From positions 16,076-80,075 of the forward strand of contig DITU01000007.1 in assembly GCA_002422905.1 (NCBI GenBank): a DNA stretch of 64,000 nt, read 5' to 3'. This document shows positions 1-64,000 of this stretch, one piece after another; within the stretch, counting starts at the first letter, position 1; the number at the start of each line of letters is the position of its first letter. This DNA comes from Verrucomicrobia bacterium UBA6176 (GTDB lineage: Bacteria; Verrucomicrobiota; Verrucomicrobiia; Limisphaerales; UBA9464). Below the pieces are notes generated by a model that saw only the letters and a list, made by a program, of their open reading frames with translations, made no database searches and was not told where the DNA came from. The position numbers were made by a program, and so were the translations under genes.

Positions 1-1214
1 TCATACAGGGCATACCCCTTCTTTTTCAGGAACGGATCCAACAACTCACGCCGACGTGTTGAAGGGATATAACCGGTCGTCTCCTGGAACACCTGGTTGA
101 ATTGATCGACCGATTCCGTCAGCAGCAGGCGCTTGACGAGTTCCGGGATCGATTGACGGATCGACAGCAGGTTCCGGAACAGTTCGTTGCTCTTCCCATA
201 ATTGTCGCCCATGCCGTTCAACCCCGGATTGCCCGTGGCATGATCCGTCGTGATCACCAACAGCGTGTCCGGATGCTCGGCCTGATACGCCAGGCAGACA
301 TCAATGGCCTCATCAAACCCGATCATCTCGCGCATGGCCGACGCCGCATCGTTGTTGTGACACGCATGATCCACCCGCCCGCCTTCCACCTGCAAAATGA
401 ACCGCTCCGCCCCACCCAACCGCTTCAACGCAGCACGGGTCATCGTCGCCAGACCCGGCGCGTCCTCCCCCTTCGTAATGCCACCCGCGACATCCACCGT
501 GAACGGCAGGTGTCCCGCGTTGAACAACCCCAGCAATGGCTGATCCGAAGGCGCCGAACGGAGATCACCCGGCTTTTCGATCACCGCATAGCCCGCACCC
601 CGATACGCCTGCTTGAGGTCCAGCTTGTCCTTGCGCGATCCCGCTTCGAAATACTTCCTGCCACCGCCCATCAATACTTCCACCCGACGCTTCAGGTAAT
701 CCTCCGCGATCTCCTCGGCGTTGTTGCGGCTCTTGTTGCACGCGGCAAATCCCGCCGGTGTGGCATGAGTGATCTCGGTCGTGGTCACCAATCCCCGTTG
801 CCATCCGGCCGCTCCCAACAACTCATAGAGCGTCACCAGCTTCCTCCCCGAACTCGTCTGGTTCACCATGCCGTTCGGGATGCGCACCCCGGCTCCCCAC
901 GCCGAGGACGACGCCGACGAATCCGTCACCAACGAGTTCTGCGATCGCACATCCATCAGCCCATGCACCAATTCCGGGCGATTCAGCAGCCGGATCCAGC
1001 TCAGTTCCCGATGCCGCGTCACCTGCGAGTAATGGTTCCCGCAACTCAACATCCCCGACCCCATCCCATCCACCACCAGATGCACGATGTTCCGCGGCAC
1101 TGCCGCCGACGCCGGTGTCGGACGTGACCGAGCCCCGGGCACCGTCGCACAACCCGCCACCGCCAACGGTGCCGCACCGGCCATTCCCTGGAGAAACCTT
1201 CTTCGTGAATTCAT
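1..1214 (-). CDS. Alkaline phosphatase family protein with a Tat-type signal. Partial: the 3' end runs off the left edge of the window.
   Basis: Absent from the supplied ORF track. Hand translation of the minus strand from the ATG at 1214-1212 gives MNSRRRFLQGMAGAAPLAVAGCATV (a twin-arginine style signal). It continues NIVHLVVDGMGSGMLSCGNHY and SLVTDSSASSSAWGSG, which match the DGMG metal-site block and the D-S-x-x-S active-site block of alkaline phosphatases. I verified the first ~105 codons (1214 down to ~900) by hand; the rest down to position 1 was read through by eye. Confidence 0.8.
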   Translation of the reverse strand, partial: MNSRRRFLQGMAGAAPLAVAGCATVPGARSRPTPASAAVPRNIVHLVVDGMGSGMLSCGNHYSQVTRHRELSWIRLLNRPELVHGLMDVRSQNSLVTDSSASSSAWGAGVRIPNGMVNQTSSGRKLVTLYELLGAAGWQRGLVTTTEITHATPAGFAACNKSRNNAEEIAEDYLKRRVEVLMGGGRKYFEAGSRKDKLDLKQAYRGAGYAVIEKPGDLRSAPSDQPLLGLFNAGHLPFTVDVAGGITKGEDAPGLATMTRAALKRLGGAERFILQVEGGRVDHACHNNDAASAMREMIGFDEAIDVCLAYQAEHPDTLLVITTDHATGNPGLNGMGDNYGKSNELFRNLLSIRQSIPELVKRLLLTESVDQFNQVFQETTGYIPSTRRRELLDPFLKKKGYALY

Positions 1215-1368
1215 CGGAACCACGAAACCGTATCATCACCCGTCCCGATGCCCGAAAGCGAAAACCCCGCGTCCCATGACATTCCAGCGTCACTCCGGGA
1301 ACATTCTCCCCTAAACCGGGGTCACCATCCTTTGCGGTCCCGCCCGACGTCAGTAGGGTCGCTCCAAC

Positions 1369-2778
1369 ATGCGCAAGACCCGCATCATCGCCACGCTCGG
1401 ACCCGCCACCGATTCCCCCGACCGCCTCGCCGCCCTCATGGAGGCGGGCGTCAATGTGTTCCGCCTCAACATGAGCCATGCCCGTCACGACTGGGTGCGC
1501 CAGGTTGTGGCCGACATCCGTTCCGCCGCACGCCTCCGCGGCATCCTCCCCGGCATCCTCATGGATACCCAGGGCCCTTCCATCCGCACCGGCGACGTCC
1601 CCGCCGCCATCTCCCTCAGTCCCGGTGAACGCTTCTACTTCACCGTCCGTGGCGGAACCATTCCCGCAGGCTTCAAGGGGACTTCGGTCAACTACGACGA
1701 CCTCGCCAGTGACGTCCATGCAGGCGACACCCTCGTCGTCGACAACGGCGAGATGAAGATGCGCATCCTCAGCACCACTCCCGAATTCGTCGAATGCGAG
1801 GTCCTCACCGAAGGCAGCCTCGGTTCACGGCGCCACATCAATCTCCCCGGTGTCCGCGTCTCCCTCCCCGCCCTCACCGAAAAGGACCGCTCCGATGTCG
1901 CGCTCGGCCTCGAACTCAAGCTCGACTACATCGCCCTCAGCTTCGTCCGCGATCCCGTCGACATCGCCACCCTCCGCGCCTGCTTCCATCCGGACGGCCA
2001 TCAACCCCTCATCGTCGCCAAGATCGAACACCAGTTCGCCGTGGATCACTTCGACGCCATCGCCCAGGAAGCCGATGTCATCATGGTCGCCCGCGGCGAT
2101 CTCGGCGTGGAGTGTCCGTATGAAGAGCTCCCCATCATCCAGCGCCGCATCGTCAAATACTGCCAACGCATCGGCCGACCCGTGATCGTCGCGACCCACA
2201 TGCTCGAAAGCATGATCACCAATCCCCTCCCCACCCGCGCAGAGATCACCGACGTCGCCAATGCCGTCTTCGAACAGGCCGACGCCATCATGCTCAGTGG
2301 CGAAACCACCGTCGGACGTCATCCCCTCGCCTGCATTGAGGTCATGGATACCATCGCCCAACGCATCGAACGGAGCGGCGGCGCCAATTACCACGAGGAA
2401 GCCGAACTCACCCTGCCCCGCCAGAAGTTGGTCAAGAGCGCCGTCATCCTTGCCGACAACCTGGAAGCCACCGCCATCATCGCCTTCACCCGCTCCGGCC
2501 AACTCCCACGTTTCGCCTCCGCATTCCGTCCCAAGACCTCCCCGATCTACGCCTTCTGCGACACCGAATCACTCGCCGGCAAACTCACCCTGCTCCGCGG
2601 GGTCACCCCCATCGTGCTCCCCTCCTGCTCCAACGATCCCGAAGGCTCCATCGACGGCGCCCTCAACCGCCTCGAATCACGCGGCCTCATCAAGACCGGC
2701 GATTCCGTCGTCATCCTCGTCCCCCACGCCACCTCACACGATCGCCAGGTGGAATCCATCAAGATGCGCGTGGTGTGA
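1369..2778 (+). CDS. pyk: Pyruvate kinase
   Basis: 469 aa. The N-terminus MRKTRIIATLGPAT and the blocks NVFRLNMSHA, MVARGDLGVE and ATHMLESM are canonical pyruvate kinase motifs. Confidence 0.95.
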   Translation: MRKTRIIATLGPATDSPDRLAALMEAGVNVFRLNMSHARHDWVRQVVADIRSAARLRGILPGILMDTQGPSIRTGDVPAAISLSPGERFYFTVRGGTIPAGFKGTSVNYDDLASDVHAGDTLVVDNGEMKMRILSTTPEFVECEVLTEGSLGSRRHINLPGVRVSLPALTEKDRSDVALGLELKLDYIALSFVRDPVDIATLRACFHPDGHQPLIVAKIEHQFAVDHFDAIAQEADVIMVARGDLGVECPYEELPIIQRRIVKYCQRIGRPVIVATHMLESMITNPLPTRAEITDVANAVFEQADAIMLSGETTVGRHPLACIEVMDTIAQRIERSGGANYHEEAELTLPRQKLVKSAVILADNLEATAIIAFTRSGQLPRFASAFRPKTSPIYAFCDTESLAGKLTLLRGVTPIVLPSCSNDPEGSIDGALNRLESRGLIKTGDSVVILVPHATSHDRQVESIKMRVV

Positions 2779-2803
2779 CCAGGGCGGTCAGACGGGCTCT
2801 CAC

Positions 2804-4354
2804 TCATTCCGGCCCCGCTCCCGCATAACGCCCCAGCAATTCCACCAGGCGATCCATCTCACCCCGGCCCGATGCCCCCGCATCCGCGGATTGATATCCG
2901 TTCACGTAAATCGCAAACCCCAGTCGTGAACCTCCGGCCGTTGTCAGGTGTCCCGCCAACGCATTCACGTGCCGCAACGTCCCCGTCTTCGCCCGGACCA
3001 CCCCCTTCAACGGCCCCCGGGTGAATCGGCTCCACAACGTTCCATCCACCCCTCCCACCGGCATCGCCTCCAGATAGGTCCGTCCCGCCGGATGCCCCGC
3101 CATGTGGCGCAACAACCGAACCGTCGCCGCCGGCGTCATCAGGTTCTTCCGCGACAGACCAGACCCTTCCTCGATCACCAATGACTCCGGCCCAACCCCG
3201 AACCCCGCCGCAAACCGTCCCATCGCCCGGGCCGCCGCATCCGAATCATCCCCCGCCTCCACCCGCTCACCCGCCCTCGGTCGACGCCGCACATCCGCTC
3301 CCACCTGAAGCCAAAGCTGATGCGCGATCAGGTTGTTCGATGGCTTGAGGCACAGGGCCGCGAGTTCACCCATCGACGCCGAAGGCACCGTCCCCAGCAA
3401 CACCGCGGGTGGATCTTCGCGGGACCGGTTCACCTGCCCGCCCACCCGGATTCCCCCGGACACCAGGGCCGCACGCAATCCACGTCCAAACCACTCCGCC
3501 CCGTCCGGGACAGCCAGCCGTTCACCATGGGTCCGGCCCACGCCCACTTCGCCCGAAACCTCCAGCACCCGACTCCCCGGCAATCGCAACACCCGAACCC
3601 CCGCCACCCGGTTCGTCGGTACCGTCCGCACCGTGGACCGGATCTCGAAGACCCCGTCGAAGGGCGCGGTCCGGACCACCGGCTCACCTCCTGCCGTCGC
3701 GGCACCGATCACGACCAACCGGCAGGTGTTGTCTCCAAAGACCAATCCACCCACCGGCGCCCCATAGCCTTCCTGCAGATCATCCCAGTTCCATCCCGGT
3801 CCATACGGCGTTGCCCGGAACCATTCATCCCGCACCACGATCCCGCCCTGGATCGAACGGACACCTGCCTTCTCCAACGCCTCGCGAAACTTCACCAGGG
3901 CCTTCGGATCCAGCAGGCCTTCTCCCGGGGCCGGATCCCCGCCCCCATCAACCCACAGATCTCCCGGCAACACGCCGTCGGAATTGGGCCGACCCGACGC
4001 CAGCAATCGGGTTTCCCACACGTGATTCGTCCCGAACCGATCCAACGCCATCGCCACCGTGAACAGCTTGGTGTTGGAGGCGGGAACAAAGAGACGCGTG
4101 GAATTCGTCTCGAACCAGACCCGGCCGGAATCCATCGAAACCACCTGCACCCCCCAGGTCGATCCCGGCGCCCGTGTCGCCGCCAACGAAGCCGTCAGCG
4201 CATTCCTCAATCCCGCCAGGTCAGTGACCGCCGATTCGGCCGGGCCCGATGCCGTCGCCGCCCCCTGCCCCAACAAGCGAGACGCGAGAAATCCGATCCC
4301 GCCCCAGATCCGGAACCAACTCCCCATTCCCCATCCAGCTTTCAGCCGCATCAA
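2804..4354 (-). CDS. dacB: D-alanyl-D-alanine carboxypeptidase/endopeptidase (PBP4 family)
   Basis: 516 aa with an N-terminal signal. Contains the S-x-x-K block (PASNTKLFT) and the KTG block (RAKTGTL), with a PBP4-like overall length. Confidence 0.85.
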   Translation of the reverse strand: MMRLKAGWGMGSWFRIWGGIGFLASRLLGQGAATASGPAESAVTDLAGLRNALTASLAATRAPGSTWGVQVVSMDSGRVWFETNSTRLFVPASNTKLFTVAMALDRFGTNHVWETRLLASGRPNSDGVLPGDLWVDGGGDPAPGEGLLDPKALVKFREALEKAGVRSIQGGIVVRDEWFRATPYGPGWNWDDLQEGYGAPVGGLVFGDNTCRLVVIGAATAGGEPVVRTAPFDGVFEIRSTVRTVPTNRVAGVRVLRLPGSRVLEVSGEVGVGRTHGERLAVPDGAEWFGRGLRAALVSGGIRVGGQVNRSREDPPAVLLGTVPSASMGELAALCLKPSNNLIAHQLWLQVGADVRRRPRAGERVEAGDDSDAAARAMGRFAAGFGVGPESLVIEEGSGLSRKNLMTPAATVRLLRHMAGHPAGRTYLEAMPVGGVDGTLWSRFTRGPLKGVVRAKTGTLRHVNALAGHLTTAGGSRLGFAIYVNGYQSADAGASGRGEMDRLVELLGRYAGAGPE

Positions 4355-4758
4355 GGTTCCCTACCGCAGTTCAATAGGCTTTGCCAGACCGGCAAACCCG
4401 GGATGAAAAACGTCGGGGCCGCTACCTTTCCGATGGAGTAGCCAATCCGTGGTCCAGCACCCCTTCTTGAACCACCGATTCCACACTTCGACACCGATAA
4501 TCCCCATGGTGCACCCTGTGAAGCCGGTGATGAGATGTCCGGGAATGGAAAAAGGTGCCAACCCCCGCACTTGGAATCCTCTGCGTCTCGGCGTCGCTGC
4601 GGGAAAAACCTCCCATCCGTGCGCATCCATGGTTTCAAAAATGGGCCTCTTCGGGAGGGTGCAGAACCTGTCCCTGATCAACCCCACCGTCCCTTCGTGG
4701 CTTCGTGCCTTCGTGTGAAAGGAATTCCCGGAAGAGGAGCCTGTCCCCGGGGAACCCC

Positions 4759-4860
4759 TGTGGTGAAACCTGCCGAATGGAGAAGCATTGAGAGGCGGGA
4801 TGAATCCCGCGCTCCCAAGGGAAGGGTTTCACGCGAAGCCCCAAAGAACGCCGAGAAGAC
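4759..4860 (+). repeat. R1 repeat, copy a (~102 bp)
   Basis: tgtggtgaaacctgccgaatggagaagcattgagaggcgggatgaatcccgcgctcccaagggaagggtttcacgcgaagcc... This repeats 212 bp downstream with few differences. Confidence 0.9.
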
Positions 4861-4970
4861 TGAACGGGGGCAGGATTTCGCGTGGGATCGGGTCGGGTGG
4901 CTGGAGAAATCGTACTCGTACTCGCACGCGGTCGGGATGTTGATTCTGGCTCTGTGCTCTCTGTGTTCTC

Positions 4971-5071
4971 TGTGGTGAAACCTGCCGAATGGAGAGGCAT
5001 TGAGAGGCGGGAGAATCCCGCGCTCCCAAGGGAAGGGTTTCACGCGAAGCCGCGAAGAACGCGGAAAGAAG
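4971..5071 (+). repeat. R1 repeat, copy b (~101 bp)
   Basis: Near-identical to 4759-4860, in direct orientation. Confidence 0.9.
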
Positions 5072-5280
5072 GTTGGTCAGGAACCTATCCCCGGTTGGAT
5101 CCGTCTCTGCAGGAGTCAGATCCCATCCGTGTCCATCCGTGCATATCTGTGGTTCAAAACCTCCCTCGGAACCACGGGACCCACCGATCGACACGGGTGA
5201 ATTCATAGAAACCCGGGACAGGGTTCCCTCTGCGAACTCGGTGGTGGGATTTCCGGGTGTGGCGGCGCCCGGGCCTGCGC

Positions 5281-6078
5281 TTACTTCGCCACGTCCTGCA
5301 ACAGCGTCTTCAGGTCTTCCGCCGGCAAGGCCTTCAGCGCTTCCTTGATCTGATCCACCGTCAAGGCCGCCGGAGCCGCCGCACCCTCGCCCCCGCCCGA
5401 AACGGCAACCCCCTCCAACTCGGCCGCGGACCACGGATCCACCCGGGCCGCAGTCGCTGTCCGGATCGCCGCCACCTCCGCGGCGGACACGGCACTTCCC
5501 TTGTTGCCGAATGAATTGCGGATATAGGTCACGACATTGGCGATCTGGACATCATCCATGCTGTCGCGAAAGGCATTCATCTGGTTGTTATAGGTCGAAC
5601 CCTTGACGGTGATCGGTCCTCCCAACCCATGCAGCACGATGCGGATGATCCGGTTCGGTCCCTCGGCCAAGACCCATTCGGATCCGGCCAGCGGCGGGAA
5701 CTGTCCGGCAACGCCATTGCCATCGCCCTGATGACACGGTGCGCAGTAGGTCACGTAAAGCGGGGTCCCGGCCTTGACCGCCTTGGTAACCGGATCGTCC
5801 CCACCCGAGCCACCCACCACCGGAGGCGGCGCCGGATTGATCTGGTTCTCGGAAAACTCATCCGCGCGGAATCCTCCGCTGTACTGGGTGAGATAGCTGC
5901 CCGCCCAGAACAGGAGGACCGCGATGAACACCACCAACCACAGGTTCAACGGCTCGCTGCCTTCCATCGGTTCGGGACGTTCACGCTGCACCGCAGCATG
6001 CATCTGCACCACGTCCGTCGCCTCTCCCCGGTCAAGGGCGGCGGCGGGATCTAACGGGCGATTGGAATCAGCGCTCAT
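5281..6078 (-). CDS. Membrane-anchored monoheme c-type cytochrome, occupying the CcoP position of the cbb3 cluster
   Basis: 265 aa. One TM helix (LWLVVFIAVLLFWAGSY) and a single CxxCH (YCAPCHQGDG). It starts 10 nt after the ccoO stop. Confidence 0.75.
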   Translation of the reverse strand: MSADSNRPLDPAAALDRGEATDVVQMHAAVQRERPEPMEGSEPLNLWLVVFIAVLLFWAGSYLTQYSGGFRADEFSENQINPAPPPVVGGSGGDDPVTKAVKAGTPLYVTYCAPCHQGDGNGVAGQFPPLAGSEWVLAEGPNRIIRIVLHGLGGPITVKGSTYNNQMNAFRDSMDDVQIANVVTYIRNSFGNKGSAVSAAEVAAIRTATAARVDPWSAAELEGVAVSGGGEGAAAPAALTVDQIKEALKALPAEDLKTLLQDVAK

Positions 6079-6088
6079 GCTCTCGGGT

Positions 6089-6739
6089 TCACTCTTCCAC
6101 AGCCGCAGCCTTGGGCAATGGTGCCTCAGGCAGGTCCACCGTGGTCTTCAAACTCCGCAGGTACTCCACCAATTGCCGCGCCTGCGGGCGGGGCACCACT
6201 TCCCACCCGTCCTCCACCGCAAATTCGCCCGACAACTTCAATGCGTCCGACGACGGTCCGGAAGCCGGCACACGGCGCTTCTCGAAGAGGAACGGGTACG
6301 GGGGCATCACGCTGCCCTTGGAAGTGATCTGGGGATTGTACAGGTGGGAATAATGCCAGTCGTGACTCGACTGACGTTCCCCAATGTTCGTCAGGTCCGG
6401 TCCCGTGCGCGATGTGCCCAGCATCACCGGTTTGTCATAGAGATAATCCCGGCTCACCGTCCGACGCCGTCCCCAACCACGTTCAATGTCCGATCCAAAG
6501 CCCTCGGGCCGGACCTGTTGGCTATGGCAATAGACACATCCCAGCGACCGATAATGTTCGGCGCCCTGCTGGGCTTCCCCATGGCGGGGCTGGGGATAGA
6601 CCACCACCACACCGGTGTCATTGGTCGACGTATTGGCGGTCAAGGCACCCAGTTGGCGATTGGGCATCAACACCAGTCCCACCCAGCTCGAGGCGAGCGT
6701 GAACAGGATTCCGAGAAAGAGGAGCGGTCCGTAATTCAT
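6089..6739 (-). CDS. ccoO: cbb3-type cytochrome c oxidase subunit II (monoheme)
   Basis: 216 aa. N-terminal TM helix and the signature LGCVYCHSQQVRP. It lies 4 nt downstream of ccoN. Confidence 0.85.
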   Translation of the reverse strand: MNYGPLLFLGILFTLASSWVGLVLMPNRQLGALTANTSTNDTGVVVVYPQPRHGEAQQGAEHYRSLGCVYCHSQQVRPEGFGSDIERGWGRRRTVSRDYLYDKPVMLGTSRTGPDLTNIGERQSSHDWHYSHLYNPQITSKGSVMPPYPFLFEKRRVPASGPSSDALKLSGEFAVEDGWEVVPRPQARQLVEYLRSLKTTVDLPEAPLPKAAAVEE

Positions 6740-6743
6740 GGCA

Positions 6744-8228
6744 TCACTTGGCAGTCACCGCCGCCGTTCCCGTTTCGGTAAAAAGCTCCACCACCGGCTT
6801 CCGGTAAGGACCGAATACCCGGCACAACAACCAACCCAGATTCACCACGAAAGCCACATGACCCAGGGCCAGCAACAGGCCGGCTCCCGTGCGGATCCGC
6901 AGCCAGGGCAATGTTCCTTCCACCACTTTCAAGAACGGAATCGACGCATCGTTCATCCCCAACCCTTGCAGGATCCCACCATAACTCAGCGGCACCACAT
7001 ACAGGATCAGCCCCAGTGCGCATCCCCAGAAATGCACGGAGATCAATGCCAACGACGGCCATTCCCGCTGCGTGATCCGCGGCACGATGTAATAAAGGGA
7101 CCCGAACATCACCATGGTGAAGAAGCCGTACACACCGAGATGGGCATGGGCGACGGTATGATGGGTGAAATGGACGATCTCGCTGTAGGAACGCAGCGAA
7201 TTGGCCACGCCCTGCAGACTGGTCAACGTGTAGGCCATCGCCCCGAAGACAATGAACCGCAGCGTCGGGCTGTGGCGCAGTTTCCCGAAGTGACCCACCA
7301 TCGTGAAATGATGGTTGATCGCCACCGTGATCACCGGGATCAACATCATCACGCTCGCCACCACCGACACCGTGATCATCCAGGCGGGCATCGGTCCGCC
7401 GATCAGGTGATGCAACCCGTTCCAGTTGTAGAACAGGGCCAGGGACCAGAACCCGAGCACACTCAGGTAGTAGCTGTGGATGGGACGACCGACGACCTTC
7501 GGGATGAAATAATAGATGGCACCCAACCCGATGGGAGTGAACCAGAGGCCGAGGACATTGTGGGCGAACCACCAGTTGACCGAGGCCTGCACCACGCCCC
7601 GGACCGGCTCGATCAACAGCATGATCTGGGCGGTGGCGTACAACCACGGGAACCAGAGCAACGCCGCCAACAGGTACCATTGGCTCACATAGAGATGCCG
7701 TTCACGGCGCAACCGGAAGGTGATCACACTCCACACCGCCACCAACGCATAGCTGAAGAACAGGATGGGAGTCGAATATCGCGGCAGTTCCAACCACTCG
7801 ATCGCCGTCGAATCCCCCACCAGGATTCCCACCACGCCAATGGTCAATCCCAGGTTCCAGAACAATGCCGCCACCGTCGTCAACCCAGGCGCCGGAAACG
7901 GAACCCGACACAACCGACACATCAACCACAGCGTCACCCCAATGCCGGTCTGCGACGCAAACCCATAGATGACCGTGTTGAGGTGGGCGGGTCGGACCCG
8001 GCCAAAGGTGAGCCATTCCCAGGCCGCCAGGAATTCCGGGTTGTGCAGCTTGATGCTCGCCACCAACGCCAACAACGTCCCCAACAGCAGCCACATCAAT
8101 CCGCTGACCACGAAGAACAGCACCGGAACCCGGCACGAGGCATCGATCTCAGCCAGCATGGCCCGTCTCGCCGGGTCACTCTGGACATCGCCCGGCATCA
8201 AGGCCTTTAAAGTATTGGTTGAACTCAT
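6744..8228 (-). CDS. ccoN: cbb3-type cytochrome c oxidase subunit I
   Basis: 494 aa polytopic membrane protein. His-rich heme/Cu ligand blocks (NHHFTMVGHFG, HHTVAHAHLGVYGFF) and a CcoN-like N-terminus. Confidence 0.9.
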   Translation of the reverse strand: MSSTNTLKALMPGDVQSDPARRAMLAEIDASCRVPVLFFVVSGLMWLLLGTLLALVASIKLHNPEFLAAWEWLTFGRVRPAHLNTVIYGFASQTGIGVTLWLMCRLCRVPFPAPGLTTVAALFWNLGLTIGVVGILVGDSTAIEWLELPRYSTPILFFSYALVAVWSVITFRLRRERHLYVSQWYLLAALLWFPWLYATAQIMLLIEPVRGVVQASVNWWFAHNVLGLWFTPIGLGAIYYFIPKVVGRPIHSYYLSVLGFWSLALFYNWNGLHHLIGGPMPAWMITVSVVASVMMLIPVITVAINHHFTMVGHFGKLRHSPTLRFIVFGAMAYTLTSLQGVANSLRSYSEIVHFTHHTVAHAHLGVYGFFTMVMFGSLYYIVPRITQREWPSLALISVHFWGCALGLILYVVPLSYGGILQGLGMNDASIPFLKVVEGTLPWLRIRTGAGLLLALGHVAFVVNLGWLLCRVFGPYRKPVVELFTETGTAAVTAK

Positions 8229-8419
8229 CGGCGATCTCCTCCGCGATTCAGGATCTGGTCGGTGGCCTGGCCCACCGGTTCCTCGTCATCGAAGGGCAAG
8301 AGCGCAGCCCGGTTGAGCAACCGGAACTCGCCGGTGCGCGATGCCCAGTGAAGCGACCAGAGCGCCACCGCCGGCACCACCACCACACTGCCAAGAAGGA
8401 TCAACGCGATGACGTTCAT
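8225..8419 (-). CDS. ccoS: cbb3 oxidase maturation protein CcoS/FixS family
   Basis: 64 aa. One TM helix followed by HWASRTGEF...LLPFDDEEP, resembling the W-A-x-R-x-G-Q-F-D-D...DD pattern of CcoS. Its stop overlaps the ccoN start (ATGA). Confidence 0.7.
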   Translation of the reverse strand: MNVIALILLGSVVVVPAVALWSLHWASRTGEFRLLNRAALLPFDDEEPVGQATDQILNRGGDRR

Positions 8420-8431
8420 CTGGCTGCAACC

Positions 8432-8797
8432 TCATTCAAAGCTCTGCACGGCCTTCGACGATTCCAACCGCTCCAGGAGCTTCGCGCGGCCCGCTTCGGA
8501 TCCCTCGCCCCATTCCGCCACCAGAACCTCCATGGCCCGGTCAACCGACAGACGCGCCAGGTTTTCCTTGTTGGGATCCACCGCAAACTTCACCAACTCG
8601 GCCGCCGCTTCACGCTCCAGCTTTTCACGTGTGGCCTTCCTCGACGTCGCCAACGCCGCGTCCACCGCAGGTGGCTTCTGTCCCACCACCAACCACGCCA
8701 GCGCCCCGATCAACAGGAAGCTCCCAACCACACCCACAAACGACGCCGCCATCGCGCGGGTCTCGGGTTTGCAACAGGTAGAATCGCTCATGTTCAA
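8432..8797 (-). CDS. Hypothetical single-pass membrane protein embedded in the ACIII-cbb3 operon
   Basis: 121 aa. N-terminal MNMSDSTCCKPETR, one TM helix, then a helical charged domain. Packed tightly: 11 nt after actF and 12 nt before ccoS. Confidence 0.5.
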   Translation of the reverse strand: MNMSDSTCCKPETRAMAASFVGVVGSFLLIGALAWLVVGQKPPAVDAALATSRKATREKLEREAAAELVKFAVDPNKENLARLSVDRAMEVLVAEWGEGSEAGRAKLLERLESSKAVQSFE

Positions 8798-8808
8798 CTC
8801 GCGCTTTC

Positions 8809-10089
8809 TCAGTGATGGACGGTTGCTCCCGGTGCCGGCACCTCATGATGCGTCACCGCCTCCTTCAAACGCGGATCCCGCAACGGATACGGCGCCGCAG
8901 ACCGGAAGTTCTTCAGGAAGAAATAGCCCAGGACCGAAACCATCCCGGCCCAGAACAACGGATCCCAGAAAGTCACATGCAACCCGTGCGGATGCGGCAC
9001 CGGCATGATGTTGAAAGTCATGTCGACGTAGTGCATCAGCCAGGCCCAGGCGGCCATCGGCACCATGATCGCCGGGTTCATCTTCACGTCCTGATTCAAC
9101 AGCACCAGGAACGGAACGAAGAAATGGCCGAACAGGATCGTGAACCCAACCCACTTCCAACTCCCCTGCTCACGACCCACATACCAGAAGGTCTCCTCGG
9201 GAATCGCCGCGTTCCAGATGAGGAAGTACTGCGAGAAATGGATATAGGCGTAGAATACGGTGAAGGCGAAGAACAGCACACCCAGATCCTGGATCTGTCG
9301 CTTGCTGATGACCTGGCTCAACGGCCCGCGATCCTTGAAGTACAACACCACCACCCACACGGTCGCCAAGGTCGTCCAGACACTGCCGGCGAAGTAATAC
9401 ACGCCGTACATCGTGCTGAAGAACTGATGCTGCAACGACTTCATCAGGTAGAAACAACCCAGCGTCAGCGAGAACGCGAAATAGAAGATGCCCACCGCTG
9501 CCAGTACCCGGCTCTTCTTCGTCCAGATCGCCGCACCATCCTTGTCCTGGGCAATCGACCAGCGACGGAAGGTGTGGGCAATCAGACCCCAGCTCAGCAC
9601 CAAGGCCGGTACCAGCACATTGAAGGCAATCCGGTTGAACAGGATCTTCTTCACGTCCAACGAATGATCGGTGGCCGGATCGATGCTCAACCACGGATAG
9701 ATCTTGGATTGCAACGCCAAGATCGGGAGGAGCAACACCAGCATCCAGGGAAACAACACCGCTGACATCTGCTCCGCCACACGCCGGACCGGCGCCGACC
9801 AGGAGGCATCGAACAGGTGATGCAGGAAGACCAGGAACAACGCCCCCATGCAGAGGCTCAGGCAGAACATGTAGGCGGTCAGATAGCTATAGCCGATCTG
9901 CGCCAGGAAATCGGGTTCGCCACCCGCATGCACATGACCGTCCACACCGTGGGCATGGCCGTCCGCCGATGCCACCGCGTTGGTCGTTGCCGCGTCCGCC
10001 GCCTGCAACCCGCCCGTCGCCCAGCCCAGCAGGCCGCTCACCACGAGCAGGGCCACCAGGACCCGGAAATTTTGGAATAGACTCTTCAT
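8809..10089 (-). CDS. actF: Alternative complex III subunit ActF (polytopic membrane subunit)
   Basis: Polytopic membrane protein directly after actE. Start moved to MKSLFQNF (10089) because the tracked start at 10146 would overlap actE. Confidence 0.7.
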   Translation of the reverse strand: MKSLFQNFRVLVALLVVSGLLGWATGGLQAADAATTNAVASADGHAHGVDGHVHAGGEPDFLAQIGYSYLTAYMFCLSLCMGALFLVFLHHLFDASWSAPVRRVAEQMSAVLFPWMLVLLLPILALQSKIYPWLSIDPATDHSLDVKKILFNRIAFNVLVPALVLSWGLIAHTFRRWSIAQDKDGAAIWTKKSRVLAAVGIFYFAFSLTLGCFYLMKSLQHQFFSTMYGVYYFAGSVWTTLATVWVVVLYFKDRGPLSQVISKRQIQDLGVLFFAFTVFYAYIHFSQYFLIWNAAIPEETFWYVGREQGSWKWVGFTILFGHFFVPFLVLLNQDVKMNPAIMVPMAAWAWLMHYVDMTFNIMPVPHPHGLHVTFWDPLFWAGMVSVLGYFFLKNFRSAAPYPLRDPRLKEAVTHHEVPAPGATVHH

Positions 10090-10096
10090 CGCTCGT

Positions 10097-10723
10097 TTAC
10101 TTGAGGTTTGCCTGCACCGCGTCCGGAATCTCTTCCTTCTTTCCAAGCCGGCTCAGTTGCAGCGCCCGGACATAGGAGATCACCGCCCACCGATCCTTGG
10201 GATCCAGCTTTTCGCCGTACGGTCCCATGAGATTCTTGCCGAGGGTGATGGTGTTGAAGATCTCGCCGTCGGACATCTTGATGAGCCGTTCATCATGCAG
10301 CTTGGCCACCGCCGCCATGCCGAACTGCGTCGTCACCCCGTTGCCATCCCCCGCCGCCCCATGACAGGGCGTGCAATAGATGTCGTACCGTTCCCTGCCC
10401 CGCTTCACCAATTCATGCGTCACCGGCACCGGCATGGCATCGACCCAGCCACCATCCTCCGTCTTCCCGGTGTTGAACGAATTGAGTTCCCAGGCGGAAT
10501 CGCGGGAGATGGTTCCCGCCACCGGCAGGCGGCTGCTCAATCCATCCGCAAATCCGGCAAACTTGGTCACCGTCTGCGGCCGCAGCTTGGGCTGGTGATC
10601 CATGTCCGGGAACACCTCCAGGGGCGGCTTGCGCGAGGTAGAACCCCGCAGGCCCAGCACGCTCAGGCCGACCACCACGGTCAACGCCCAGAACGAAAAG
10701 AAATAGACGAGAAACTTGCGCAT
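10097..10723 (-). CDS. actE: Alternative complex III subunit ActE (monoheme cytochrome c)
   Basis: 208 aa. N-terminal TM/signal and a single CTPCHG heme motif. Abuts actD with no gap. Confidence 0.8.
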   Translation of the reverse strand: MRKFLVYFFSFWALTVVVGLSVLGLRGSTSRKPPLEVFPDMDHQPKLRPQTVTKFAGFADGLSSRLPVAGTISRDSAWELNSFNTGKTEDGGWVDAMPVPVTHELVKRGRERYDIYCTPCHGAAGDGNGVTTQFGMAAVAKLHDERLIKMSDGEIFNTITLGKNLMGPYGEKLDPKDRWAVISYVRALQLSRLGKKEEIPDAVQANLK

Positions 10724-11266
10724 TTACTCCTCCACGGTTTCAACCGCGTTTGCGTGACAGTCCACCGACAGGAACTGGCGGGTGGCTTCAGCGGAAAACT
10801 TGGGGTCGGCCGATTCGATGCTGATGAAGAACCCGTCGTCGGTCGCCCGCTTGAATCGTTCCACCTTGAGCAACGGATGATGCAGGCGGGGTAACCGGTT
10901 CAAAAAGAGCATGCCGAACAGGGTCGCAAATGCTCCCAACAGGATGGTGAGCTCATAAGAGACCGGGAAGGCATACAGCGGCGTGAACAACGGCTTGCCA
11001 CCCACCACCAGCGGGTAGTCCGCCTTGTTCATGAACCAGATCATGGTCATGCCAGTGGTGAATCCAGTCACACCCCCGGCAAACGTGAACCAGCCCACCG
11101 GGGACTTCTTCAATCCCATGGCGTCGTCCATGCCGTGGATCGGGAACGGGGAATGGACATCCCACTTGGTGAACCCGGCATCGCGGCATCGGATGGCGGC
11201 ATCCATCAACGCCGCCGGCGTCTCGAACTCGGCCAGCAGGCCGTATGGTTTGGAGGAGGCACTCAT
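10724..11266 (-). CDS. actD: Alternative complex III subunit ActD (DUF3341-like)
   Basis: YGLLAEFETPAALMDAAIRCRDAGFTKWDVHSPFPIHG followed by two TM helices. Start set at MSASSKPYG (11266) to avoid overlapping actC. Confidence 0.8.
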   Translation of the reverse strand: MSASSKPYGLLAEFETPAALMDAAIRCRDAGFTKWDVHSPFPIHGMDDAMGLKKSPVGWFTFAGGVTGFTTGMTMIWFMNKADYPLVVGGKPLFTPLYAFPVSYELTILLGAFATLFGMLFLNRLPRLHHPLLKVERFKRATDDGFFISIESADPKFSAEATRQFLSVDCHANAVETVEE

Positions 11267-11288
11267 GTCTTCAATCCCACGACTCCGT

Positions 11289-12776
11289 TCAATGATGTCC
11301 CTTCGCCCCACCCAACGGATGGTGCGGATCCGCCTGCGGCGTCACGTTCTTCACCTCGCTGATCGCAATCGCCGGCAGGAACCGGATGAACAGCAGGAAC
11401 AACGTCATGAACAACCCGAAGCTGCCCACGAACGTGAACACATCCACCCAGCTCGGCGTGAAGTAACCCCAGCTCGATGGCAGGTAATCCCGGTGCAACG
11501 ACGTCACGATGATGACGAAGCGCTCGAACCACATGCCGATGTTCACGAAGATCGATACCACCCACACAAACACCGGGCTTGTGCGGAGATACTTGGACCA
11601 GAAGAAATGCGGGCTGATCACGTTGCACGAGATCATGCTCCAGTACGCCCACCAATACGGTCCGAACGCACGGTTCTTGAACGCATAGAGTTCGTAGGGA
11701 CTGCCGCCGTACCACGCGATGAAGAACTCCATCCCGTACGCGTATCCAACGATCGATCCCGTCGCCAACAGCACCTTGCACATCAGTTCAATGTGCCGCG
11801 TCGTGATGATGTCGTGCAGGTTGAACAACGCACGCATCGGGATCAGCAACGTCAACACCATGCCGAACCCGGAAAAGATCGCGCCGGCCACGAAATAAGG
11901 CGGGAAGATCGTCGTATGCCATCCCGGCACCACCGACACCGCGAAGTCGAAGGACACGATCGAGTGCACCGACAACACCAGCGGGGTGCTGAGACCGGCG
12001 AAGATCAGGTACGCCTTCTCATAGTTGCACCAGTGCCGGTTCGATCCGGTCCAACCCAACGCAAACAGACCATAGGAAAACTTCCGGATCAGGGTCCTTG
12101 CCCGGTCCCGCAACGTGGCCAAGTCGGGAATCAAACCCACATACCAGAACAACAGCGAGACCGTTCCGTAGGTCGAAACCGCGAAAACGTCCCACAACAG
12201 CGGGGACCGGAACTGCGGCCAGATGGCGTTCGCATTCGGCACCGGAAACAGGAAGCCCGGATACAGCGCGTACCAGACACGACCCGTATGAACCACAGGG
12301 AAGATGCCGGCGCACGCCACCGCGAACAGGGTCATCGCCTCGGCCGCACGGTTGATCGAGGTCCGCCATTTCTGCCTCAACAGGAACAGCACCGCCGAAA
12401 TAAGCGTGCCGGCATGGCCGATGCCGATCCAGAAGACGAAGTTGGTGATGTCCCACGCCCAGGCGGCGGGCTGGTTCAATCCCCAGACCCCGACACCGGT
12501 CGCGATCAGATAGGCGACCAGCGAGAACATCATCGTCATCCCGCCCGCACTCAGCAGGAAGACCGGCCACCACCACTTGGGCATCGGCTTTTCGCAGATG
12601 CCCGCAATGGCTTCGGTGATCCAGCCGAGGGACCGGTTGTTCAATACCAACGCTTCCCGGGCCAGTTCGGCAGGTGGTTCAGCCACCCGGAGTACCGGCG
12701 GGACGTCGTGGGGATGTTTGGTAGCCTTGCCGCCTGCCCCATGGGCTGCGGTGGCGCGTGTGGCGGTGGTAGCCAT
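11289..12776 (-). CDS. actC: Alternative complex III subunit ActC (NrfD/PsrC-like quinol-interacting membrane subunit)
   Basis: 495 aa polytopic membrane protein. Its start overlaps the actB stop (TGATG). Confidence 0.85.
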
Positions 12777-15700
12777 CAGACTGTTCCTTTCTGGACCGGT
12801 CGGGCGACGCCCGCACCATGGGTATCAAAGGGGCTCTCGTGGCGATGCCGCCGGTAGTCGCGGAGTGAATCCGGTTCAGTGCGGCCCTCGACATTGGCCT
12901 GGATGATTTCCGGGTTCGGATTGCGGATCCGGGCCAGGTAAGTCACGCGGGGCCGGGTATCGAGGAATCCGAGGACCGAGTAGTTGCGCGGATCGCGCTT
13001 CAACTTCGAGACCGTGCTTTCAGGATCCAGCATGTTGCCGAACTCGATGGCTTCGGCCGGACATGCCTGCTGACAGGCCGTGCGGATGGTCCCTTCGCGC
13101 ACCTGGACATCGCCGCTGTTCCCCACCTCGACCTTCCGGGAAATCTTCGCCTGCTCGATGCGCTGCACGCAGAACGTGCACTTCTCCATCACACCGCGCA
13201 TGCGGACGCTCACATCCGGATTCTTGGCCAGCTTGACGATCTCCCACTCAGGCGCGTCGTTGCGGTTCTGCGCCAGCGGCCCCTTGTACAGGTTGCCGAA
13301 GTTGAAGAAGTGCTGGCTCTGGGCGGACGCATAGTCCGGCTCACGCTTGTTGTAATCGAAGAAATTGAACCGGCGGACCTTATAGGGACAGTTGTTGGCG
13401 CAATACCGGGTGCCGATGCACCGGTTATAGGCCATCACATTCAATCCCTCCTCGTCATGCACCGTCGCATTGACCGGACACACGCTCTCGCACGGGGCCG
13501 ATTCGCAATGCTGGCAAAGCATCGGCTGGATCGCCATCTGCGGATCCTCCGCCGCCGTCTCAGAGGTCACATCCGCCACCGGATCATGACTGTAGTAGCG
13601 GTCGATGCGCATCCAATGCATCTCGCGGCCGCGCGCCACCTGGTCTTTTCCAACGATGGGAATGTTGTTCTCGCTCTGGCAGGCCAGGACGCAGGCATTG
13701 CATCCCACACACGAAGCCAGGTCGATCACCATGCCCCACTGATGGATCTTGGAGACCGTGAACGGATTCTGGTCGTACGGATGCTCGTAGATGTTCTGGA
13801 ACCGCTTCTCCGGATTGCGACCGTCCAACTCCTTCTTCTGCGGCACGTAGTGCGGCAGGTGGGAGTCGATATCCATGTTCGCCGCGAAATTCGGCTTCTT
13901 CTCGAACTGGGCCAGGTCCGCCTCACGGATCACCGGACGTCCCTCCATCAACCCGTGCTCCTGGGTCACCGCCACCAACTGGCGTCGGCCCGCCTTCGTC
14001 ACCGTCGCGCCCGTCGCCACATGACCCGTTCCGGACTCATACAAGGCATAGGCATTGAATCCGCTGCCCGTTCCCACCCGCCCCGTTTCGGTGCGCCCAT
14101 AACCCAGCGCCATTCCAACCGTATTGTCCGCCAGACCCGGTTGCACCCAGACCGGTCCTTCGACCGTGCGGTTGCCCAAGGTGACCTTGAGGACCGGTTG
14201 CCGATACTGCCCGTCCTTGGCATGGGCCGCTTCCGATACTCCCAGATCCCTTGCCGTCTTCGCCGACACGAGGATCACGTTCTCCCAGGTGATCTTGGTG
14301 ATCGGATCCGGCGCTTCCTGCAACCAACCGTTGTTGTTGTGCCGTCCGTCATCCACCGACGCGTCCCGGTAAAGCACCACGTCGTATCCGCTCGCCGCAG
14401 GCGCCTTTGCGGCAGCCAGCGCCGACGTCAATCGGTCCATCTGCACTTCAGCGGACGCCACCGGTTCCGGAGCGCTGCCGGACAGGTGCCCGTCATGCAG
14501 GAACCGGCGCCATGCCGCTTCGTCGCCCTGGAACGTCACCTTCACCAGATCCAGCGGCGAGGTCTTCTCCACCCCCAGCAATCGCGCCAGGACTTCTATG
14601 TCCGTCAAACCACCAAACAACGGTTCGATCAACGGTTGGACCGGCACCACCGTTCCATCCGCCGTCCGCGCATCTCCCCACGATTCCAGGAAATGCGCCG
14701 AAGCAATGTTCAACGTCGCCAGCTTCGAGGTCTCATCCTCGTAATACCCAGTCCGGATCACCTGCTTGAGCTTGCGCACGGCATCGGTGAATCCCAGGTC
14801 CGCCGGGGCCGTATAGACCGGGTTGCCACCCAGTACGACCAGCGTGTCCGCACCCGACTTCAGCGCCTCAACACAGGCCACGATGTTGCCGTCCGACTTG
14901 CCGGTCTGGGTGGGGATGACCTTCACCACCGGACCGAATGCACCCAACACCGCATTGAGCGCCTGGGCGATCAGGTGGACTTCCAAAGGCTGGCTATAAC
15001 CCGCCAGCACAACCGCGGATCCCTTGTTCTCAAACAGATCCTTCGCGCACGCCGTCACCCACTCGGCCTTCACCGGCGCACCCTCACCCAACTGCTGCAA
15101 GGGAGTGATCAGTGCCGCCGGCGCATTCGCCTGCGTCAACACCGCCACGGCAACCTGCGCCGCCACCCGGATCACATCCGTCGGCCGCACCCGCAACCGG
15201 TGATCCGCATTGCCCCCGGTCAATGTCATCAGCGACTCGACACTATAGAGGCGGTTCATCGTCTCCCGCGATGGCTTGCGCCCCTTGGCATAGCCACGGA
15301 TCAACCGATACGCCTCGCCTTCGCTCCCGAGGAAATCGCAATCGAGCGACAGGATCCGGCGCGCGGATTCCAACTGGTAATCGGCCTGAACCTCGGCGCC
15401 GAAGAGTTGGCTGAGGGCACGGTTCCCGATGGAGAAATCCACCGGCTCATGCGTGAACCACTTGGCCTTGGGAAACTTGGTCGCAATCTCTTCCTGAAGG
15501 CGCACCCGGGTGGGTGAACTCGATTGTTCCGAAAGGAAGATCAAACCCTCACCGCCGTTCGCAGTGAACTTCTTGCCCGTCTCGGCCAAGGCATCGCGCA
15601 CCGCCTCAACCTTGACGTCGGATCCAGCGCGAAGATGACGATAGGCGCGGTCCGGATCGTAAAGGCTCAGCAGGCTGGCCTGGGCGAAGGAATCGGTGCC

Positions 15701-16105
15701 TCCATTGGATCCTGGCACCAACGCATTGCCTTCCAGCTTCACCGGTCGGCCATCATGGGACTTGGCCACCAGGGGGATGGCCGATCCACGGATTGGGAAT
15801 GCCGTGGCAAAGTGCTGCGCCTTGCCATGCACATAGTCATCCGGTTGCTTGGCGAACGGCGTCAGGACCGCATCCGGCCGACGGCATCCGGTGGCGAATC
15901 CACCCACGCCGGCGAGCATGAAGCTGGCCGACATGAGCTTGATCCAGTTGCGTCGGGTCTCGCCTTCGGGCGCCAGGCTGGCTCCGGCAGGGAACTCCCG
16001 TTCCATCCACTGACGGAACTCAGGCTTCTCGGCGAGCTGATCTAGGGAACGCCAGTACTTCGGGCCGACCTCCGGCTCGGGGCAAGGCGGGGGAATGGTT
16101 TTCAT
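12776..16105 (-). CDS. actB: Alternative complex III subunit ActB (molybdopterin-oxidoreductase-like domain fused to a 4Fe-4S ferredoxin domain)
   Basis: Tat-like N-terminus ([27 protein letters not shown]), a large MopB-like domain and C-terminal Cys clusters ([53 protein letters not shown]). The MKTIPP start at 16105 gives a TGATG junction with actA; an alternative start is at 16117. Confidence 0.9.
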
Positions 16106-16743
16106 CAGCGATGACAAGTGGAGCAGCTCTGGCCGGGCTGGACCTTCCAGTCGTGCACGGCCTTCTTTCCGTCGAAACCTTCGTTCTTCCAGTCCAATTT
16201 GGTGACCAACTCGTTGGGCCGGATGAACTTCTCCGGTTCACGATGGCACTCGAGGCAGAAGCTCATGGAGAGCGATTCCGCGTGGTAAACCTCTTCCATC
16301 TTCTGGATCTCGCCGTGGCAATGCACACAGCTGATCCCGCGGTTCACATGGACCGAATGATTGAAATAGACGTAGTCCGGCACCTTGTGGATCTGCACCC
16401 ACGGGATCGGCTTGCCGGATGCATACGAATCCCGAACCAATTGCAGCTTGTCCGAGTCCTTCTTCACCTGGCTGTGGCAGTTCATGCAGGTGGACGAGGA
16501 CGGGATGTTCGAGAACCACGACTTGTCGACGTCGTCATGGCAGTAGCGGCAGTCCATGCCCAACTGGTCCGCATGGATCGCATGCGAGAATGCCACCGGT
16601 TGCTTCGGTTGATACCCAACGCGGGTGTATTTTGGCGTCACGAAATACGTGATGCCCGCCACCGCCGTCAGGCCCAACACCGCACCCGCCACCCCTGCCA
16701 TCAACGGCAGCTGGTTTGTCCATTTCGGGAAAATGTCCGACAT
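16105..16743 (-). CDS. actA: Alternative complex III subunit ActA (pentaheme cytochrome c)
   Basis: 212 aa with an N-terminal TM helix and five CxxCH motifs (CRYCH, CMNCH, CVHCH, CLECH, CSTCH). Confidence 0.9.
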   Translation of the reverse strand: MSDIFPKWTNQLPLMAGVAGAVLGLTAVAGITYFVTPKYTRVGYQPKQPVAFSHAIHADQLGMDCRYCHDDVDKSWFSNIPSSSTCMNCHSQVKKDSDKLQLVRDSYASGKPIPWVQIHKVPDYVYFNHSVHVNRGISCVHCHGEIQKMEEVYHAESLSMSFCLECHREPEKFIRPNELVTKLDWKNEGFDGKKAVHDWKVQPGQSCSTCHR

Positions 16744-17102
16744 GCGCTCTACCTTTCCGCTCCTGACCCGCAGGCTCCTCGTTCTCCCTGATGTCCCGGT
16801 CGGACGGTTCCACCGTCCCTCCCGGGGCCTGCATCAAGGCCGTTCTCCAACCCACCGCCCGTCCGCCAACGATTTCCTCCGATCCCAACCTCCGATCCCA
16901 ACTTTCACCGAACACTTTCAACCCGGATACAGTCCACCGCCGGGCGCGGAACAGTTCCAGAAGGTCCAACACGGTTGTCACCGTGCCGTCGTTGCAGCAG
17001 TCGCGCAGTGCGCCGAAGACTCGTGAAAAAAATCACAAGCTCCCCCAACCGCGCAAGCGTCCGTTCGTCGTCCGCATCCCACCGTCAACCGGAGAACACC
17101 TG

Positions 17103-17131
17103 ATATATCTACACAAACGATTCATCTTCAA
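17103..17131 (-). promoter_or_regulatory. Candidate sigma70-like promoter for the act-cco operon
   Basis: On the minus strand, TTGAAG (17131-17126), 17 nt, then ATATAT (17108-17103). It sits in the only AT-rich patch between thyA and actA. Based on sequence pattern only. Confidence 0.2.
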
Positions 17132-17230
17132 TTGGTTGTGACAAAAATAGCCGAAAGGTGTCCCCAGAAAGAATTCCTGACCCCCGACCGGGATAATCCC
17201 CTCTCCTGATCCATTCCCCCCAACTCTCCC

Positions 17231-18025
17231 TCACTTCGCCACCGGCGCGGCAATCGCCGGATGTGGATCATATCCTTCCAGCACGAAATCCTCGTATTCG
17301 AAGTCCCGGAGCGCTTGACGTTCCGGGTTCAATCGCATCCGGGGCAGGGCCCGCGGTTCACGTGACAACTGCAATCGGGCCTGGTCCAGGTGGTTCGCGT
17401 AAAGGTGCAGGTCTCCAAAGGTGTGGATGAAATCGCCGGGCTTGAGACCGGTGACCTGGGCGACCATGAGGGTCAGCAAGGCGTAACTGGCGATGTTGAA
17501 AGGAACGCCCAGGAAGAGATCGGCACTCCGCTGGTAGAGTTGGCAACTGAGTTCTCCCTCCGATACGTAGAACTGGAACAGCGTGTGGCAGGGCGGCAAC
17601 GCCATCGCCTCGATCTCGGACGGATTCCACGCCGTGACCAACAATCGCCGACTGTCCGGATTGCGCCGGATCTCGTTCACCAACCAGTCGATCTGGTTGA
17701 TCGACCGCCCGTCACTGCCCCGCCAATCCGTCCATTGCGCCCCGTAAACCCGGCCCAGGTCCCCATCCGGCCCGGCCCATTCATTCCAGATGGTGACCCC
17801 CCGTTCCTGCAACCAACGGACGTTGGTCTCCCCACGCAGGAACCACAGCAACTCGTGGATGATCGACTTCAGATGAACCTTCTTGGTCGTCACCAACGGG
17901 AAGCCGTCGGCCAACCGGTACCGCGTCTGGGCACCGAACAGACTGTAGGTTCCGGTCCCGGTCCGATCGGACTTGAAACGGCCCTGCTCCAGGACCAACC
18001 GCAGAAGTTCATGATACGCGCGCAT
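17231..18025 (-). CDS. thyA: Thymidylate synthase
   Basis: 264 aa. [34 protein letters not shown] and [14 protein letters not shown]-type blocks are canonical ThyA motifs. Confidence 0.95.
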
Positions 18026-18290
18026 GGAATCTCAACCGCGGACAGAAGCCTCAACTGCCCTGCCGTCGGCAAGCCTTGTCTCTAGCGGGACAGGAGCGGC
18101 GACGTCCGGTCGCCGTCCAAAGCACACGGCGAGCAAACCTCGCCGCTCCAATACCCCTCCTTTTTCTGCTCCGCGTGCTCAGCGCCTCTGCGCGAAACCT
18201 GCCTTCGTCCCTTTCCCGTTTTCCTCACGCAACGACGCAACGGCGCAACGTCTTCCAGTCCGAGGGACAGGCTCCCTGATCCGGATTCTT

Positions 18291-18386
18291 GAACCACGAA
18301 ATCCACGAACCACACGAAAGGAATGGGACATGATCACCCACCTCCCTTTCTGTGTTCTTCGCGTTCTTTGCGGCTTCGCGTGAGAA
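18291..18386 (-). repeat. Intergenic repeat modules: ttcgtg-type and R1 core, both in reverse orientation
   Basis: 18291-18321 gaaccacgaaatccacgaaccacacgaaagg. 18355-18386 ttcttcgcgttctttgcggcttcgcgtgagaa, which is the reverse complement of the tcacgcgaagccgcgaagaacgcg core. Confidence 0.8.
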
Positions 18387-18452
18387 TTCCTTCTTCTCTC
18401 GTCCCCAATTCCCTCACGGAGTGACGGCGTCCGGGCGCCGGTAGCGCGCCGG

Positions 18453-19787
18453 TCACACGTCGAACCAACCCGGCTCCATCGCCACGCGCCCGCCCTTCTG
18501 GACCGCCTGATGCGCATGGATCGCCACCACCGTGGCCTGCAATCCCGCCTTCCAGTCGGCATCCGGTCGGGTCCCCTCATGGATGTGTTCGATGAACCGT
18601 TCCAGAGCGTATTGGAGGGGCGGCTCGATATCGGATGCCGCCTCGGCCGGTTTCTTGCCCTGCGCGAGGATCTTGGTGGCGTTGGCCACCAGCGCGATGC
18701 CGGAATCGTTCAGGAAATCGTCTTTCCGTGCATAGACCTCCCAGCCGAGCAAGGGCGCATCCGTCTCCTTGAACATCCACGCCTTGTTGTCGCGGATGAG
18801 CACCGCTGCATCGGACCCGTAATACACGTCATGTTCGCCCTCGAACGAGTTTGCCAGCGTAGCCTGGAACGTGTGCCGCAACCCGCCCTTGAACTCCAGC
18901 ACCACGGTCACCGTATCCGCCACCTCCCGGTCGTCCTGCCACTGCATCACCCCGCCAAATCCATGGATGGCCACCGGCAACTGATTGAAGAACCAACACG
19001 CGGTATCCAGGCTGTGGATGCCCACCTCGCCCGGCAGTCCGATGGACGAATCCTTGTACAAACGCCAGTTCAACGCGCGTTCGCGGTCGGAATTGGGTGA
19101 GGCCCGGCGCCAGCTCTGTTTCTTGTTGGATTGTCCCCGTGAAGCCGCGCTCTTTCCGGTCGCGCCCGTCTTCATGAACTTCTGGACGTGATGATGCTGG
19201 GGATTTTCCCGGAGCTGCAACCCGGCCTGAAACACCTGTTTTTCAGGCAACGCCTTCGCCGCCGTCGCAATCGCCCGGGCATCGTCCATCGTATGCGCCA
19301 ACGGCGCTTCCAGATACACGTGCTTTCCCGCCGCCATCGCCGCCAGGGCGATCTCCCGATGCAGATGCGTGGGAGTGGCGATCACCACGGCCTGCACCTC
19401 CGCCAAGGCCAGCAACTCCTGGTAATCCGTGAACGTCTTCGCATCCGGCGCCACCTCCACAGCCCGACGGAATGCCGGGCGATAGGAATCGCAGACCGCC
19501 ACCACCGGCCCGTTCGGCAGGCGCGCCAGCAATGTCAGGATCTCCCGGCCCTGGGTTCCCAGACCGATCACCCCGAACTTCACCGGTGGCGCCGGCGGCT
19601 TCTCCTTGTAGTTCGGATCCACCTTGGGCGGAGGCAGGTTCGGCGTGCCCGCTGCATCTGCCGCCTTGTCCGCCTCCTGCGCCGTCAACGGCACCCCGCC
19701 CAGCGCCGCCATGAACGCCGCCAACGATCCCGCCTTGAAAAAGTTCCGCCGGTTCAGATCCGACGCCTGGTGATTGTCTTCGCTCAT
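18453..19787 (-). CDS. Gfo/Idh/MocA family oxidoreductase with a Tat signal
   Basis: 444 aa. RRNFFKAGSLAAFMAALGG Tat-type signal, a Rossmann block (KFGVIGLGTQGRE) and the GKHVYLEAPLA motif. Confidence 0.85.
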   Translation of the reverse strand: MSEDNHQASDLNRRNFFKAGSLAAFMAALGGVPLTAQEADKAADAAGTPNLPPPKVDPNYKEKPPAPPVKFGVIGLGTQGREILTLLARLPNGPVVAVCDSYRPAFRRAVEVAPDAKTFTDYQELLALAEVQAVVIATPTHLHREIALAAMAAGKHVYLEAPLAHTMDDARAIATAAKALPEKQVFQAGLQLRENPQHHHVQKFMKTGATGKSAASRGQSNKKQSWRRASPNSDRERALNWRLYKDSSIGLPGEVGIHSLDTACWFFNQLPVAIHGFGGVMQWQDDREVADTVTVVLEFKGGLRHTFQATLANSFEGEHDVYYGSDAAVLIRDNKAWMFKETDAPLLGWEVYARKDDFLNDSGIALVANATKILAQGKKPAEAASDIEPPLQYALERFIEHIHEGTRPDADWKAGLQATVVAIHAHQAVQKGGRVAMEPGWFDV

Positions 19788-19918
19788 GTGGAATTAAAAC
19801 AAGGTGCCCCGCGCCGACATCCCTGCCAAGCCATGGGTTTAAACAGCCCGATCCGCAGGAGGGTGTCCACGGCGGTATGCTTGACGCTGGGGCGGGGGGG
19901 CGAGAGCGTGAACGCCTG

Positions 19919-20431
19919 ATGTCGTCCACGGCGGCCAAGATCTTCGTCGCATCCGCACCCCCACTCGCCCGGATCCGGATCTGCGGCCGCGGGGCGGTGG
20001 AGCGGGCGCGTGACTTCGACCAAATGGTCCGCTGCCTGATCGAGGGGGGGGTCCGGAACATCTTCATCGACCTTGCCGGATGCGTGTTGCTGGACAGCAC
20101 ATTCATTGGCGCATTGGCGGGGTTGGCCGAAGAGAAGACCGATGATCAACCCCGGATCCGGTTTCATCTGGTCAACGCCCCGAACCGGATCCTGGACGGA
20201 TTGGCCAACCTGGAAGTGTTGGATCTGATGACGGTGGGCGGCGACTTCACCGCCCTGTCGGACCTTCCGGAGATCGAGTTGCCCCTGCAGAACGTCACCA
20301 GGAAGGAGGCCGGCGAACTCTGTCTCCAGGCGCATCGCACCCTCATGGATCTCAGCCCGGCCAATCGCGAGCGTTTCCAGAGCCTCGTCCGGATGTTGTC
20401 CTCCGAACTCGACGGGAATGGCCCGCGCTGA
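19919..20431 (+). CDS. STAS-domain protein (anti-sigma-factor-antagonist-like) with a C-terminal extension
   Basis: The block IFIDLAGCVLLDSTFIGALAGLA resembles the STAS D-S-[ST] phospho-site region. Start chosen at MSSTAAK; the tracked start is 19877. Confidence 0.6.
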   Translation: MSSTAAKIFVASAPPLARIRICGRGAVERARDFDQMVRCLIEGGVRNIFIDLAGCVLLDSTFIGALAGLAEEKTDDQPRIRFHLVNAPNRILDGLANLEVLDLMTVGGDFTALSDLPEIELPLQNVTRKEAGELCLQAHRTLMDLSPANRERFQSLVRMLSSELDGNGPR

Positions 20432-20458
20432 GCACGGTCGCCGTGGATACCGGATGCA

Positions 20459-21628
20459 ATGATGAGCCCTTCTCCCGAAAAAATCGCGTGGATCTCCTGT
20501 GTCGGTGAAAAGGGGGGTGCGGAAACCCTCATGATCGAGTGTCTCCGGGAACTGGATCGCTCCCGGTTCACCCCGGAGGTCATCCAACTCCGCCCAGGCC
20601 CCCTCACCGCCCTCCTCGAATCCATCGGGGTCCGCGTCCATGTCCTCGAAAAACATCGCGTCCGCGAAATCCACAAGGTGGCGTCAACCATCGGATCCAT
20701 CCGCCGCCTGGTGCGCAACCGCGGGATCCGCCTCCTCCACAGCAACGGATTCCGGGCCCACCTCTACGGCGGCACCGCCGCGGCCCTGGCCGGGATCGCC
20801 GAGGTGTGGACCACCCACACCGTGGAGCAGGAGGGGCTTTCAACCCGCGCCATCCTCTCGATCCCGACCGATCACGTCCTGGCGAACTGTCCACGGACCC
20901 GGGATTACTTCCTCCGGCAAGGTGAACCCACCAGCCTGGTGTGGCCCGGGGTCAACGCGAAGATGCTGGAAACCCTGGCTCGCGAAGCTCCACGCGAACT
21001 GTTGTCGAAGGCCTATGGCATCCCGGGAAACCGGCGCTGGATCACCGTTGGCGCACGGTTGCAGCGATTCAAGGGCCAGGACCAGTTCCTCAAGGCATTG
21101 GGCTCGGTGATCCATGCGGGGGGAGCCCGGGACATCCATGGCATCGTGGTGGGCGGATCGCTGTTTGGGCAGGAAACAGACTACCAGCGGGAGCTCCGGG
21201 AATTGGCCCGGGACCTGGGCATCCAGGATCAGGTGACCTTCACCGGGTTTGTTCCCGATGCCCACCTGGCGGGATTGTTGGCGGCCAGTGCGCTGGTGGC
21301 GCATCCGGCCATGGAAGAGGATTTCGGCCTGACCGTGGCCGAAGCACAGGCTCTGGGCATCCCGGTGGTGGCCTATGCCGCGGTGGGTCCGGCGGAAATC
21401 ATCCAACACGGCGAGACCGGTTGGCTGGTTCCAGTGGGGGATATCTCCGGACTGGGTACGGCCTTGCACCAGGCCTTGGGTGCGGGGGATGCTCTGGCAA
21501 CGATGGGAAGACGGGGACGCCAACGGACGCTGGGGGAATTCGGTGCGGACCATCATGCCCGACTGACCGAAGCCATCTATCGGCAGGCGCTGGACCGGCT
21601 TGGTTCGGCGCAAGTTGAACGGACCTGA
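20459..21628 (+). CDS. Glycosyltransferase family 4 (GT-B fold)
   Basis: 389 aa. C-terminal EEDFGLTVAEAQALGIPVVA...GETGWLV is an E-x7-E type motif. Confidence 0.85.
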   Translation: MMSPSPEKIAWISCVGEKGGAETLMIECLRELDRSRFTPEVIQLRPGPLTALLESIGVRVHVLEKHRVREIHKVASTIGSIRRLVRNRGIRLLHSNGFRAHLYGGTAAALAGIAEVWTTHTVEQEGLSTRAILSIPTDHVLANCPRTRDYFLRQGEPTSLVWPGVNAKMLETLAREAPRELLSKAYGIPGNRRWITVGARLQRFKGQDQFLKALGSVIHAGGARDIHGIVVGGSLFGQETDYQRELRELARDLGIQDQVTFTGFVPDAHLAGLLAASALVAHPAMEEDFGLTVAEAQALGIPVVAYAAVGPAEIIQHGETGWLVPVGDISGLGTALHQALGAGDALATMGRRGRQRTLGEFGADHHARLTEAIYRQALDRLGSAQVERT

Positions 21629-21631
21629 CCC

Positions 21632-23293
21632 ATGCCCGCCGCCGCACCCACCCTCGCACTGCCCACCCCGGAACAGAACCGGCGCAAGGGCATGGTGGGC
21701 CGGATCCTCTCGCTGCTCTACAGCCTCCTGCAGGGCAATGTCATCGCCAACCTCCTGTTCGGCATCGCCCTGGTCATCGGCTTCCTGCACGGATGGCTCA
21801 AGCTGACCTATCCCTACGCCTGGATGACCTTCGCGTATGACATCCCGATGATCATCGCGATGGTGATCGTGATGCTGCGGTTGCCGAAGAACGTGCCGTG
21901 GTTTCCGGACTGCCAGATCGGCACCGCCATCAAGCTGCTCGTCGGCTGTTGCGTCCTTTATGTCCTGCTGCCGTTCGGAGTGCCCTGGCTGCTGCGCATC
22001 GCCTCGTTGCGCGGTTGGTGTCTTCCCCCGCTGATGATGCTGCTCGGGTATCACGTGATCCGAAGCGTGCGTCAGATGGAAATCTTCGTATGGCTGGTGA
22101 TCCTGCTCGGGGTCGGCACAGCCATCTACGGGATCTGGTTCCAGTCCGAGGAACAGATACGGGCCATGATGCTCCTGGATCCATCCATGGAAGCCAAGTT
22201 GATCGGCAATTTCTATACGACCTCCCAGGGTGCCGGCTTCCGCAGGTTCTCCACGTTTGTGTCCGCTGCAGTGTTCGGTTCCACCATGGCCATCTGCACC
22301 GTCTTCGCCGTCACCCGCCTCCTTCTGCCCGGCGTGTCCATGCTCGAACGGGCCATCCTCCTCCCCGCCTCCGCCGTTTGCAGCTACGCCGTCATCTCCA
22401 GCGGATCCCGTACCTCCCTCGTCCTCCTCGCCCTCGGCATCGGTGTCGTCACCATCTTCCGCAAGGGCATGTTCCGCATCCTCATCATCCCCGCCATCCT
22501 CGTCGTCGTCGCCCTCGTCGCCATCCGCGCCACCGATGGCATCGCCGGTGAACGCTTCCTGTCCCTGCTCGACTACGACACCGTCGCTGGTCGCGTCCGC
22601 ATCGTGGTGGCTCCGGCCATGGATTTCATGCTGAACTACCCGTTTGGTGGAGGGGTGGGTCGCGCCGGTCACGGTGTTCCAGGCATCTTCCTGACCGCAT
22701 CCCGCGGTTTCGAGGGACGGACGACGGACGGTGACATCGGCCGGGTGGTGGCGGACATGGGCCTCCTCGGTCTCGCCGTCTACACCATGATGCTCTACGC
22801 GGGGACGAGTGATTCGATCCGCTGGATGTGGAAGCTCCGGGAATCGAACCTGAGCGCGATTGCGGCTCCTGCCGGAGCATTGTTCCTGCTGGGGTTGGCC
22901 CAGGTCACCACCGGTTCACCCTACCTCGGCATCCCGTCCGGCACCCTTCTCTGGCTCCTGTTCGGCGGCCTGCGCCGCATGGTGGAGGAATACGACCGCC
23001 TGGCCGCCACCGAAGGTGAGTCGGTCGAAGACCTGCCCCAGTTCGTGTCGTTCGTCCGACGCGAACGCATGGCCAGCCTGTACGCACACGCCGTCAAGAA
23101 GGCCGTTGAGCCCAAGGGCGGCGCCCGACCGGTTCGCTGGCTTTCCTCCTCGCTGCGCGGCAGATCCAACTTCACGTCCAAATCCGCCGCCGGAACCGCA
23201 TCCGCCACCGCCTCCTCCAGCGGAGCCGAACTACCCCGCTCCAAGCCGCGTTTCCTCTTCCGACGTGACTCCACCAAGAAACCCGGTGCCTGA
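21632..23293 (+). CDS. O-antigen ligase / polymerase-like polytopic membrane protein
   Basis: 553 aa with more than 10 hydrophobic segments and a large loop, sited directly after a glycosyltransferase. Family assignment is by architecture only. Confidence 0.55.
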   Translation: MPAAAPTLALPTPEQNRRKGMVGRILSLLYSLLQGNVIANLLFGIALVIGFLHGWLKLTYPYAWMTFAYDIPMIIAMVIVMLRLPKNVPWFPDCQIGTAIKLLVGCCVLYVLLPFGVPWLLRIASLRGWCLPPLMMLLGYHVIRSVRQMEIFVWLVILLGVGTAIYGIWFQSEEQIRAMMLLDPSMEAKLIGNFYTTSQGAGFRRFSTFVSAAVFGSTMAICTVFAVTRLLLPGVSMLERAILLPASAVCSYAVISSGSRTSLVLLALGIGVVTIFRKGMFRILIIPAILVVVALVAIRATDGIAGERFLSLLDYDTVAGRVRIVVAPAMDFMLNYPFGGGVGRAGHGVPGIFLTASRGFEGRTTDGDIGRVVADMGLLGLAVYTMMLYAGTSDSIRWMWKLRESNLSAIAAPAGALFLLGLAQVTTGSPYLGIPSGTLLWLLFGGLRRMVEEYDRLAATEGESVEDLPQFVSFVRRERMASLYAHAVKKAVEPKGGARPVRWLSSSLRGRSNFTSKSAAGTASATASSSGAELPRSKPRFLFRRDSTKKPGA

Positions 23294-23297
23294 TCCC

Positions 23298-24227
23298 ATG
23301 GATTCCCAGCCCCCGACCGGTTCCCCGGAGCGGCGTCGCCGGATCCCGCGCTCCTTCAAGGAACTGACGCCGTCCAACCATTTCAATCCGGCGAGCTTCT
23401 TCCATGAAATGGTCTGGAAAGCCTTCCTTACCCGCCGCACCGGTTCGACCAAGAAGCCCACGTTCCCGGACCTGCACGATGCCGACCTGGCCCTGACCTG
23501 GATCGGACACGCTTCCTTCCTCATCCAGTTCGCCGGACTCAACGTCCTGATCGATCCCAACTTCGCCAACTGGCTTTTTCTCCTCAAACGCCTGCGCCGA
23601 CCCGGACTCCATCTCGAAGACCTTCCCCCCATCGATCTGGTCCTGCTCACCCACGCCCACTTCGATCACTTCCACAAACCCACCCTGCGGCGCATTCCCG
23701 CCCCCAAGATCGGCATCATGCCCTGGGGCTGCGGCAACCTCGCCAAACACCTCGGCTTCGGCCGGATCGTCGAGTTGCGTTGGTGGGAATCGTTCAGCAC
23801 CGACGACTGGAAAGTCACCCTCGTCCCCGCCCGACACTGGGGCGCCCGGACCCTTCGCGATGAACATCGCGGCTACGGCGGATTCATCCTCGAACACCGT
23901 GGCCGCCGTCTCTATCACGCCGGTGATTCCGCCTACTTCGACGGCTTCATCGAGATCGGCCGGCGGCACGATCCGGAAATCGCCCTGCTCCCGATCGGCG
24001 CCTATTTCCCCGATTCCTTCCGCCGGGTCCACATGGGGCCGGACGAAGCACTCCGGGCATTTGGCGACCTCGGTTCGCGATGGTTCGTCCCCATGCATTT
24101 CGGGACGTTCAAACTGAGCTTTGAAGCCATGGAAGAACCGGCCCGCTGGCTCGGTGACCTTGCCCGGGAACAAGGCGTGGCCGAGCGCATCCGACTGTTG
24201 GAAGAAGGCATCCCCACCCGGTTCTAG
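23298..24227 (+). CDS. MBL-fold metallo-hydrolase
   Basis: LTWIGHASFLIQ...LLTHAHFDHF contains the H-x-H-x-D-H motif. Start set at MDSQPP; the upstream 146 aa of tracked ORF 22860 overlap the previous gene out of frame. Confidence 0.8.
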   Translation: MDSQPPTGSPERRRRIPRSFKELTPSNHFNPASFFHEMVWKAFLTRRTGSTKKPTFPDLHDADLALTWIGHASFLIQFAGLNVLIDPNFANWLFLLKRLRRPGLHLEDLPPIDLVLLTHAHFDHFHKPTLRRIPAPKIGIMPWGCGNLAKHLGFGRIVELRWWESFSTDDWKVTLVPARHWGARTLRDEHRGYGGFILEHRGRRLYHAGDSAYFDGFIEIGRRHDPEIALLPIGAYFPDSFRRVHMGPDEALRAFGDLGSRWFVPMHFGTFKLSFEAMEEPARWLGDLAREQGVAERIRLLEEGIPTRF

Positions 24228-24286
24228 GAATTTCCCAAGCCTGACCCCCAACCCGTTGACGGGAAGGGTTTCGTGCTCCGAAAACG

Positions 24287-25933
24287 TCAGCGGTTCCCAC
24301 GAAACTCCACCGCGCGTTCACGCGGGGTCAGCGACGGCAGGAACCGGAAGATGCCCCGGCGTCGCGACTTGGCGGAAAGCTCCTCGATTCGCGCCTGCAT
24401 CGCCTCCCGTTCCTGCTCCAACTGCCGCAACTGCTGTTCCAACGCCTCGACCACCTCCTGATCGGCTTCGCTCATCTCGCGGAAGGCATCCAGGGTCTCG
24501 GCCAGGCGCCGTTCCAATTGCTCCTTCTCCATCTCCAACCGGGTGCGCAACGCATTCTCCTGCGCCAATCCCGTCTGCAATTCGCTCTCACGCAGCATCG
24601 ATTCCCGCATGGTCTCCTGCAACCGCGCCACCTCCACCCGGGACGCCATCAATTGCACCTCCACCTCGGGCAATGGCGTCGCCGTCGGATCCGCCGAAAC
24701 GGACAGGATCTTCAACCGCTCCTCCGCCGCCCTGAGTTGCGCGTCCGCTTCCGCCCGACCCGCCCGCTCCGCCGCCAACGCCGACTCCAGCATCTTCAAC
24801 GCTTCCCCATCCGCCTCCGTCCGGGCCGTCAATTGCGCCACCCGGATCTCCAATCCCCGATACCCTTCCTCCATCGCCGCCCGCGCCTTCTTCTCCTCCA
24901 CCAACGCCGCCGCCAGTTCATCGGTCCGCAACACACTCCGCTCGGTCTCGGCCCGTGCCACCGCCAGTTCCGTCTCCAGGTTCGCAATCCTCAGGATCCC
25001 CTCCTCCGTCTGACGCGCCCGCAAATCGTCCACCTGCTTTTCCAGCGCCACCTTCTCCGCCTTCAACACCTCGTTGTCCTTCCGCATCGAATCGAAGTCC
25101 GATTGCAACCGACTCAGGCGCCCCGACAGATCGGCCACCTGCCGACCCCGATCGGTCCGGGCAGCCAGGTCATTGACCTGCTGACGCAACGCCTGGTTCT
25201 CGGTCTGCACGGGTTGGATCGATTCCGACTGGAGTTTCTGGAGTCGGGCTTCGATGTCCTCGCGTTCCTTCTGCATACGACTGGCGGCGCGGGTTTGTTC
25301 CTCCAGGGCCTTGCGGGTCTCGGCCAACGCCTTGTTCGCCTCATCGGCCACCACCTTGTCCACCAGGTTCCTCCGCTCGGCCTGTTGCCGCTCCAATTGA
25401 CCCATCAACACCTGGTTCGTGGATTGCAACGCCGTGATCCGTTGCACGGCCGCCTGCAATTCCCGCGGGTCGACCGGAGCCGGTTGCGCCGTCAACGCCT
25501 CCCGCAACCTCGCCTCCAGCAATTGCTTCTCCGCCGCCATCCGCTGGATCTGGACGTTCAACTCGTTGAACTGGGTCAACACCTCGCCCGATGGCGCCAC
25601 CACCGTCGCCGGCGCATTCGTCGTTCCCGCCGGTCCCGTCACCACCACCGGACCCAGCTTCTCACGCGCCGCCTTCAACCCCGCCAACTTCTCCCCCACG
25701 TACCGCAGCCGATAACTGATCACCCGCTCGTTCCAGTTCGGAAAACCCCGCTGGATCTGCCGTAGCCCAGCCTGCGCCTCCTCGAACAACAACCCCGCCT
25801 TGCGCGCATCCGAAGTCTGTTCCGCCTGCTGGATCAGGTTGTACACCACGATGAACTGGTCGTCCGGACCCGCCGCCCGGATCACCGTCATCCAGGTCAT
25901 CAACCCGAATACCAAAAATAGGAGCCGCCGCAT
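24287..25933 (-). CDS. Secreted long coiled-coil protein, function unknown
   Basis: 548 aa. Signal peptide MRRLLFLVFGLMTWMTVIRAAG, then a continuous heptad-like E/Q/R/L/A-rich sequence for more than 400 aa. Confidence 0.7.
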   Translation of the reverse strand: MRRLLFLVFGLMTWMTVIRAAGPDDQFIVVYNLIQQAEQTSDARKAGLLFEEAQAGLRQIQRGFPNWNERVISYRLRYVGEKLAGLKAAREKLGPVVVTGPAGTTNAPATVVAPSGEVLTQFNELNVQIQRMAAEKQLLEARLREALTAQPAPVDPRELQAAVQRITALQSTNQVLMGQLERQQAERRNLVDKVVADEANKALAETRKALEEQTRAASRMQKEREDIEARLQKLQSESIQPVQTENQALRQQVNDLAARTDRGRQVADLSGRLSRLQSDFDSMRKDNEVLKAEKVALEKQVDDLRARQTEEGILRIANLETELAVARAETERSVLRTDELAAALVEEKKARAAMEEGYRGLEIRVAQLTARTEADGEALKMLESALAAERAGRAEADAQLRAAEERLKILSVSADPTATPLPEVEVQLMASRVEVARLQETMRESMLRESELQTGLAQENALRTRLEMEKEQLERRLAETLDAFREMSEADQEVVEALEQQLRQLEQEREAMQARIEELSAKSRRRGIFRFLPSLTPRERAVEFRGNR

Positions 25934-25955
25934 GACCCGACCCTATACGCAACGC

Positions 25956-27251
25956 CTACTCCCGGCTCAAGACCCGGAAAAAACGAACTCCGGGCGCCAC
26001 CGGCGGCACCCGCGGATCTTCCTCCACCCATTCCGCCACTCCCACCTCCGGAAACGTCAGCTTCCCCAACGCCCCTTCCCATCCCTTCAGATCCCCGCTC
26101 GTCTCCACTTCATACCGGCGTCCCGGAGCCGTCCCGAACCGGAAACTCACCCCTCCCACCTCTTCCTTGAAATCCCGGATCACCAACACGCTCGCCAGCG
26201 ATCTCGGATTCGTCCCCGCCCGCCACTCCCGCAGGTTCGACTCGCCGTCCAGGTCCGAATCAATCCCCGGCTCCGCCCCCAGGTTCCCGAAGTAAAAGCG
26301 TTCCCAATCGTCCGGCATGCCGTCTTCGTCCGTGTCGTCATCCCCCACCGCCATCCCTTCCAGTTCGAGCTTCGGCGCCGTCCCCAGCAAGGTCTCCCGC
26401 AGGTAAAACAGCGGATATGCCCCCACCCCGCCAAACCCGCTCTGCGCGGCCGGATGCAGCGACGTCACAAAGAACCGCAACCGGCCCTCCGCCAATCCCG
26501 CCTGCACGTAACCCGCCACCAACGGATCCTCCAGATCCACATCGAAATGCATCGGCGTCCCTTCCAGCACCGGCGACCCAGGTGCCAACCCCTCCACCTG
26601 CCCCACCGCCCAGGGCCGGATCTCGAACACTTCCCCGGTGAACTCCGAATTCGTCTGGCCCACGTTGTTGCTGATGTCCATCAACGCCCCATCCAACCCA
26701 TGCACCGCCGCATGCGCATTCCTTGTCCCGATCGAGATGTTGCTTCCCGAAATCGGCCCCAACGGGCCATACGGTGAATTCTCCAGGAATGTCGCCGCCG
26801 TAAACCCACCCCGGAATCCTGCCCCCGCCAATTCCACCGGCCGCCCCAGATCCTCGTCCGCCACATACCCCGGCTGGTTCGTCGCATACGTCCACACCGC
26901 ATCATGCGTCGGGTCGTACTCAAACGACCCGTCCGAAGCCACCGTCAGCGTCAGCCGCAACCGCTTCAGCAGATAACGCGATGGCGGCAGGTTCGTCGGC
27001 ACCAACCCCGCCGTATCCCATCCCAACAACAACTGCCCATCCCGGGTGTCGAATCGCGGATCAAACGATCCAAACGTGAACCCCAACGGTCGCGTTCCGC
27101 CGTCAAACGTGAACGGATACATCTGCCGATCCATCGTCGGCTGCCCCGGCCGCAGATTGAATTCGGCCGACTTCACCCCCCCGATCCCACCCAGGGTCAC
27201 CAGAAAAAGGAGCCGGGCAATGGCCCGGCCCGTTCGAAAGGACAGTCGCAT
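25956..27251 (-). CDS. Secreted hypothetical protein with an acidic Ca-binding-like stretch and a C-terminal W...RFFRV module
   Basis: Start set at MRLSFRTGRAIARLLFLVTLGG. Contains GDDDTDEDGMPDDWERFYFGN...DSDLDGESNLREW and the C-terminus RRYEVETSGDLKGW...GVRFFRVLSRE. Confidence 0.7.
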   Translation of the reverse strand: MRLSFRTGRAIARLLFLVTLGGIGGVKSAEFNLRPGQPTMDRQMYPFTFDGGTRPLGFTFGSFDPRFDTRDGQLLLGWDTAGLVPTNLPPSRYLLKRLRLTLTVASDGSFEYDPTHDAVWTYATNQPGYVADEDLGRPVELAGAGFRGGFTAATFLENSPYGPLGPISGSNISIGTRNAHAAVHGLDGALMDISNNVGQTNSEFTGEVFEIRPWAVGQVEGLAPGSPVLEGTPMHFDVDLEDPLVAGYVQAGLAEGRLRFFVTSLHPAAQSGFGGVGAYPLFYLRETLLGTAPKLELEGMAVGDDDTDEDGMPDDWERFYFGNLGAEPGIDSDLDGESNLREWRAGTNPRSLASVLVIRDFKEEVGGVSFRFGTAPGRRYEVETSGDLKGWEGALGKLTFPEVGVAEWVEEDPRVPPVAPGVRFFRVLSRE

Positions 27252-27271
27252 GGAAGGCACCCTGCCCGATT

Positions 27272-27964
27272 TCACCGCCGCCGCCAACCCACTGCCAGCA
27301 GGCCCATCGCGCCCAACCCCAGCAACGCCCACGTGCCCGGCTCAGGAATCGCCTCCACCTGCGTCTTCGACAACACATCGAATGTCACCGCATCCAGGCT
27401 CAACGACTCGGCACCGGCCTTGAACTCGATGGTGAACGAGTCCACATCCAATCCCGATACGTCCCAACCCCATGCCGACGACACCAAGGCCCCGCCGCCG
27501 GGACCCGCCGGACCCAGCGTCAGGCGATAAAGCTCCGAACGGTTGGCCGTGAGGAATCCGGGTTCGGCCCCGGTCTCGTACCGGAGTTGGACGGATCCAT
27601 AATCCAGCTCCAGCCCAGCCGTATGGATCTGCAAAGCCACCCAACCCGCCGCCTCAGTCCCGGTGTAACGGAGCTCGAACTCGCTGAGATGGGCAATGTT
27701 GTAGAGGTTGCCCGAAGAAGGAATGACGAAGGCGTTTGGCTGGAACTGGAGGATCCGCGCGTCGGCATTCGACCCCGGCAGATCCGGGAGGTTCCCCACC
27801 CCGTTGTTGGTCGCCACGGTAAACCGTTCCCATCCGGCGTACTCGCTTCCTGCCTCCCCCCGGTAGAACGGGACGAAGAACTCATTGGTCGCCGCCGGGA
27901 CGGACACCATACCGACACCCGCCAGCACAAAGGCCGCGGACCATTTGTTGAAACTGCGCTTCAT
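27272..27964 (-). CDS. PEP-CTERM sorting-domain protein
   Basis: Signal peptide (MKRSFNKWSAAFVLAGVGMVSVPA) and C-terminus IPEPGTWALLGLGAMGLLAVGWRRR, i.e. PEP, then a TM helix, then a basic tail. Confidence 0.8.
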   Translation of the reverse strand: MKRSFNKWSAAFVLAGVGMVSVPAATNEFFVPFYRGEAGSEYAGWERFTVATNNGVGNLPDLPGSNADARILQFQPNAFVIPSSGNLYNIAHLSEFELRYTGTEAAGWVALQIHTAGLELDYGSVQLRYETGAEPGFLTANRSELYRLTLGPAGPGGGALVSSAWGWDVSGLDVDSFTIEFKAGAESLSLDAVTFDVLSKTQVEAIPEPGTWALLGLGAMGLLAVGWRRR

Positions 27965-28133
27965 TGCCCGACCAGATTGGCATGAGCCGGATTTCTTGCA
28001 CGCCCGACCTTGGCAATTCCTTGGAGTGCGTTGCAGCCACACCCGCGGAGCGGCGACGTTCGGTCGCCGTCCTTATCGCCCGCCGTCCGCATTGTCTCCC
28101 CGACCGCATTCCCCCCATCCTCAACCCATTCTC

Positions 28134-31100
28134 ATGCGCTCCCACCTCGCCACCCTTCGCCTGCTGTTGGCTCTCGTCTGCGGCTCGGCCTGCCTCGCTC
28201 CCCTCCAGGCCGCACTCCCCGCCACCGGCAATCTCGCCCTCTCCAATCTCGTCGCCTGGTGCATCGTCCCCTTCGACTCGAAAAAGCGCGGCCCCGAAGA
28301 ACGCGCCGCCCTGCTCGAATCCCTCGGCATCCGACGCCTCGCCTACGACTGGCGCGCGGAACACATCCCCACCTTCGACGCCGAAGTCCGAGCCCTGCGC
28401 AAACGCAACATCGACCTGTTCGCCTGGTGGTTCCCCGCCGCCCTCAACGACGAGGCCCGCGCCATCCTCGCCTGCATCGAACGACACCGCATCCATCCCC
28501 AGCTCTGGATCACCCTCGGCACCGAACCCGAACCCGATCCCACCCGGCTCCAGGCAAAGATCCGTCAGACTGCCGATTCCCTCGCCCCCCTCTGCCAGGC
28601 CGCCGCCCGACTGGGCTGCACCGTCGGTCTCTACAACCATCTCGGATGGTTCGGTGAACCCGCCAATCAGGTCGCCGTCCTCGATCTCCTCCGTGCCGCC
28701 GGCCACACCAACGCCGGTTGCATCTACAACTTCCATCACGGCCACGCCCACATCGACACCTTCGCCTCCCACTTCAAGACCCTTCAACCCCACCTCATCG
28801 CCCTCAACCTCAATGGCATGGTCTGGAACGGCGATCAGACCGGCAAAAAGATCATTCCCCTCGGTACCGGCGACGAAGAACTGAACCTCCTCCGAATCGT
28901 CCACGCCAGCGGCTGGAAAGGTCCCGTCGGCATCATCGGTCACACCGACGAGGATGCCGGCCTCAAACTCCGCAAGGAACTCGACGGTCTCGCCCGACTC
29001 GCTCCCCTCGCCACCGATCCACCCCAACCCCCGCGCCCACGTCCCGCTCCAACTCCCGCGCCCACTCCCCCCGCCGCCTCCCTGCTTCCTTCACCCGCCA
29101 CCGCCACCGTTCCCGGCCGATTCAACTCGGCCCTCGATGCCCGGGTTGAAGGCCTCCTTCTCGATGGACTCCCCGGCTTCCGCAACCCGCCCCTCACCGT
29201 CGAAGCCTGGGTGCGCCTAGCCGATCCTTCCTCCTTCAACATCATCGCCGCTTCCGAAGCCAAGTCCTCGCCCACCCACTGGGAACTGTATTCCTACGCC
29301 GGTTCCGGCGAACTCAGTCTCTATTCCCCCAGCGCTTCCCCCGCCGAGATCCGCTCCGGCGTCCCCCTCTGCGACGGCCAATGGCATCACGTCGCCGCCC
29401 ACCTCGCTCCCGACCAGGTCCGACTCTTCATTGACGGCCGCCCCGTCGTCACCCAGGCCGTGCGTCGCACCAGCCTGCCTGACACCTCTCCAGCCCAGTT
29501 CGCCATCGGTCGCCTGGTCGAGGGTGGTCTCGGATGCAATGGCTGGATCGACGAAGTCCGGATCAGTCGCGGTCTCCGTCCCATCAACGGCCTCCCCTCC
29601 AGCCCGGTTCATGCCGATGAATCCAGTCTCGCCCACTGGAACCTCGACTCCTTCCCAGCCCTCGCCGCCACCACCGCGCCCGCTGTCGGTGGCCTTCGCA
29701 ACCCGCCCGCGCCCGCCCGCGCCCCCGGTGAACCTCCTTCGTCCGGACGCGAACCCGGCTCCCAGGCCGAAGCCGACTGGGTCGACAACCGTTGGCAAGC
29801 CACCGATGTCGGTCCGTTCCTCGCCTCCAATCTCCGACTCTTCAACGGTTCCACCCTCGCCAAGGGCCTCAGCGTCCGCGTCGGCACCGGATCCGTCCCC
29901 GCCGCCGTCGCCTATGACACCGCCAACGGCTCCCTCCGCGCCGCCTGGACCGGCGGTTTCATCCGATTCGACCCCGCCCGATTCGGCCTGATCGGAACCC
30001 CAGCCCCCCAGGGCACCGAAGCCTTCAGCTCCTATCGTGTACCCGCTTCAAACTGGCCCGGCCACGCCTATCGCTTCGCCGGAATCCATCACGGCGCCGG
30101 CGGCGTCGTCCTCGAACATCGGGTCGATGACATCCGCGTGCTCGAACTCCCCGGCCTCCACTCCTCCCCGGCCGGAGAAATCTTCACCCGCACGTTCCAC
30201 ATCGATCCGCATCCCAAACCCATCCTCCTGCGCAGCGCCGCCCATCTGCGCGGATCCCGTCTCCGAAGCGAAAGCAGCATCGAGGACCTCACCGACGGCG
30301 TCCGAACCCAGCTCCAGTACGCCATCGCCCAGGACGATGACATCGCCTCCGCCACCGCCATCTTCGGCTCGAACGTCGAATCGGTCGAATCCCGCAGTAC
30401 CGCCGAGGGCGGCTTCAGCACCGTCCGCATCCCCGCCAACCCCCAACCCCAGATCCTCACCGTGCATCTGTGGCGCGGTCCCGCCTCCCGCGAATTCGCC
30501 TTCCGCTCCCACCTCCAACAAACTCCCCCAGCCACCAATCCACTCCACGCCATCCGCCCGATCCCGGTCGCCCCGGCCCCCGTCATCACTCGGGGTCAAC
30601 GTGGTGCCGATTCGGATTTCCTCGCCGTCGACACCCTGACGATGCCCTACGACAACCCGGCCAAGGCGCTGCTGTTTGCCGCCGGTGTCGATGTCACCCC
30701 GGACGGCGCCGTCTTCGTCTGCACCATCCATGGCGATGTCTGGAAGGTGACCGGTGTCGACGATTCACTGGGCGAACTCCGATGGCATCGGTTCGCCACC
30801 GGACTGTTTCAACCTCTCGGCCTCAAGGTCCGCAACGGCCAGGTGTTCGTCCTCGGACGCGACCGCATCACCCGCCTCCACGATCACAACGGCGATGGCC
30901 GAGCGGATTTCCTGGAGTCGTTCCATGACGGCATCCGCACCTCCACCGGCGGCCACGACTACGTCACGTCGCTGGAAAAGGACGATGCCGGGAACTTCTA
31001 CTACGTGGATCCCGCGGGGGTGCATCGGGTCGCAGCCGATGGTTCCACTTCTGAAACCATCGCCACCGGTTTCCGCAATCCCAACGGCATGGGCGTCCGC

Positions 31101-31931
31101 CCCGATGGCGCCGTCATCACCGTGGCACCACAACAGGGCGAATGGACGCCGTCCTCCGGCATCTGGCAGGCAAGACGCGATCTCTATGGCGGCTACGGCG
31201 GACCGAAACCCGCCCCCGGCCGGAGCGAAGGTTATGACGCCCCACTGCTCTGGCTGCCGCATGCCGTCGACAACTCCAGCGGTTCCCAGGTCTGGGTGCC
31301 GGAAGACCGATGGGGTCCTCTCGGGGGCCAGATGCTGCACCTGTTGTGGGGTCGCTGCGGGATGTTGCTGGTCCTTCCCGACGGCGCGCATCCGACCTAT
31401 CCCCAGGCCGCCGCGGTTTCCCTGCCCGTCCGTTTCCTCAGCGGACCGAATCGCGGTTCCTTCGATCCCCGTTCAGGTCACCTCTATATCGCCGGCAGCA
31501 CCGGTTGGCAGACCAGCGCGGTCAAGGATGGCGCCGTGCATCGCGTCCGGTTCACCGGCAAACCCGTCACCGTTCCCATCGCCTGGGCCGTGCGTACCAA
31601 CGCCGTTGAAATCGAGTTCGCCGTCCCCCTCGACCCCGGCACCGCCACCGACCCGGGCAGTTACGATCTCAAGGCCTGGAACTATCGATACGCGCAACAG
31701 TACGGATCGAAGGATTGGTCGGTGGAAGATCCCAAACGCGAAGGTCGCGATACCTGGACCATCACCGGCGCCCAGATCCTTTCCGGCAACACCCGCGTCC
31801 TGTTGCAGGTGCCCGGACTGCGCCCCGCCATGCAGGGCGAACTGAAGTACAATCTGGATCGGCCCGATGGCGCACGACCCCTGCGCGGTTCCCTCTGGTT
31901 TTCCATCGGCCAGAACCCCTCGGAAAAGTAG
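28134..31931 (+). CDS. Secreted multidomain protein: xylose-isomerase-like TIM barrel, Pro-rich linker, LamG/concanavalin-like domain, beta-propeller-like C-terminal region
   Basis: Start at MRSHLATLRLLLALVCGSACLAP. The LamG-like block is LTVEAWVRLADPSSFNIIA...CDGQWHHVAAHL...RLFIDGRPV. The C-terminal region has DVTPDGAVFVCTIHGDVWKV...HDHNGDGRADF. Confidence 0.75.
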   Translation: MRSHLATLRLLLALVCGSACLAPLQAALPATGNLALSNLVAWCIVPFDSKKRGPEERAALLESLGIRRLAYDWRAEHIPTFDAEVRALRKRNIDLFAWWFPAALNDEARAILACIERHRIHPQLWITLGTEPEPDPTRLQAKIRQTADSLAPLCQAAARLGCTVGLYNHLGWFGEPANQVAVLDLLRAAGHTNAGCIYNFHHGHAHIDTFASHFKTLQPHLIALNLNGMVWNGDQTGKKIIPLGTGDEELNLLRIVHASGWKGPVGIIGHTDEDAGLKLRKELDGLARLAPLATDPPQPPRPRPAPTPAPTPPAASLLPSPATATVPGRFNSALDARVEGLLLDGLPGFRNPPLTVEAWVRLADPSSFNIIAASEAKSSPTHWELYSYAGSGELSLYSPSASPAEIRSGVPLCDGQWHHVAAHLAPDQVRLFIDGRPVVTQAVRRTSLPDTSPAQFAIGRLVEGGLGCNGWIDEVRISRGLRPINGLPSSPVHADESSLAHWNLDSFPALAATTAPAVGGLRNPPAPARAPGEPPSSGREPGSQAEADWVDNRWQATDVGPFLASNLRLFNGSTLAKGLSVRVGTGSVPAAVAYDTANGSLRAAWTGGFIRFDPARFGLIGTPAPQGTEAFSSYRVPASNWPGHAYRFAGIHHGAGGVVLEHRVDDIRVLELPGLHSSPAGEIFTRTFHIDPHPKPILLRSAAHLRGSRLRSESSIEDLTDGVRTQLQYAIAQDDDIASATAIFGSNVESVESRSTAEGGFSTVRIPANPQPQILTVHLWRGPASREFAFRSHLQQTPPATNPLHAIRPIPVAPAPVITRGQRGADSDFLAVDTLTMPYDNPAKALLFAAGVDVTPDGAVFVCTIHGDVWKVTGVDDSLGELRWHRFATGLFQPLGLKVRNGQVFVLGRDRITRLHDHNGDGRADFLESFHDGIRTSTGGHDYVTSLEKDDAGNFYYVDPAGVHRVAADGSTSETIATGFRNPNGMGVRPDGAVITVAPQQGEWTPSSGIWQARRDLYGGYGGPKPAPGRSEGYDAPLLWLPHAVDNSSGSQVWVPEDRWGPLGGQMLHLLWGRCGMLLVLPDGAHPTYPQAAAVSLPVRFLSGPNRGSFDPRSGHLYIAGSTGWQTSAVKDGAVHRVRFTGKPVTVPIAWAVRTNAVEIEFAVPLDPGTATDPGSYDLKAWNYRYAQQYGSKDWSVEDPKREGRDTWTITGAQILSGNTRVLLQVPGLRPAMQGELKYNLDRPDGARPLRGSLWFSIGQNPSEK

Positions 31932-31934
31932 GCG

Positions 31935-32064
31935 GGCCGCAGATTTCGCAGATTCCGCAGATCATTCGGGAACCGGTAGGTGAAGGCGGACAACCGCAGC
32001 GTCGGAGCCCGTCTGAAAACCCAGACCAAATGCTCCATCTGCGGAATCGGCGTCATCTGCGGCC
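31935..32064. repeat. Inverted pair of atctgcg-type modules (long imperfect hairpin) between convergent genes
   Basis: Arms at 31935-31962 and 32037-32064 are complementary at 25 of 28 positions by hand alignment, with a loop of about 74 nt. Confidence 0.8.
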
Positions 32065-32120
32065 AAACCGACCTCCTCATGTTCAGGAATCGGCGGACAA
32101 CCCAACCCCGTTGGTCGACG

Positions 32121-32534
32121 TCAATCCGCCTTCCACCCGCCCCGACCCTTCTTCCGTTCTGAATTCCGCGACTTGTCCTTGAGGATCCGTTCCTTGGCCG
32201 CCCGGCTCCGGGGACGTTTCGTCCGTCGTGCCTTCTCCACCCGGGATATCTCTTCGAGCCGTTTCGCCTCGCGCACGGCCTCGATCCGGTCCAGCAACTG
32301 GATCCGGGCGAGTTGCCGGTTCCGTCCCTGATAGCGGGTGGTCTGGCACTTCACCTGGATGCCACTGGGCCGATGCAGCAACATCACGCACGTCGCCACC
32401 TTGTTCACGTTCTGGCCCCCGTTCCCGCCCGACCGCGTGAACGTCTCCTCCAGATCCGACTCCAGCACGCCCAACAACGCCATGCGTCGCGCAAGCTGAT
32501 CCTCTTCCCCCGCCTCCACCGGCACCGCCTTCAT
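32121..32534 (-). CDS. arfB: ArfB-like GGQ-domain peptidyl-tRNA hydrolase (class I release factor domain protein)
   Basis: 137 aa from [10 protein letters not shown]. Contains [12 protein letters not shown] (the GGQ motif) and a basic C-terminal tail ([30 protein letters not shown]), as in ArfB/YaeJ. Confidence 0.7.
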
Positions 32535-32741
32535 GTCCCCACCCAACCACAGGCCGGCACCGAACGGGAGCCGAATCCTGACAGGCTCCAGGCCTGGAGC
32601 GGCGACAGCCTGTCGCCGGTAGCACGTGGATGGCAACCAACGGTCGCCGATCCACCGGTCGCATTCCCTGCCGGGAGTCGTGCCCGAATGCGCCCCACCC
32701 CTTCCCACCAACCGCAACCCCGGGCAGGCTGTCCCCGCTTG

Positions 32742-33677
32742 ATGCACCTATTCCTACCCTTGCTGGCGGCAATCGCCTTCGCCGCAGGGTCGTTGGTCTA
32801 CAAACGGGCGTTTACTGAAGGCGCCGGCATCGCCCACGCCCTCGTCGTCAACAATGTCGCCCTCGGCATCGCCTTCCTCCCACTCGCCTGGCTCGATCCC
32901 AAACCCATCCCCTGGCATCTCGCCCATCTTCCTGCCCTCACCGCCCTCACCTTCGTCGGCGGCCATCTCATGAATGTCGTCGCCCTCAAGATCGGCGATG
33001 TCTCCGTCGCCTCCCCCTTGCTCGGCGCCAAGGTCGTCTTCGTCGCCCTGGTCGCCCGGCTCGCCTTCGGCTGGCCCGTCACTCCCATCCAGATGATCGC
33101 CGCCGGTCTCACCACCGCCGGTGTCCTTGCCATGGGCCTTGCCGATGCCCATCGCGGCCGTCGCACCGGCGTCACCATCGCCCTGTCCCTCACCTGCGCC
33201 GCCGCCTTCGCGGTCACTGACGTCCTCATCCAGCTCTGGGCCGCCGACTTCGGCGTGTTCAACTTCCTCTCCCTCCTCTTCGCTTCCCTCGCCCTGCTTT
33301 CGCTCCTGATCCTGCCCTTCCTCGGCCGCGAATCCCTCCGCGCACCGCGCGCCGCCTGGAACTGGATCGGCATCGCCACCGCCCTCTCCGCCCTCCAGGC
33401 CATCATCATCACCGGAACCATCGGCTACTGGCGCGATGCCGCCGGGGTCAACATCGTGTACGGCACCCGCGGCCTGTGGAGCATCGCCCTCGTCTGGTGG
33501 GCCGGACGCTGGTTCGGCAATACCGAACGGGCCTCCGTCGGCCCACGCGTCCTCGCCGGGCGCCTCGTTGGCGCCGTACTCATCCTCGCCGCCCTCATCC
33601 TTGCTGTCGTCGGCTCCAAAAACACAGTTGCCGCCAACCCGCCCCCGGCGTATCCACCGCCCATTGAAGGGTGTTGA
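32742..33677 (+). CDS. EamA/DMT superfamily transporter
   Basis: 311 aa from [16 protein letters not shown], with about 10 hydrophobic helices in two halves. The tracked ORF 32313 carries a spurious N-terminal extension antisense to arfB. Confidence 0.7.
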
Positions 33678-34365
33678 TTACAAGATCATTGGCGCGGATG
33701 GCCGCGAGTACTCCGCCGGATCCGTCGACGAATTGCGCCAGTGGATCGAGGATCGGCGCGTCGGTCCGGGGACCTGGGTGTGGAACGGATCCGAACAACG
33801 CTGGCAACCGGCCTCCGCCTGGCCCGAGTTCAAATGGGATCTCCCCGCCGCACCTCCCGTCCTTCCAATCGCTCCCCCCGGACCCGTCATCCGGGATGCC
33901 GACTTCCCCCTGCGCGCCGCCGCCTTCGTCGTCGACACCCTCGCGGTGGGCATGTTGTTCAGTTTGGTGACCTTGCCCTGGGCCGACACCTTCAACGCCT
34001 TGCAGGAGGCCATGACCAACAAGCCTGATCTCGGTGTGATCCTCCGCTTCTACGCCCTGTTCCTCGGGACCTTCCTGCCCCTGCGCCTCCTCTACAATGT
34101 CGGCTTCCATGCCGGCACTGGCGCCACCCCCGGAAAGATGCTCTTCGGCCTGCGCGTCGTCCGTGTCGACGGCTCCCCCATCACCTTCCAGCGCGCCCTG
34201 CTCCGCTTCTTCGCCGAGCTCGCCTCCATCGCCGCCTTCGGTTTCGGCTATTTCCTCGCCGCCATGCATCCCGAACGCCGCACCCTCCACGACCTCGTCG
34301 CCGGCACCCGCGTCGTCCGTCGCCCCGTCCACGCTCCCATCGCCGCCGACGAAACCGAATCCTGA
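33664..34365 (+). CDS. GYF_2 (DUF4339)-like N-terminal domain fused to an RDD-family membrane domain
   Basis: YKIIGADGREYSAGSVDELRQWIEDRRVGPGTWVW...WQPASAWPEF, then GATPGKMLFGLRVVRVDG...RRTLHDLVAGTRVV. There is no in-frame ATG near the domain start, so a TTG at 33664 is proposed as the start. Confidence 0.65.
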   Translation: MKGVDYKIIGADGREYSAGSVDELRQWIEDRRVGPGTWVWNGSEQRWQPASAWPEFKWDLPAAPPVLPIAPPGPVIRDADFPLRAAAFVVDTLAVGMLFSLVTLPWADTFNALQEAMTNKPDLGVILRFYALFLGTFLPLRLLYNVGFHAGTGATPGKMLFGLRVVRVDGSPITFQRALLRFFAELASIAAFGFGYFLAAMHPERRTLHDLVAGTRVVRRPVHAPIAADETES

Positions 34366-34433
34366 CCCGTCCCCACCGCCCACCACGGCGACCGGTGGGG
34401 TCGATAGGTTCATCGTCCTCGGTCCGGAAGAAG

Positions 34434-34514
34434 TTTTCACGCGAAGCCGCGAAGAACGCGAAGGAAGTCCTGCTTCCCCCCATTTTCGTGTCGTTCGTGT
34501 GTTTCGTGGTCCGG
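34434..34514 (+). repeat. Intergenic repeat modules: R1 core and ttcgtg-type
   Basis: 34434-34467 ttttcacgcgaagccgcgaagaacgcgaaggaag. 34484-34514 ttttcgtgtcgttcgtgtgtttcgtggtccgg. Confidence 0.8.
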
Positions 34515-34571
34515 AACCCTCAACGATCCGTGCGCTGAGCCTGTCCCTTGGGTAGGACGAAGTCGTTGTTG

Positions 34572-34677
34572 CTCACCACAGAGGACACAGAGAACACAGA
34601 GGGTCGAAGGCCCGACGCGGGGTAAACCGATCCATCCGGGTTCCCGGCTCTGTGAACTCTGTGAACTCTGTGGTGAG
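34572..34677. repeat. Inverted pair of ctctgtg-type modules (long imperfect hairpin) between convergent genes
   Basis: Arms at 34572-34601 and 34648-34677 are complementary at 26 of 30 positions by hand alignment, with a 46-nt loop. Confidence 0.8.
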
Positions 34678-34762
34678 ATATTTCAGGCTTCGGGAGTTCG
34701 CAGACCTGTCTCTTGGAACTGGTCACCCTCCCCTGCTTGGCGCCCGCCCTTTCCCGTCCCCG

Positions 34763-35143
34763 TCACCCGCCCTGCCCCAGCAACAGCGCCCCCACCGGCA
34801 ACGCAATCCCCAACCCCAACGCCAACCAAACCGGCCATTGCGGACGAACCGACCGGAACGCCAACACCAACCCAACCCCCGTCGCTCCCACCAACGCCAC
34901 CGTCATCCCGTGCAACAACCACTGGAACAGCCGGGGCGACGACGGCTCCCGCAACTCACGATCCGTCGGCAGGATCTGGTCGGTGTGGATCACCCGCGAC
35001 TTCTGCACCCACGTTTCCGCTTCGCTCACCGACTTCAACCGGTCCGGATTCACCGTTTGATACCACCCGGTCCCCAGGTAAAAGAGGAGCATCGGGGCAT
35101 ACAGGACCCCCAGATAAAGATGGATACGGCGCAGCAGCTTCAT
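34763..35143 (-). CDS. Hypothetical small membrane protein
   Basis: 126 aa with hydrophobic segments at the N-terminus (IHLYLGVLYAPMLLFYLG) and at the C-terminus. No motif recognised. Confidence 0.45.
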   Translation of the reverse strand: MKLLRRIHLYLGVLYAPMLLFYLGTGWYQTVNPDRLKSVSEAETWVQKSRVIHTDQILPTDRELREPSSPRLFQWLLHGMTVALVGATGVGLVLAFRSVRPQWPVWLALGLGIALPVGALLLGQGG

Positions 35144-35183
35144 GGAGGGATGGTGAAGGATCGGCCTTAATCCGTCCCCTGAT

Positions 35184-35852
35184 TCACTTCACCATCGGGA
35201 TGCGGATCTTCTGCCCGACCCGGATCCGGCGCGCATCCTTGATCTCCGGATTGGCCTTCATCACATGGGGCAACCGGACCTTGAGGCCATGCTCCTTGTT
35301 GTAGGCCTCGATGATCACTCCCAACGTCTCGCCCGCACCCATGACGTGCTCATAATACTCAGCCGGAATCTCCGGTTCAGTCGGGGCGGGCTTGTCGGGG
35401 GCCTTGTCGGGGGCCTTGTCCGGGGTTTTATCCGGGGTCTTGTCCGCCTTGTCCCCGATCTTCACCGGAGGCGTCTTGGAGGGCTTGTCCGGAACCGGCA
35501 CCACCACCGGCGGCAGCGCCTTCAACCGGTCGATCGCATCCAGGATCTGCTGCTTGTCCGAACTCCGGTTCCGATCCACCTCGCGCAATTGCTCGGTCAG
35601 GCGGGTGATCTGTTCCGGCGTGGCGTAATTGCGCGGGGCATTCACCTGGGTGCGCAACGTTTCGTTCTCGTTCTTCAACCGGGCCACATCGTCCCGCAAC
35701 CGTTGGATCGCCGTCCGGAAACTCTCCAGCGCCTCGTCCTGGGCCAGCACCCGGGCGCGCAGTTGCATGAAGTCCTCGGTGTCCACCTCAACCGCAGCGA
35801 GCGGCAAAACCAGCATGGACAAACCCACCAGAACGGAAATCGGGCGCTTCAC
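35184..35852 (-). CDS. LysM-domain protein with a coiled-coil region and a (DKxP)n linker
   Basis: C-terminal LysM-like YEHVMGAGETLGVIIEAY...IRVGQKIRIP. A GTG start at 35852 gives the signal-like VKRPISVLVGLSMLVLPLAA. The tracked start is 36050. Confidence 0.65.
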   Translation of the reverse strand: MKRPISVLVGLSMLVLPLAAVEVDTEDFMQLRARVLAQDEALESFRTAIQRLRDDVARLKNENETLRTQVNAPRNYATPEQITRLTEQLREVDRNRSSDKQQILDAIDRLKALPPVVVPVPDKPSKTPPVKIGDKADKTPDKTPDKAPDKAPDKPAPTEPEIPAEYYEHVMGAGETLGVIIEAYNKEHGLKVRLPHVMKANPEIKDARRIRVGQKIRIPMVK

Positions 35853-36038
35853 GATCCCAAGGCTAGAAATCCACCCCCCGTGCGGCAAGCCACGAGTGGA
35901 AACTTCCTCGGGCGCACATCGGAAAGGAAACCCAGCCGTGCCCATTCTGAGAATGCAGCAGTCATTCAGGGCAACTCGTCGACTGCACCCAAGCCCGTCC
36001 ACATCCCAAAGGGATGGATGCCGGTAGCCCGGGCGTGA

Positions 36039-36410
36039 GCGAAGCGACACCCCGGGTGCCGGTCAAAAAGGTGAATCAACCCCGGAGGGGTTGCAGCCGG
36101 GGTAGGAGCCTGTCCCCGGAGGATCCTTTGCCGCCCCGAAGGGGCATCCATTCCTCAGCCCGGCGCAACGCGCTGGGTTGAACCCTCAAACCTTTCCACG
36201 CCCTGAAAGGGCAAGACCAACCCTCGTGCCATCTCCTTCTGATTTCCCGAGCCTGTCCCTTAGTACGTTGCCGGAAAAGGTTTCACGCGAAGCCGCAAAG
36301 AACGCGAAGAAGACAGGGGACGGCACCGGTGCCTTCCGAAGTTGTTGGCGAGCACGAGGGGTCGCACTCCGTGTGCCGATGAGTTCGTACTCGTACTCGT
36401 ACTCGTTCAC
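36039..36410 (+). repeat. Intergenic repeat mosaic: family-H hairpin repeat, gagcctgtccc motifs, R1 core, actcgt-type module
   Basis: 36039-36093 gcgaagcgacaccccgggtgccggtcaaaaaggtgaatcaaccccggaggggttg, which resembles 58078-58130. R1 core at 36279-36314. cgtactcgtactcgtactcg at 36384-36410. Confidence 0.8.
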
Positions 36411-36469
36411 GCAATCTCCCCATTCCCGCTCCAACAACTTCGGGATGCACAAACGAAGCGCTCCTATGC

Positions 36470-36600
36470 CAATGGACTGTTGGCAACGGAAGAGGGTCCG
36501 TGGTCCACTGACACCGTGGCTTGGGATTACAACAATGCCCGCATGCACAGCGCCCTTCGACCTCAGCAGATCGCCACTCGATGGTGGACCAACAACCATG
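36470..36600 (+). pseudogene. Remnant of the C-terminus of a DDE (rve-type) transposase/integrase
   Basis: One frame reads ...VAWDYNNARMHSALRPQQIATRWW..., resembling the conserved W-x-x-Y-N-x-x-R-x-H-S-A-L tail of IS3/IS481-type integrase cores. No upstream catalytic domain is present. Confidence 0.35.
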
Positions 36601-36706
36601 CGTGGGATGCCTTGCATCGGTCTGAAGACGGCATGCTGCTGCAGGAGCAGAACACCGGGACGCCGCCGATAACTTCTGGCTAAACCATGATCCCCGCATC
36701 TGAATT

Positions 36707-37078
36707 ATGAAGGCCCTTCTGCTCCTGATACTGATCGTGCTCACCCCATTTTTGTGGGGTTGCGAAAAGGCCAAGACTCCTACAGGCAAGATCCATTTTG
36801 CGCTAGGATCGAAGTTATTTGAGCAGGAAGCCTATGCTGCAGCGGCTGAGGAGTATCACAAGGGGGTACTCCTGGGCTCGGCAGTGTGCAGGAGGGGTGA
36901 GCTGGTCTCACTTATAATGGCTTCCGGTGGAACAAACACCGTTTTCCTTGCCAAGGCAAAGGCATCGATGGAGCTGGCACGTTCTTCCGGTGAGACGGGG
37001 GCCGAGGATGCGTATCATACATGGCTAAGGCATGTAGGGGCCGAAGATTGGGAGAAGACGTTGAAATCAGAGCCCTGA
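36707..37078 (+). CDS. Small lipoprotein (possible single TPR-like helix pair) in the low-GC islet
   Basis: 123 aa. Lipobox LTPFLWGC and a TPR-like ALGSKLFEQEAYAAAAEEYHKGVLLG. Local GC is clearly lower than the surroundings. Confidence 0.55.
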   Translation: MKALLLLILIVLTPFLWGCEKAKTPTGKIHFALGSKLFEQEAYAAAAEEYHKGVLLGSAVCRRGELVSLIMASGGTNTVFLAKAKASMELARSSGETGAEDAYHTWLRHVGAEDWEKTLKSEP

Positions 37079-37236
37079 AAAGCTGTCTGAAACCAATGAG
37101 AACTGAGGAGGGCAAGGGAGGGCATGCGAAAAGAACGAAGTCACGCCCCCCTTCTTAGGGAACTGCACCTGGAACAATGATCGAATCAATTGCCCAAGCT
37201 TTGGACGCGTCCCGATTCGACCTCTGAGTCAAACCC

Positions 37237-37596
37237 ATGAAAACATGGCCAATCATTGGCGAAGGCGGGGAGGCGGTTGCCTTTGAGGTAAGCATGTTAC
37301 AAAGTTCCCTGACTAGAATCAGGAACATCATTCAGTCCAATCCAGACGCCTCTCGAATCACTTGCCGCCCCAGGTTCAGTGGTTCTGAAATTCACATCTC
37401 CTTCGAGTATCGTGGCGCGGAATACGCCGTATGGGAACCGTTTGGTGACAATAGTAGGTACTGGATCACCCCGGTGAACAGCGCGCCCAACCCTGTAGAT
37501 GTTGCGAGTTTGCGAGGATATTTTGACTCCTACCCGCCCTCCCTGCGAGAGCGGATGTTTGGATGGGCCGAAAGGGACATATTTGGTCGGTTATAG
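37237..37596 (+). CDS. Hypothetical cytoplasmic protein in the low-GC islet
   Basis: 119 aa with no signal peptide and no recognised motif. Its amino-acid composition looks like a real protein rather than an Arg/Pro/Gly-rich GC artefact. Confidence 0.45.
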   Translation: MKTWPIIGEGGEAVAFEVSMLQSSLTRIRNIIQSNPDASRITCRPRFSGSEIHISFEYRGAEYAVWEPFGDNSRYWITPVNSAPNPVDVASLRGYFDSYPPSLRERMFGWAERDIFGRL

Positions 37597-37657
37597 ATTT
37601 TTTCCACCTCCACCAAACAAGATTTCAACCCGAGCTCTGGTATCAGAGTAGGACGCA

Positions 37658-38026
37658 ATGGGGTCAGTCCCATACTGTTGACAAATGTCTATCCTGTTGG
37701 AGGCCTTTTCCCGGGCTCGACCTTTTGCGGATTCAGGTGTCGGACGGAGCGGACAACGTGATGGGTCGTGGCCGCGGCGGACCAAGCATCTACCACGATG
37801 ACGTGGATCGGCGCCGGTTACTTGGGTGGGTTTCTGAGCCACAAGAGCGTTGCGGCCGTCCCGTCATTGGCAGGGGAAAACGGGGGCTTGGTGACCATGA
37901 CTCAAGTAACCGCAATGGAGCGATGTTGAGGGTCTCGACAGCAGTTTCTGGGACATCCTGACACCCACTTCACCGCTCAAACCCTCTCCGGGATTTTCCC
38001 CATCGGACATTTATCCTTTACAGAGC
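37658..38026 (+). repeat. 369-bp duplicated non-coding element, copy 1 (candidate structured RNA or mobile/regulatory element)
   Basis: Direct repeat of 39022-39389 with about 20 differences by hand alignment. Contains a nested hairpin whose 13-bp outer stem pairs 37815-37827 with 37890-37902. Confidence 0.85.
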
Positions 38027-38349
38027 ATGAAATCAATGGGGTCGGCTGGCCGTGCCCCACTGGGAAACAGCTCTCCTCCCTGGAAACAGCGCTCTTGGGA
38101 GTTTTCAGACGGGCTCCGAGGATGACACCAACCAAAGCGAGTACAAAGCGACCTGGACATCGGACGATGCCAAAGCCCTGCTGGCCGATTGTCAATATTA
38201 CGGAACTGACCCCATTGCCTCCTCCTCCCGTCAACGGACCCAAAGCCCACTTGACGTGCCGGTTCCATCGCCACAACGTGCAAAAACATAAATCAATTCG
38301 CGAAAACAGAACGCTGATTCTTATCAAGACAATTCAATTATAATCCCTG

Positions 38350-39015
38350 ATGAAGACCCTTTACCTCATTCCCTGCCTCCTGCTCGCCAATGCCGGACTC
38401 CAAGCCGTGGCGCAATCCGTCACCCAGTCCGTCCCCTTCAATTTCTCCAATTCAGGGCCGTTGCCCCTAACGGTCGTCACTCTCGGAGAGTTCACCGGCA
38501 CCTTCCAACCCTTCAACCCAGCCCTGGGCACCCTGGAATCCTTCCAGATCAATTGGTCCATCGACTTCGCCGCGAGCGGCACGGTGACGGGTGATCCCAG
38601 TGGCAGTTTCAATGCCTCGGCTAGCGGCGGCTATCGCCTCAACGGGCTCAGCAATGGTGGCTATAGCAATAGCGACGGGGACGGAGGGCCAACTGACCAA
38701 CCCGTCTCCCTTGCTTTTAGCGTCGCCGACCCCGACCTGTTTCTGGTCAGCAATGCAGGCGTGACCTACAACCCCTCGCTCCTAGCGGTCGTCCTGGGCG
38801 CCAACTCCTTCCCCATTGATTGGGATACAGCCTATGTCATTTCCGGTAGCGGTGTCGGCGGAGTCTCTGGCTCGGCCATCGGCAGTGTGGAGCTCATCTA
38901 CAACTACAGCTTGGTGCCGGAAGCCGACACTTACGCCGCGGCCGGCCTGCTCGTGGCCGCGGTGGGCGGAGTCGCCTGGCGCCGCCGAAGCCAGGGCCAG
39001 GCCGTCCAGTCCTGA
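38350..39015 (+). CDS. PEP-CTERM sorting-domain protein
   Basis: 221 aa. Signal peptide MKTLYLIPCLLLANAGLQAVAQS and C-terminus VPEADTYAAAGLLVAAVGGVAWRRR. Confidence 0.75.
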   Translation: MKTLYLIPCLLLANAGLQAVAQSVTQSVPFNFSNSGPLPLTVVTLGEFTGTFQPFNPALGTLESFQINWSIDFAASGTVTGDPSGSFNASASGGYRLNGLSNGGYSNSDGDGGPTDQPVSLAFSVADPDLFLVSNAGVTYNPSLLAVVLGANSFPIDWDTAYVISGSGVGGVSGSAIGSVELIYNYSLVPEADTYAAAGLLVAAVGGVAWRRRSQGQAVQS

Positions 39016-39021
39016 GAATCG

Positions 39022-39389
39022 ATGGGGTCAGTCCCATACAGTTGACAAATCTTTGGCCTGTTGAAGGCCTTTCCCCCGGCTCGACCTTTGCGGATTCAGG
39101 TGTCGGACGGAGCGGACAACGTGATGGGTCGTGGCCGCGGCGGACCAGGCATCACCGCAAAGACAAGGATCGGCGCCGGTTACTTGGGCGGGTTTCTGAG
39201 CCACAAGAGCGTTGCGGCCGTCCCGTCATTGGCAGGGGAAAACGGGGGCTTGGTGACCATGACTCAAGTAACCGCAATGGAGCGATGTTGAGGGTCTCGA
39301 CAGCAGTTTCTGGGACATCCTGACACCCACTTCACCGCTCAAACCCTCTCCGGGATTTTCCCCATCGGGACCTTTATCCTTTACAGAGC
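39022..39389 (+). repeat. 369-bp duplicated non-coding element, copy 2
   Basis: See copy 1. It ends 44 nt upstream of the ATG of the beta-barrel gene at 39433. Confidence 0.85.
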
Positions 39390-39432
39390 GTGCCTGCATG
39401 GGGCTAGTCACTTCCAAATTGTCGCCCCAGCC

Positions 39433-40545
39433 ATGCAAGATTTCCCCTCACACAAACCCTTTTCTCGCATCCGCCTCCTCGTCCGCTTCGTCATCGGAGG
39501 TGCTCTCCTGGCCGACACTCTCGCTGCCCAGGACGCGCAATCCGGCGTCGGTCCACGGGATGACATCCGCCGGATCCGTGAACCGGCCGGCAAATGGCGG
39601 GTGGGTTTCGGATACGCCCATTTTCTGAATGTCCCCGCCCGGTTCCACGGCCTTGGCGGCAATCCCGCTGCCCTGCCCCTGCCTCCCGGCGGAACCCCCG
39701 GCTTCGGCGAATACGACGACGGCTACGTGCGCGCCGACATCAGCGGCGATACCACCCTCACCAGCAACTGGGGTTACTCCAACGACAGCCAGTTCGATCC
39801 CGCCAATGGCGGCAGTCTGGCTCTCTCCGTCACCCAGGGAATTGCCGGCGGCGGATCGAGTCACACCACGGAAAACGCTCCGGGCTTTGAACTGTTCGCC
39901 CTGCGCGAAATGGGCCGGGTGGAGTTCAATCAAACCGTCCTGCCCTGGGGATTCTCCAGCCGACTCCACTACGCCCGATTCGATGTCGAAGATTCCGGCT
40001 CGGTCCCGCTCAATGCACGTCGCATCACCGACCGGTTCGCCTTCAATGGCGTGATTCCGCCGCTCGCTCCCTACAACGGCAATTTCACCGGGCCTGGGGC
40101 CCTGATCTCCACCGCCGCATCGCGCACCGAATCGATCGTACCCGGAGGCTCCACCTCCCGCGGAATGCGCCAACTGGAAGTGGACCTGGTTTCATCCAGC
40201 TTCGGGGCCTGGATCGAGATCCCGTTCTCGGACCGTTGCTCCCTTGAACTCGAAGGCGGCATCTCCCTCGCCATCGCCGACGGCAGCTACGCGCATCAAT
40301 CCGAAGTCACCGGACCCGGCGGTGTCCTCGGGACCACCAGCGACCAGGATGACCGGACTTCACTCCTTCCCGGGTTCCACCTCGGGCTCGCCGCAACCTA
40401 TGGCCTCACCGAGCGCTGGGATTTCCTCCTCAGCGGCCGATACCAATACCTGGATGACTTCGCCATCCGCGCCGGTTCATCCGCCGCGGAACTGTCCTTC
40501 AGCCACTCCTTCGTCCTGACCGCCGGCGTCCGCTTCCGGTTCTAA
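39433..40545 (+). CDS. Putative outer-membrane beta-barrel protein
   Basis: 370 aa. Signal-like SRIRLLVRFVIGGALLADTLAAQ, alternating hydrophobic strands, and a C-terminal ...SFVLTAGVRFRF with a terminal aromatic residue typical of OMP barrels. Confidence 0.55.
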   Translation: MQDFPSHKPFSRIRLLVRFVIGGALLADTLAAQDAQSGVGPRDDIRRIREPAGKWRVGFGYAHFLNVPARFHGLGGNPAALPLPPGGTPGFGEYDDGYVRADISGDTTLTSNWGYSNDSQFDPANGGSLALSVTQGIAGGGSSHTTENAPGFELFALREMGRVEFNQTVLPWGFSSRLHYARFDVEDSGSVPLNARRITDRFAFNGVIPPLAPYNGNFTGPGALISTAASRTESIVPGGSTSRGMRQLEVDLVSSSFGAWIEIPFSDRCSLELEGGISLAIADGSYAHQSEVTGPGGVLGTTSDQDDRTSLLPGFHLGLAATYGLTERWDFLLSGRYQYLDDFAIRAGSSAAELSFSHSFVLTAGVRFRF

Positions 40546-40558
40546 CCCGATTTCCTCC

Positions 40559-41659
40559 ATGAAAACTCCCCTATCAACCGCGCTCGCCCTGTTGATCCCC
40601 CTTTGTGCCGCGGCACGCCAACCCGGGCCCACCACCATCGGTTTCGATCGCCCGACTTATACCGCCCCCCTCGGAGCCACCGTGACGGGTTCCATCGTCA
40701 TCGATCCGGTGCCCGCTGGCGGTCTCTATAGTCAGGGAACAATCCTCACGGTCCGGGACCGGTCCGGCAACCTGGCCGGGGTGGTGACTCCCGTGCCCGC
40801 AACCGTGCTTCAACACGACGGCGTGCGTCTCACCGGCCCGCGCCAGTCGGTTGCAGGGAACGGCACCGGCCGGATCAAATCATCGACCGCCTTCTCCATC
40901 GACCGCCCCACCCTGCTGGTACCGACCATCGCCACCTTCAGCATCGGCAATCTTCCCGCCGGCACCTACGACCTTCAGCTCGCACCGTGGAACGAACTCG
41001 GTGTCACCGAGAACATCTTTGTCACCGGCCAATCCAGAACGCTCGACCCGGTCCTCACCTTCCTGCCCGCCACCATCGAGATCGTGGGCCAATCCCTGCC
41101 GGAACTCACCGAATCCGGTCCGGTCACCCTCCAACGCCAGACCGGTCTGCTTGAACAACGGGTGACCGTGTCCAACACCACCGGCGGAACCCTCGCCGGG
41201 TTCCGCATCCTCGTCGGTTCACTGCCCGACAACGTCCAACTGCGAAATGCACACGGCATGATCGATGGCGTTCCCTATATCGACGTTCTGACCCAGTTGG
41301 CCCCGGGCGCCGCCGTTTCCCTCGTTCTCGAATATTACCGGCCCAGCCGCGACCTGAACTTCATCCCAACCTTCACTGTCGCCCGACCCGGCGGTACCCC
41401 ACCGGATCCAGGATCCCTGGGCCTGCTGGATGTCAACCTGCGCGTGCTGCGCCGGGATGCCGGTGGCCTGCTCGTCGAGTTCCTCTCCGGAAAGGACCGA
41501 CCCTATAGGATCGAGTACAGCGACGACCTGATGACCTGGAAGGTCAGCGTCCCGGATGTCATCGGAACCGGTGAACGGATCCAATGGTTGGATAACGGCC
41601 CACCCAAGACCGAATCGTTCCCCGCCACCAACCGCTTCTATCGGCTGACCTCCGAATGA
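40559..41659 (+). CDS. Secreted hypothetical protein with a C-terminal W...RFYRL module, translationally coupled to the Rhs gene
   Basis: 366 aa. Signal peptide MKTPLSTALALLIPLCAAA and C-terminus RPYRIEYSDDLMTWKV...TNRFYRLTSE. Its stop overlaps the Rhs ATG (ATGA at 41656-41659). Confidence 0.65.
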   Translation: MKTPLSTALALLIPLCAAARQPGPTTIGFDRPTYTAPLGATVTGSIVIDPVPAGGLYSQGTILTVRDRSGNLAGVVTPVPATVLQHDGVRLTGPRQSVAGNGTGRIKSSTAFSIDRPTLLVPTIATFSIGNLPAGTYDLQLAPWNELGVTENIFVTGQSRTLDPVLTFLPATIEIVGQSLPELTESGPVTLQRQTGLLEQRVTVSNTTGGTLAGFRILVGSLPDNVQLRNAHGMIDGVPYIDVLTQLAPGAAVSLVLEYYRPSRDLNFIPTFTVARPGGTPPDPGSLGLLDVNLRVLRRDAGGLLVEFLSGKDRPYRIEYSDDLMTWKVSVPDVIGTGERIQWLDNGPPKTESFPATNRFYRLTSE

Positions 41660-44600
41660 ATGCCGCATCGCTCCCACCCTTTTCCCCTTCCTCCGCCATG
41701 TTCATGAGCCTTCTTCCCCGCTCCACCGCACTCTTCCTGCTCACCCTGCTCGCCATCCTCCCCGATGCACGCGCCCAGTTTCCGCCCGACCCGGCCGAGT
41801 TGCCCCAGGTGATTGAACCCTGGATCAACGCGGGCCAACCGCAGCGTTCCATGATCCAGACGATCGGTGTCCGCTTCGACCGCAATGTCGCCGGTCGCGT
41901 CCAGCCCGGCACCCTCCGCCTGCGGCACGTCGAGACCGGAACCGAGATCGATCTTTCCGCGACAGAACTGATCTATGATCCCAGGAACCAATCCGCCAAC
42001 TGGATGCTGGACCGGAACCCGGGAGCATTGTTGCCGGACGGAAACTATATCGGGTGGATCGAGCGCGACACCCTGCTCGACCCCGCGCGCCGCGCGCTCT
42101 TTGAGGTCAACGGACTGCCCCTGCCGGACTTCACCTTCTCCTTCCATCAACTGTCGGGAGACAGCGATGGGGATCGCGACGTCGATTTCCTCGACAGCTC
42201 CATCCTGAGATCCGCCTGGCAGGAACTGCTGGGAGCGCCGCTCTACCAGTCCTTCCTCGACTTCGACATCAGCGACCGGGTGGATGAAGCGGATCGGGCG
42301 CGGGTCGAGGCCACCTATTTTACCCTCCTGCCGTCGCGTCCCGCGATCCATCTCTTCCTCCAGAACGACACCGGTGAAAGTCCGTCGGACCGGGCCACCG
42401 CACTCTATGCGGTCGGCATGGACACCACGGATTTCGCCCCCGTCACCACCTGGACGGCGGGATTGAATGGGGGAACCGGCATCGACGTGACCTCGCGGGT
42501 CGGATCCGGGCGCGCGATCCTGGATGAAGCGTTTCTGGATCAACTCAACGGTGCACCCCTGGCACCGGGTCTCTTCCAATTGAGGGTGGAAGCCCGGGAT
42601 GCAGGCGGAACCGTGGTGGCCACGGACCGACTGGATTTCGAATACCTCGGACGCGTTGCCTATGCGCCGCACTTTGTTTCCGAACCGCCTCCGGGGGTTG
42701 CCCTGGGTCGGGTGCGGGCTCCCGAACCGCTCAACCTCTCGACCTGGACGGTTGAAAGCTGGCCCGGCAGCCAGACCGTCTCCCAATGGATCATCGCGCC
42801 GGACGGACTTTCGGTTGAACAAACCCGCAATTCACGACCTTCCGCCCTCGTCAGCGACCGCAGCTTCCAGAACCTGCGCGTCACTGGCCGCTTCCGTGTC
42901 GACACCTCCTCGGACGACGACCTGATGGGCTTCATCTTCGGCTACCAGAACAACAAGCAGTTCTATCTGTTTGATTGGAAACAGGGATCCCAGGGCTTTG
43001 TCGGCGGCCTCGCCCTGCGCGGCATGAGCATCAAACGCGTGGACGCCGGCGACCGGGTGTTCACCGAACCGGACTTCTGGTGGTCCGACCGGGATCGCGA
43101 GAACACCACCGTGCTCGTCGCACCCAACGACATCCCCTGGCGGGATTTCCAGGATTACGACATTTCCCTCGAATTCAGCGCCGGCCGCATCGTGGTTGAG
43201 GTGCGCGAAGCGGGCACATTGCTCGACCGGTTGGAAGTGGAAGACAACACCTTCACCGGCGGACGGTTCGGGTTCTATAACTATTCCCAGGACTCCGTCA
43301 TCTACAGTGGCTTCACCCAGGAATTCCTCGACAACGTCTATTCCTACGATTCAGAGGCCATTGATCCCGACGGCGGCACCATCACCTATACCCTTCGCGA
43401 TTCTCCCCCGGGCGCTTCACTCAACCCCGCCAACGGCGTCCTCAACTGGCAGCCCGACGCCGCGGGAGATTTCCCCTTCGCCATTGTGGCCACCGACCCG
43501 GACGGTCTTACCGATGTCCAGGAGTTCAATGTCCGCGTCAGCCCCGTTGATCTCCCCCCCACCGTCTACATCGCCAAGACAAGTCCCGCCCTGTTCCCCG
43601 GTGATCCGGTCGGCATCCAGGTGTTGGCCGCAGACGACCAGCAACTCGCCGGTGTCCGGCTCTTCATCGACGGCCTCGAAGTCACCCTGGATGAAACCCG
43701 TTCCATCACCACCCAGTTCACTGTTCCCGCACTCATCGAACTGCGCGCGGTCGCGGTCGATTCCGCCGAACAGGTTTCCGAAATCACCTCCCACATCCGG
43801 GTGCTCGATCCGGCCTCACCGGTCCCGGACCAGCCGGGAACCATCGCAGTGGCTCCGCCCGGACAGACCACCGGAACTACCAGCGATCTCCGTCCCCGCG
43901 TCTCGTTCCAAGCCCCGCGGTCGACCAACGACGATCCGACCCGGTTCATTGGCACCGTTCATCCCAACGGCGGGATCCTTGATGAATGGGCACTTGAATG
44001 GGCGCCCCTGGCCCGGGTCGACACCGCCAACCTCGCCTCACCAGCCGTCCTTTGGCAGGCCCTGGCCCAGGGCACCAACTCCTTCGATGCCGCCGAATTG
44101 GCGACCATCGTTCCGTCCCAGTTTCCGGATGAACCCATCGCCTTCCGGCTCCGTGCCCGGAACGTCACCGGCCTCGGTTCCATGGTAAGTGTCGTCTTCA
44201 ATCCCCGACGCAGTTCCACCACCGGCCCCGGGCAGGTCACCGGCACCGGATCCGGCGTCCGCCCGGTCGCTTCGTTCAACGCCCCACTTTCGCCCGCGGA
44301 CGACCGCACCCTCCTTCGCGGCACGGTTTCCACCACCGGCACCACCCTCCAGCGATGGTTCCTCGACTACGCGCCGCAGAACCGCGTGAACACGACGAAT
44401 CTCCTGGATCCGGCGGTGAACTGGACATTGTTGGAACAGGGTGCCGCTGGCTTTACCAACAACCTCCTCACCACCCTCGATCCTGCTGATTTCCCCAACC
44501 AGACCTTCGTCTTCCGTCTCACCGCGGTCAGCACCGGCGGCCTCGGCAGCGTCGCCACCGTCGTTTTCAACCCGGTCGCCACCGACTTCTCCGGCCCCAC

Positions 44601-47600
44601 GGACAGCACTGGTTCAAGCCCCGGCACCGCCATCCGTCCCCTGACCCGGATCACCGCACCCACCAAGCCCACCGACGACCGTTCTGTCCTGGTCGGCACG
44701 GTCTCGGCCAACGGCGGTGCGCTGGCAAACTGGATCGTCGACTACGCCCCGCGTTCCCAGGTCAATGCCGAGGATCTCACCGATCCTGCCGTTGCCTGGA
44801 CCCGCCTCGCCGAGGGCTCTTCCGAGGCGACCCTCGCCCCGCTCGCCTCCCTTTCAGATCCTGCCTTCAACAACGGGGTGTGGATCCTGCGTCTGCAAGC
44901 CTTCAACACCAACGGCCTCGGCAGCCTCGCCACCATCCAGTTCGATTCCGGCGACACCTCCACCCCCAGCGTCGCCCTCACCGCGCCCGCTCCCGAATCG
45001 GATATCGGCTTCCTCACCGAAGTCCGAGGCACCATCGGCGCCGGATCCGGAGTCCTGGATTCTTGGAAGCTTGAGATCGCCCCGTCCGAGGAAGTCTCCC
45101 TCAACACCCTCAACAATCCCAATGCCAGCTGGGTGGAACTCGGCTCCGGCAATTCCCCCGTCCAGAATGGCCGGCTGGGCACCCTCGATCCCACCCTCCT
45201 GCGCAACGGTTCCTATGTGCTCCGTCTCCGCGCCTTCAACTCCAATGGGCGGGGCCTCGCCGACGGCCTCCTGATCCATGTCTCCGGCGAAGCCAAACTT
45301 GGCAATTTCCGCCTCGAATTCGAAGACCTCAACATCCCGCTCGCCGGCGTCCCCATCCGCGTCCGACGCATCTACGACACCCTCAATGCCAATCGTTCGG
45401 GCGACTTCGGCCACGGCTGGTCCCTCGACATCGGTGATCCCGAGATCCGCGAGACCGTGCCGGACACCGGCGACAGCTATTTCTTCGCCACACCCTTCGA
45501 GATTGGCACCCGGGTTTTCCTCACCAACCCCGAGGGCCGGCGCGTCGGATTCACCTTCAATGTCCGCAACCCCCGCAACCGCTTCCTCTATGTCGATCAC
45601 GAGCCCTTCTTCGAACCGGACCCCGGCGTTTACGACATCCTGACCATTGCCCCGTCCGACTACGAACGGGTGCAGGTCGATGAAGCCGGCGCGGTCTATA
45701 CCCCGCTGCTTCCGTTCGGATATAACCCCGACCGTTACCGTCTCACCACGCGCGAAGGCACCGTCTATGCCTACGACCAACGCACCGGCCTCCAACGCAT
45801 CACCGATCGCGCCGGTCAATTCGTCACCTTCACCCGCAGCGCCATCACCCACAGCAGCGGCCAGGCCGTCGCCCTCACCCGCGATTCCCGCGGTCGCATC
45901 ACCCGCATCACCGCCCCCGACGGCTCCGCCACCCAATACCGCTACGACACCAATGGCGATCTCGTCGCCGTCGAGGATCCCAATGGCGGTGTCACCTCGC
46001 TTTCCTATCTGCGGCGCCCGGCCCATTACCTGGACCGCATCGCTGATCCCGTCGACGCCGCCCGCGGACGTCATACACGCCGGGTGATCTATGAGGACGG
46101 CCGCTTCGCTCGGGTCGAGGACGGCGACGGCAATGTCATCGCCAGCCAATCGAATCAACCCGGCCAGTTCGACGGCACCCGTACCGATGCCTTGGGCAAC
46201 GTCACCCAACTCCTGTATGACACGCGGGGAAATATCGTCCGCGAAGTCTCGCCCACCGGCGCCGTCACCCTCATCGAGTACGGTGACCCCGCCAATCCGG
46301 ACAAGGAAACCGCGCTCGTCGATCCCAACGGGAACCGCACCACCTTCTCCTACGATTCGCGCGGCAATCTCCTCACCCTCACCGCCGCCTCCGGCACCGT
46401 TCACCAGACCACCTACGACGCCTTCAACCGGCCCGTCCAGGCCGTCATCCGGTCCGCCCAGGGCATGACCAACATCTCCGTCCGGGTGGTGCGCGACACC
46501 GGCGGACGTCCCATTGAAGTCCGGGATCAACTCGGTCGCGTCCGAACCCTCCAGTACGATCCCTCCGGCCGGATCACCCAGTTCACCGACTACGACGGAA
46601 GCGTTCGTACCTTCGAGTACGATTCCACCAACCCGCACCGGCACCCGAATCGGGTCACCATCGGCGGCGACACCTTCCGCTTCACCTACAACTCACGCGG
46701 GCTTCCCCTCGAAATCACCGATCAACGCGGCAACCTCACCACCTTCCGTTACGACGCCATGGGGAACCTCCTCGAACGTCGTACCGGTTCCAATGAACCC
46801 ACCCGGTTCCTCTACAATTCCAACAACGACGTCGTCCGCGTCGTGGATCCCATGGGCCGCATCAAGGAGTTCTCCTATGACTCCGCCCGACGCCTCATCG
46901 AGGACATCACCGTCGTCACCGACAACGGAGATTCCTCCGACGACATCGTCGTCCGCTATTCCCACGACATCGCCGGCCGGCTCACCGCCATCACCGATCC
47001 CAACGGCCGCATCACCCGGTACGAATACGATGCCGATGGCCGGCGCACCGCGGAGATTGATCCCGCCGGCAACCGCATCGCGTCGGTCTATGACGGCAAT
47101 GGCAACATCGTGCGCCATACCGACCGGCGCGGTTATGTCCGGACCTTTGCCTATGATTCCCACAACCGTCAGATCCGCGAGGACTGGCTCGATCCGGTGA
47201 CCGGCGAGGTCGTCGAATCCATCGGCGCCGAATTCAATGCCTTCGGCGCCCTGACCGGAATCCAGGACAGCAGCACCCGCTACCGGATGACCTACGGGAT
47301 GAACGGCATGTTGATGTCCATTTCCAACTTCGGATCCCAGGGCCAACCCCAGGTCAGCCTGATGACCGCCTATCATTCCAGCGGCCTCATCTCCGCCATC
47401 ACCGACAACACCGGGGTCCGCGTCGGCCGTTCCCATTCCGCCAACGGCGACCTCACCGGGACCACCTGGTCCGGCGCGTCACTTGCTCCGCATCACGTCC
47501 AGTTCCAACATGATCCCGACGGACTGCCCACCGAGGTTGCCCGGCACGCCGCCCTCAACGCCTCCGCCCTCGTCAGCCGCACGCGCATCGAACGCGATCC

Positions 47601-54180: not shown

Positions 54181-57100
54181 ACCCACCCGCCCTTCTCCCT
54201 TCTTCTCCACGCCACACGCCCTTCAACTGGCGTCGGCACCTCGTCGTCATCGGGTTCCTTTACCTCGCTTCAACCGCTCTCTCCGCCGATCTGCCCGGCG
54301 AAGGTCCTGTCCGTTCGAGACCCCTTTCCGTCCCCACCGAGGGTCGCTCTGGCTTCACCCGACTCGATCCCGCGGTCACACGACTTGCCTTCACCAATTT
54401 CGTTCCCGAATCCCGGCACCTCACCAACCAACTCCTGCTCGACGGCGGCGGCGTCACCGCTTCGGACATCGATGGCGATGGCCGGGTCGATGCCTTCTTC
54501 GCCGGCCTTTCAGGGAGCAGCCGTTTATGGCGCAACCTGGGCGGTTTCCAGTTCGAAGACATCACCGCTTCCGCCTTCAACCAGGTACCCGGCTTCCAGA
54601 CCTGGGATGTCACCGGCTGCGTCTTCGCCGATCTCAACGCCGATGCAGCCCCCGATCTGATCCTCAGCACCCATGGTCAGGGCACCTGGGTGCTCATCAA
54701 TGACGGACGCGGCAAGTTCACCGCGCTCCCCCCGCTCAATCCCGGGCGCGGCGGTCACAGCATCGCCGTCGCTGATGTCGACGGCGACGGCTGGCTTGAC
54801 CTGTACCTGGTCAACTACCGCGTCCGCGCCCTCATGGACATGCCCAACGCCCGGGCCACCTTCCGCGTCGTCAATGGCCGGACCGAAGTCGCGACCGTCG
54901 ATGGTCGCCCCACTTCCGCACCCGATCTCACCAACCGCTTCACCGTGAATCTCCGCGGCGGTGTGGAAGAACTCGGTGAACCCGATGTCCTCTACCGCAA
55001 CCTTGATGGCTCGCGATTCGAGGAAGTCCCCTGGACCCATGGCGCCTGGGTTGATGCCGACGGCGAACCCCTCGCCCAACCCCCCTTCGACTGGGGCCTC
55101 GCCGCCCTGTTCCGCGATCTCGATGGCGACGGTCGCCCCGAGCTGTTTGTCAGCAATGACTTTCAAAGCCCCGACCGGCTCTGGCGCAATGAATCTTCCC
55201 CGGGCCGCATCCGGTTCCGTCTCGCACCACCCGGCACCTTCCGCCACACCAGCCGCTTCTCCATGGGCGCCGACTTTGCCGACGTCAATCGCGACGGTCT
55301 GGATGACCTCGTCGTCCTCGACATGCTCTCCCGTTCTCATGAGCAACGCCTCACCCAACTCGAAGGCGAACCCCCCTCCCAAGGCGAACGTTCCAATCCC
55401 GCCGCCACCCCGCAGCACGACGTCAATGTCCTCCAACTCGGCCGACCCGACGGATCGTTCGCCGAGGTCGCCGCCTTCGCCCGCATCCAGGCCAGCGAAT
55501 GGTCCTGGACCCCCGCCTTCCTCGATGTCGATCTCGATGGCTGGGAAGATCTGCTCATCACCACCGGCCAATGGCGCGCCGCCCGTGATCTCGATGTCGC
55601 TGGCGATCTCCGGCGCCTCCGCCAGATCCGTCGGATGTCCGATGCCGAACTCTTCGCCGCACGTCGCCAATATCCGAAACTCGATCCGCCCCAGGTCGCC
55701 TTCCGCAACGAAGGCGGACGCTTCCGCGAAGTCGGCGCCGAGTGGGGCTGGAACTTCAAAGGCGTCGCCCACGGCCTCTGCCTCGCCGATCTCGATGACG
55801 ACGGCGACCTGGATCTCCTGGTCAATCTCCTCAACGGCCCCGCCGCCGTTCTCCGCAATGAAACCTCCGCCCCGCGCCTCGCCATCCGCCTCGCCGGTGC
55901 ACACCCCAATCGTCACGGCATCGGCGCCCGCATCCGCGTCCGTCCCGCCAACAATCCCGCCGCCCTCCCTCAATCCCAGGAGATGATGGCAGGCGGACGT
56001 TACCTCAGCGGCGATGCCCCCCTGCGCGTCTTCTCCGCCGCCGGCGCCGAGCGCTGGTCCATCGAGGTCCGCTGGCCCAATGGCCAGTTCACCCGCGTGC
56101 CCGATGCCCAGCCCAACCGCCTCTACGAACTGCATCCCGACCCCGCCGCTCCACCCCCAGCCACCGCTTCAGATGTCTCCATCGTGACCCCCTGGTTCGA
56201 TGACCTGTCGTCCCGCCTCAACCATTCCCATCGGACGGATGACTTCGACGACTTCATCCGCCAACCCCTCCTGCCACGATCGCTCGGCACCGAAGGTCCC
56301 GGCGTGACCTGGGCCGATCTCGATGGCGATGGCACCGAGGAACTCGTCCTGCCCGGTGGCTTCAATGGCGCCCTCGAAATCTTCAAGGTCTCCACCGACT
56401 CCAGCTTCACACGCATCCACCAGATCCCCGTCGTCCGTCCCCAACCCATGGCCCTCCCCTGGGCCGGCAAACTTCTCCTCGCCGAATCCTCCTACACCGA
56501 CGGCGCCGCCCGCGGTGCCGCCGTCTCCCTCTGGCCCCAGCCCGGTCCCGCCCTCGAAGCCGGCCCCAATTCCGTCGCCACCCTCGCCGCCGCCGATGTC
56601 ACCGGCGATGGCTCCCTCGAACTCTTCGTCGGCGCCCGCGTCATCCCCGGGCAATGGCCGCGCCCTCCCCTCTCCGCCCTCGTCCGCATCGATACCAACG
56701 GCTTCAAATTCCTCCAGGTCGTCACCAATGCCGGCCTCGTCCGCGCCGCCGTGTTCTCCGATCTCGATCTCGATGGCGCCCCCGATCTCGCCGTCGCCGC
56801 CGAATGGGCCGAACCCCGCTTCTTCAGGAACGAGGCCGGCGTCCTCTCCCCCTGGATCCGCCCCTTCATCATGGATGGCCAACCGCTCCCGCCCGGCGCC
56901 CTTTCCGGCAACTGGACCGCCATCCACACCGGCGATTTCAATTCCGACGGCCGCCAGGATGTCGTCCTAGGCAACCACGGCGAAAACACCTACCTCGAAC
57001 TCTTCGGCCAACCCCTCGTCGTCGCCCATGGCGATCTCGACAACGACGGCACCCACGATGTCTTCCTCGGTTATCATCCACCCCCCATCCCCTCCGGAGC

Positions 57101-57932
57101 GGAGAGTTCCACTCGCCGTCCCGATCCCTCCCTCCAACCCCTCCACCCCGTCCACGGCCTCAGCGTTCTCGCCCCCGCCATCCCCCTGCTCCGCGAACGC
57201 TTCAAATCCCATCGCTCCTTCGCCACCAGTCACCTCGCCGAAGTACTCGGCCCCGCCGGCGCCGCCTTCCCTCGTCTTACCAACCGTTGGAACGCCTCCG
57301 TTGTCCTCCTCAATCACCCCGATCACTGGGAGGTCCGGCGCCTCCCCGATACCGCCCAGTTGTCGCCCGTCCAGGGCATCGCCGTCGCCGACTGGGATGG
57401 CGATGGCGCTGAAGACCTGTTGCTCACCCAGAATTTCTTCGCCCACAACCACGGCTGGACCCGCGACGACGCCGGTCTCGGCCTGATCCTCCGCGGCGAT
57501 GGCCACGGCAATTTCACCCCCGTCGATCCCGCCGAATCCGGGGTTCGGATTCCCGGTGAAGGCCGCGCCGCCGCCGTGGCTGACTTCGATGCCGATGGCC
57601 GACCCGACGTCGTGATCACCCAACACGCCGGTTCCACGCGCGTCTTCCGCAACACGCTTGCCAAACCCGGCTTGCGCGTCGCCCTCGATGGTCCCCCCGG
57701 AAATCCCCTCGGCATCGGCGCCCGGATCCGATGGATCGCCGGCGACCGCTCCGGTCCCTCCCGCGAATGGCATCTCGGTGCCGGTCACGGCGCCTGCGAT
57801 TCCTCCATCCAGATCCTGGCCCTCCCCGACGTCCCCAATCCCGAGTGGATCATCACCTGGCCCGGTGGACGCGAACAACGCCTCCGCATCCCCCCCGACA
57901 CCCGCTCCATCCGCATCCGACCGGAGCCGTGA
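54177..57932 (+). CDS. FG-GAP/VCBS repeat + ASPIC/UnbV protein (CRTAC1-like), paralog 2
   Basis: 1251 aa with the same architecture as paralog 1. Its ATG overlaps the stop of paralog 1 (ATGA). Confidence 0.85.
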   Translation: MNPPALLPSSPRHTPFNWRRHLVVIGFLYLASTALSADLPGEGPVRSRPLSVPTEGRSGFTRLDPAVTRLAFTNFVPESRHLTNQLLLDGGGVTASDIDGDGRVDAFFAGLSGSSRLWRNLGGFQFEDITASAFNQVPGFQTWDVTGCVFADLNADAAPDLILSTHGQGTWVLINDGRGKFTALPPLNPGRGGHSIAVADVDGDGWLDLYLVNYRVRALMDMPNARATFRVVNGRTEVATVDGRPTSAPDLTNRFTVNLRGGVEELGEPDVLYRNLDGSRFEEVPWTHGAWVDADGEPLAQPPFDWGLAALFRDLDGDGRPELFVSNDFQSPDRLWRNESSPGRIRFRLAPPGTFRHTSRFSMGADFADVNRDGLDDLVVLDMLSRSHEQRLTQLEGEPPSQGERSNPAATPQHDVNVLQLGRPDGSFAEVAAFARIQASEWSWTPAFLDVDLDGWEDLLITTGQWRAARDLDVAGDLRRLRQIRRMSDAELFAARRQYPKLDPPQVAFRNEGGRFREVGAEWGWNFKGVAHGLCLADLDDDGDLDLLVNLLNGPAAVLRNETSAPRLAIRLAGAHPNRHGIGARIRVRPANNPAALPQSQEMMAGGRYLSGDAPLRVFSAAGAERWSIEVRWPNGQFTRVPDAQPNRLYELHPDPAAPPPATASDVSIVTPWFDDLSSRLNHSHRTDDFDDFIRQPLLPRSLGTEGPGVTWADLDGDGTEELVLPGGFNGALEIFKVSTDSSFTRIHQIPVVRPQPMALPWAGKLLLAESSYTDGAARGAAVSLWPQPGPALEAGPNSVATLAAADVTGDGSLELFVGARVIPGQWPRPPLSALVRIDTNGFKFLQVVTNAGLVRAAVFSDLDLDGAPDLAVAAEWAEPRFFRNEAGVLSPWIRPFIMDGQPLPPGALSGNWTAIHTGDFNSDGRQDVVLGNHGENTYLELFGQPLVVAHGDLDNDGTHDVFLGYHPPPIPSGAESSTRRPDPSLQPLHPVHGLSVLAPAIPLLRERFKSHRSFATSHLAEVLGPAGAAFPRLTNRWNASVVLLNHPDHWEVRRLPDTAQLSPVQGIAVADWDGDGAEDLLLTQNFFAHNHGWTRDDAGLGLILRGDGHGNFTPVDPAESGVRIPGEGRAAAVADFDADGRPDVVITQHAGSTRVFRNTLAKPGLRVALDGPPGNPLGIGARIRWIAGDRSGPSREWHLGAGHGACDSSIQILALPDVPNPEWIITWPGGREQRLRIPPDTRSIRIRPEP

Positions 57933-57954
57933 AGCAGCCCACCACGGATCTCCT

Positions 57955-58130
57955 GAACCACGGATTTCACAGAACTTCACGGATGGGATGGGACAGCCAC
58001 AACCGGGATTGCTGTAGACCAGTGAGATCTCTCCCCTTTCCCTGCCCCGGAGGGGTCCAACAGCCCTGGCCCGGGGTGCGAAGCAACCCCGGGTACAAGT
58101 CCAAAAAGGAACCCAACCCCGGAGGTGTTG
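57955..58130. repeat. Intergenic repeat modules: atccgtg-type (reverse orientation) and family-H hairpin repeat
   Basis: 57955-57993 gaaccacggatttcacagaacttcacggatgggatggga. 58078-58130 gcgaagcaaccccgggtacaagtccaaaaaggaacccaaccccggaggtgttg, which resembles 36039-36093. Confidence 0.8.
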
Positions 58131-58236
58131 AACCTCATCAGGAACAGACAAACCCCTCCAACAACAGCCTTGGCCGGATCGCCCCGCCGACCGCGAACAT
58201 CCCCTTCAACCACACTAATGACCTTAAATCGCTAAT

Positions 58237-58476
58237 TTAAGGAAAGTATACTTGCCTTAAACGCCGGCTCCAACCCCGCCAACCCGGAAGCGTGAACCCG
58301 CAACAGAGGATCAGTGCCACCAATCCATTCCATGGCCTGGCCGCTTCACCCATCACCACATAGCGCAAGCCACCGAGCGCGATCAGGAAGATCAACAGTC
58401 CAAGCCCGGCGCCAAAGAGCCCGTACAAGACGAACATGACCTTATCCAGCGGGTCCTTCATACGCTTCAGCCTCAA
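58237..58476 (-). CDS. Hypothetical small two-TM membrane protein
   Basis: 79 aa with two hydrophobic helices and protein-like composition. No motif recognised. Confidence 0.35.
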   Translation of the reverse strand: MRLKRMKDPLDKVMFVLYGLFGAGLGLLIFLIALGGLRYVVMGEAARPWNGLVALILCCGFTLPGWRGWSRRLRQVYFP

Positions 58477-58678
58477 TCCACAAAGCTTATCAGCAGGCCG
58501 GATGTCAACCGGTTGAGCCGATGTGTCCCCAATTCACACCAAGGATTGCCTATCCCTTCGTGCCTTCATGTCCTGCCTGGATTCCCCCGGATCGTTGGGA
58601 GGCGCGGAGATCGTGCCGCGACCCATCATGGAATCCAACCCAACCGCCAGGACACACCAACCCACCTCCCCTTCCCTT

Positions 58679-58744
58679 CAATCTGCGTCATCTGCGCCAT
58701 CTGCGGCCCCCCTTACGCCTCGCCGAAATCTGCGGCTTCAACCC
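58679..58744 (+). repeat. atctgcg-type short-period repeat module
   Basis: aatctgcgtcatctgcgccatctgcggcc, followed by gaaatctgcggcttcaacc. The same unit occurs at 31935-32064 and 63578-63607. Confidence 0.8.
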
Positions 58745-58809
58745 GGGTTTTCAGGTTCAATCCCTCCCACTCCGTTTTTGACTGCGGCCCATCGTCACGT
58801 GTTGTCCGG

Positions 58810-61800
58810 ATGAACTCCCGATTCCCTTCCATCACCTTGCTGGCGTGGTTCGCCCTGTTCCTGGTTTTGCGCGCCGCGTCGCCCACCCAACCCTGGCAAA
58901 CGGACGGTTCCCATCGCTGGCTTCCCCTCCCCCCACCATCCCCGCACGCCCCGGGGTTCACCCGCATCCCGGCCCTTCAGACCGGCATCGCCTTCACCAA
59001 CCTCCTCTCCGACGAACGGTCCATCACCAACCGCAATCTCCTGTCCGGATCCGGCGTCGCCCTCGGCGACGTCAATGGTGATGGGTGGTGCGACCTCTAC
59101 CTGTGCGCCCTCGACAGTCCCAACCGGCTTTACCTCAATCGCGGCAACTGGAAGTTCGACGAGTCCACCAACAACCCCGCCATCGCCTGTGCCGGTCTTG
59201 ATTCCACCGGCGCGGCCTTCGCGGATGTCGACGGGGACGGCGACCTGGATCTGTTGGTGAATGTCCTCGCCGGGGGCACCCGCCTGTTCCTCAACGACGG
59301 CGGGGGTCGTTTCACCGACGTCACCGATTCCGCCGGTCTCCGTTCTTCCACCGGCGCCACTTCCCTCGCCCTCGCCGATGTGGATGGCGACGGCGACCTG
59401 GACCTGTACGTGGCCAACTTCCGGCCGACCACCATCCTCGACCGACCCACCGCCCGCTTCACCATGCAGTCCGTCGATGGCGGCGCCCGCGTGATGTCCG
59501 TCGACGGACGATCCGTCACCGAACCCGATCTCCAGGATCGGTTCGCCGTCGCGCCGGATGGTCAGATCCAGGAATTTGGTGAACCCGATGTCCTGTGGAT
59601 CAATGACGGCCGGGGCCGGTTCACCGCTGCCTCGTGGATCGACGGCACCTTTCTGGATGAAGCCGGGCAACCGTTGAAGAAGGCCCCCGGCGACTGGGGC
59701 CTCGCCGCTCGCTTCCACGACGTCGATGGCGATGGTGATCCCGATCTCTACCTCTGCAACGACCTGTGGACTCCCGACCGTTTCTGGATCAACGAAAGTT
59801 CTCCGGGCCAACTCCGCTTCCGCGCCATACCCACCCTCGCCCTCCGCAACAACCCCACCTTCTCCATGGGCGTCGATTTCGGCGATCTCAACGGCGACGG
59901 AATCGAAGACTGGTTCGCGGTCGACATGCTCAGCCGGTTCCACACCAACCGTCAGACCCAACTCGCCGCCATGGCTCCGGAATTCCGTCCGCCCGGTGTG
60001 ATTGACGAACGCGTCCAGATGCGACGCAACACCCTCCAGATGGGTCGCGGCGACGGTACCTATGCCGAGACCGCCTGGCAGGCCGGCGTCGAGGCCAGCG
60101 AATGGTCCTGGGGCCCCGTCTTCCTCGATGTCGATCTCGATGGCTTCGAAGACATCCTCGTGGCCAATGGACAACATCGCGATTTCCAGGACAGCGACGG
60201 CGCCGAACGGATCCAGGCTGCCCAACGCGGCGGTCGCTCCCTTTCCGCCGAGCGCATCCAGGAACTCGTCCAGGGTTTCCCCCGCCTCATCACCCCGCGT
60301 GTCCTGTTCCGCAATCGCGGCGACGCCACCTTCGAGGAAGTCGGTCAACGCTGGGGCTTTGCCGATGCCGGCATCGCCCAGGGCATGGCCCTCGCCGATC
60401 TCGACAACGACGGCGACCTCGATGTCGTCGTGAACCAACTCTTTGATGGACCCGCCCTGTACCGGAACGAGTCCGATGCCCCGCGCCTCAGCATCCAGTT
60501 GAACGGACCCGCCTCCAACCGCTTCGGCATCGGCGCCCGCATCACCGTCATCCCCCAGGCCGGCGCGTCCGTCCGATCCACCACCCTCCAGATGATTGCC
60601 GGTGGTCGTTATCTCTCCGGGGATCAGCCACGCCGCACCTTCCCCATGGGCAACGCCACCTCGGCAGTGGTCGAAGTCCGCTGGCCCGACCATCGACTCA
60701 CCCGGATCACCAACGTCCCGCCCGGTCGTCTCCTCGAAGTCAGCCATCGCGATTCCGCCCCCGACACCTCTTCTCGCCCAGCTCCCAAACCCCTGTTCGA
60801 AGACGTCTCCCCGCGCCTCGGCCACATGCATCATGAGGAACCCTTCGACGATTTCCTCGAACAACCCCTGTTGCCCAACCGCCTTTCCCAGGCCGGTCCC
60901 GGCCTTACCTGGACCGATCTCGACGGCGATGGCTTTGACGATCTGCTCATCGGCACCGGTCGGGGTGGCAGCATCGGAGTCTTTCGCGGCCGTCCCGAAG
61001 GCCGGTTCGAACCGTGGCCCGTTCCTCCCTTCAACAAACCCTCCGCCCGCGATGTCACCACCCTCATTCCCCTGGGCGGCATCGTCCTCGCCGGCATGTC
61101 CAACTGGGAGGATGGCCAGACCAATGGTGGCCACCTCCGCATCCTCGATCCCCAACGCGGCGCCAGTGGCGAAACCGTCCTCGGTCCCACCTTCAGCGTC
61201 GGACCCGTCATCGCCGCCGACCTCGACAACGACGGTTCCCTCGAACTCTTCATAGGCGGTCGCGCCATCGCCGGTCGGTATCCACTCCCCGCCGATGCCC
61301 TCGTGCTCGGCACCGCAGGCGGTCGCATCGGCATCCGCCAACGCCTCCCCCAGGTCGGTCTCGTCACCGGTGCCTGCTTCACCGACCTCGATGGCGATGG
61401 CCATGCGGACCTGGTCGTGTCCCGGGAATGGGGCACCCTCGGTTTCTTCCGCAATGAAGGCGGCACCCTCAAACCCTGGTCACTCCCCGTTCACCGTGAC
61501 GGCCGCGTCCTCCCCGACCGCGAATGGAGCGGTTGGTGGACTTCCGTCACCGCCGGCGATTTCAACAACGACGGCCGCATGGATCTCATCGGGGTGAACT
61601 GGGGACGCAACACCGCCTTCCAGGCCTCGCCTTCCGCCCCGCGCCACCTCTACTTCGGCGATCTCGGCAGCGGCGGAATCGACCTCTTCGAAAGCTGGGT
61701 CGAACCCGGCACCGGCCGCGAATGGCCCGGCCGCGAACTCCCCATCCTCCGCATGGTCCTGCCCGGATTGGTCGAACGATTCACGTCCCACGTCGCCTTC

Positions 61801-62499
61801 GCCCACACCGATGTCCCCACCCTCCTCGGCTCCAACCGCGACCGTCTCCAACGTCTCGAAGCCTGTTGCCTCGATTCCTGCCTGTTCCTCAATCGCGGTG
61901 ATCATCTCGAAATGATCCCGCTCCCCGCCGAAGCCCAGCGCGCCCCGGCCTTCGGCGTCTGTGTCGGCGATGCCGATGGCGACGGCCATGAAGATGTGTT
62001 CCTCGCCCAGAACTGGTTCTCGTCACATCCCATGCTCCAGCGCAATGACGGCGGTCGCGGCCTTTGGCTCCGCGGCAATGGTCGCGGCGGTTTCACTCCC
62101 GATGACCTCTCCGGTGTTGTCGTCCTCGGCGAAGGTCGCGGTGCCGCCCTCGCCGACTTCGACCGCGATGGCCGCATTGATCTCGCCGTGGGTCAGAACG
62201 CCGCAGCCACCACCCTCTGGCGCAACATCGGAGCCCGACCCGGACTGCGCGTCCGATGCCACGGCGGTCGCGGCAATCCCAACGGCTACGGCGCACAAGT
62301 CCGCGTTGTCTATGGCGACCGCCTTGGACCCGCCCGCGAGATCCATGGCGGCGCCGGCCATCTCTCGGTCGATTCCCCTGTCATGGTCCTAGGCCTCGAC
62401 GGCCAACCCACCGCCGTCGAAGTCCACTGGCCCGGCGGCACCCGCTCCCGATCCCCCGTCCCACCCGGCGCCACAGAGATTGTCCTGTCCCGGGAATGA
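58810..62499 (+). CDS. FG-GAP/VCBS repeat + ASPIC/UnbV protein (CRTAC1-like), paralog 3
   Basis: Start at MNSRFPSITLLAWFALFLVLRAAS. Same architecture as paralogs 1 and 2. The tracked start at 58513 runs through repeat modules. Confidence 0.85.
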   Translation: MNSRFPSITLLAWFALFLVLRAASPTQPWQTDGSHRWLPLPPPSPHAPGFTRIPALQTGIAFTNLLSDERSITNRNLLSGSGVALGDVNGDGWCDLYLCALDSPNRLYLNRGNWKFDESTNNPAIACAGLDSTGAAFADVDGDGDLDLLVNVLAGGTRLFLNDGGGRFTDVTDSAGLRSSTGATSLALADVDGDGDLDLYVANFRPTTILDRPTARFTMQSVDGGARVMSVDGRSVTEPDLQDRFAVAPDGQIQEFGEPDVLWINDGRGRFTAASWIDGTFLDEAGQPLKKAPGDWGLAARFHDVDGDGDPDLYLCNDLWTPDRFWINESSPGQLRFRAIPTLALRNNPTFSMGVDFGDLNGDGIEDWFAVDMLSRFHTNRQTQLAAMAPEFRPPGVIDERVQMRRNTLQMGRGDGTYAETAWQAGVEASEWSWGPVFLDVDLDGFEDILVANGQHRDFQDSDGAERIQAAQRGGRSLSAERIQELVQGFPRLITPRVLFRNRGDATFEEVGQRWGFADAGIAQGMALADLDNDGDLDVVVNQLFDGPALYRNESDAPRLSIQLNGPASNRFGIGARITVIPQAGASVRSTTLQMIAGGRYLSGDQPRRTFPMGNATSAVVEVRWPDHRLTRITNVPPGRLLEVSHRDSAPDTSSRPAPKPLFEDVSPRLGHMHHEEPFDDFLEQPLLPNRLSQAGPGLTWTDLDGDGFDDLLIGTGRGGSIGVFRGRPEGRFEPWPVPPFNKPSARDVTTLIPLGGIVLAGMSNWEDGQTNGGHLRILDPQRGASGETVLGPTFSVGPVIAADLDNDGSLELFIGGRAIAGRYPLPADALVLGTAGGRIGIRQRLPQVGLVTGACFTDLDGDGHADLVVSREWGTLGFFRNEGGTLKPWSLPVHRDGRVLPDREWSGWWTSVTAGDFNNDGRMDLIGVNWGRNTAFQASPSAPRHLYFGDLGSGGIDLFESWVEPGTGREWPGRELPILRMVLPGLVERFTSHVAFAHTDVPTLLGSNRDRLQRLEACCLDSCLFLNRGDHLEMIPLPAEAQRAPAFGVCVGDADGDGHEDVFLAQNWFSSHPMLQRNDGGRGLWLRGNGRGGFTPDDLSGVVVLGEGRGAALADFDRDGRIDLAVGQNAAATTLWRNIGARPGLRVRCHGGRGNPNGYGAQVRVVYGDRLGPAREIHGGAGHLSVDSPVMVLGLDGQPTAVEVHWPGGTRSRSPVPPGATEIVLSRE

Positions 62500-62533
62500 T
62501 CCCGATTGCACGCGTGGGTTCGTCTGGTCGGAA

Positions 62534-62555
62534 TTTCGAGTGCGAGCACGCGCAC
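62534..62555 (+). repeat. actcgt-type module, degenerate
   Basis: tttcgagtgcgagcacgcgcac. An 8-bp inverted repeat cgagcacg / cgtgctcg lies nearby (about 62547 and 62591). Confidence 0.5.
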
Positions 62556-62847
62556 AAGGGCGTGATTCGAAGTACGCATCCTTTCGTAATCGTGCTCGAA
62601 CCTGCACGCGTCCCCAACGGGGACCGGGATTCCAGATCCGCTCGCCTTTCGTAGTCGCCCCGCCCCATTGCCCCGCAGGAAAGTTCGCCTTTTGCGGGAA
62701 ACCAGTTCCAGGTTAGCAGTCCCAGCAAGGCCGATCAGGCGCATGATCCATGGGTTCGATGCCACCGCAGGCTCGGGGTGGCGTGGGGTCAACACCCTCA
62801 TCTCCCTTCCCGCACGCGCGTGAACAGCAGTCCGGTTTCCGGAACAA

Positions 62848-63318
62848 ATGGATCTCCAACACAAACTCGAAATCCTCGCCGGCGTGGGCATCTGCCATTC
62901 CTACGCACCGGATGGACGCTGCATTTCCCTGCTGAAGGTGTTGCTCACCAATGCGTGCCTCTACGACTGCCACTACTGCATCAACCGGCGCTCCAGCAAT
63001 GTGCAGCGTACCCGTTTCACCCCGGATGCATCGCGCCGATGTGCTCTACGGCGATTACCGGTTGAGACGCGTGTATTACTCGGGCTTCAGTCCGATCCCG
63101 GAGCCGTCCGCGCTGCTGCCCATCAAGCCGCCGCCCCTCGTGCGCGAACACCGGCTTTACCAGGCGGATTGGTTGCTGCGTTTCTACGGATTCAAGGTGA
63201 ACGAAATCACCACCGCCACCGCGCCAAACCCGCGCCAAAAAACGCCTATCTGGATTCTCTCCGCGATTTGGGTGAACCCAAATCGCCCGCATCCAACGAC
63301 CCAACGCCAGAGCCATGA
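62848..63318 (+). pseudogene. Decayed remnant of a 'putative DNA modification/repair radical SAM protein' (TIGR03916-like)
   Basis: Frame 1 reads ICHSYAPDGRCISLLKVLLTNACLYDCHYCINRRSSNVQRTRFTPD, which is the CxxxCxxC radical-SAM block. After a frame change, RLRRVYYSGFSPIPEPSALLPIKPPPLVREHRLYQADWLLRFYGFKVNEI appears, which belongs near the C-terminal third of that family. The TIM-barrel core between these blocks and the C-terminal HhH region are missing. Confidence 0.6.
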
Positions 63319-63470
63319 AGGGAGTGAAGAAGCAGCACTTGCCCGAGAAACCCTGCGCCACCTGCGGACGCCCCTTCACCTGGCGCAAGAAGTGGGAACG
63401 GGTCTGGGACGACGTGAGGTATTGCAGCGACCGCTGCCGGATGAAGAAGCCCAAGGCCCACCCCGGCTGA
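63315..63470 (+). CDS. DUF2256-family small zinc-ribbon-like protein
   Basis: Not in the ORF track because it is only 51 aa. Hand translation: [51 protein letters not shown]. This fits the C-x2-C-G-R-P-F-x-W-R-K-K-W...Y-C-S-x2-C pattern of DUF2256. Confidence 0.7.
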
Positions 63471-63577
63471 GACCGTTGAGGGCGCAGACTTCGGGAACTG
63501 GAAGGGATTCCGTTGAATGGACCGGATAACCCGCGAAGGGGAATTCACCCCAACGCTCGCAACATCCAGACACCCTC

Positions 63578-63607
63578 CATCCGTGTAATGGCCGAAATCT
63601 GCGGCCT
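63578..63607 (+). repeat. atccgtg / atctgcg-type module
   Basis: catccgtgtaatggccgaaatctgcggcc. Confidence 0.6.
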
Positions 63608-63643
63608 ATCCAACTCCGGCATCTGGATCCGTCTCGCCAAAAA

Positions 63644-63859
63644 TCAGGCCACCCGTTCGGCGTAGCGATCAAATCGGTTCGACAGGATGAAGAAGGTCGG
63701 TGCCCACAGCCCGACAAAGATGCCGAATCGTTCGCCGTGCGCCTGGGTGTCAACGGCCTGACCACCGGTGAGGAACCAGATGGCGATCGAGCCAATGATG
63801 GAGGCGAAGCCAAGGACGAAGCAGAGTTTGCTGAGAAGCCTGAATTGAGCGGGTTTCAT
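63644..63859 (-). CDS. Hypothetical small two-TM membrane protein
   Basis: 71 aa from MKPAQFRLLSKLCFVLGFASIIGSIAIWFL, with a second hydrophobic helix FGIFVGLWAPTFFIL. The tracked start at 63994 is probably too long. Confidence 0.35.
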   Translation of the reverse strand: MKPAQFRLLSKLCFVLGFASIIGSIAIWFLTGGQAVDTQAHGERFGIFVGLWAPTFFILSNRFDRYAERVA

Positions 63860-64000
63860 GGATGAAGAGGGGGTGTGAGGAGACGGACTGCGATTGGGGA
63901 ATGGCATTGTGACGGGTGCAATGCGAACGGCCTGCGCCTGAATCCCACTGACACCCGACCCCCACTGAAACCATACCCTCCTGCCATTATGCACGCCGTG

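Follow-up and report, generated by a model that had tools for sequence, protein, structure and literature searches.

The question raised by this locus is what a sequence of about 372 bp represents that occurs twice within the 64-kb stretch of DNA analysed (the window), once ahead of a PEP-CTERM gene and once ahead of an OMP-Rhs operon. The direct repeats that had been described in an earlier note on this DNA were found back on the plus strand, at 37658-38029 and 39022-39392, their ends lying slightly beyond those given at first (38026 and 39389). They are 94.6% identical across 373 alignment columns. The 17 substitutions and three single-base indels amount to 20 differences, in agreement with the previous estimate of about 20, and the alignment bears out that an indel shifts the reading frame between the copies. 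A long identical stretch is present too, although it measures 177 nt, ending at 38004, instead of the roughly 190 nt claimed. Both TTGACA boxes (37678-37683 and 39042-39047) are located where they had been placed.

The two copies lie 1.36 kb apart and, in an A-B-A layout, bracket a gene (38350..39015, plus strand) of which the translation is a secreted protein of 221 amino acids with a PEP-CTERM-type tail (VPEADTY, a hydrophobic helix, and RRR). Copy 2 is followed on the same strand by an operon (39433..49044) consisting of an OMP-like gene (370 aa), a gene coding for 366 aa, and an Rhs-repeat gene (2462 aa); Pfam returned RHS_repeat (6.6e-70) and a weak OMP_b-brl match for this operon, and the gene calls on other contigs agree. 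The A-B-A layout recurs in independent metagenome assemblies and at least four further samples provided contigs across its junctions, indicating that it is no assembly artefact. The organism is represented in ERZ27315062, JGI 3300001605/3300001239, SRR5323105, and SRR943326. One such contig (L006) covers the 3' end of the PEP-CTERM gene, copy 2, and the OMP gene, and another one (L009) covers a 119-aa ORF and copy 1 as far as 38220, its copy 1 being a mosaic of which the central tract matches copy 2. A paralogous relationship between the PEP-CTERM and OMP-like proteins, which would imply a tandem duplication, was rejected, as these proteins display no similarity. An ORF at 36342..36683 containing YNNARMHSAL was considered as a C-terminal remnant of an IS3/IS481 transposase and was discarded, since Pfam (E<=10), PDB, and plasmid tblastn searches were all empty. 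The region 37000-40000 further contains a single terminator-like site (37260-37248, minus strand), which is unrelated, and a TATAAT hexamer occurs at 38341-38346, downstream of the copy 1 repeat.

A first part of the answer is found in the left half of the repeats. The left ~205 nt of each copy consist of a TIR and the first ~60 codons of a transposase gene, which are frameshifted and truncated. In copy 1, a left TIR of the TIRtron type (37646..37684, plus strand), holding GGGGTCAG (GGGGWSAS motif) and a TTGACAA box, is followed by the N-terminal ~60 codons of a Y1/HUH (TIRYT-like) transposase pseudogene (37685..37865, plus strand), as revealed by tblastn and the translations. Similarly, the left TIR of copy 2 (39010..39048, plus strand), of which the likeness to copy 1 starts at the ATGGGG at 39022, is followed by the same N-terminal pseudogene fragment (39049..39227, plus strand; tblastn and BLASTP). 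Indeed, by tblastn, the translation of 37725-37856 aligns over 44 aa with residues 14-57 of the protein of an intact relative, L105, at 64% identity (E=4e-9). For copy 2, the alignment with the latter protein is split between frame +1 (39049-39153) and frame +3 (39153-39227; tblastn, two HSPs), and the ORF at 39061..39291 is 49% identical to it over 37 aa (BLASTP, E=5e-8). At the DNA level, a profile was built from five full-length elements and run with nhmmer on the 64-kb window. It matched 37651-37855 (profile positions 5-208, E=9e-28), 39017-39217 (E=4.5e-26), and, on the minus strand, 38224-38123 (profile positions 3-109, E=1.5e-8); the only other match in the window at E<=0.001 concerned the TIR of this last match, read alternatively, and with a weaker score, as a right end (38179-38221, E=4e-4). 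The minus-strand match represents a third, inverted remnant (38123..38227), composed of a TIR in the left-end form TTGACAAT and ~70 nt of the 5' end of the element, which brings the number of such TIRs in the window to three. The stretches 37646-37684 and 38189-38227 constitute a 39-nt inverted repeat with 85% complementarity, both being of the left-end type; they delimit 582 bp (37646-38227) that were considered, like the 372-bp unit, as a candidate MITE.

The pseudogene state of these fragments is clear from their translations. Copy 1 is frameshifted after M..ARP (~37723) and reads GADNV where the intact relatives have a conserved GWYHV, and copy 2 carries a different frameshift, caused by a 1-nt deletion at ~39153. 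Both fragments stop around residue 60, ahead of the HUH motif and the catalytic Tyr (translations, tblastn), an intact catalytic core with these two features is absent from the copies in the window, and no intact TIRYT gene was retrieved from the 64 kb by tblastn. Lacking the HUH motif and the catalytic Tyr, disrupted by frameshifts, and with GWYHV lost, the fragment is unable to encode a transposase, and the window copies are therefore relics. The shift in reading frame had been interpreted before as an argument against coding. This holds insofar as neither copy is a working gene, but the sequence was once coding, the copies carrying different frameshifts in one ancestral frame. Indeed, a conserved ORF emerged when more copies were aligned, namely the transposase N-terminus, and the repeat clearly matches the end of a known IS family, two outcomes that the earlier note itself had listed as refuting its interpretation.

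The intact relatives were found in other Verrucomicrobiota. The TIR pattern ATGGGGTCAGTNCCNTANNNTTGACAA had nine exact matches in eight DNA stretches from four Verrucomicrobiota MAGs, with ~0.07 expected by chance. In those loci, the TIRs occur as inverted pairs ~1,127 bp apart around one ORF of 358-362 aa. When the left TIR is compared with the right one, L105, L106, L107, and L108 show 22-24 matches over 27 positions, and each of these TIRs has GGGGTCAG or a closely similar sequence. The enclosed ORFs score 36-41 bits for Pfam Y1_Tnp (cut-off 23), and the proteins possess NHYH at residue 69, YLHLNP at residue 129, and a C-terminal extension of ~200 aa, in which no HTH or DnaA_C-like domain was detected by Pfam at E<=0.01; PDB sequences did not yield a match at E<=0.01 either. 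Their best NCBIfam match is REP_Tyr_transpos, with 56-57 bits against a cut-off of 80. TIRYT transposases are relatives of RAYT and of the IS200 TnpA. The elements are multi-copy within a genome, with three present in 8 kb of L106 and three contigs carrying them in one MAG, and internally deleted, MITE-like derivatives of the family occur in L109 and L112.

The right half of the repeats has another origin. The right half of copy 1 (37866..38029, plus strand) displays no transposon similarity, is identical or almost identical to that of copy 2 (39228..39392, plus strand), and is homologous to positions 626-830 of L011, a contig of 3.1 kb from a Logan assembly that is ~91% identical to this locus. 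In copy 2, it runs on into the 40 nt ahead of the OMP-like start codon at 39433. The TIRtron profile gave no nhmmer match to the right half, and neither this half nor 38030-38122 could be recognised as a decayed interior or 3' part of a transposase gene (nhmmer --max; tblastn, E<=10). The contig L011 has a single upstream region, without PEP-CTERM gene and without duplication, linking window position 36315 to 39206 via an unrelated 339 bp. On one side, the upstream flank 36030-36315 is 92% identical to it, and on the other side, L011 626-3107 is 91% identical to 39206-41679. At the place corresponding to the transposon relic, L011 contains only a degenerate TIR-like sequence (~63% match) without significant match to the transposon profile. 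Its homologue of the right half is 81% identical, as compared with 91.5-92.8% for the coding sequences of the two adjacent genes, and comprises two fully kept blocks of 24 nt (CCGCAATGGAGCGATGTTGAGGGT) and 29 nt (GGGACCTTTATCCTTTACAGAGCGTGCCT). Judged from this single short contig, the right half (~175 nt) is apparently DNA that was resident ahead of the OMP-Rhs operon. The PEP-CTERM gene has homologues of 64-70% identity that occur in other genomic contexts, without the element.

The composite nature of the repeats bears directly on the nested hairpin for which a structured plus-strand RNA had been proposed. This hairpin occupies 37815..37912 (plus strand; 39177-39274 in copy 2). Its 13-bp stem does exist, with the 5' arm CGGTTACTTGGGT at 37815-37827 as reported, but the 3' arm ACTCAAGTAACCG is located at 37900-37912 and not at 37890-37902, so that the hairpin spans 98 nt and not 88 nt. 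With hand-picked ends, it folds at -42.3 kcal/mol, corresponding with z-scores of -3.4 (plus strand) and -3.1 (minus strand) versus shuffles, and ranks in the top 0.8% after GC correction. Such a fold, the location of both copies upstream of same-strand genes, and the long upstream non-coding regions that are typical of PEP-CTERM genes (PMC1569441) might point to a 5' leader or sRNA of which the hairpin regulates both the PEP-CTERM gene and the OMP-Rhs operon. However, the minus strand folds similarly well, the whole 372-nt element has z-scores of +0.1 (plus strand) and -1.0 (minus strand), and 985 out of 18,258 windows of 98 nt placed at arbitrary phase in the 64 kb (5.4%) fold equally well or better. 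Furthermore, the 5' arm corresponds with the pseudogene codons R-L-L-G-(W), hence with formerly coding sequence, and the 3' arm is part of the right half, which is unrelated. Within the 13-bp stem, the copies differ by one substitution only (T37827 to C), by which a pair is lost, and two-sided compensatory changes were found in none of the 59 predicted pairs, a comparison of low power because of the availability of two distinct sequences only. In L011, the long stem is absent, the 5' arm region being occupied by unrelated sequence and the 3' arm being altered and split by a 10-nt insertion; the equivalent region adopts a different fold with a z-score of -1.2. Screening of the whole window against Rfam, as the earlier note had advised for both copies, did not yield any family at gathering score, and the region 36500-40500 gave only three chance-level matches at E<=10 (E 4.6-6.7). 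Finally, similar DNA occurs at none of 80 OMP-homologue loci across Verrucomicrobiota, all lacking such an upstream sequence, and at none of three PEP-CTERM-homologue loci. With Rfam empty, a fold at background level, no compensatory change, and no stem in L011, a regulatory plus-strand RNA is highly improbable. The element is most likely no novel RNA, and the hairpin looks like a fortuitous pairing of ex-coding transposase sequence with unrelated DNA. For genome annotation, this means that a convincing "conserved nested hairpin" in duplicated non-coding DNA can consist of a transposase pseudogene and local DNA, and that the appropriate annotation of the region is "remnant of a TIRtron (Y1 transposase)" rather than "candidate RNA".

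The 372-bp copies are thus very probably a transposon fossil, composed of the 5' end of a TIRtron and local upstream DNA, that was duplicated locally. For the order of events and the mechanism of recombination, we infer the following scenario. A TIRtron-type element would first have entered the DNA ahead of the OMP operon and then decayed. Subsequently, the decayed end and the adjacent upstream block would have been copied locally, and this in one piece, because both copies possess an identical truncation junction. This duplication may have taken place with or around a segment of ~1 kb carrying the PEP-CTERM gene and the third, inverted remnant, which would have resulted in the A-B-A layout, and the identical core of 177 nt may reflect recency or gene conversion rather than selection. 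The former suggestion of a non-autonomous mobile element came close, the left half being the end of a Y1-transposase element, but the repeat as a whole appears to be a decayed, locally duplicated fragment. The A-B-A structure further suggests how small rearrangements may use transposon relics as their source of homology and thereby bring accessory surface-protein genes beside an Rhs operon.

A simple segmental duplication leaves one feature unexplained, namely the presence of short direct repeats, ATGGGG(TC/CT), on either side of each copy. The sequence ATGGGGTCAG opens each copy, and ATGGGGTCGG or ATGGGGCTAG appears within 5-6 nt after the end. These belong to partial TIR-like 12-mers, ATGGGGTCGGCT at 38036..38047 (plus strand), 6 nt past the end of copy 1, and ATGGGGCTAGTC at 39398..39409 (plus strand), 5 nt past the end of copy 2, the latter reading ATGGGGTTAGTC in L011. 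Together with the start of the TIR, ATGGGGTCGGCT brackets the copy 1 unit as a short direct repeat, and five of the 14 matches of the 12-mer pattern in the window fall within 37658-39409. The 372-bp unit might therefore be read as a non-autonomous element between ATGGGG(TC) sites that is moved in trans by a TIRYT cutting there, copy 2 having arisen by transposition instead of recombination. In agreement with this, MITE-like deletion derivatives exist in the TIRYT-element family, and, in other genomes, a tandem duplicate of the outer part of the TIR, ending with GCAATGGGG, lies immediately beyond the left ends in L106, L108, and L112, and the junction invariably follows ATGGGG, which hints at a cleavage or target site. 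However, only two copies of the unit are known, both in this locus and both accompanied by OMP-upstream DNA that is resident in L011, and the ATGGGGYTAG site after copy 2 is present in the unduplicated L011 as well. The window lacks an intact transposase gene. In addition, copy 2 has a single TIR, no target-site duplication is visible, and the window does not contain a further copy, a third full one being absent from its 64 kb. Searches beyond the window point the same way. Protein look-ups of the ORFs overlying the repeat returned the locus itself only; a 93-aa ORF had no match, a 76-aa ORF retrieved only its own 61-aa gene call and two low-complexity giants, and the cluster of this 61-aa gene call has two members, both from this locus. 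A 20-mer from the 3' arm of the hairpin had no match in the genome contig collection, the three genome and five metagenome matches of a 20-mer from a conserved right-half block extend over 20-24 nt only and are due to chance, and blastn of 37640-38349 against plasmid and phage collections did not give a match. Transposition of the 372-bp unit is accordingly improbable, and it is just as doubtful that a TIRYT acting in trans would excise and re-insert a 372-bp block between two ATGGGG sites, with a unit beginning with ATGGGGTC and followed by a second ATGGGG(TC/CT). If true, TIRtrons would mobilise adjacent host DNA, in this case the upstream region of an operon, and thereby carry fragments with a promoter to further genes, the PEP-CTERM gene being an example. 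Also, cleavage after GGGG, if it occurs, would explain the tandem partial TIR duplications; these offer a testable guess at the cleavage site, with single-stranded GCAATGGGGTCAGTCCCGTA as a candidate substrate. To our knowledge, no biochemical study of the TIRYT family has ever been performed.

Compatible with an origin as a duplicated transposon fossil is a later co-option of the fossil end as a promoter or regulatory module shared by the PEP-CTERM gene and the OMP-Rhs operon, both of which would be driven by the TTGACA box of the TIR or co-regulated by a factor that binds the TIR. A perfect TTGACA is kept in the left TIRs and oriented toward the downstream genes, the gene that immediately follows each copy codes for a surface or secreted protein, and the two right-half blocks mentioned above are fully conserved in L011. 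However, a scan of 37000-40000 for sigma-70-type promoters did not reveal any promoter-like site, a good -10 hexamer was not seen by eye 16-18 nt after TTGACA, and in the comparison with L011 the right half is 81% identical versus 92% for neighbouring non-coding DNA. Moreover, TTGACA is present in the TIR of all family members, whatever their neighbours, so that its presence does not require a host function. Based on these sequence features, such a co-option may be considered unlikely, albeit less so than transposition of the unit.

Comparison with known systems places the repeats as follows. The upstream cis-element of proteobacterial PEP-CTERM genes, which is restricted to Proteobacteria, consists of a motif 1 ending with TTTACA and a sigma-54 -24/-12 site (Haft et al. 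2006, PMC1569441). The present locus shares with it a long non-coding region ahead of a single-gene PEP-CTERM unit and TTTACA at 38015-38020 and 39378-39383. It differs in that the TTTACA of copy 2 lies just 50 nt from the OMP start codon, and a sigma-54/PrsR-type PEP-CTERM motif (PMC1569441) was rejected, as inspection by eye did not reveal GG-N10-GC at the published spacing. The A-B-A cassettes flanked by MITEs or other repeats, which arise by recombination between repeated elements, resemble the locus in that two direct, mobile-derived repeats bracket a single accessory gene, here the PEP-CTERM gene, whereas the copies are incomplete as MITEs, half of each being resident upstream DNA.

Among transposable elements, IS200/IS605 members have subterminal hairpins, no TIRs, and a TnpA of ~150 aa. 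They share the Y1 HUH transposase (Pfam Y1_Tnp) with the intact relatives, but the latter have clear TIRs of 27-39 nt and an ORF of ~360 aa and do not belong to this family. Similarly, the intact relatives are not REPtrons (RAYT plus REP/REPIN), although they have the transposase superfamily and inverted flanking repeats that also disperse alone in common with them. Indeed, their REP_Tyr_transpos score is below the cut-off, their TIRs of 30-40 nt replace the palindromic REPs tagged with GTAG, and gene and TIRs are multi-copy, whereas RAYTs are typically single-copy (PMC5581495). The closest resemblance is with the TIRtrons, of which the TIRYT TIR consensus is GGGGWSAS (PMC3733652; PMC6006769). 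The relatives have a single Y1/HUH gene that, with 358-362 aa, exceeds a RAYT in length, and their long TIRs overlap the gene ends and carry GGGGWSAS as GGGGTCAG. As in TIRtrons, TIRs also occur solo, clustered, or in deleted derivatives, and the left halves in the window match the 5' end. The relatives probably belong to subclass 2.1 of TnpA-Y1 (Quentin et al. 2018, PMC6006769), a subclass for which a C-terminal HTH or Bac_DnaA_C-like domain is reported. Unlike TIRtrons, the sequences in the window are truncated, frameshifted 5' fragments fused to unrelated DNA, and the relatives in Verrucomicrobiota are multi-copy per genome and more IS-like than most described TIRtrons. The occurrence of multi-copy TIRYT elements of ~1,127 bp, with GGGGTCAG in their TIRs, in Limisphaerales and Verrucomicrobiales-like MAGs extends this little-studied class of HUH-transposase elements to the Verrucomicrobiota.

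The direct repeat upstream of the OMP-like gene is real. It consists of two copies of approximately 372 bp (37658-38029 and 39022-39392) that share 94.6% identity across 373 aligned columns, differing by 17 substitutions and three one-base indels, in agreement with the roughly 20 differences counted in the earlier note. The long identical stretch described there was found as well, its length being 177 nt (ending at 38004) instead of about 190 nt. Either copy starts with ATGGGGTCAGTCCCATAC(T/A)GTTGACAA, and a 39-nt segment at the start of copy 1, of which 12 nt lie to the left of the copy, forms an inverted repeat with 38189-38227 (85% complementarity; BLAST E=1.7e-6 in the window). The gene between the copies (38350-39015) encodes a 221-aa product, the translation of which displays a signal peptide and a PEP-CTERM-like tail, and 40 nt separate the end of copy 2 from an operon composed of the OMP-like gene, a 366-aa gene, and an Rhs gene. 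The best OMP homologues occurred in genomes of Verrucomicrobiales, Haloferula, and Luteolibacter, and the organism is Verrucomicrobiales-like. The repeat junctions recurred in independent contigs assembled from four or more other metagenomes, indicating that the arrangement is genuine; several assemblies ended within the repeat, as is expected for a repeated sequence.

This repeat is a duplicated fossil of a Y1-transposase element of a known type, joined to local upstream DNA. Species-representative genomes were scanned for the left-end motif ATGGGGTCAGTNCCNTANNNTTGACAA, in which 22 bases are specified; this retrieved nine exact matches on eight DNA stretches, against approximately 0.07 expected by chance, all in Verrucomicrobiota MAGs, namely Limisphaerales NI281-mx-bin16 (two matches), Limisphaerales CRY1-m2-bin13 (three contigs), bin Ja1_bin-3224 (two contigs), and a bin labelled Akkermansia (two contigs). 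The motif proved to be, at these loci, the terminal inverted repeat (TIR) of a unit of ~1,127 bp (L105, 991-2118; L107, 6714-7840; L108, 4562-5688; L106, 572-1697 and 2969-4095), with 70-96% identity across genomes. Each unit contains one ORF of 358-362 aa, starting directly after the left TIR, which passes the cut-off of the Pfam family Y1_Tnp ('Transposase IS200 like'; 36-41 bits, cut-off 23), while for its best NCBIfam match, 'REP-associated tyrosine transposase', the score of 57 bits did not reach the cut-off of 80. The motifs NHYH and YLHLNP are located at residues 69 and 129 of the protein, respectively. MITE-like derivatives with an internal deletion were present at L109 and L112 (6632-6952). 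L106 (1-8000; NI281-mx-bin16, OZ260084.1) holds three copies or part-copies of such a gene with its TIRs (TIRtron) within 8 kb, at 572-1697, 2080-2109 (a right-end-type TIR of the TTTACAT form), and 2969-4095. One L106 ORF is cut to 246 aa and the HUH motif of L107 reads NHYN, indicating that many 'full-length' copies are decaying too.

A DNA profile built from five full-length units and run against the window matched the left half (~205 nt) of both copies on the plus strand, at 37651-37855 (profile positions 5-208; E=9e-28) and 39017-39217 (positions 7-208; E=4.5e-26), and a third fragment on the minus strand, at 38224-38123 (positions 3-109; E=1.5e-8). Elsewhere in the window, only a weaker right-end reading of the TIR at 38179-38221 (E=4e-4) was obtained at E<=0.001, and the right half of the repeat gave no match. 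The translation of 37725-37856, LRIQVSDGADNVMGRGRGGPSIYHDDVDRRRLLGWVSEPQERCG, shares 64% identity with the L105 protein at residues 14-57 (E=4e-9). In both copies, the conserved GWYHV is changed into GADNV and the relic stops around residue 60, short of the HUH motif. The repeat had been read as non-coding; this holds insofar as neither copy is intact, with a +1 frameshift after M..ARP in copy 1 and a -1 frameshift at ~39153 in copy 2, but the similarity to the L105 protein contradicts that it never was coding.

The closest relative, a ~3.1-kb metagenome contig (L011), was identified through OMP-like protein homologues and has ~91% DNA identity to the window and 93% identity for the OMP-like protein. 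Its positions 1-286 align with window 36030-36315 and its positions 626-3107 with 39206-41679, the 339 bp in between being unrelated to the window. L011 lacks 36316-39205, comprising three small ORFs, copy 1, the PEP-CTERM gene, and the left half of copy 2. Of the element, only the right half is present, with an identity (81%) lower than that of the neighbouring coding sequences (91.5-92.8%) and of the mostly non-coding flank 36030-36315 (92%). Similar upstream DNA was absent from 80 OMP-homologue loci across Verrucomicrobiota, and no similar DNA was found at the PEP-CTERM-homologue loci. On two relatives' contigs, an ECF-type sigma factor gene (Sigma70_r2/r4_2; L012, 7055-7959; L013, 143-733) precedes by ~2 kb an OMP/739-aa/giant-protein operon, the OMP-like protein being 46% identical; it belongs to a trio of minus-strand genes that point away from this operon, and a pseudouridine synthase gene occupies the interval. 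The arrangement hints at a possible mode of regulation for such operons where the transposon relic is missing.

The stretch 36316-39205 (~2.9 kb; opposite L011 287-625), missing from this ~91%-identical relative, resembles a small islet that was acquired or rearranged, an appearance to which the G+C content contributes (51-58% over ~36600-38400 versus 62-69% in the surroundings). It contains a 123-aa lipoprotein-like ORF (36707..37078), a 119-aa ORF (37237..37596), and short tandem hexamers (TCGTAC, three to four times; 36383-36405); its small ORFs had no match in Pfam or NCBIfam. A separate interspersed repeat of ~40 nt, GGTTTCACGCGAAGCCGCAAAGAACGCGAAGAAG, has five window copies (4819-4860, 5030-5071, 18350-18383 on the minus strand, 34424-34463, and 36271-36316), those viewed in their context being non-coding; shuffled sequences gave none for its 29-nt core pattern. 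The last copy ends exactly at the L011 synteny breakpoint and has its L011 counterpart at 250-286. A small palindromic REP-like sequence, TCAGCCCNNCGCAACGCGCTGGGT, is repeated in the non-coding DNA of the lineage (window 36132-36179; L011 126-149 and 592-615; L023, a PEP-CTERM-homologue locus, 2624-2670), one copy in L023 being located downstream of the PEP-CTERM homologue and one copy directly left of the conserved right-half block of L011.

The earlier note had proposed a plus-strand structured RNA, centred on a nested hairpin. The 3' arm ACTCAAGTAACCG was indeed present, although at 37900-37912 instead of the 37890-37902 given there, making the hairpin 98 nt long instead of 88 nt. As an RNA structure, it was not supported. 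In the Rfam search suggested at the time, no family passed the gathering threshold anywhere in the window, and around the element there were only three matches at E<=10, all of chance level. The full element folded no better than shuffled sequences (z = +0.1 and -1.0 for the plus and minus strand, respectively). With exactly chosen ends, the hairpin reached -42.3 kcal/mol (z = -3.4; minus strand, z = -3.1), a value equalled or surpassed by 985 of 18,258 (5.4%) 98-nt windows of arbitrary phase from the same 64 kb; after GC correction, and with its ends optimised, it ranked in the top 0.8%. Within the 13-bp stem, the copies differ by a single substitution, T37827 to C, which disrupts a base pair. 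The homology boundary with L011 lies within the hairpin; L011 has no counterpart of the 5' arm, its 3' arm is altered and also has a 10-nt insertion, and the equivalent region folds differently (z = -1.2). None of the 59 pairs in the consensus fold of the alignable part (window and L011) displayed compensatory changes. The 5' arm, CGG TTA CTT GGG T (37815-37827), corresponds to codons R-L-L-G-(W) of the transposase pseudogene.

The common truncation junction and the common inactivating substitutions indicate that the block was duplicated as one piece after decay of the element; the two copies are not independent insertions. Each copy consists of the left TIR and a ~60-codon transposase relic, followed by ~175 nt of resident OMP-upstream DNA. 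We infer the order of events and the mechanism of duplication. The A-B-A pattern that resulted surrounds a ~1-kb segment with the PEP-CTERM gene and the third relic, which is inverted, and would fit recombination among such relics. Between the copies, 5% of positions differ, compared with 8-19% in orthologous non-coding DNA; the duplication is younger than the separation from the L011 lineage, unless that lineage has lost it. Recency or gene conversion accounts for the identical core better than selection does, as conservation of this stretch in L011 amounts to only ~81%. In a strain-variant contig (L009, SRR943326), positions 642-1062 (window 37640-38060) represent a mosaic copy 1, with flanks and both ends of copy 1 and a central tract of copy 2 type (eight differences over ~45 nt); the mosaic reflects gene conversion between the two copies or, alternatively, a chimeric path in the short-read assembly.

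A transposase, instead of recombination, may have moved the 372-bp block, although the probability of this is small. A partial TIR start is found 5-6 nt past each copy (ATGGGGTCGG at 38036 and ATGGGGCTAG at 39398, the latter occurring in L011 too), and the outer TIR segment with a few flanking bases is repeated in tandem just outside left ends at L106 (~4093-4140, minus strand), L108 (~5686-5720, minus strand), and L112 (~6605-6637), for example (TCGGGGCAATGGGG)x3 and (TTGTAAAGCAATGGGG)x2, with the junction after ATGGGG every time. These tandem duplications may represent a footprint of TIRYT cleavage or a target site, TIRYT being the Y1 transposase gene flanked by TIRs. The TTGACA of the TIR might further act as a promoter for downstream genes; a simple sigma-70 scan gave no promoter-like site.

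Among known systems, IS200/IS605 elements have no TIRs and a short TnpA, unlike the Verrucomicrobiota units. REPtrons, which combine GTAG REPs with a single-copy gene (PMC5581495), differ from these units as well. The names TIRYT and TIRtron were given by Di Nocera et al. 2013 (PMC3733652) to RAYT-like Y1 transposase genes between long TIRs, many of which have GGGGWSAS in common, overlap the gene ends, and make up repeat families of moderate abundance; Quentin et al. 2018 (PMC6006769) equate them with TnpA-Y1 subclass 2.1, characterised by long C-terminal extensions. The Verrucomicrobiota units correspond to the TIRtron definition, and GGGGTCAG of the window TIR fits GGGGWSAS exactly. The kind of element was already known, and it is the multi-copy TIRtron family in Verrucomicrobiota that is new here.
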